Positions 1 to 28,000 of a stretch of 28,000 nt of DNA are shown piece by piece. The stretch is from Blasia pusilla. Its lineage: Eukaryota. A program made the translations under genes and the position numbers. The stretch lies in NCBI GenBank assembly GCA_050084515.1, contig CM114271.1, positions 49,972,001 through 50,000,000 on the forward strand, given 5' to 3'. Each line of letters starts with the position of its first letter. Positions within the stretch are counted from its first letter, which is position 1. The notes beneath the pieces are model-generated. The model worked only from the letters and a program-made list of their open reading frames with translations, ran no database searches and was not told where the DNA came from.

Positions 1-1189
1 GGATGAATATGTGTTCATGTCTCGAACTACAATAGATGGGATGGCCATGCATTCATCTATTCTGTGGGATGAACATGTTGGTAAGGATTCCATGAAGCAC
101 TTTAAGCCGTGGTGGGATAAGGATGCATTGAGAAAAGTCTACTCGAGTGGCGTACCGTGCTTCACTAATAATGACGTGGAAATGATGTTTAGTTGCTCTA
201 CCCCACCTATTATAGTAAAGGATGGCAGTCTAAATTTTTGAGGATGCTAAGCAATAGTTCTCAACTATGGTCCCATGAACTAAGGTATTACAAATTGGTG
301 CATGGCGCCAATCTCAATATGGCATATCCTGTTGAGAACTCTCCAACTAACTATATATTACCAAATTTTTGTGGGACAACGATTTAGAGAGCAATCAAGC
401 CCACATATAGAATTTTTCTAGGATAAAGCCTCAACCATAGGCAATAACAATGTGGATATTTATGATATCTATGGTCATAAATTGATTCATCAAACATACA
501 AAATAAAGGTTGTGTTGGTAACACAAAATATGGAACTGTACATGCTTGGACATTGAGTGTAACATAGAATGTGAAGTCGTTGAGGTTCACAAAGATAGAA
601 ATTTTCTACCTTCTTACAACTCTGGTACCCTTGTTTCTCTTGATGTAGGTGTTATTGAGGTTGAACACGTTGCCGGAATTTTCTCACCCCTAACTCAATT
701 AGTTGCATTGTCTGTAGCTTTGGAAGTAGATTAACACACTTGATAACTTAGCGTGGGTTACCCTAGTACTCCAAATAAGATAAGAATTTTTTGTTGGGAT
801 TTTGGAGTGAACATTGCAAGTACGAGGAAAATCTAGACTATGACCCAAACATAGAGGAGGCAACGTGGGAGAGTGTAACTCTTACGCTCATAAGACCACT
901 CTTGAGTTGCTCAAAGGTAGAATGCCTCGCAAGGCCTCTCCTCTTCGTTTATATACTTAGAGATATGCATAATGAATTCAAAGATAAATTCTACCTATCC
1001 TTATCCCATGTGTTCTCTTCTCATAGCATGAGAAGATTTTTTTGGATTCTAATATCCTTATCTCATCTTATCACATCTATCCCTAATTTCATTTCATCTT
1101 ACTTTTTTGCAGCATATGACCCCACTCTTATCTTTCTCTTCTTCTTTTTTTCCTTTTGTATTTTTGGCTGGTTCTTCCTACTTATTAGA

Positions 1190-2420
1190 GGAGTATTACA
1201 AGAAGAATAAGAAGATGGATGACATATAATTGCCTTCTTTTCTCGCAAGTTATTGCTAGTAGAGAAAAATACTATATAAATGAGCAAGAAGAACTTGTCA
1301 TTGCATTGGCAATCAAGCATTGGAAACACTACTTAGGCAAGAAGAAGTTTGTGGTGGAGATAGATCTCAAGCCCTTGGTCTAGTTAGAGCCCCAAATGGA
1401 GCTCTCCATTAGGCCAACTTCAATGGGCACAATGGCGATAAAAATTCACCATGAAAATTTTCTATATCAAAGGAAAGGAGTAGTTGGCGGACGCCTTGAC
1501 TCATGATCATATGTTATAGATGAATAACATGTCTGAAGTACAAATTCACTCTAGCTGGTGGAAAATGTTGATCAAAGCAACAAAAGAGGATGAAGAAATT
1601 GCAATTGCTATTCAAGAAAAAAAAAGCACATACTATTCATGGATTGGTTTTCCAGAAAGGTAAAGTATAGATCCCACAAGATCCACACTTACGCATTCAA
1701 GTATTGTCCAGGGATCACGACACAATCATTACGTATCATATAGCACTTGACAAAATCTTAGAGGGGTTACAACATGAATACTATATATTGGCCTAAATTG
1801 AGAGAAGATGTTGATATATATATATATATATATATATATAAGGATTTGTATGAGTTATCACAAAATCAAGGCTAGTAACTCAAAACCAACAAGATTGTTT
1901 TAACCCATCCTAATACCTCAATTAAAAACGTTGGGAATAAGTCACTATGGGTCTTGTTTGTGAGCTACCATGTACAATCACAAGACATGACTCTATTAAG
2001 GTCTTTGTGGATAGACTAAGCAAGATGATACACCTTTTCCAACGAAGAATACCATCAGTGCATCAAAGTTCATGGAGTTATTATACGAAAACTCTACCAA
2101 TTGTAGAGTTCTTGTACAACAATTCTATGAACTCTTCCACTAAGGCAAATGTTACACCCTTCTTTTCAATATATGGCAAACATCCCTTGATCCTTTTGAG
2201 TCTCATTTGAAGTTGGCTATTGCCCAAAATTTGCAAATGTTTATTCTCAAGATGTCGAGATTTTTTAAGGGGACAAATTTTAGTTAGCAACAACCAATTT
2301 ATCATAAGTAGGTATTTGTAAACTTAATCCTCGCTACATTGGGCCTTTCACTATCCTACAGAAATCGGGTGTCGTGGAATATAAGCTAGATCGATCGGCG
2401 TATATGAAAATCCATCATGT
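1190..2420 (+). pseudogene. Decayed Ty3/gypsy LTR-retrotransposon pol fragment (RNase H, integrase, GPY/F)
   Basis: Hand translation across stops and frameshifts gives IIAFFSRKLL..EKN, IALAIKHWKH, KKKFVVEIDLKPL and FYIKGK..LADALT (RNase H). It then gives WPKLREDVD.YI and VTMGLVCELP..RHDSIKVFVDRLSKMIH (integrase; ORF 1947-2210), EFLYNNS..TPF and KLNPRYIGPFTILQK..VEYKL (GPY/F). The RNaseH-then-integrase order is gypsy-type. Confidence 0.9.
1814..1840. repeat. (AT)n microsatellite inside the integrase remnant
   Basis: Uninterrupted AT run of 27 nt right after the GAT GTT GAT (DVD) codons, where TAT ATA (YI) is expected. Confidence 0.95.
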
Positions 2421-2441
2421 ATATAAAACTTTCTATTTTCA

Positions 2442-2499
2442 TATTTTCAATCCATAACTAATATGTGAATTATTCTCAATCCATAACTAATATATGAAT
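2442..2499. repeat. 29-bp tandem duplication (2 copies)
   Basis: TATTTTCAATCCATAACTAATATGTGAAT followed by TATTCTCAATCCATAACTAATATATGAAT (2 mismatches). Confidence 0.9.
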
Positions 2500-3341
2500 T
2501 TTCAAGTTTGCAAGGTATATCGATGCTCACCATTACCCTCTCTTGAAGTGTGACGCCTAGACTTGGACTGAAACATGATATACCTAAGCTGCAAAGTTAG
2601 GGTTGCGGGATGTGAAGTACAACAATGCCTAATGGATGGAATCCTAAGTTAGGGTGGTGGTTTGTAAACACTCATCCCATACAAAAGTCTGGGCATGTCC
2701 TTCAATGGGAGTGGAGTTAATTCAAATCGACATAGCGATAAAATTTGAGGAAAGCACAATGTTTAATTCTCATACCTCTGAAATTCATAACTCTTTGGCC
2801 AATTTACGTTTATACGAGCATGAAGAACTTGTAGGGCACCGTTACTTTAAGGATGAGGAGAAAAGAGTGTACGTACTAATCATTCATGATTGAGACATAT
2901 AGTGATTGATAAATTCAAGTGATGCACAAGTGACTCCGATATTTGCAACGGATGGACAAGAGCTAGATGTTTCCATTAACCTTAACCAAGAGTCTTTGCA
3001 ATGACCAGTATTGCTTTCCACTCGAAAAAAATACTCTCCGACAAAAAATATGAAAACCTTGAACTAAAATCGAATACTCCCCTTGAGAGGATTCTCAGCA
3101 CGTAATTATATTTCCTTCAATCTCTTAGTGAAAAAAGCAAAGTGACTTTGGCCTCTTCCATTTTCCCTTGAGCATTCATGCATTGTTGTTCAAGGAACTT
3201 CATATGATCCTTACGTTCACCAAATTTGGAGGAACCTCCATCCACTTCCTTTGATTTGAGCACTCAACAATTATTTGTATGATTTCGCAGTCCGTGTGAT
3301 CAATGGTACAATGGCATTGTTAAGACTTCCTAATGTCTCTC

Positions 3342-3429
3342 AATGTGGGAGTGGAACAATTAGACACCTTGCAAACTTTGTGTCTAATTGTTCCACTCCC
3401 ACATTACAATGTGGGAGTGGAACAATTAG
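3342..3429. repeat. Direct/inverted/direct triplication of a 22-26 bp unit
   Basis: AATGTGGGAGTGGAACAATTAGACAC (3342-3367), its exact reverse complement (3380-3405), then the first 22 nt again (3408-3429). Confidence 0.95.
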
Positions 3430-6400
3430 CATCTATGACAAAAATAAGAAAAATTGTTGCCTCATGGCCAAGGTGGCGGGTTGCATCGTTCACAACGACC
3501 TCTTTTCCTCTTTCTTTACATTCCACCATGGCCTAGATGTTCTTCCTTGTAAAATATTTGTTTGCTCTTTATGTGACATCCCTTCGGATAATCCTGACTC
3601 ATTCTTAGAATGGAATTTCTTGCTTGCCAAGCAAGAAACAAATGGAGACATTCGACATGGATGTCGAAAATCCTCTCATCTCAAATTCTGAAAAAAAAAT
3701 TCAACATCAACTAACACCATGTTTGCCACATCTATGAGTTCCAATCCTCTCCAAAGTGGGAGATTGTATAACATTTGATGTTCAAACCTCCCTTCTCTTA
3801 ACAGTGCGATTACATAATTTCAATTCTCTTGGTTACTAGAAGATGCAAGCAACATATTTGAGCTTCCCATTATCACAAACTACAAATTCTCCAATATAAG
3901 AAAAAAAAACCACATGTTTTCACCTTAGGCACATGTTTTCACTTCCCAATCATCCAAGTTCGAAATCTGACGTTTGGAGTCCATATGATCGAGTGCTTTC
4001 AAGCACATGCTACTTGCTTGCCGGAATGCCTTCCTACCTGTGATATTCATCTATATTATTATGGGAGAGTACCTTCTTGACTTGCAAACACGTCTTGGTT
4101 TGACACGTGGCAACTGGACAAGAAGAAAATGTTTCATATGCTACGAGGCAACAAGAAAAGAATTTGAAGCCCGTGAAAGGAAGAAATGAACAAAGTTCGC
4201 AAGGCTGAAATAGGTGGGAGAATGTTAAGAACATCTTACATCCTTAAACTAACCAGAGTTACTTCTCAGTTACCTCAGGTCAACTACTAAGCGTAGATCG
4301 GCTTTGGACAGTCAATGGATATGTATACAGCTAGGTGTGGGTGAACGAGTCCAACTAAGCAAACTAGATTATAAAATCTGTGGTTTAGTTACTATGATCG
4401 ATATGGGACGTGATCTAGTAAATAGCTCCTTGTAAGCATCTTAGGAGGGTGAATAAGTTCACTCAAAGTTACCCTGATTGTGCTACCCATTATTTCCGTC
4501 GTTATTCCTCCATCCTCCCCAAGCCCACTCCTCTCGAAGATGTTTCGCTGTCCATTAAATCCTTCCAAACAGCTTCAGTCGAACAACGCGGATTCCAACA
4601 ACTCTCGAACTGCCCTAAAGCGCCATTGCCTTAAAGCGCTTTAGGCTCAGGCTGTGGGAGACGCCGGCGCTAGAGGCCCACTTAGTAGTAGTCATAGCTC
4701 TCTTGTTGTTGCTGATATTGTCTCTCTTTGTTGGTGAGTTTAAATCGTTAGGGGGAATGCCCCCTTCTTCCTTTTCTGGTCCTGTTGTGGCCTTTAGGTT
4801 TTGACTCTTTGAGTCCCCCTCTTTTGTACTTCCGATAGGTTTTCCATCACTCGTTTTTATCGAAGTGCATCTTCGTTTTTAAAGCGCCGTGAACTGCACA
4901 AGGCAGCAGAGATCACGACGGCGATCGATTAATCAGCCAGTTTGAGTGGAACCCCCGACTGTGGCCGTGGAAACTGGGTAAGTCGAGTGACTGGGTTCTC
5001 CGCAGTCAAAGGCGAAACGGGAGGTCCGTAATTGCCAGGCGATTTGAGGGTTGTTGAAGTGGTAGTACGTTTGACAGGGGGGTCATAAAGTAGAGCGTCG
5101 GTTCCGATGGTTGTAAAGAGACATAGGAAGGAAAAACGTCTAGGGGGTAGGAAAGAAAGATGGGCAGATTTGTTATGATCTTCTTAGGATGGCGCAACGA
5201 CGGATTTAACGTGATTTTGAAGGTGTAGAACAATTTGTTGAAAGCAAAATGGAGAGGAGTTCATTTGGGTTTTGGAATAGGATTTCTGTTCGCTTTATCA
5301 CGAATGCTTTGTGGCTATCAATTTTATTCGGTTCTTATTGTCTACCTTTTTCTTTTTTTCTTTCATTCTTCTTTTCCGTCCCGTTTACTATAATGTCATG
5401 CATATGAGTACTTTCTCTATTCAGTGGTGTTCAAATATCTTTTCTCTCCGTTCCTTTTCCCAACTTGCCTAAACTTGAGAACCGCCATCGGTCCTTTTAA
5501 CTCTGCTAAAAGGTCCTTTATTCTAAAAGCAACTCATGTCAAATTTAGAGTGCACGGTAGGAAAGAAAACATGGGTAGTGGAATTTTCATCCATAAACAA
5601 TATTGACCACGTGTTTCTTAGTGTAAAAGGTACACCAACCTTATAACAAGAGAGTGAATGTGGATTTCCTTGGCCCTTAAAGTAAGGAGCTAAATTACTA
5701 TATATCACATGTCATGAAATTTCAACTATGTCCTCAAAATTTTCAAACATAACATACTAGACAAAGTTGGAATGAAATGGATGTCTTATTTGAAATCTCA
5801 AGTTTGACATATAAATGTCCAATAGGCTGAAAGGTAGAAGAGGAGGGAAGATTTGGTGAAGGAAATACTAACTAAAAACACCATCTATGTGGTTTGAATT
5901 AAATGTGATTTTAAAGGTTAGGGTAACATATGAAACATCCATTATGACATGTTTCATGCCCTTGAAATCACCATGTGGAAAGACCATAACTCAATCCTCT
6001 AATTATAATAGAGATTTTTCTTTCCAACTTCACATCCTCATGGCAATCTTTAGGCTTGCAAGTGTACATCCTTACATTATCTTGAGGTGAGTTTAACATG
6101 GATTACATGAGTTATTTTACCATTTTTTCCTTGGGATGGATGTTGACCTAAGTTGTTTCCCTTATACCATAAATTTTTTCATGATAGTAAATGAAAAAAT
6201 ATTAAACTTACATGATTAATGAATTAGGTTTAAATTCACCATAGATTAATTGTGACCTCAACGAGAAGATACGTGAAATTGTATGATGAAAATCAAGTCT
6301 ATTTGACATGTATACAACTAAGTTGACTTAAGTCAAATATATGTCACATACAAATTATATGATAGCATTCAGAACTTTTTTGTTCCTTATATGTAAAGAG

Positions 6401-7953
6401 AGCACTAAGAAATTTGACGTTATTTTGGTTTTAGTCCATCATGTGACCCACTGACCAAGTCAACGGTCACCCGGTAACCTGCGTGCGTTGGTAGGGCTAT
6501 TTTTGGGGGAAGAGCCTTTTGGCTCTTTCCAAGGTATAAGAGTGAGGAGGATGGCTTTCCCAAGCCATCTTTCTCATGTTGAGCCTTAGGAGCGCCTCTC
6601 TTGCATAGACGTGTGTGGATGTAGGAGTTAGGGTGCTAGCGTCCGGATTCCCTCATAGTAGAGGGTGGATGTGGTTCAATATGCCGATGTAGATTCATGA
6701 GTGGAGTTTTAGGCCGGGTGAGCCATTTTTACTACACTTAATTTTACATGAGAAAGATGTTAGGGGGCAAGTGGGAACTTGTTGTTTGCAGGTAGGAAAG
6801 CAAGTTGCCTCGGTGGGGAGCCCCTTGAGACGCGTGTGTGGCGTTTGTTTGTCATTTTTATGATTCGGAAGGTTTTGCGTGGAAGTGTTGTCCGTTTTTC
6901 TCAGATCTCGTTGGTGCGGGGCGACAAGGGACAACAGTAGAGTATAGCGCGCGGTGTGGCGGCGAGTGCTTGCAAGTGAGCATTTTCGGGGACCGGTAAG
7001 AGTGTCGAGAGAGAACATATTAGGTCACAAATTACAGCCGCCTTGAGGAGGTCGGCTAGGCTAGGTCACGAGCATTGTAGGTCAAGGAGAAATTAGGTCA
7101 CATAGTCATTAAGGGTGCGACGGTATGTAGTGTGGGAGGAGGCTCGAAGTTGAAGGGAGCGTGGACGGTCGAAGGTTATGAGTGGAGGAGCGGGGTGGGC
7201 TCAGATGAGTGAGGTCCTGCCATGTGGCGGCCAAGTAAAGGCATGGAAGTGGCTCCATAGGGAGCCACGCCCATGAGAGCACTCACGTGCATAGGGGTGC
7301 GTGCAAGGCACTTTAGAATGGAGAGCGATATCTCCAAATCCCTGAGCACTAATTGCTCCGGGCTTAGGGCCTTCCACTATTGGGAACCCCCAAGCGCCCT
7401 AACCTAACCGTTATCTCCTAATCCACTTGCAAGTCCCTAACTAATTTTTGTCCCCAGGATTACCCCGACGTGCCTTCTCTGGTCCTAGTCAGTCGACCTT
7501 TCCTCGGGATAATGTCTGGACTAGAACGCCACGGATATCCATTGTAGACATCCCCATGGCATGGGGATGTTCATGAAACTTACATGGTGACCATACCATG
7601 TACATGATCCCCATGGTAACCCATGAGGCCACATGAGAAACATCGCTCCCATGAGGCCCCAAAATGACGTTGCTCTCCCTCTTATGGGTGTGAAGCGGGA
7701 ACTTATGAATTTTTTGTACCCTGTCCAACCAATGGAAATGTATGTTGTAGATCCGTGTAAGCAACTAATGACGACCCCGGATAGAAGTTGAGTGCGATTC
7801 GACGACGGAAAATGAGTGTTCGTGGAATGGCTTTTGACAACGTCGAATGACCTCGCTCCTTCCAAAACCCTAAACCCATTTGGGTACGTTTTTTTTGGAC
7901 TACTCGTGGAATGGTTTTCCGGCGATTGCAAGGGTCCAAGCTCCAAGGAAGGA

Positions 7954-8320
7954 ATGGCTTCCCTCGCTCATTGCACCTTCTTCCATGGATGGCCTTCGTT
8001 CTCTGCAACGTTACGGCTAGGGTTGGTTGTTTCGTGCATTTCTGAGTAGACAGCTCCGACTACACACCGGGGGAGGCTGGAGTATTGGGCTCCAAGAATT
8101 GCTGCGTTTGCTGTCAAATGTCGCTCGATATCCTGTTTGCAAAGGTGAGTCCAGTTGTTTGGACTCTTTTTTCTTCAAATGCCTTCTGTCACACATTGCG
8201 GTGATGCACTCTAGAATATGTTCATGAGATGTGTCGTTGGATATTGTAGGTCAGTGCTCAACCTCATTGAAGGTCTTCTTGACGCTACGAAGAAAGGACC
8301 CAATTTTGCGAAGGCGACGG
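7954..8320 (+). pseudogene. Possible spliced gene fragment, product unknown
   Basis: ATG at 7954 (MASLAHC...) with one in-frame TAG at 8047. Donor AG/GTGAGT at 8145 and acceptor TTGTAG at 8249 keep the frame (..SISCLQR-SVLNLIEGLLDATKKGPNFAKAT); next donor at 8321 or 8335. No family recognised. Confidence 0.3.
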
Positions 8321-9192
8321 GTATGAGATGCCGAGTAAGTATGTTCATTCCTTCTCTAAATGCGGAACTCACAGAGGCTTGCAAAATTTTAGGGGGAGCT
8401 GTGTAGGGCGGTAATGCGTATACTCTCCACTTTGGAGAAGAGATATTGATCCCAAACTTACGACTCCTAATAGGAGCAGCCTCCGAATATGCAGCAACTC
8501 ACAGCGTCAAGATTTTGGTGTGATGAGAATGAAGATCCCCATAGCGGAGCGATCATAATCTGGCTGTGTAATTTGCACATTAACTCCGGAGCGATTCTCA
8601 AATTGCAAAACACAGAAACAATGAGACTCGTCTGCTGAAATCTATGGAGATTTATGAATAAGGAAATCTCGGAAAAATCGAGATTGATTGAGGTGGCTCC
8701 ATTCAGCCGATGCTTGTGCTTTGTTGTTTGTCGTTTGTAGCTATGAGAGCCGTTGTGAGGCTTTGCGTTTAGGGTGTGCTCATTGAATTCATAATTGACT
8801 GTTGACATCCGCGGTCTGTGGATTAAATCACTCTAAGATTCCAGTGGAGTTTGTTTTATCATGAATGAAATTGTCAAGCACACACATAGGAGGAGGATGT
8901 GCAAAGCCTTTTAGCCTGCCTTGGATTATCCGGTCACAATCGTTTGTAATTTTATTTTCATTCTTGTTGTCGCACTGTTGGAAATAGAAAGAAAACATGC
9001 TCAATAGTTAAATCAGTGGTCCAAGCCCTTAGAACGAGTAAGAGGTAGCCCGCAATTTCTTTCAAAACTTTGGGAAGGGGATTGGGATTGCTATTGGGAG
9101 GGGTTGTTCTATTGTGTAAGCAATATGGAGCAGTGATCACTGCCTCGCAAATAACTTTGATTAAGATTTTAGGATAGCGGGTAGAGTAATGT

Positions 9193-10197
9193 TGTCGCGC
9201 CCCTACTTTCCTTGAACGTCAATCTTTAGTGTTGCGGAAGCGTACGTTCAGTTTGTCACAAACTCATCGCCGATCTGCACCCAAACACGCACTCTCGTTA
9301 GTCGGGTCTAGGCCAACCAGCGTTCCAACCCATCGAGTCCTCAACTCGGCGTCTCATCAAGCTCACCCTTCCTTAGTTCCTAGTTTCCAAAACATGGCAA
9401 GTCCTTCAAGACTTGGAACAGACTTCCTGGTTAGTCCAGGGATCTAGAACGGCACTTGCGCGCCTAGCGATCCCAACTGTTCAACGGTCCTCGAGTGAAT
9501 TCCGAACCGAGACCCAAGTAATTGAGTCGTGGGGTGAAATCCAAGAGGGATGTCTAAAATTGCCTCAATGGACTTGGTGCAGGTTTTCCAACCCAACCCT
9601 CAAACTCGCGTTCCGTTCCATGCCCTTGAGCCGCCCCGCGGCGCCCAAAGTGGGGTTTGGGTTCCAAGCACTCTTGGAGACCTTCCCCCTTACAAGTACT
9701 TCTGGGGTTCTCCAATAACCCCCCCCCCCTTTGGAAAAAGAGGGTCGGGCCCTTCATTGTGGCCCTCAACCCGACTCCACTTACAGTCGTTTTTGGGTTG
9801 TTTCTCAGCCGCTGCTTATGCGTTTGCAGCGATCTTTGATGCGTTTGGACCGGCTCTCCAAAATCTTTCCAACGCACTCTTATTTGATCCAAACGCATCT
9901 TGGCGCTAAAAGTTATGGCCATAAATACAGTCGGAAACTCTCAAACGCTAGTGGCGTTCCAAATCCGGATCTTTCCTTTGGCAACCCACTTCCTAGACTC
10001 GACTTCTTTCAAGTCTCATTCCGCGTTTGGTCCAGGTTTCTTGGTCGCGACCATAGCATCTGAAACGCGACTCCTCGCTCGCGTCTCGTCTCTTGTCTCC
10101 TCTTTGAGACTACTCCAACGCGCAAACCATCTTAGCGTGAGCCCGCTAATGTTCTAATGTTCCGCTTGGCACTTGTTTGGTCATGAGGGTCGCGACA
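9193..10197. mobile_element. Solo LTR (1005 bp) with 5-bp TSD AATGT
   Basis: Begins TGTCGCGCCCCT and ends AGGGTCGCGACA (TG...CA, 11/12 terminal inverted match). AATGT lies at both 9188-9192 and 10198-10202. No convincing coding content, and richer in GC/CpG than its flanks. Confidence 0.88.
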
Positions 10198-10919
10198 AAT
10201 GTGGTGCTACTGCAATATGGTGTAACTACACCCTTACACCATGAATGGAAAAATTCATAGAAAAAATCATATGAGACAATTGCTATGGATGAATGAAGAG
10301 GATGAATACTGATGACACATGACTATGGTGTAGAACTTGACAACAATAAGCCAAGGAAAATATCAAGAAGTCCCACTTGATGTATTCATGAAGTTGTATG
10401 TGTCCATGTTGTTTGTGGACCACTCTCCTTAGCCACCAAGTCCTGGAATTCATCTGCATGGCTACTTTTCCAAGTGTTACAAAGTATGCTCGAGCTCTCC
10501 TGGTGCTACTGTGTTATTTCGTTGGGCTACTCTGAGTGTGTGTTATACCATCAGGCTTCTCGAAGCATGAGTAACATTGATAGTAGGAGAATAGATAGTT
10601 TAGCTATGACCTTGACCTCTGAATACTTGATTGTGATTATGCTTTTATAACACTCTTGTACTTGGAGACTCCAAGGGGTAGTTCGGATGAGAGACTGAAG
10701 GATCGTTGAGAATACAGACTCAAGGGAAGCAAGGGCAGTTGGGAACTGGTATGTTTCGTCTATTTCCCTCTCCTTCATAGCATGGATTGGTTATCAGGCC
10801 TGATGTTTGAGTACTACTCTATTGTTGAAGTGCTTATGGAAGGACTTGTGTGGTATCAGGTAGGCAATCGTAGGTCTTGGTAAATCTTCCGTCAGAGTTC
10901 AATCGTGGCAGCCACCAGT

Positions 10920-12981
10920 ATGAATCGAGTTGTGTGGGGTATTGCTCTTGGGGAGAACATATATTGGAGATACATAGAGGATGGGGAAAAGTGGATGTGC
11001 ATGCTTTGTAATTTCATCCTAAAGGCCAAAAATAAAACCAAGTGCAATCAGCACTTGATTAAAAACCACCCTGACTTGGACGAGTCATTGCTAGTCCCAC
11101 TAGAAAATCGAGGTAGGCGCGCCAATGACCTAGTGATGGGTCGTAAGAGAGAAGTGACAGATGCCCACAGAGAGAGAGAGAGCTTCTTAGGAAATCCGAG
11201 GATGCTCATAGGAGGGAGGTTAAAATCAAGAGGGAGAAATTGTACAAGTTGCGACAATTCCATTCACAGAACGGTTGAAACCTGTACATGTTCCATCGGA
11301 GAAACCTGTACAGGTTGCGACTCCGTTGTCTATGCAACGGAGTCCTCATATCCCGATAGTAGGGAAGAAGCCATCATTGGTGGCTTTGATGGAGTGTAAT
11401 TTGGTGAATTCCTTGCATATTCGCGATTGGGATGGCCTCCTAGACAGGAAACAATACCGTGAGTGCTTGGTGAGAGTTCACGATTGCCAAAATAGTAACT
11501 CCATGATGGAGCATGTAGTATATGGTTGCTTGGCAGCCATAGATAGAGCAAGTCAACAAGGTTCTAAAGACTTGATAGGGAGGGGTAAGGGTTAATTCAC
11601 ACATCTGGAGATGGTTAAGAAGTTGTGGGGAGTAGTTCAAAAAGGCGATGTTGTGTCTCTACAGGAGTTACTTGCCAAGTTTCTTGTCGAAAGAGAGGCA
11701 CAAGTCAAGCAGAGTGTTGCGTGGATAGCACGCAAGAAACAAAATCTAGTGGGTTGGCTTGAGCGAGATCAAGCCAAGTACTCTGAGTTTATGGCCATGC
11801 AACAATATGAGGAATGGTTGGCCACGAGAGATTCCAAAAAAGCAAAAGATATTTATGAGGAGAGAGTTAGTGCATTTGTTCCAAGTCAAAGGAAACATGA
11901 CAAAGACACATGATGTAAGAAGGGAAAACAAGGTTTGAAAGTGAGAGCAGAGGAGAAGGGTGGACCCTTACATAAGTCTTCGGAATCAAATAGCAGTGAT
12001 TTCCAACCCTTGCCACCTCGACGTTGTCGCTTAGGCGACGACACGGGTAAGGCTGTTAAGAGTAAAGAGGCGGGTAAGGCTTCTAATTGCAAATTACCAC
12101 AGCGTTCAACGGGCCAAAGGAAGGCTGAGACACCAAAATTGAAGGGAAAGAATGTGAGTGCAGCAGCCAAGTCCCCCTATACACGATCAAAAAGTAAGCA
12201 GCAAGACAGTAGGAGTTCCATGCATGTGGATGCCGTTCCATCAGCAAGAGAGATGGGTGTTGATGAAGCTATTCCACCAGGTGGGGGGGCTCCAAGGGTG
12301 GATCTGACTGCACCCCCAAGAGAGAGTCACTTGGTGGAACCCATTCCACCAGTTGGGGAGTCCCTCAATGCGGATGCCACTCCATCTTTGGGACTTCAGC
12401 CTAATGCAGAACTCATTTCACCAGAGGGGGGAGCCGAAAGTGTGTATGCGCAGTGTCAAGGTGATACGCCTGTGGAACCCATTCCACATACTCCATGTGG
12501 TGAGGATGGGGCGGCCATCCATCATGAAGGGGTTAGAGACAATCCACATTTGGTCAAGACAACCGGCTTTGCATTTTGCACCCCTATTCATGAAGACATG
12601 CAGATTCCTTTTGCAAATCGAGTGGCACTGGAGGATCATGAAGATGTTGATGATGACACCCTTATGAAGAAAAAACAATCCTCTAGAAAATTGAGAGCTT
12701 TGAAGAAAAAATTGGGCAAGACGTTGTTGAATGATATCAATGACAACATTAGTAGTGAGGCACCTAAACTTGGCACTCACTCACAAGTGTCCAAGGCCAA
12801 TAACGTGAAGTCCACACGAACAAGTTTGACACCTACTGTCGAGGAGTGCAGGGAATTAGGAAAGTCGAAGTTTGAAGTCCTCCAACAAATGATGAAAACT
12901 CCCCAAACCAGGAAGGCTAAACGGAAGAACAAGTACGGCCAACTCAACCTAGGAGTGGAAAAGAAGAATAAAAAGGTATAA
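10920..12981 (+). pseudogene. Disrupted gene for a BED-type zinc-finger protein with a long low-complexity C-terminal part (probable transposon accessory gene)
   Basis: YWRYIEDGEKWMCMLCNFILKAKNKTKCNQHLIKNH fits the BED finger pattern W..C-x2-C..HL-x3-H. ORFs 11275-11595, 11611-11913 and 11935-12981 follow in one shared frame separated by stops. Lies upstream of, and co-oriented with, a MULE transposase. Confidence 0.6.
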
Positions 12982-13690
12982 ATGTATGTATGAGTATGCA
13001 CTCTCTATGTGATTTTGTGATGATGGCAAGAGTCCTTGTTCTCTACCTTCAATTTTGCTCTCTTATTTTACTTTCATAATAGTTTAGCATGGATAGTAAT
13101 GATATTCCTATCTCTGATTTTTTCTGGTTTTGTCATTACAGATAGCGTAGATGGAGATGTTCCCATATTGGATATGGAAAGCTAGATTCCAGAGTCGTTG
13201 CCCTGTGGTTTCTCAGATATTTCTCTCACGGCAAAAGTATACCCTCGTTAGTTTTTGTCATTAGCGTTGTAGTTTTTGTAGTTCTCGGACCTTACCTGAA
13301 AGTAATTTTGTACAGAGGCTCTCAAAGCATCTACTAGAGGTATACAGTTGGTTCTTCACTTATACTTAAGTGACTTGCCCCATAGTAGTAGAGCTAGAAG
13401 AGGTTTAGACAACTAGGACATGTTGCCACTTGGAATACCACCACCTTGTATAGAAAGTATTTGATTCTGAATTCAAAGTGGTGGGAGTTCACAAATTTCT
13501 ATGATTCTTTTTCTTACACTACGTACGATTTGGGCAGCAAGTTCCTGAGGTTCGAGAGCAATGTAGCACGCAGGTTGGAGGGCAATCCAATTGAGTATAG
13601 TTATTCTATGAAATTCTTGTACCTTCCCATGCTTAGGAGGAAATCATTAGAACTTGGCATAGTATACATAGTAGACATAGTAACAGTTGC

Positions 13691-13848
13691 AAAGCATTCC
13701 ATACATCAGAGAAACCATTCCAGTTCTCAGAGAAGCCATTCCACACAACAAAGAAGCCATTCCATGTGAAGGGTAAGCCATTCCATGGTGAAGGAAAGCC
13801 ATTCCATGTCAATGCAAAGCCATTTTGTATGTCAGTGAAGCCATTCTA
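13691..13848. repeat. Eight-copy array, core AAGCCATTCCA, exact 21-bp period, variable spacers
   Basis: CCATT core starts at 13694 (variant), 13715, 13736, 13757, 13778, 13799, 13820 and 13841. Confidence 0.95.
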
Positions 13849-15157
13849 TTGGTAATGGATAGGGGTAGGATCTTTTTGAAAGCAAGAATGTAGAATGGGA
13901 GCCTAATGTAGACTTCTTCATTCACCTCAAAACCCAATACATGCCTTTTGTTAAACCATGTCCAACCAGATTAGTAGAGGTTTGAATAACACTTTTGACA
14001 TGTGTTCTTTCTGTCTTATTAACATACAGGGAAACATTGATCACAAAATTGGCCTCCTCGAAATGGCCACATCTGATATGCTTGCAAGTGGTAGCTCTTT
14101 AACAAGGAGGATATTATGCATGAACAATATTTTCTCCACGACTCATTAGAGCCAACGAGCTTTCCTGGGATGACGATCATGTAGCATACATACCTTGGGA
14201 AAGATTACATGATTTCATTCTTGGCGAGGGGCATGGCAATGGAAGGAACCCAACAACATTCTGGAAAGGAATGTCAAGATTGGTTAAGGGCTGCTCTAGA
14301 GACATGGATGGAGGGGGTCCATTGTACACAATATACTATTGTGCGTATGGCCCAACTAATCTACGCCAAATGCATCAAGAGATTGTGCATAGATGGACAC
14401 TATCTTCTCCTATCCGTTCACATATTTCAAACTTGGATTATTGAAGAGAGTGGATGACCATTTAGTTAGGAATGGTTAGTGTGTTAATTTCACATCATCT
14501 CCTTTTGTTTTTTTCAGTTCTGCTGTCCCCAAAAGTGGAAGAGGTAGCAGGCCGCGCGGAAAAATTATCAGTAGAGGCAATAGTTGCAAACGTGGGTGTC
14601 GATGTCAATTTACAGTCCTTGAAATCAACACTCCTCCTTACGCTACAAAGATCACCTACAAAAATAGAGCTCACCTGGATAAAGACAACAAGGCATGCCA
14701 TGGAAGGGATGACGAAGCATGCATAAATACACCGAAGATGTTTGCTCCTAGGATTTCAAATGATGTGAAGAATTATGTGAAAGAGAGGCTTTGCTTGGGA
14801 GTTAAGCCCCACTAGATCCAATCCGAGCATTCAAAGATGTTGAAAGAGCGCTCGTTGACGGATCCCAACTTTGAGGAGAGTTTGACCCGAGATGACTTCA
14901 TGCAAATGCATGATATACGAAACATAAAAAAACAATTCAATCATGAGACATTTCTATATGCTAGGAGCAAGAACGAGTCCTTGAGCTTGTTTGTTGAGTA
15001 TTATTTTGAGAAGGTGTTCATTTACGAGCCTTACATGGATGAGACACGTCCATTCATTCTGGGATTCCCAAGCCAATGGCAGCTGAATGCTCTTGTAAAG
15101 TATGGATATGGCAGCGCCTTGAGCATGGATAGCACATTTGGCACAATTCGCAACAGG

Positions 15158-15282
15158 GTACTTGCTCTTACTTATTTTGTTGAAGAGATATTTCATGTGA
15201 AGTAAGTCTTCTTATTAGTTTCATTCATGTTTTGATGATTCCATATAAACATGGTACTAACACTTGTATTGATGTTTTGTAG
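15158..15282 (+). other. Phase-0 GT-AG intron (125 bp) of the host MULE transposase
   Basis: AGG/GTAC donor, CTAAC branch-like site and TTTTGTAG acceptor. Splicing joins MDSTFGTIRNR to FPSYTLVVFDD, matching the MULE core motif. Confidence 0.85.
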
Positions 15283-15306
15283 TTTCCCTCATATACTTTG
15301 GTGGTG

Positions 15307-15315
15307 TTTGATGAT
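15307..15315 (+). repeat. 9-bp target-site duplication, left copy (TTTGATGAT)
   Basis: Identical 9-mer at 27829-27837. Removing the insert plus one copy restores LVVFDD-HHSGIPVAWVLTSS. Confidence 0.95.
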
Positions 15316-15368
15316 GGGGGCTGGTATTCTGGCAGGAGAGAGTAAGAGAGGAGAAGAAGAGAGGAGAG
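15316..15368 (+). repeat. Left degenerate terminal inverted repeat (GA-rich)
   Basis: GGGGGCTGGTA...GGAGAGAGTAAGAGAGGAGAAGAAGAGAGGAGAG versus the reverse complement of the right end, GAGGTGCGGTAAGAGGAGAGGAAGAGAGGAAGAGAGGAGAG. Confidence 0.65.
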
Positions 15369-15568
15369 TCTCTCTTAAAAAAAAAGGGCCAAATCCGCCT
15401 CCTCTCTTCAAAACTTTATGACATATTTGAAATTTTTGTTTGCTTTCAAATCCATGAAATCTTTAGAAGAGAGTAGGTAGTGGTCCACATTTGGCCCTAA
15501 AAAAACCTACTTTTTCCTTGGGGCGAAAAAAAAGTAGACATCATAAGACCACTACAAACATTTTTCCA

Positions 15569-16475
15569 TCATTCTCCATGTGAGCCTAAGTTTCTTAACA
15601 TCTCCTCATCTCGGTCAACAAAAAGCAGTGCCCTTGGTATTTTTTTTGGAGGACCACCCGGATGCCAACCCTAAGCATCTACTCCAAGGCATCTACTGCC
15701 TGAAATTTCTACCTCATCTACTTCTGAACCTGCCCTAACTAAAGCCTCTCGAGCAACATTGATGGCATAGGCTCGACTGTCTCTTGGACATGCTTGAAGG
15801 TGAGATCTACCTCTATATTCTTCCCATGCTTGCTTCTTCTCAATCTGGTTCGAGCCCCGCCTCGTTCACACCTCCACTTAGCTCCACCTCCACAAATCTT
15901 CCAGAAATCACTCCTTGGATCCTCTCAACTCCATAGATCTCTCCCTTTGATTCTCAAGCTTTATGGCCTTCAAATGAGGTCCTCTAGGCTTCCATGAGGA
16001 ATCTTCTAGCCCACAAGAGTCCAAGCATTTGAGCTCAGCCTCCATTGACCTCTTCTTAACCCCTTATTCTTCATTTCTTGGCCCTAACAATCAGATCCAC
16101 CCCTTGGTTCAAAACCTCCTCTACAACAAAGACAATCAAGCACTCTATCTCCTTCATTGGATACCCTCGAGACTCCTAGTGCCTACACCATCTCCCTTGT
16201 CTCCTCTAGGCTTGAGGTCAATGGAGTGACTTGGCTGCATTATCACCTTGTACAATCTTCTTGACTTGTTCTTGGACAGATCTGGCTCTTTGGCCTTTCT
16301 CTTGCACCACCTCCACAAGTCCAAAAACATATTCAGAAAACTTTTACAAACACCATTATGGGTTCAAAAATCTCGCCCTTATTACCTCCGAAGGAACTCG
16401 AAATGTACATTGAACCTAGTCTATGATTTCTTCAGCCTCATCATCTACAAATTTACTCCTAACTCTCCTCGTGAT
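15569..16475 (-). pseudogene. Decayed coding-like segment in the left arm of the MULE, product unknown
   Basis: The minus strand is purine-rich and translates in pieces to RRVRSKFVDDEAEEI and QIEKKQAWEEYRGRSHLQACPRDSRAYAINVAREAL...PPKKIPRALLFVDRDEEML, with several stops. Confidence 0.4.
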
Positions 16476-16553
16476 GCATCAAAGGAATGTCCGGGATTCA
16501 AGTGGTCGCCCGCCGGTTGTAGACGGGGATCGAAAATGTTGGCGAATTCGAGA

Positions 16554-16593
16554 GCCTTGGCCCCCCCCTAGGTACCTAGGGGGGGGCCAAGGC
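16554..16593. repeat. Perfect 40-bp palindrome
   Basis: GCCTTGG-C8-TAGGTACCTA-G8-CCAAGGC is its own reverse complement with no spacer. Confidence 0.97.
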
Positions 16594-16628
16594 CCGCCTG
16601 ACTGCCTGATCCGAAAGGGTCCGATCAG

Positions 16629-16775
16629 GCAACCTGTCGGAATCAGACAGGTTGCCTGGAGGTGGTAAAAAGGGTCCAGTGGTCAAAAAGCGAAAAGTTG
16701 CAAGGAGGAGAAATCCGACGGGTTGCAGTGGTCATAAAGTGAAAATTGCAAGCAGGAGAAATCCGACGGGTTGCA
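16629..16775. repeat. 27-bp palindrome cluster 1 (3' of cargo gene)
   Basis: GCAACCTGTCGGAATCAGACAGGTTGC plus two half-degenerate copies ending TCCGACGGGTTGC. Confidence 0.85.
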
Positions 16776-17029
16776 AAGTAGAAGACCGTGGAGTACATAG
16801 ACGATCACATTCGAAAAGACAAAATGATCACCAAACATTTACAAGCAACACCTTTGATCGAAAAAATCTTCTGCTTTATATCATCCGAAAAAAGCTCAAA
16901 TCAGACATTTGATCTATTCTATGAAATCTTTTGCCAAATTATCAAAAACTCCCTACTCCAAACGCCAGTCAATAAGCCGGTCATTGAGTTCTTTGAACTC
17001 ACTCGTCATCGTCGAGAGCTCTTGCAAAA

Positions 17030-17486
17030 TCACTTTCGGCCTTGCCTCCTGATTTTGGGAATCATTGGAAGTGACGATGGAGTCACTACCAAGGGTGGCT
17101 CGAACCGAGCTCGGCTTCGTGGAGAGTTGTACGCCCCAACGAGCCTTTCAGATTCTCGCCTTTGCCTCCTTGCAAAGGTCAAACGATTCTGCCTTCCTCG
17201 AGGCGCGAGAATGTTCCGCCACTCGCCAGCGCCCCGATACTCGCCCCCGAAAGGCCCACTGTCGAACACCAAGTCACCCGGCCTTGAGCAGAGCTCGATG
17301 AGCGCTTGCATCGTGGTCGGGCGACTTTTCCTTCCTCCCGAAGCGGGCATGTCTTACATGTAAATTCCCGGGGAATCGTACAAACTATCTAAGTGCACCC
17401 ATCGAGCATGGATCCACAGGATCCGGATCTTGAACACTGGAAATGGTGCTCGGGCGAACAAAACAAGACACGAGGGAGTGGTCCAT
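17030..17486 (-). other. Last exon: amino-MTase motif X / SAM-binding motif I region
   Basis: ORF 17030-17350 gives TTMQALIELCSRPGDLVFD. Adjacent frames give EKS before it and GASI, RNILA[L]EE, SFDLCKEA after it. This parallels the EKP..L..LI...S.PGD.VLDPF.GSG.T..AA...GR..IG.E consensus of N6_N4 methyltransferases. Confidence 0.72.
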
Positions 17487-17990
17487 CTCAGAATCAAGAC
17501 GAAACAATGTCGAAACTAAAGAAGTCGTCTTGAGAAGATTTTCAATAATCGACTTTGGATCAACGTGTCGGAGTCGGACGGGTTGTTTTGTCTCGGACCC
17601 ACCCGCCGGGTTCCGACGGGTTACGATTGCTTTTGGGTTTCCAAGTTGATTTTGGTTTCGGATGCAACCCGTCGGAAGGCGACGGGTTGTCGCTCAGACC
17701 ACCCATGCTCGCCCGAGAGCAACCCGCCGATAGCAACCCGCCGCTATTAGATGGGTTGCATCCAAAACAAAAAATCGCAACCCGCCGTTCGACGGGTTTC
17801 CGTTTTCCTCAGATGTGGGAAAGATGCAACCCGCCGAAACCGACGGGTTGCTCTCACCGAGCATGGGTCGCTCTAAGCCAAACAACCCGCCGCCTTCCGA
17901 CGGGTTGCTCACGGAAAAAAAACCTGATCGACTCTCATTCTACACATCATTATAAGATAATTGAAATTATTGTACAGAATATAGCCTTAC
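17487..17990 (-). repeat. Predicted intron of cargo gene containing palindrome cluster 2 (~7 copies, 17560-17910)
   Basis: Minus-strand GTAAGG donor at 17990 and candidate acceptor at 17487. Contains copies such as GCAACCCGTCGGAAGGCGACGGGTTG and GCAACCCGCCGAAACCGACGGGTTGC. Confidence 0.75.
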
Positions 17991-20029
17991 CCGAATCTGA
18001 CTCGTTGCGGATCGGAGTGGGTACTCGTTTTTGATGATCCATGATTGTGCCGTCCTCCACTTTAGCGACCTCTTGACGCACTGGAGGTTGAAGAGCTCGT
18101 CCTCGCTCCTTCCGGGCCAACACCAAGAAGCAGCCCCGCCACTCGAGATAGGCGTCGCAAAGGAGAACAAAAGTGCAACTGGTCATAAGTGAGCGGCAGA
18201 TTCCACTCAGGTACCTCGTCCGCCGGATTTTCGCCCCAAAGTCGCAACCCCGAGGGCAAATTGGCGATCAAGAGATCCACCGCAACCTCTTCCACCACTC
18301 CATTCACCGTCCAGGCAACGTGCCCGTTTCGTTGGAGCTTCCTTCCAGCGTTGTCAATTTTTTGATGGCAGTTGTCGACACTTGAGAACTGAAGCTGTTC
18401 AACTCATCCAGTAAAGAGGTGACCTGAAGGAGGACGCTTGTCCGGGTCGTTGTTTGTCTGTGTCTTCCCAAGGATGATGGGCTGTATTCTCCTTGGGACA
18501 ACCCAGGCACCTCTCGCTTCGCTTCTCTAGTCCGGGACGGCTTGTCGGGTTTCGATGACCTCGGATTCTGGTGGCGTTTTCTTCGCCGAGGACCTGGTCC
18601 GACCCTCTTTTCCCGCTCGTCCGGACGATTCCGCCTCTGGCCTCTCATCTTCAGGCTCTCTTTGGGAAGTCTCGGCCTCTGAATTTTTCCTCCCCTCGCT
18701 TGCCTTTGAGACCGCTGTGGATTTGTCTTTGGCTGTCCGGACCTTGAAGCCAACTCACTGTCTCGTACCGCTCTTCGCATCTCCTCCGAAGAAGTCTTCA
18801 GCCGACAAAATTGGGGATGTCGTCTTGTCCTAAGGCCATTGCATCATGAAGCACTCTTAAGTCTTATCGGTGATGTCTTCAGTGGTCGTTGAAGTCGAGC
18901 CAAATGGGGCAATTCTCCACCTCCAAATCCGACATGTGCTGACCCATCTCCACGTCGTACATGGAGAATGTCTCTCCATCCGGCGGCGAAGCCCACAATT
19001 TCAAGGCAACCGGCAATTTTCCCCACCTACCCGCGTTCTTACACTGGACGAGGTACTTGAATACCATCCGTTGGGCAGCTTTTAGTCGAACATTATCGGC
19101 CGTCTGCTCCTGTAGATCTCGCTTCTTCTTCGCTTGATCCCGTTTGTTACCCTCTACTTTTCGTCAAGCTCTCGCCGAGGGAGGACGCAAACCTTGAACA
19201 TGGTCTTGAATCCAGGGTTCTTGGTTGGCTTGTCCCGGATGTCGTCGAGCCAAACCTCGTAATCTCCAGAACTTTCAAGGTTTGCTTCCGGCGGAATGGG
19301 CTCTAATCTTCTAAGCTCCGCTTGCAGACCGTCCAGCACGGACTTCCCGATTACCCGCAACGCGCCCCGAATGACCATTCGCGTAGCTAATGCGAGATCA
19401 CCGGATCGGACACACCTGGAGGATGGTGTGTCGCCCTCTTCCGGGCCTCTCGAGCCCTCGAGATCGATTTTCATCATCGTATCCTCTGAACTCGCTAATC
19501 CCGGATAACGCAAAACGATGCATGCGATCCAGCGACACTTTCTCCCCAATCCGACCATGCGGATCTTCATCCTCTTCGCCGACGCTTGATAATCGCCTTG
19601 AGCTCCTTGTAGAACTCCGGACCAAGTTGGGGTTAAGAATCTTGATGTATCGCTGCATCTTGCTCGCCGTGTATTTCGTTGCAGCAGAGACAAAGCAGCT
19701 TGATGAATTTGGCGCGCTCAGACGCAGATACCTTCTCCCTCCACTCGGCTCGGTCACGGCGCTTTTCTTCATGGCCTGTATCTTCGACCAAACAAAGGAT
19801 GGTAACGGCTGCATCTTGAGAAATAAACTTGTTTGCCCAAGTTTTCTTCTTAATTTGAGCACCCTTTGCAAGCATCTGATTGACGAGGCACGCCCAAGAA
19901 CCCTTGTACTCTCCCGGGTGCGTCGTAAGCACCTTCCTCACCCGATCGTAGTCCTGGATCCAATGGTGGATGATATTCCTCCGATACAATCGCACATCCA
20001 AACTCAACCCGCCAGGAAATTACATGGGT

Positions 20030-20904
20030 TCCTCGCAACCCGCCGGACTCGACGGGTCGTCCACTTCAGGGTCGGATTCTAGCAACAAGCTAAATGATGC
20101 AACCCGTCGGAGTCCGACGGGTTGCATTCAGATTTGCTAATGCCAGGTAAGCAACTCGTCGGAGTCCGACGGGTTGCTGGACTGCACGCTTTTTCAGATG
20201 TTTTTTTAAGATTGCAACTCGTCGGACTCCGACGAGTTGCAATCTTGAACATAGATTTAACTAGTTGTTGGCCCAAAGCAAACCCCGAGTCCGACGGGTT
20301 GCTGATAGGTCGCTTTGTGAGGTTGTTTTTTTAAGAATGCAACTCTTCGGACTCGACAAGTTGCTCGAGTGACAAAGAGTTTAGAAGGTTTTTGCCCCAA
20401 AGCAACCCGTCGGACTCCGACGGGTTGCTTGCCTCGAAGCTATTTTTCCCTAATCAACCCGTCGTAGTCCGACGGGTTGATTTCGGCCAAAAATAGTTTC
20501 GAGGCAAGCAACCTGTCGGACTCCAACGGGTTGCTTTGGGGCAAAAACCTTCTAAACCGCGTCCCTCGAGCAACTCGTCGGAGTCCGACGAAAGTTGCAT
20601 TCTTAAAAACAACCTCACAAGGCGGCTTGTCGAGCAACCCGTCGGACTCCGACGGTTTGCTTTGGGCCAAAAACTAGTTAAATCTATGTTCCATCAAACA
20701 AGTCGTCGGAGTCCGACGAGTGTCAATCTTAAAAACATTCGAAAATCGTAGTTTAAAACCCGTCGAGTCCCGAAGTTGCTTCCCAAGATAGCAAGAGGCA
20801 TTGAGTCCGACGAAGCTTTTATTCGCCTAAAAAACCTAACCCATTCATCAATAGCAACTCGCCGAGTCCTATCGAGGAACCGCGAAAGTGTTAAAGATAC
20901 TTAC
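20030..20904 (-). repeat. Predicted intron of cargo gene containing palindrome cluster 3 (~13 copies) arranged as a long foldback
   Basis: Minus-strand GTAAGT donor at 20904; perfect copies at 20099-20125 and 20402-20428; spacers mirror around 20467. Acceptor not pinned (about 19980-20030). Confidence 0.85.
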
Positions 20905-21429
20905 TTGTTCATGGCATGCATTGCCATCTCCACCGCCGCCATGTGATGAGGGTATGGGTGAAGGACCACCGTTTCATGAAATGTGCCTCCAATGAGTTGG
21001 GGAGAAGGCCCATCAAATTGGTCCACGCCATGAACTGTGATTTCCATCCCGGATGAAGAAATCCGATTCCTCATCCATTGAATTCAGCCCTCAACTTGCA
21101 TCATTTGAGTCCTGGTTGGATCCTCCGAAATTTGTCGAGATTTTCCAAGTCCTCCTGAACTTAACGGTGTAGAGCTTTGGGTTCCATGCTGCATTAAAAA
21201 TGAAACATAGAAGGGTTTTGAAAACTCCCAAACCCCAAGAAGGATTTGTTTTATTTTTCCGCCGCCCGATTGTTTTAGCTTTTTGCGATGTCCTCGCCCT
21301 TCAGTTCAGGACGTATTCCATTTTTCTTAATCGGCATAGTGGAATCCTCGGGAAGCGTTGTTGGCCCTCCATGAGTGCCATCCGCTTTACCACCGGATTG
21401 CCCAAAATACGCGGGACAAGAGGAATAAG
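20905..21429 (-). other. Exon encoding ParB/sulfiredoxin-like domain
   Basis: Across frameshifts: IRP..KGEDIAK, KLKQS, KPFYVS, FFIRDGNH[R]FMAW and ETVVLHP..HMAAVEMAMHAMN. A hydrophobic strand + DG.HR..A + helix ending in Asn is the ParB/Srx core pattern. Confidence 0.65.
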
Positions 21430-22411
21430 CTACATGAAATCCCAATGAATTGCAATTCACATAATTAAAAACGGAGGAACCTCTCTTACCCGCTCAAAAA
21501 TGGAGTCGGTTTCTTGACCACTAACTTGTCCGGAGATGGCGGCAAATCGACCGGGAACTCGTCGATCCGATAGAGGTCGATGTCCTCTCGGGCTTGGAGT
21601 CGAATGACCGCTCTCCGACTTCTTCCGCCATGTCCACCATCTCCCGCGTTCCAGGATGGCGGTCCTCATGACTCGCGTCATCGATTTGCGGTGTTGTTTC
21701 CACTATGTTGATTGTGTCCCGGACTTCGTGGGGACATTTCCCGCATCTCAACACTTGAAAAGTTGACGGCCTGGGCTATCGCCAATGGCTATCTTCATTC
21801 CTTTTCCCGCCGCTTTAGCCAATTCCGCCCTCCTCACCGACGCGATAGGAGGGACGCTTCTTTTCTCTCTTTTCATCGGGCGATCCTTTTCTTCAAGGCT
21901 GGCGACGCCTCAGCCTCTTCGTCTCGTTTATCTAGCGCCGCTTGAACACGTCTCGCCGGAGGGATTTCGGAAAAATGACAGAAAAGCACTTGGTTGTGCA
22001 TCTCCGCTTCCCTTTCCCGCTCCTCGATTTCCTGCCGCCTAATTTCATTCGCGAACGAGGTGGCAGAGAATCGAGAAGTCCTAATGGACTTGGGAATGAA
22101 GCTCCCGGACTTGTTGGCTTGTGTTTTTTCCTTGTCATTTTTTCTGAAGAAATCCCTCCGCCTATGTCCACGAAATTTAATCCCTTGATCAGTCGCTTGT
22201 TGATGTCAAGATGGGAGCTGGCTCGCTTGGTGGTTAGCTCGATCGCCCCGATATCGCCTGGCCGAACTGTCTTGTCTCGCCTCCTATCGACTCGCGATGT
22301 GTCAACATAGTGAAATGCCCCTTCAGATCGATCACGCTGTCATGAGGAGAGTGAGGAGTGGAGGAATGAAGATTGGAAATGAGAAACCGGAAATGAGCGA
22401 CTTCTCGACCC

Positions 22412-22419
22412 TATTTATA
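22412..22419 (-). promoter_or_regulatory. TATA box of cargo gene
   Basis: TATAAATA on the minus strand, followed by a pyrimidine-rich leader and ATG at 22343. Confidence 0.7.
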
Positions 22420-22514
22420 CTTTTCTAGTCGTTGGGCTGACCCGATTTGGGTCCCGTCGTCCTTTCGACGGCAAGAAACGTGCCGAATGTTACGGAAGAG
22501 AGGACGTTTTTTAA

Positions 22515-23245
22515 AAATCGCAACCCGCCGGAGTCCGACAGTTCCTCTTGCCCGCCATCCTGGGAACGCCGCCACGGAGGAGCAACCCGCCGAGCCCGAC
22601 GGGTTGAGCGAATCCGTTGTCTTCGGAAAAGAACGAGAGGTAAAACAACCCGTTGGAGACCGACATGTTGCGTGCCTCGCCATCTCGCGAACGCCGCCAC
22701 GCAGCATGCGAGCAACCCGCCGAGACCGAGGGGTTAAGCTCCTCCGCCGTCTTCGAAAACAAGTTGAGGTACTGCGCAAGCCGATGAGACCGACATTTGC
22801 GCCTCCCCCGTGTTTGGGACGGAACGGACGTATTTTGGGCAATCCGTCGAGTGGTGGGTTGCACGCTTCCCTCATCATGGGTTAGGAACGATGGCTGAAC
22901 ACCGTATCAAGTCGCCGGAGTCGGCTTGCTCGATTGATGCACCACGGCGCGACGCCTTGCGCAACCCGTTGGACGGCGACGGGTTGCACGCCTCGCCGTC
23001 TTTGGGCTCAAAGGCAAGGCACCCGCAGAACTCATCGGGAACAGACGGTTTGCACGCCTCCGGCATCTTCGAGCAAGAAGGAGCGGTATCCCAACAAGTT
23101 GTTGGAGAGCGACGGGTTGCTCGCTTCGACAATGTTTAGCAGAAGCGTGCAACCCATCCGATGCCGACGGGTTGCAGGCTTCGGTAAGCTCGGGTAATTT
23201 CTGAGTTACCACGACTCCGATGGGTTCCAAGTGATGCGCAACCCT
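22515..23245. repeat. Palindrome cluster 4 (~11 degenerate copies) in the bidirectional promoter
   Basis: Examples: GCAACCCGCCGAGCCCGACGGGTTG, GCAACCCGTTGGACGGCGACGGGTTGC, GCAACCCATCCGATGCCGACGGGTTGC. All lie between the two outward-facing TATA boxes. Confidence 0.85.
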
Positions 23246-23381
23246 CTGCTTCCCAAATCCGGTAACATATTGCAACACAATTGAATGTGTTACAGAATTG
23301 GATCCATTGTGTCAGACAATCTCCCCCACCGAATTCATCTTGTCAGTAAAAATCTGTCAGGAGTATGTGTTTCCTATTCAC

Positions 23382-23388
23382 TATAAAT
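23382..23388 (+). promoter_or_regulatory. TATA box of transposase gene
   Basis: TATAAAT followed by a (ATTCTC)3 leader and ATG at 23440. Confidence 0.7.
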
Positions 23389-23439
23389 TAAATATTCTCA
23401 TTCTCATTCTCAGTCTCCTCCCGTAGGAATCTTCTTGGA

Positions 23440-26400
23440 ATGGATAATTATGTTAAGCTCACTTGTGGCAGTCATCTGGCGGCCCTTCCTCAATCAGAAA
23501 TCATTCGACCCCAAGCTTGTGAGTCTTTCGTAGTAGTGGATGAAAATTTTCTGTCTGTTCGATTTCTTCTTCAAATTGGAACCATCTTTGTATCTAAAGA
23601 TGTTAGGGTGGAAGGTATGGAAGACAAAATAGGTGAGACGGTCCAGCCAGTGACCTCAGACCGTAAAGTATGGAATCTCCTACCTGTCGCAAATGGTCAA
23701 TACAGAGTTTACGGCCCCCTCGACTCGTCTGTTTCCCAAGTAGACGGTCTAGAATTTCCTAGTGCTCCGAGCTCTACGTTTGCAACTCCAAGCTCTGCAG
23801 ATCCGGCTTCGACACCAACTTCGCACACTCGTAACAATGTTGTTCTTCCTGAAGAGATTTCGGATGTTATCAACCTCAGCGGATCTGTCGGACACCAATC
23901 GGGCCCTGTGTCCGCCTACTCGTTCCTCTTTCGAGTATCGGCAATAGTTTGCTTTCGTCTCGCCTTGAAAATGTTCAAGCATATTCTTGTCGATTTAGCC
24001 GCCGCCACGCACGATGGTAATCGCATTTTTGAGTTGCCTCCACTTGCCGCTCCTGCTCAAAAGAAGGATGGAGGACGCTGAAGGGTATGGGAGAAAGTCC
24101 GATTGTCATCGATGGTGCAGCTTCAACGGACAAGTGCTTCCATCCCGAGATGGTCCTTGGATTGTCCCGCCGCCAATGCGTGGGAGCCTTGGAGTGTAGA
24201 AGTCCAGCATGCCCGTATCTAGAGCGCAACGGGCGAGTCAATACGTCGCAATTCCCCCAAGAATGCAGAAACTCCATACGAGGTGGGTGCCACAATACCG
24301 CCGGGAGGCCATCGATGTCCTCATTGTCGCATCGCCTCTGCGTTGGAGCGTGTCCGCATACATATTTTTCATTGTCCATGACTTGGGCTCCACGCCGAGT
24401 ATACAAGGTCGGGCAGTTCATGTTGGCTCCACACTCATCTTGTGACCGATGCAATTCAAAGACACATCAAGGAGGATTTGGCGAAGAAAGTAGCCGAGGT
24501 CTTGAAAACTCCGGGTTCAAAGCCCGGGTGATCAAGCTCACAACGGCATCACAAATTTTTGAACAATTGCTTGGAATCCTCGGATGGGCGAGATCACGGC
24601 GGTTGAGGAGAAACAACTGGGAAAATCTCGCATTTCTCGCTGATCCCGAATGCTTCCGAATTTGTCGCCGATACGAAGTTCGGATGGAAAGACGGCCGAA
24701 ATGGATGCCATCGCCAGAATCAAGGCCAACTCCAGATTTCCATTCATTCAGAGATGGCAGTTCATGGGCCAAGGAGGCGAGGGATCCAGGGCCTATGTCT
24801 TCAAAATGTCAACCACAGGTCCGTCGAGTGGCCTCGATCTTATAGATCGAATGAGGGAAGGGGAAGATCTTTACGGAGCCGGGTCAGCTTTGATATTTGC
24901 TACAGAGTGCTTGAACGGATGGTTGACGATGGGTGCTCACGTTTATGACCATGTGGAGAAGGGACTCAAAACTATATTTGTGTGTGAAGTAAAGGCAGAA
25001 GATGTTGGCAGTTTGAAGATGTGTTGGTTACTCTTATTGGAGGTGGTGAAGGAAAACAAAAGGCCACCTCCGAAAATTTATGGGTTCATGGCGGACAATG
25101 CACAACCTGGGTGGATTGCTATCCGGGAAGTGTTCTAGGGTGGAGAGGTTCAACCTGAGAGGGAAAGGTCGGATGCTTTCCATTGGCAATGATCAGTGAC
25201 CCGGTACACCAAATCTTGCATCAAGGAGAATAAGAGGACAGAGCATGTCACTCTACTCCAACGCTGCAAGGACAAAGAAACCTTGAAGCAGGCCATGGAC
25301 CGCCAGAAGAACTTCATGGGTGGTGGAGGAAGCATGCGATTGAGGGAAGTACAAAGAGTTGTGCTCTTGGTTGAGTTGGTGGATGTACGTATGAGACAAT
25401 GGGGAAACTTCATGCGGCAGGTGAGTTCACTATTTTGTCTTGTCAAGCTCACGCTGAGAATTGTTTGTAAAGTTGTAGCTCAGGGTGAGAAGCGTGGGAA
25501 TTATATGGATTTAAAACCCAAGAAACCAAGCAAGCTGTCGGATGCGACGGGTTGCCCGAGTGTGCAATCCGACGGAAACCGACGGGTTGCCCGAGTGTGC
25601 AACCCGACGGAAACCGACGGGTTGCATCCAGATGTTTGGTGTCATCCCGGGTGTGCAACCATTCGGGACCCGACGGGTCACAGAGTCGTTCATGGGATGC
25701 CTCGGCCTTGCAACCCGTCAGGTTCCGACGGGTTGCAGTAGGTGGGTTTAAGGTTACAACACGGCGGGACCCGACGGGTCGCAGAGTCGTTCATGGGATG
25801 CCTCGGGCCTGCAACTCATCTGGTTCCGACAGGTCGCTTATTTCTTTGAGTCCTGGGTTATTTTCGTTCCCTTCTAACATTTCCGTCGTTGCAGGGATTG
25901 AACGTTCATGAAAATGCCCTCTCCCCCACCACAAGTGGAGCAGAAAGTGTTCATTCCTCTTGGAGGTCGTCACAAGCATACCAACGAATTTCACTTGTGG
26001 AGGCATGCCAACAAGACCAGGCAAGAGCAATGCTACGATCTGCAAAGACATCCCATATCTTTCTCACAAAAGGCATAACAAAAGGAAAAGGGCCGTCGAT
26101 CTACGAGCTCTATGTCGTATGGCTTTGTGAGATCTCGGTGATGAAAAATTGTATGTCGAAGCCTTCAACGGTGCGTAGTGGAACTCCACTCGAGCAAGAC
26201 GTACACATTGGTGGGGATATTCGTGGGCGGGTTTCAAGACGCCCCATACAGATGGTGGTAGAGCATCCAAACGAGACTCGTGGAGACAAGATAAGTATCT
26301 TGACTTCAGCAGTGAAGAGGCAAAGCATCGAGGAACGAATCCGGTGATTGATTTGGATGAGGAAATTACACCGCCTAGGTATTCGGGGACCCCGGACCCG

Positions 26401-27408
26401 TCCCAAATCCGTAATGGAGTTACTTCTCCAAAATCAATGAATGTTTTATTTCAAAAGCCCTCCGTTGCTGGAAGTTCGCAACATCCTGTCACTCGGATGG
26501 TTCAACAATATGGGATTCCGGTAATGGAGGTGGATTGCAACCTAAAACGGTGGCATATATCTCGGAGCAACCCAAGAGGTGGACCCACCTGCAGGGCAGG
26601 ATCTGATGGCATTAGGAGAGCATGCGGCACTTTCCTAAATAAGAATCAGATAAGGATGGGCGACCACTCACCGCTCGGGTTTTGGGGACTCAAAACCTTC
26701 GATCGTTTCACGAGGACTGGGGATCAATTGAAGTACTTCTTCTGTCCAAATGAATCTTGCGCTTTCCGGAAGTCTTATCCGGCTGCCATTGGAGCTCCCG
26801 GGAATACCCCCACAATTTGGCCCATCGCCGCAGGCACGAACTGCACTCAAGACGAAGTGGACAATCTTACAAGTGCCGGTTTGGACTCGAGACGGGGAAG
26901 TTCGAGCATGTTCGTGACATGAGACCTTCGATTTCGTATTCAACCCAAGATTGATGTCAACATGTACCCGGAGAAGGTGGATGATCTCAATCCATTATTT
27001 CTGTTTGAGTCTAGAAATGGGGTGAAGAGAAACAGAATGTGTAGGCCAACGGTGGAGAGAGCAAAACGAATTGAAGCAGCTCGGGAGGCAAAAATGGAGA
27101 TCATCGCCACGAAAGATATCCAGAGTGGCAATGGAATAGGAAGGATGTATTGGGTCAGGAACAACACTGTAAATTCAAGTGTCATAGGGGTGTATGTGGT
27201 GCACATCTGTTGCTTTCCCACATGTTCATGTGATGACTTTGTCCAAAGAGAGACAAGTGGCAAAAGGTATTTCCCTTGTAAGCACATGTACTATGTGTTC
27301 TTTGGTAGTTTTAAGAGAGTCGGAGGTAGGAGTAGGAATCCACCAACCACCTCATCCCTCAAAGAAGTTCAAGTATTTAAAACAAACCACTTTGAGGATG
27401 CAAAATGA
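23440..27408 (+). pseudogene. MULE-like DDE transposase with N-terminal Cys cluster and C-terminal SWIM zinc finger (stops and frameshifts as assembled)
   Basis: CVGALECRSPACPYL; VFKMS..GP.SGLDL; VSFDICYRV (D1); GFMADNAQ (D2); RERSDAFHW (CxxH-equivalent). After intron 25421-25894 comes PTTSGAESVHSSW (E), a further Cys-rich block, and YVVHICCFPTCSCDDF...PCKHMYYV (SWIM CxC..CxH). In-frame stops at 25136 and 25190. Confidence 0.88.
25421..25894 (+). repeat. GT-AG intron of transposase containing palindrome cluster 5 (~7 copies) and a ~70-bp duplication
   Basis: CAG/GTGAGT donor, CTAAC branch site and TTGCAG acceptor; splicing joins WGNFMRQ to GLNVHE. Near-identical blocks at ~25664-25735 and ~25765-25836. 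Confidence 0.85.
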
Positions 27409-27754
27409 GGTTTTAGATTGTACTTTTTTTTTTTTTTTTTTTTCTCAACCTTCACTTGTGAGCTTGAACTCTATTCAGCCGGGGCAAATGATAGATTTTT
27501 CCAGACCTTGGATGGAAAAAGTGATTGGTTCCACACTTATGATTCCACTGATTTTTCAGTTTTGTAAATTTTGTGCAATTTGCAACTCGTCAGACTCACA
27601 GGGGTTGCCAAAATATGGAAGAGGAAAAAAAAATTGTGGGATTGTTTAATAAATGAACAAAAAAGTGCAAAAAAATTCACACAAAAAGTTTCCTCTCTTC
27701 AACCCAACGGAAACTCTCTTCAAAAAAAAGTATCTATTTCGGTTGAAGGTAGTT

Positions 27755-27828
27755 TCCTCTCTCCTCTCTCCTCTCTTCCTCTCTCCTCTCTCCTCTCTTC
27801 CTCTCTTCCTCTCCTCTTACCGCACCTC
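27755..27828 (-). repeat. Right degenerate terminal inverted repeat (CT-rich, CTCTCTC/CTCTCTTC units)
   Basis: Pyrimidine tract ending CTCCTCTTACCGCACCTC directly before the TSD; complementary in character to 15316-15368. Confidence 0.65.
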
Positions 27829-27837
27829 TTTGATGAT
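27829..27837 (+). repeat. 9-bp target-site duplication, right copy (TTTGATGAT)
   Basis: Identical to 15307-15315. Confidence 0.95.
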
Positions 27838-28000
27838 CACCACTCAGGGATACCCGTGGCCTGGGTTCTCACATCTAGTGCAAAGGAAGTGTATTTGGGA
27901 AAGTGGTGAAAGCTATCTTGGATAAATGTAGAGTCATCCAACCAAATTGGGAACCAAATGCGATCATTGTTGACGACACTTTGGCAAAGCACAATGCATT
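27838..28000 (+). pseudogene. Host MULE transposase, continuation after the insertion (runs off the window)
   Basis: HHSGIPVAWVLTSSAKEVYLGKW, then after a 1-nt frameshift KAILDKCRVIQPNWEPNAIIVDDTLAKHNA (second catalytic Asp region). Confidence 0.88.

What the first reader, a model, noticed from the sequence alone, without database searches (positions are those of the whole stretch)
15316..27828. Mutator-like transposon carrying a ParB-methyltransferase-like gene plus arrays of a candidate palindromic target site
Seen: one TSD-bounded 12.5-kb element holds a DDE/SWIM transposase, a divergent spliced cargo gene with ParB-like and amino-MTase-like motifs, and ~40 CpG-rich palindromes limited to its non-coding DNA. 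Established: Arabidopsis VANDAL MULEs encode VANC proteins that bind short motifs arrayed in their own non-coding regions and cause sequence-specific hypomethylation. Bacterial ParB proteins load at palindromic parS sites and spread along DNA. Bacterial-derived 4mC methyltransferases exist in bdelloid rotifers and Marchantia. Inference: the cargo protein could load on the palindromes and mark (4mC/6mA) or shield the element, giving a self-encoded epigenetic or anti-silencing system built from bacterial-type parts. I cannot tell from the sequence whether this family is already described.
Basis: partly seen in the sequence, partly recalled or inferred. Interest (0 to 1): 0.92.

Follow-up and report, generated by a model that had tools for sequence, protein, structure and literature searches.

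The report
Mutator-like transposon with palindrome arrays
A decayed 12.5-kb Mutator-like jumping gene carries dozens of copies of one 27-base palindrome in its promoter and introns, probably docking sites for one of its own proteins, but the proposed ParB-methyltransferase cargo is at best a faint methyltransferase relic.

Summary
The element is real. A 9-bp target-site duplication (TTTGATGAT) flanks 15316-27828, and removing the element restores the interrupted host reading frame. The palindromes are also real: 37 copies of GCAACCCGTCGG-N3-CCGACGGGTTGC, all inside the element and none in 15.5 kb of flanks, in six clusters. Those I could place lie in the shared promoter region, introns or 3' DNA.

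The plus-strand gene looks like a Mutator-type transposase, on lead-level evidence only. It is broken by at least three in-frame stops.

The minus-strand cargo has no detectable relatives. Tests for ParB were at chance level. A methyltransferase reading rests on one 21-residue motif X-I match (hhalign P about 2e-5, first of 588 reading-frame pieces). A second, weaker relic and a weak motif IV-like site in the right order add a little. No catalytic motif is intact.

Best reading: a dead copy of a Mutator-like family whose non-coding DNA carries dense binding-site arrays for an element-encoded protein. This resembles VANDAL/VANC in Arabidopsis and the accessory-gene cassettes with inverted-repeat arrays published for red-algal transposons. 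I rate it a new variant of a known kind, of moderate interest. No genome, RNA or second copy could be examined.

The parts
15307..15315 (.). left copy of the 9-bp target-site duplication TTTGATGAT
   Evidence: read; identical to 27829-27837
27829..27837 (.). right copy of the target-site duplication
   Evidence: excision with one copy restores the host reading frame
15316..27828 (.). the whole 12,513-bp Mutator-like element
   Evidence: TSD; no similarity to the flanks by blastn or tblastx at E 1e-3
15316..15386 (.). left terminal region, GA-rich, imperfect inverted repeat with the right end
   Evidence: local alignment of the first 120 nt with the reverse complement of the last 120 nt scores 56; 300 shuffles gave a maximum of 43. 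The match is offset and low-complexity
27754..27828 (.). right terminal region, CT-rich 7/22-nt tandem repeat plus terminus
23440..27408 (+). transposase pseudogene (Mutator-like). It starts at an ATG at 23440. In-frame stops lie at 25136-25138, 25190-25192 and 26920-26922, and there are further frame changes
   Evidence: ORF table; atlas lead to MULE/ZSWIM1-3 RNaseH-like clusters for 24644-25138; no Pfam MULE hit
25421..25894 (+). transposase intron (GTGAGT...TTGCAG, phase 0, frame-preserving) that holds palindrome cluster E
   Evidence: sequence and ORF frames
27214..27297 (+). SWIM-type CxC...CxH zinc-finger stretch at the transposase C-terminus
   Evidence: Pfam PF04434, E 0.083, 12.9 bits against a cut-off of 19.6
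18879..22339 (-). accessory ORF set 1, an orphan. It consists of several reading-frame pieces with a strong donor (GTAAGT) at 20904, and ends at a stop at 18879-18881
   Evidence: No Pfam, PHROG, NCBIfam or PDB hit. 0 hits for 18879-19163 among 1.84 billion representatives
17030..18843 (-). accessory ORF set 2: a basic low-complexity stretch, then methyltransferase-like motifs split by a putative intron (donor GTAAGG at 17990) that holds cluster B
18245..18280 (-). motif IV-like site (V-D-L-L-I-A-N-L-P-S-G-L)
   Evidence: best PSSM hit of the whole window at 14.2 bits, but the shuffle best has median 12.2 and 90th percentile 14.5. hhalign aligns it to motif IV at P 0.19
17243..17311 (-). motif X-I-like site of a SAM-dependent (PF01555-type) methyltransferase
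   Evidence: hhalign Prob 77.7%, P 1.9e-5; rank 1 of 588 pieces at P 2.8e-5; own HMM rank 1 of 1114 pieces at E 0.22; PHROG DNA methyltransferase at E 0.6
16117..16173 (-). second, more decayed motif I-like relic in the CpG-poor left end
   Evidence: hhalign P 2.1e-4, rank 2 of 588
15396..16368 (-). further weak methyltransferase-like fragments, each at chance level alone (16368-16342, 15557-15396, 15432-15397)
   Evidence: hhalign P 0.006-0.06; 5 of the 6 best pieces of the window lie on the minus strand of 15292-17353
16629..16774 (.). palindrome cluster A (3 sites, two of them right half-sites only), downstream of the cargo stop
17560..17908 (.). palindrome cluster B (6 sites), in the putative cargo intron
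20035..20724 (.). palindrome cluster C (12 sites, about 52-64 bp apart). The cluster is itself a large inverted repeat
22520..23175 (.). palindrome cluster D (8 sites) between the divergent cargo and transposase genes
25530..25837 (.). palindrome cluster E (7 sites) inside the transposase intron
27582..27608 (.). single degenerate palindrome F in the right subterminal region

Best explanation
This is a dead copy of a Mutator-superfamily DNA transposon that landed in another open reading frame and made a 9-bp duplication.

The family carries a transposase on the plus strand. On the minus strand, transcribed divergently, it carries one or two accessory genes with no detectable relatives. Their only recognisable feature is the motif X-I region of a SAM-dependent, PF01555-type methyltransferase, with weaker relics of other motifs.

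The non-coding parts of the element hold 37 copies of a 27-bp palindrome. These parts are the shared promoter region, at least one verified intron, two probable introns and the 3' regions. Each palindrome is two inverted 12-bp half-sites, and the copies are arrayed every 35-65 bp.

I infer that these arrays are high-density binding sites for a sequence-specific DNA-binding protein made by the family itself. That protein would be either an accessory protein or the N-terminal DNA-binding part of the transposase. Binding would set the element's own transcription or chromatin state in cis and in trans on sister copies.

Shown: the anatomy, the restriction of the palindromes to the element, and the decay of this copy. 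Inferred: binding, the identity of the binder, and any effect on methylation.
For: - TSD and restored host frame.
- 37 of 37 palindromes are inside the element and 0 in the flanks. 15 sites have 3 or fewer mismatches, against 0 expected.
- All clusters that could be placed lie outside reading frames. One lies in a frame-preserving intron. Two follow strong splice donors. One lies between the divergent genes.
- The right arm is better kept than the left: 31 against 48 differences in 26 of the 37 copies. Lone right half-sites occur in cluster A. Both fit a 12-bp protein half-site.
- Each cluster has its own variant of the motif, as expected for tandem-repeat turnover.
- The same layout is experimentally tied to binding by VANC21 in VANDAL21: introns, intergenic and terminal non-coding DNA, tandem repeats (PMC5735166).
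- Inverted-repeat arrays next to an accessory gene are reported for red-algal transposons.
- Mutator identity: 9-bp TSD, atlas lead, weak SWIM.
- Methyltransferase relic.
- CpG observed/expected is 1.0-1.3 in the interior, 0.36 at the ends and 0.59 in the flank.
Against: - No binding data exist.
- No second copy of the family could be examined, so conservation of the arrays across copies is unknown.
- No DNA-binding domain was recognised in any reading-frame piece.
- Pfam does not recognise the transposase as MULE.
- The methyltransferase signal is a single short motif that generic class I SAM methyltransferases also share. Motif IV is not significant. The motif I-II block and the frame-shifted continuation scored nothing.
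- Strong hairpins (-12 to -18 kcal/mol) would equally fit an RNA- or DNA-structure role.
Confidence: 0.5

Rival explanations
1. The cargo is a ParB-methyltransferase fusion of bacterial type. It loads on the palindromes as ParB loads on parS, then marks (4mC/6mA) or shields the element.
For: - The motif X-I match to PF01555-type methyltransferases is first of 588 pieces.
- A motif IV-like site lies upstream on the same strand. Both PSSM top hits of the window fall in the cargo in the right order.
- ParB-methyltransferase fusions are common in phages: 4 of the 8 ParB hits fetched were fusions.
- The element interior is not CpG-depleted.
- A similar idea is published for red-algal PAG3.
Against: - No ParB signal. 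Pfam found nothing at E up to 10. An own ParB_N HMM gave a best E of 4.2, outside the element. hhalign gave a minimum P of 0.015 over 189 pieces, which is chance level.
- Motif IV reads N-L-P-S instead of (D/N/S)-P-P-(Y/F/W). FxGxG is not intact.
- The 25-nt palindrome core pattern is absent from 185,579 prokaryote genomes.
- No relative was found in 5.8 billion clusters or in 1.84 billion representatives for the pieces tried.
Confidence: 0.1
2. The palindromes act through nucleic-acid structure, not a dedicated protein. They would form hairpins in the pre-mRNA introns or cruciforms in DNA. These could feed small-RNA silencing, stall replication, or simply spread by slippage with no function.
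For: - Each unit folds into a 10-14-bp stem at -11.8 to -18.2 kcal/mol, with z down to -9.
- Cluster C is a larger inverted repeat.
- The arrays are tandem repeats.
- 38 of 79 differences from the consensus are C>T or G>A, as expected for methylated, silenced DNA.
Against: - One arm is better conserved than the other, and lone half-sites are kept. A hairpin model does not predict either.
- Cluster E carries an A-A mismatch in the stem of most units yet keeps the half-site.
- The same motif recurs in six separate places, including the promoter, not only in transcribed DNA.
Confidence: 0.2
3. The minus-strand 'cargo' is not a working accessory gene of the family. It would be captured and decayed host or foreign gene fragments (Pack-MULE style), with the methyltransferase-like motifs as leftovers of such a capture.
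For: - There are two or more separate motif I-like relics and out-of-order fragments in 15292-17353.
- Frames change many times.
- No relatives were found.
- The codon-usage score is barely above zero.
Against: - Strong splice donors (GTAAGT, GTAAGG) sit at the ends of reading-frame pieces and border the palindrome arrays.
- The arrangement divergent from the transposase around a shared array-bearing promoter looks organised.
- The transposase of this copy is equally decayed, so decay alone says nothing about the family.
Confidence: 0.2

Closest known systems
VANDAL21 (Hiun) Mutator-like elements of Arabidopsis with the anti-silencing protein VANC21
   Same: Both are Mutator-like elements with extra genes besides the transposase. 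In both, one short motif is arrayed at high density as tandem repeats in introns, in the region upstream of the transposase and in terminal non-coding DNA (PMC5735166, passages; PMC10398659, abstract).
   Different: - The motif here is a 27-bp CpG-rich palindrome of two inverted half-sites. VANC21's is a 9-bp AT-rich motif in one orientation.
- No Pfam family of any kind, so none that would mark a VANC-type protein, was hit in the cargo.
- Hypomethylation is unknown here.
Accessory-gene cassette (PAG1-3) of red-algal Plavaka, Mutator and Zisupton transposons
   Same: These are DNA transposons carrying a PF01555 DNA methylase gene (PAG2) and a gene with a weak ParB-like N-terminus (PAG3). Tandem arrays of inverted repeats lie next to PAG3, and the authors propose them as its binding sites (bioRxiv 10.1101/2025.02.11.637652, section 8 and methods passages).
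   Different: - No SET, 2OG-oxygenase or ParB signal was found here.
- No sequence comparison with PAG proteins was possible.
- Here the arrays lie in several introns and the promoter.
- The source organism is unknown to me.
- The supplements that show their element maps were closed.
En/Spm (CACTA) with TnpA
   Same: An element-encoded protein binds a 12-bp motif that occurs many times in direct and inverted orientation in the element's own non-coding DNA and controls its promoter and methylation state (recalled, not from a call). A 2026 preprint argues that such regulators derive from transposases and that a Mutator transposase itself activates cognate copies (10.64898/2026.08.24.746577, abstract only).
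   Different: This is a different superfamily. The TnpA sites are subterminal, whereas here the arrays are internal (introns, promoter).
Bacterial and phage ParB-methyltransferase fusions (ParB_N PF02195 + N6_N4_Mtase PF01555)
   Same: The cargo's best similarity in the window is to the motif X-I region of these beta-class enzymes.
   Different: There is no ParB_N signal. Motif IV and FxGxG are not intact, and Pfam's cut-off is not reached. The gene appears to have introns. The 25-nt palindrome core pattern is absent from prokaryote genomes.

Membership tests
Mutator superfamily (MULE) DNA transposon | target-site duplication of about 9-11 bp | tested here: met
   Perfect 9-bp TTTGATGAT on both sides; excision restores the host frame. 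The size range is recalled.
Mutator superfamily (MULE) DNA transposon | terminal inverted repeats | tested here: inconclusive
   The ends share a GA-rich inverted similarity (score 56; shuffle maximum 43), but it is offset and low-complexity. The outermost 11 nt match at 8 positions by eye.
Mutator superfamily (MULE) DNA transposon | DDE transposase with a MULE-type RNase H-like domain | tested here: inconclusive
   Pfam PF10551 was not hit at E up to 1. The atlas feature search places 24644-25138 with MULE/ZSWIM1-3 RNaseH-like clusters at 0.91-0.92, and all ten best family-bearing hits agree; this is a lead only. No relatives share words with it (longer proteins only).
Mutator superfamily (MULE) DNA transposon | C-terminal SWIM zinc finger (common, not universal) | tested here: inconclusive
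   PF04434 at E 0.083, 12.9 bits against a cut-off of 19.6. A CxC...CxH pattern is visible in the translation.
N6_N4_Mtase (PF01555, beta-class amino-methyltransferase) | profile match above Pfam's gathering score | tested here: not met
   No hit at E up to 10 on any cargo piece.
N6_N4_Mtase (PF01555, beta-class amino-methyltransferase) | motif X-I region (helix, then PGD-V-LD-PF-GSG) | tested here: met
   Met at motif level only. hhalign against 11 phage and E. coli enzymes gave P 1.9e-5 over 21 columns at 48% identity, rank 1 of 588 pieces. The G-S-G part is not intact. Generic class I SAM methyltransferases share this motif.
N6_N4_Mtase (PF01555, beta-class amino-methyltransferase) | catalytic motif IV (D/N/S)-P-P-(Y/F/W) upstream of motif I | tested here: not met
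   The candidate reads N-L-P-S. It is the best PSSM hit of the window at 14.2 bits, but within the shuffle range. hhalign gives P 0.19. Its order relative to motif I is correct.
ParB N-terminal domain (PF02195) | profile match to ParB_N / GxxR-type box | tested here: not met
   Pfam found nothing. An own HMM from 10 ParB_N sequences gave a best E of 4.2, outside the element. hhalign gave a minimum P of 0.015 over 189 pieces. Decay of this copy limits the power of these tests.
VANDAL/VANC anti-silencing system | a VANC-type protein | tested here: not met
   No Pfam family was hit in any cargo piece. The Pfam name of the VANC domain is recalled only and was not checked.
VANDAL/VANC anti-silencing system | dense arrays of the target motif in the element's own non-coding DNA | tested here: met
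   Six clusters with 37 sites, none in the flanks; compare.
VANDAL/VANC anti-silencing system | sequence-specific loss of DNA methylation | not testable with these tools
   Only an indirect hint: CpG observed/expected is 1.0-1.3 inside against 0.36-0.59 at the ends and in the flank.
Red-algal PAG cassette | PAG2 = PF01555 + SET; PAG3 = ParB-like + 2OG oxygenase | tested here: not met
   No SET, 2OG or ParB hit. Direct comparison with PAG sequences was not done, because none could be fetched.

The most novel reading that the evidence does not exclude
A eukaryotic Mutator-like family encodes its own SAM-dependent, bacterial-type DNA methyltransferase (or an inactivated DNA-binding derivative of one). 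It also carries arrays of that protein's CpG-rich palindromic target in its promoter and introns. Together these would form a self-addressed epigenetic module that keeps the element interior free of the CpG decay seen at its ends and in neighbouring DNA. Such a module would have arisen independently of VANC in plants and of the red-algal PAG cassette.
Probability: 0.12. Interest if true: 0.85.

Novelty: new variant of a known kind. Interest (0 to 1): 0.5.

Why it matters
Transposons that carry both a regulator and arrays of its target in their own non-coding DNA are one of the few known ways a mobile element controls its own chromatin. So far this is shown experimentally only for VANDAL/VANC and Spm/TnpA, and it is proposed for red-algal cassettes. 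A further family with a long, symmetric, CpG-rich site and a possible methyltransferase-derived partner would do two things:
- It would show that this design evolves repeatedly.
- It would offer an unusually specific 27-bp site with which to test how such systems read and change DNA methylation.

As it stands, this window offers a dead copy. The anatomy is solid and the mechanism is inference.

Tried and rejected
Genome, reads and collection scans
- No genome is held for the window.
- The look-up of sequencing runs listed no RNA holder. The best DNA holder has 0.31 of the words. Some air-metagenome runs and runs of other coded organisms hold small shares. None of these was laid, so they are no evidence.
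So splicing, expression and copy variation could not be seen.
- The 25-nt palindrome core pattern (arms without their outer bases) had 0 exact matches in JGI metagenome contigs and 0 in prokaryote genomes.
- A relaxed pattern found 35 metagenome loci of GC 0.50-0.72 with single or scattered sites. They show no other similarity to the element, so they are chance matches.

Family and homology searches
- Pfam, PHROGs and NCBIfam found nothing significant on about 40 reading-frame pieces of both strands.
- PDB sequence search on 8 cargo pieces found nothing.
- The search for homologous proteins, longer proteins only, found nothing for 18062-18403(-) and 24644-25138(+). Proteins of near length were not searched.
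- The full HMMER search of 1.84 billion representatives with 18879-19163(-) gave 0 hits.
- The atlas search on 18062-18403(-) gave nothing above 0.88.

Structure prediction
- Single-sequence AlphaFold of two cargo pieces gave pLDDT 41.3 and 41.7. These are unusable, so no fold search was run.

Methyltransferase leads that did not hold
- By eye, a frame-shifted continuation of motif I (G-x-S-G...F-x-x-L-E-E) looked convincing. My HMM scored it at -3.6 bits and the motif I-II PSSM did not find it. I rejected it.
- The tblastn top hit of YhdJ-like queries at 22261-22112(-) has an 11-residue gap over FxGxG and no profile support.

Gene model and other checks
- An automatic splice-chaining script overfitted by using palindrome translations as exons. 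I discarded it.
- The codon-usage score separates the strands only weakly.
- Rfam found no family in the window.
- Earlier findings of the scan held nothing.
- Paper searches for the palindrome strings returned only chance primer matches.
- The interrupted host frame looked transposase-like by eye. Pfam gave only a weak zf-BED upstream (E 0.0012), so I do not name it.
Full report
**What is there**

The window is eukaryotic DNA for which no genome is held. If 15316-27837 is removed, the two flanks join into one continuous open reading frame. The element shows no similarity to the flanks by blastn or tblastx at E 1e-3. So 15316-27828 is a bona fide insertion of 12,513 bp with a 9-bp target-site duplication.

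Its ends are only loosely inverted repeats. A GA-rich inverted similarity scores 56, against a maximum of 43 in 300 shuffles, but it is offset and low-complexity.

**The palindromes**

The consensus is GCAACCCGTCGG-N3-CCGACGGGTTGC.
- With up to three mismatches the window holds 15 matches, where 100 dinucleotide shuffles gave none.
- At a looser threshold (at least 17 of 24 arm positions, spacer 1-5) there are 37 sites. All 37 are inside the element and none is in the 15.5 kb of flanks. First-order Markov shuffles of the element gave a mean of 0.22 and at most 4.
- A half-site scan at up to 2 mismatches gave 90 hits, 85 of them within the element.

The sites form six clusters:

| Cluster | Coordinates | Sites |
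|---|---|---|
| A | 16629-16774 | 3 |
| B | 17560-17908 | 6 |
| C | 20035-20724 | 12 |
| D | 22520-23175 | 8 |
| E | 25530-25837 | 7 |
| F | 27582 | 1 |

Spacing within clusters is about 35-65 bp, and parts of the clusters are tandem repeats. Single units fold as 10-14-bp stems at -11.8 to -18.2 kcal/mol.

The right arm is better conserved than the left: 31 against 48 differences in the 26 of 37 copies with a 3-nt spacer and two recognisable arms. Cluster A contains two lone right half-sites. This favours a 12-bp half-site read by a protein over a pure hairpin.

**Are the palindromes in non-coding DNA?**

Cluster E lies in a 474-nt intron (25421-25894, GTGAGT...TTGCAG). The intron is phase 0 and joins two plus-strand reading frames in frame. 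Clusters B and C begin just downstream of strong minus-strand donors, GTAAGG at 17990 and GTAAGT at 20904, which end reading-frame pieces. Cluster D lies between the start of the plus-strand gene (ATG at 23440) and the minus-strand frames that begin near 22340.

**The plus-strand gene**

Pfam does not recognise a MULE domain. It gives only a sub-threshold SWIM finger at the C-terminus (E 0.083). The protein-atlas feature search places 24644-25138 with MULE / ZSWIM1-3 RNaseH-like clusters at 0.91-0.92, and all ten best family-bearing hits agree. This is a lead, not a test. By eye the piece and the exon after the intron carry the usual Mutator transposase landmarks; that recognition is recalled, not computed. 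With the 9-bp duplication, a Mutator-superfamily assignment is the best available.

This copy is dead. At least three in-frame stops (25136, 25190, 26920) and several frame changes break the gene.

**The minus-strand cargo**

Reading-frame pieces run from about 22340 down to 17030. There is a stop at 18879 and a possible second start near 18790, followed by a long basic low-complexity stretch. Nothing significant was found by any of these:
- Pfam, PHROGs and NCBIfam;
- the PDB sequence search on 8 pieces;
- the word-based protein search, longer proteins only;
- a full HMMER pass over 1.84 billion representatives with 18879-19163;
- the atlas.

Two single-sequence structure predictions were unusable, with pLDDT about 41.

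**Direct test of the methyltransferase reading**

I assembled 11 diverse PF01555 enzymes, E. coli YhdJ and ten phage enzymes, and later added four ParB-methyltransferase fusions.
- tblastn placed the motif X-I region of 3 of the 11 on 17323-17243(-), best E 0.023. A sequence identical to YhdJ hit 17386-17237(-) at E 0.20.
- An HMM run without filters ranked 17353-17033(-) first of 1114 six-frame pieces, but at only E 0.22. With 15 sequences it tied with a low-complexity piece.
- hhalign gave probability 77.7% and P 1.9e-5 over 21 columns.
- To calibrate this I ran hhalign against all 588 pieces of 30 residues or more. The 259 pieces of the first batch, all plus-strand, had a minimum P of 0.0047, as a uniform null predicts. 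The cargo piece was first at 2.8e-5, about 0.016 after correction.
- Second, at 2.1e-4, was another motif I-like stretch at 16173-16117(-). Five of the six best pieces lie on the minus strand of 15292-17353.
- Position-specific matrices for motif IV and motif X-I both had their best hit of the whole window in the cargo, on the same strand and in beta-class order (18280 and 17338). Each score lies within the range of shuffled windows. hhalign rates the motif IV match at P 0.19.
- Motif IV reads N-L-P-S and the G-x-G part of motif I is not intact. The motif I-II block and my eye-made frame-shifted continuation scored nothing.

My reading is that a relic of a SAM-dependent methyltransferase is probably present. 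The beta-class amino-methyltransferase assignment is tentative, because generic class I enzymes share motif I. This copy could not be active.

**Direct test of the ParB reading**

I built a ParB_N model from ten sequences: two from E. coli and eight from phages, four of these fused to methyltransferases.
- Its best hit in the window had E 4.2 and lay outside the element.
- hhalign over all 189 pieces overlapping 15316-23400 gave a minimum P of 0.015, which is chance.
- Pfam found nothing.

This run also serves as a control that hhalign P-values are not inflated in this region. The decay of the copy limits the power of the test, so ParB is unsupported rather than excluded.

**Is the palindrome known elsewhere?**

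The 25-nt core pattern (arms without their outer bases) has no exact match in 241 million metagenome records or in 185,579 prokaryote genomes. A relaxed pattern found 35 GC-rich metagenome loci with isolated sites and no other similarity. Whether the palindrome occurs elsewhere in the source genome could not be tested.

**What is known**

In Arabidopsis, VANC21 binds a 9-bp motif that is arrayed as fast-evolving tandem repeats in introns, intergenic and terminal non-coding regions of VANDAL21, and causes local loss of methylation (PMC5735166, passages; PMC10398659, abstract).

A 2025 preprint on the red alga Bostrychia describes accessory genes shared by Plavaka, Mutator and Zisupton elements. 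PAG2 has a PF01555 methylase and a SET domain. PAG3 has a weak ParB-like N-terminus (HHpred E 0.29) and a 2OG oxygenase. Tandem arrays of inverted repeats lie next to PAG3 and are proposed as its binding sites (10.1101/2025.02.11.637652: section 8 read whole, methods passages). Its supplements were closed and may hold maps that bear on how similar those Mutator elements are.

A 2026 preprint argues that Mutator transposases themselves act as sequence-specific activators of cognate copies (10.64898/2026.08.24.746577, abstract only). Marchantia's 4mC enzymes are host genes, not described as transposon cargo in the passages I read (10.1101/2021.02.12.428880). The review PMC6431247 was seen in passages only.

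My searches found no description of this palindrome or family. Three full-text searches are a narrow basis for saying it is not in print.

**Verdict**

The best-supported explanation is a Mutator-like family with self-addressed binding-site arrays in its promoter and introns, working like VANDAL/VANC, Spm/TnpA or the proposed red-algal PAG3 system. The binder may be an accessory protein or the transposase.

The ParB half of the proposed cargo is unsupported. The methyltransferase half is a statistically detectable but fragmentary relic. The uneven CpG depletion, with the interior spared and the ends and flank depleted, fits some protection of the interior from methylation-driven decay, but it has other explanations.

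I rate this a new variant of a known kind, interest 0.5. The decisive work is computational on the full genome, plus a bench step that I have referred because the organism is hidden from me.

Noticed in passing
window 15316-27828 against 1-15315: CpG observed/expected is 0.94 for the element and 0.59 for the left flank. Within the element the two ends are strongly depleted (0.36 at 15316-16600 and at 27420-27828). The interior is not (1.0-1.3 at 17000-23250), and the transposase half is intermediate (0.74-0.82).
   Followed up: partly
window 16553-16590: A perfect 38-bp GC-rich palindrome, unrelated to the 27-mer family, lies between cluster A and the CpG-poor left end. It folds at -25 kcal/mol with z -7.8.
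   Followed up: partly
window 15292-16431, minus strand: The CpG-poor left end holds a second motif I-like stretch and several weaker fragments that align to other parts of PF01555 enzymes, partly out of order. This looks like remains of one or two further, older methyltransferase-like gene pieces.
   Followed up: partly
window 20149-20735: Palindrome cluster C is itself a nested large inverted repeat. The arms are 20203-20284 / 20654-20735 (82 nt, 88%) and 20379-20447 / 20489-20557 (69 nt, 94%).
   Followed up: no
clusters B, D and E: Each cluster has its own variant of the left arm: C instead of T at arm position 9 in B and D, and A at that position in E. This gives a mismatch in the stem while the right arm stays constant. 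Among 26 of the 37 copies, 38 of 79 differences from the consensus are C>T or G>A. The 11 copies with a spacer other than 3 nt or one arm nearly absent were left out.
   Followed up: partly
window 10884-15315 and 27838-28000: The element sits in an open reading frame that continues across the insertion site once the element is removed. That frame has its own 80-nt GT-AG intron just upstream (about 15206-15285) and a frame change just downstream. A weak zf-BED match (E 0.0012) lies at 10884-11399. It looks like another decayed mobile-element gene, but no family was confirmed.
   Followed up: partly
window 13637-13852, plus strand: A repetitive K-P-F-rich reading frame gives spurious weak matches to the methyltransferase HMM (E 0.21). 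This is a warning about low-complexity hits in such scans.
   Followed up: no

What the first reader, a model, noticed from the sequence alone, without database searches (positions are those of the whole stretch)
20905..21429. ParB/Srx-like domain hidden by frameshifts in the cargo gene
Seen: the minus strand reads TTC TTC ATC CGG GAT GGA AAT CAC AG- TTC ATG GCG TGG = FFIRDGNH[R]FMAW, followed by AVEMAMHAMN at the exon end. The ORF track misses this. Established: DG.HR..A is the ParB/Srx nucleotide-binding signature, and ParB-MTase fusions are common in phages and bacterial mobile elements. Inference: the whole fusion was acquired horizontally and then gained introns inside a plant DNA transposon.
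Basis: partly seen in the sequence, partly recalled or inferred. Interest (0 to 1): 0.75.

Follow-up and report, generated by a model that had tools for sequence, protein, structure and literature searches.

The report
Plant transposon's ParB–methyltransferase-like helper gene
A very abundant jumping gene of a non-seed plant carries a second, intron-split gene joining a bacterial ParB-type nucleotide-binding fold to a probably non-catalytic DNA methyltransferase-like domain, next to dozens of palindromic DNA sites; the pairing is known from algal transposons, but here it is young, under selection and testable as a self-recognition system.

Summary
The ParB/Srx call is right. Window 21393-20905 (minus) is exon 2 of a four-exon gene in a 12.5-kb Mutator-like transposon (15316-27828, 9-bp target duplication; at least 1,516 ends genome-wide). 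Sister copies read WDGNHR in frame (Arg codon at 522 of 663 in-frame sites; the window's deletion at 27). A model of an intact sister exon (pLDDT 93) matches KorB, PadC, sulfiredoxin and ParB. The exon splices to a beta-class N4C/N6A methyltransferase-like domain whose catalytic motif is DLPS, not DPPY. The window exon has 24 indels, not one; they look largely like long-read consensus errors. Variants shared between copies are mostly synonymous (omega 0.08-0.21 in four of five cargo segments, intron control 1.1), so the gene worked during amplification. The same fusion occurs in liverwort, moss, lycophyte and fern proteins, and an intron position is shared, so it is old; no prokaryotic donor was found, and ParB-methyltransferase accessory genes are published for algal transposons. 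Best model: the protein binds the element's ~40 non-coding 25-bp palindromes and helps it stay active, VANC-like. Binding, nucleotide use and activity are untested. New variant of a known kind.

The parts
15316..27828 (.). Whole Mutator-like DNA transposon, 12,513 bp, ends without a true long terminal inverted repeat
   Evidence: Ends and identical 9-bp flanks; 9-10 bp duplications in 17 of 19 copies with both ends; first 20 nt of the two ends match at 10 positions, shared GA-rich tract behind
15307..15315 (+). Left target-site duplication (9 bp)
27829..27837 (+). Right target-site duplication (9 bp)
22412..22419 (-). TATA-like box ahead of the cargo gene (function inferred)
   Evidence: found in 19 of 25 copies
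21490..22031 (-). Mapped part of cargo exon 1 (charged, low-complexity; start codon further up, not fixed)
20905..21393 (-). Cargo exon 2: ParB/Srx-fold domain, 157 codons in intact sisters, 24 indels in this copy
21037..21048 (-). DGNH of the Box II-like motif; next codon is one base short here, Arg in most sisters
19992..20904 (-). Cargo intron 2 with an array of 25-bp palindromes (8 here, 15 in the L022/L023 copy)
17991..19991 (-). Cargo exon 3: helical region, charged linker, first half of the methyltransferase-like domain
18251..18262 (-). Motif IV position: NLPS in this copy, DLPS in 22 of 25 copies (canonical DPPY)
17487..17990 (-). Cargo intron 3 with palindromes
16999..17486 (-). Cargo exon 4: second half of the methyltransferase-like domain (motif X-I region)
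   Evidence: Pfam PF01555 E 1.4e-4 on the L023 exon, below cut-off; PHROG methyltransferases E 2e-5; coordinates
22500..23190 (.). Palindrome array between the divergent genes (4 here at up to 5 mismatches, 9 in L022)
23392..25463 (+). Transposase, first part with D..D and DxxH-type motifs (motif identity recalled)
25520..25850 (.). Palindrome array in the inferred transposase intron
25894..27392 (+). Transposase, second part ending in a SWIM-like finger
   Evidence: Pfam SWIM E 0.014; coordinates

Best explanation
The finding is the ParB/Srx-fold exon of the accessory gene of a young, very abundant Mutator-like transposon. The spliced protein (roughly 1,300 aa) has a charged N-terminus, a ParB-type nucleotide-binding domain, a helical region that overlaps the DNA-binding part of KorB, a linker and a beta-class amino-methyltransferase-like domain. 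Shown: fold, splicing frame, linkage, selection, palindrome arrays. Inferred: the protein binds the element's own 25-bp palindromes in the promoter and introns, uses a nucleoside triphosphate through its Arg-Arg-Asn site to load or spread as ParB does, and so keeps its own element open against host CG/CHG silencing or helps it transpose, as VANC does for VANDAL elements. The methyltransferase-like domain probably binds DNA or SAM without methylating, since it lacks the aromatic residue of motif IV. The window copy's frameshifts are mostly consensus errors.
For: Fold: pLDDT 93.1; KorB Z 8.4, rmsd 2.2, 90 aligned, PadC 7.8, Srx 6.9; 13 of 14 rows ParB/Srx-type (class of some rows recalled); Foldseek top rows ParB and Noc. 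R28, R113, N157 kept in 87 of 97, 90 of 100, 64 of 76 aligned relatives, matching by spacing the phosphoryl-binding R54, R95, N127 of MxParB (PMC13229309). Splice model collinear with Riccia P0150, 26%, E 1e-80. KorB alignment runs on to model residue 390 of P0152 (Z 7.4, rmsd 6.6, 187 aligned). Variants shared by 4+ copies: omega 0.08 ParB, 0.12 helical, 0.21 linker, 0.18 MTase N-half, transposase 0.19-0.26, intron 1.12. 40 palindromes in one copy, none in cargo exons, 0 in 20 shuffles; 23 in the window, all inside the element. C-to-T change lower in palindromes than in other non-coding sites (CG 4.0 vs 5.8%, CHG 3.7 vs 6.4%).
Against: No binding, nucleotide or expression data. A helix-turn-helix is not demonstrated; the KorB overlap has rmsd 6.6. 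The hydrolysis residues Q52 and E93 of MxParB appear replaced (Y and an invariant N; by spacing). Foldseek gave no match at E 0.001 or better. The MTase C-half shows weaker constraint (omega 0.55, 18 variants). ParB-exon copies were chosen by protein similarity, which biases that omega down. CG and CHG sites mutate 3-5 times more than CHH, so copies are methylated in spite of the gene. In phage ParB activators the NTP residues were dispensable (PMC13229309, abstract). The palindrome difference could come from repeat homogenisation, and copies are not independent.
Confidence: 0.45

Rival explanations
1. The fusion is an active 4mC or 6mA writer with a non-canonical motif IV; the ParB part steers it to the element, which marks its own copies.
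For: Beta-class fold: top Foldseek rows CcrM, M.BceJIV, M.MboIIA. D and P of motif IV and the following PxWN are kept across lineages; moss P0210 has DTPF and passes the Pfam cut-off over profile positions 2-217; fern P0064 has DVPF. MTase N-half under purifying selection. Proposed for algal proteins (PMC12477816).
Against: This family has DLPS (22 of 25) and FDLVGLSG in place of DPPY and FxGxG; the Riccia relatives have D[LM]P[ST]. The aromatic residue holds the target base in this enzyme class (PMC4738411).
Confidence: 0.17
2. The palindromes are read by the transposase or by host factors; the ParB fusion acts otherwise, for example as a scaffold or activator of the transpososome that does not need its nucleotide site.
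For: A Mutator transposase alone can activate its own copies (bioRxiv 10.64898/2026.08.24.746577). Phage ParB proteins act as NTP-independent activators (PMC13229309). A related locus (L145) has a different repeat array that is not this palindrome, and L170 showed none among its 20 largest repeat families.
Against: The AtMu1 transposase bound element ends, whereas 39 of 40 palindromes here are internal. A 12-1-12 palindrome fits a dimeric ParB-type reader, and the same pairing is reported for Plavaka PAG3.
Confidence: 0.28
3. The gene is a passive passenger or an already dead relic, and the frameshifts are true decay.
For: No fetched copy was found intact in all exons; the best has one stop. 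Private variants approach neutrality (omega 0.33-0.79). The short-read run may be another individual, so single indels cannot be checked.
Against: Shared variants are strongly synonymous and the majority sequence has no stop in any coding segment. Indel rate falls as substitution rate rises (rho -0.51, p 0.01, n 24); deletions are mostly single bases, recur at the same sites and are 3.3-fold enriched in CHG.
Confidence: 0.1

Closest known systems
Accessory protein of Ectocarpus Sola1-1_Ec32 (PMC12477816; passages read)
   Same: One protein of about 1,100 aa with ParB-like and N4C/N6A methyltransferase domains, on the strand opposite the transposase of a large DNA transposon; self-binding and self-modification proposed
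   Different: Brown alga and Sola-1 transposase there; land plant, Mutator-like transposase, DLPS motif and 25-bp palindrome arrays here. Sequence homology to the algal protein was not tested
PAG2 and PAG3 of red-algal Plavaka transposons (bioRxiv 10.1101/2025.02.11.637652; passages read)
   Same: ParB-like domain and PF01555 methylase as transposon cargo, inverted-repeat arrays beside the ParB gene, cargo moving between superfamilies including Mutator
   Different: There the two domains are in separate genes (ParB with a 2OG oxygenase, methylase with SET); here they are one gene
VANC of VANDAL elements (PMC5735166; abstract read; passages of 10.64898/2026.08.24.746577)
   Same: Mutator-like element with an accessory gene and repeated target motifs in non-coding DNA
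   Different: VANC anti-silencing is shown by experiment; nothing is shown here, and no relation of VANC to ParB was tested or is recalled
Bacterial ParB/KorB/Noc clamps and phage ParB-N6_N4 methyltransferase fusions (PMC12704722; passages read)
   Same: Fold, Arg-Arg-Asn site, palindromic sites; the domain pair is enriched in phages
   Different: About 45-residue helical insertion, GNHR for GERR, no ParA, introns; no sequence-level match
Marchantia MpDN4MT1a/b (bioRxiv 10.1101/2021.02.12.428880; passages read)
   Same: Prokaryote-type beta-class amino-methyltransferase in a non-seed plant
   Different: Active 4mC enzymes with TSPPY; the text does not mention ParB or transposase

Membership tests
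ParB/Srx superfamily | ParB/Srx fold | tested here: met
ParB/Srx superfamily | GxxR motif with conserved Arg | tested here: met
   G110 93 of 102, R113 90 of 100; 522 of 663 genomic sites
Canonical ParB CTPase clamp | Hydrolysis residues (Q52, E93 of MxParB) | tested here: not met
   Y and invariant N at the equivalent places, by motif spacing only
Canonical ParB CTPase clamp | Central helix-turn-helix that reads parS | tested here: inconclusive
   KorB alignment extends to residue 390 of the P0152 model, rmsd 6.6
Canonical ParB CTPase clamp | CTP binding, dimer closure, sliding; ParA partner | not testable with these tools
   Nucleotide preference is not predictable from sequence (PMC12704722); the element holds only two genes
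Beta-class N4C/N6A DNA methyltransferase | Permuted fold, motif IV before motif I | tested here: met
Beta-class N4C/N6A DNA methyltransferase | [DNSH]PP[YFW] catalytic motif | tested here: not met
   DLPS in 22 of 25 copies, none canonical; motif definition from PMC4738411
Mutator-like elements | 9-11 bp target-site duplication (recalled) | tested here: met
   17 of 19 copies
Mutator-like elements | MULE-type DDE transposase with SWIM finger | tested here: inconclusive
   SWIM E 0.014, no Pfam MULE hit, no useful PDB hit; D..D..DxxH seen by eye, motif recalled
Mutator-like elements | Long terminal inverted repeats (absent in non-TIR members; recalled) | tested here: not met
   10 of first 20 nt alike
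Algal ParB-methyltransferase transposon accessory proteins | ParB-like plus PF01555 domain in one gene, opposite the transposase | tested here: met
Algal ParB-methyltransferase transposon accessory proteins | Sequence homology to the algal proteins | not tested
   No algal sequence was returned (clusters looked up), 42 or 89
VANC-type anti-silencing systems | Sequence-specific loss of methylation caused by the accessory protein | not testable with these tools
   Only indirect: lower C-to-T rate in palindromes

The most novel reading that the evidence does not exclude
A land-plant transposon uses a true parS/ParB-like system in the nucleus: the cargo protein loads at the element's 25-bp palindromes in a nucleotide-gated way, spreads over the element and shields it from 5mC silencing with a catalytically dead methyltransferase fold, and this drove a burst to more than 1,500 copies. 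The family would be a second, much older anti-silencing class beside VANC, present from liverworts to ferns and once fused to a host Myb domain.
Probability: 0.25. Interest if true: 0.88.

Novelty: new variant of a known kind. Interest (0 to 1): 0.52.

Why it matters
ParB-methyltransferase accessory proteins have been proposed, never tested, as self-binding epigenetic modifiers of algal transposons. Here the pair sits in a young land-plant family with at least 1,516 ends (about 5% of the assembly if all were full length), a majority sequence without stops, measured purifying selection and a sharp candidate target (a 25-bp palindrome, about 40 per element). That makes three questions directly testable: whether a ParB-type nucleotide switch works on eukaryotic chromatin, whether transposons of non-seed plants have their own anti-silencing factor, and whether the methyltransferase fold writes 4mC/6mA or only reads DNA. 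It also warns that frameshifts in methylated repeats of such assemblies hide intact genes.

Tried and rejected
Sequence-only assignment to ParB failed: Pfam gave DUF1015 at E 0.021, 2 of 102 members touched DndB weakly, the PDB profile search and PHROGs gave nothing. The Atlas gave feature look-alikes at 0.92-0.96, one cluster with ParB_N on 11% of members, and nothing for the middle region. A homodimer prediction of P0152 residues 22-490 gave no answer. No RNA holder listed; the one DNA run holds 0.10 of the window's words. Laid on the window, its contigs add a base at the frameshift in two placements (behind 21034, 9 contigs; behind 21036, 6 contigs); the second would read Glu, which the assembly has at only 29 sites, so I did not treat it as a subfamily. 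Scans for prokaryotic or viral relatives used narrow patterns and confirmed none; this does not prove absence. A search of the own genome with a distant relative (P0023) returned what appears to be the same family (not examined row by row). The exon-2 donor count hit a wrong site and was not used. A paper documenting CHG-linked long-read errors was not found; that link is recalled. Searches for a published land-plant case found none. Rejected: MpDN4MT1 orthology (TSPPY vs DLPS); contamination by a bacterial contig (introns, target duplications, copies on all large contigs).

Full report
Observation. It reads FFIRDGNH and shifts by one base into FMAW; AVEMAMHAMN ends at 20905 before a GT donor. 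No minus-strand ORF of 80 aa covers it. The window lies in a 390-Mb genome of 26 contigs. An intact sister exon (L023:941-1413) finds 2,912 candidates; all 150 scored match at 92-99% over 156-157 aa. Between the fixed flanks of the motif a full codon stands at 663 sites, AGG at 522, GAG at 29; the window's short form at 27; reversed controls 0. The exon starts at 21393, the family residue before D is W, and the window exon has 24 indels.

Fold. Sequence profiles do not name the domain. A search of 1.84 billion representatives gave 146 relatives. Folded with 101 relatives, the sister exon gives pLDDT 93.1, pTM 0.87. Of 48,161 chains 14 reach Z 2; the best are KorB (Z 8.4, rmsd 2.2, 90 aligned), PadC (7.8), Arabidopsis sulfiredoxin (6.9), an archaeal ParB, SerK and SbnI; 13 of the 14 are ParB/Srx-type, partly by my recall of their class. 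Foldseek ranks ParB and Noc first, best E 0.006. R28, R113 and N157 are kept in 87 of 97, 90 of 100 and 64 of 76 aligned rows. By spacing these match the phosphoryl-binding R54, R95, N127 of Myxococcus ParB, while its hydrolysis residues Q52 and E93 are replaced (residue roles from passages of PMC13229309; the mapping is my inference). Nucleotide binding is likely; which nucleotide cannot be read from sequence (passages of PMC12704722).

Gene. In L023 three GT-AG introns give one frame; exons 2-4 make 1,005 codons with one internal stop, collinear with an annotated Riccia sorocarpa protein (P0150; 26%, E 1e-80). The C-terminal part is a beta-class amino-methyltransferase fold: PF01555 at E 1.4e-4, under the cut-off; the moss relative P0210 passes it over nearly the whole profile; a model of Riccia P0152 ranks CcrM, M.BceJIV and M.MboIIA at the top, best E 0.006. 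Motif IV is DLPS in 22 of 25 copies and never canonical, against [DNSH]PP[YFW] (passages of PMC4738411). In the same model KorB aligns from residue 26 to 390, past the ParB domain into the helical region (Z 7.4, rmsd 6.6), a hint of a ParB-type DNA-binding part.

Element. The gene lies head to head with a transposase in a 12,513-bp unit, 15316-27828, flanked by a 9-bp duplication. 17 of 19 copies with both ends have 9-10 bp duplications; 22 of 25 hold transposase and exons 2-4 in order. Those 25 are the window, 20 top protein hits and 4 of the 7 pairs; the other 3 were rearranged or nested and left out. One end motif occurs 1,516 times with up to one mismatch. Duplication length, a SWIM-like finger (E 0.014) and D..D..DxxH motifs seen by eye point to Mutator (features recalled); Pfam gave no MULE hit and the ends are not long inverted repeats. 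A 25-bp palindrome (12-1-12) occurs 40 times in the L022/L023 copy: 9 between the genes, 15 and 6 in cargo introns 2 and 3, 7 in the inferred transposase intron, 3 elsewhere, none in cargo exons; 0 in 20 shuffles; 23 in the window, all inside the element.

Frameshifts. Against L023, exon 3 of the window has 70 substitutions and 36 indels, whereas L082 has 256 and 2, L102 84 and 0. Across 24 copies indel rate falls as substitution rate rises (rho -0.51, p 0.01). Single-base deletions recur at the same sites in many copies, and 42% lie in CHG triplets that make up 13% of the sequence. True decay would not behave so; long-read consensus error at methylated sites would (recalled; no paper found). 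Contigs of a public DNA run add a base at the motif frameshift, but the run holds only 0.10 of the window's words and may be another individual, so some breaks can be real. I put 0.75 on mostly artefact.

Selection. Variants shared by four or more copies give omega 0.08 (ParB exon, biased by the choice of copies), 0.12 (helical), 0.21 (linker), 0.18 (MTase N-half), 0.55 (MTase C-half, 18 variants), 0.26 and 0.19 (transposase); intron 2 read as codons gives 1.12; the majority sequence has no stop in a coding segment; private variants give 0.33-0.79. The cargo gene was constrained as much as the transposase while the family spread. CG and CHG sites change 3-5 times more than CHH, so copies are methylated; inside palindromes the rate is lower than in other non-coding sites (CG 141 of 3,509 against 283 of 4,890; CHG 56 of 1,519 against 155 of 2,434), which could be protection, selection or homogenisation.

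Range and origin. Of 30 clusters looked up, 14 name an organism: 10 Riccia sorocarpa, 4 Adiantum nelumboides. A profile search added Ceratodon purpureus and Diphasiastrum complanatum, both with ParB motif and PF01555 in one protein. Motif IV varies: DTPF, DFPT, DVPF, NFPT, D[LM]P[ST]. 70 metagenome loci (41 clusters, hosts not determined) carry the domain; 31 loci in 13 clusters have a methyltransferase-like match on the same strand, 2.3-5.1 kb behind where both were anchored, and 3 loci have a related transposase. Of 101 aligned relatives, 63 have the final Asn and 49 of these end within two residues; in 4 of 4 loci where the pattern matched, a GT donor follows in the same phase as here. The intron and the fusion are therefore old. 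No prokaryotic relative was confirmed (narrow patterns). ParB fused to PF01555 is enriched in phages, so a prokaryotic origin is plausible, but date and donor are open. The window's family grouped with two Riccia proteins at modest support (92/84; 98 rows, 4 short rows left out); a liverwort host is my inference.

Prior art. Ectocarpus Sola1-1_Ec32 encodes a 1,104-aa ParB-like plus N4C/N6A methyltransferase protein opposite its transposase, and self-modification is proposed (passages of PMC12477816). Red-algal Plavaka elements carry ParB and methylase domains in separate genes, with inverted-repeat arrays beside the ParB gene (passages of bioRxiv 10.1101/2025.02.11.637652; supplements not seen). 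VANC binds repeated motifs and removes methylation (abstract of PMC5735166). I found no paper on a land-plant case (subscription journals are largely missing). Earlier notes of this scan led me to the Ectocarpus paper and list similar, mostly decayed cases in other genomes; they are unchecked leads.

Mechanism and verdict. Best model (0.45): the protein binds the palindromes, uses its nucleotide site to load or spread, and keeps its element active, with a non-catalytic methyltransferase fold. Rivals: palindromes read by transposase or host and the fusion acts as scaffold (0.28); active 4mC/6mA writer (0.17); passenger or relic (0.10). The domain call is solid, the domain pair is known from algal transposons, and the function is untested. 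What is new is the land-plant, Mutator-linked, fused, motif-degenerate form in a young, selected, very abundant family with a defined candidate site. New variant of a known kind; interest 0.52.

Noticed in passing
window 10884-15315 and 27829 onward, continuing in L021:1-1200: The element is inserted in the coding region of an older Mutator-like transposase (FPSYTLVVFDD | HHSGIPVAWV across the duplication); a BED finger lies at 10884-11399 (E 0.0012) and a SWIM-like CxC..CxH in L021.
   Followed up: partly
window 13695-13841: Array of 21-nt tandem units inside the outer element, unrelated to the 25-bp palindrome.
   Followed up: no
P0214 (Diphasiastrum complanatum, cluster of 7): A Myb domain (E 8e-9) is fused in front of the ParB-methyltransferase-like protein, with a canonical-looking motif I and DFPT at motif IV; possible host domestication or annotation merge.
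   Followed up: no
P0210 (Ceratodon purpureus): Full-length relative with DTPF at motif IV, the best candidate for an active enzyme in the family.
   Followed up: partly
L145:419-2512 and 7454-8617: A related transposase head to head with the ParB gene and a different repeat array (about 110-nt spacing) just ahead of the gene, the same layout with another motif.
   Followed up: partly
L036-L065, motif codon 113: Arg to Lys in 4 of 30 copies, at a CHG site, as expected from deamination of methylated C.
   Followed up: partly
L026-L029, L032-L033: Copies nested in or facing other copies of the same family; clusters of motif hits on C1 at 8-11.5 Mb and 55-56 Mb suggest local piling.
   Followed up: no
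window 1941-2210; L021:2814-5145; L023:8914-9999: LTR-retrotransposon pol fragments near copies.
   Followed up: no
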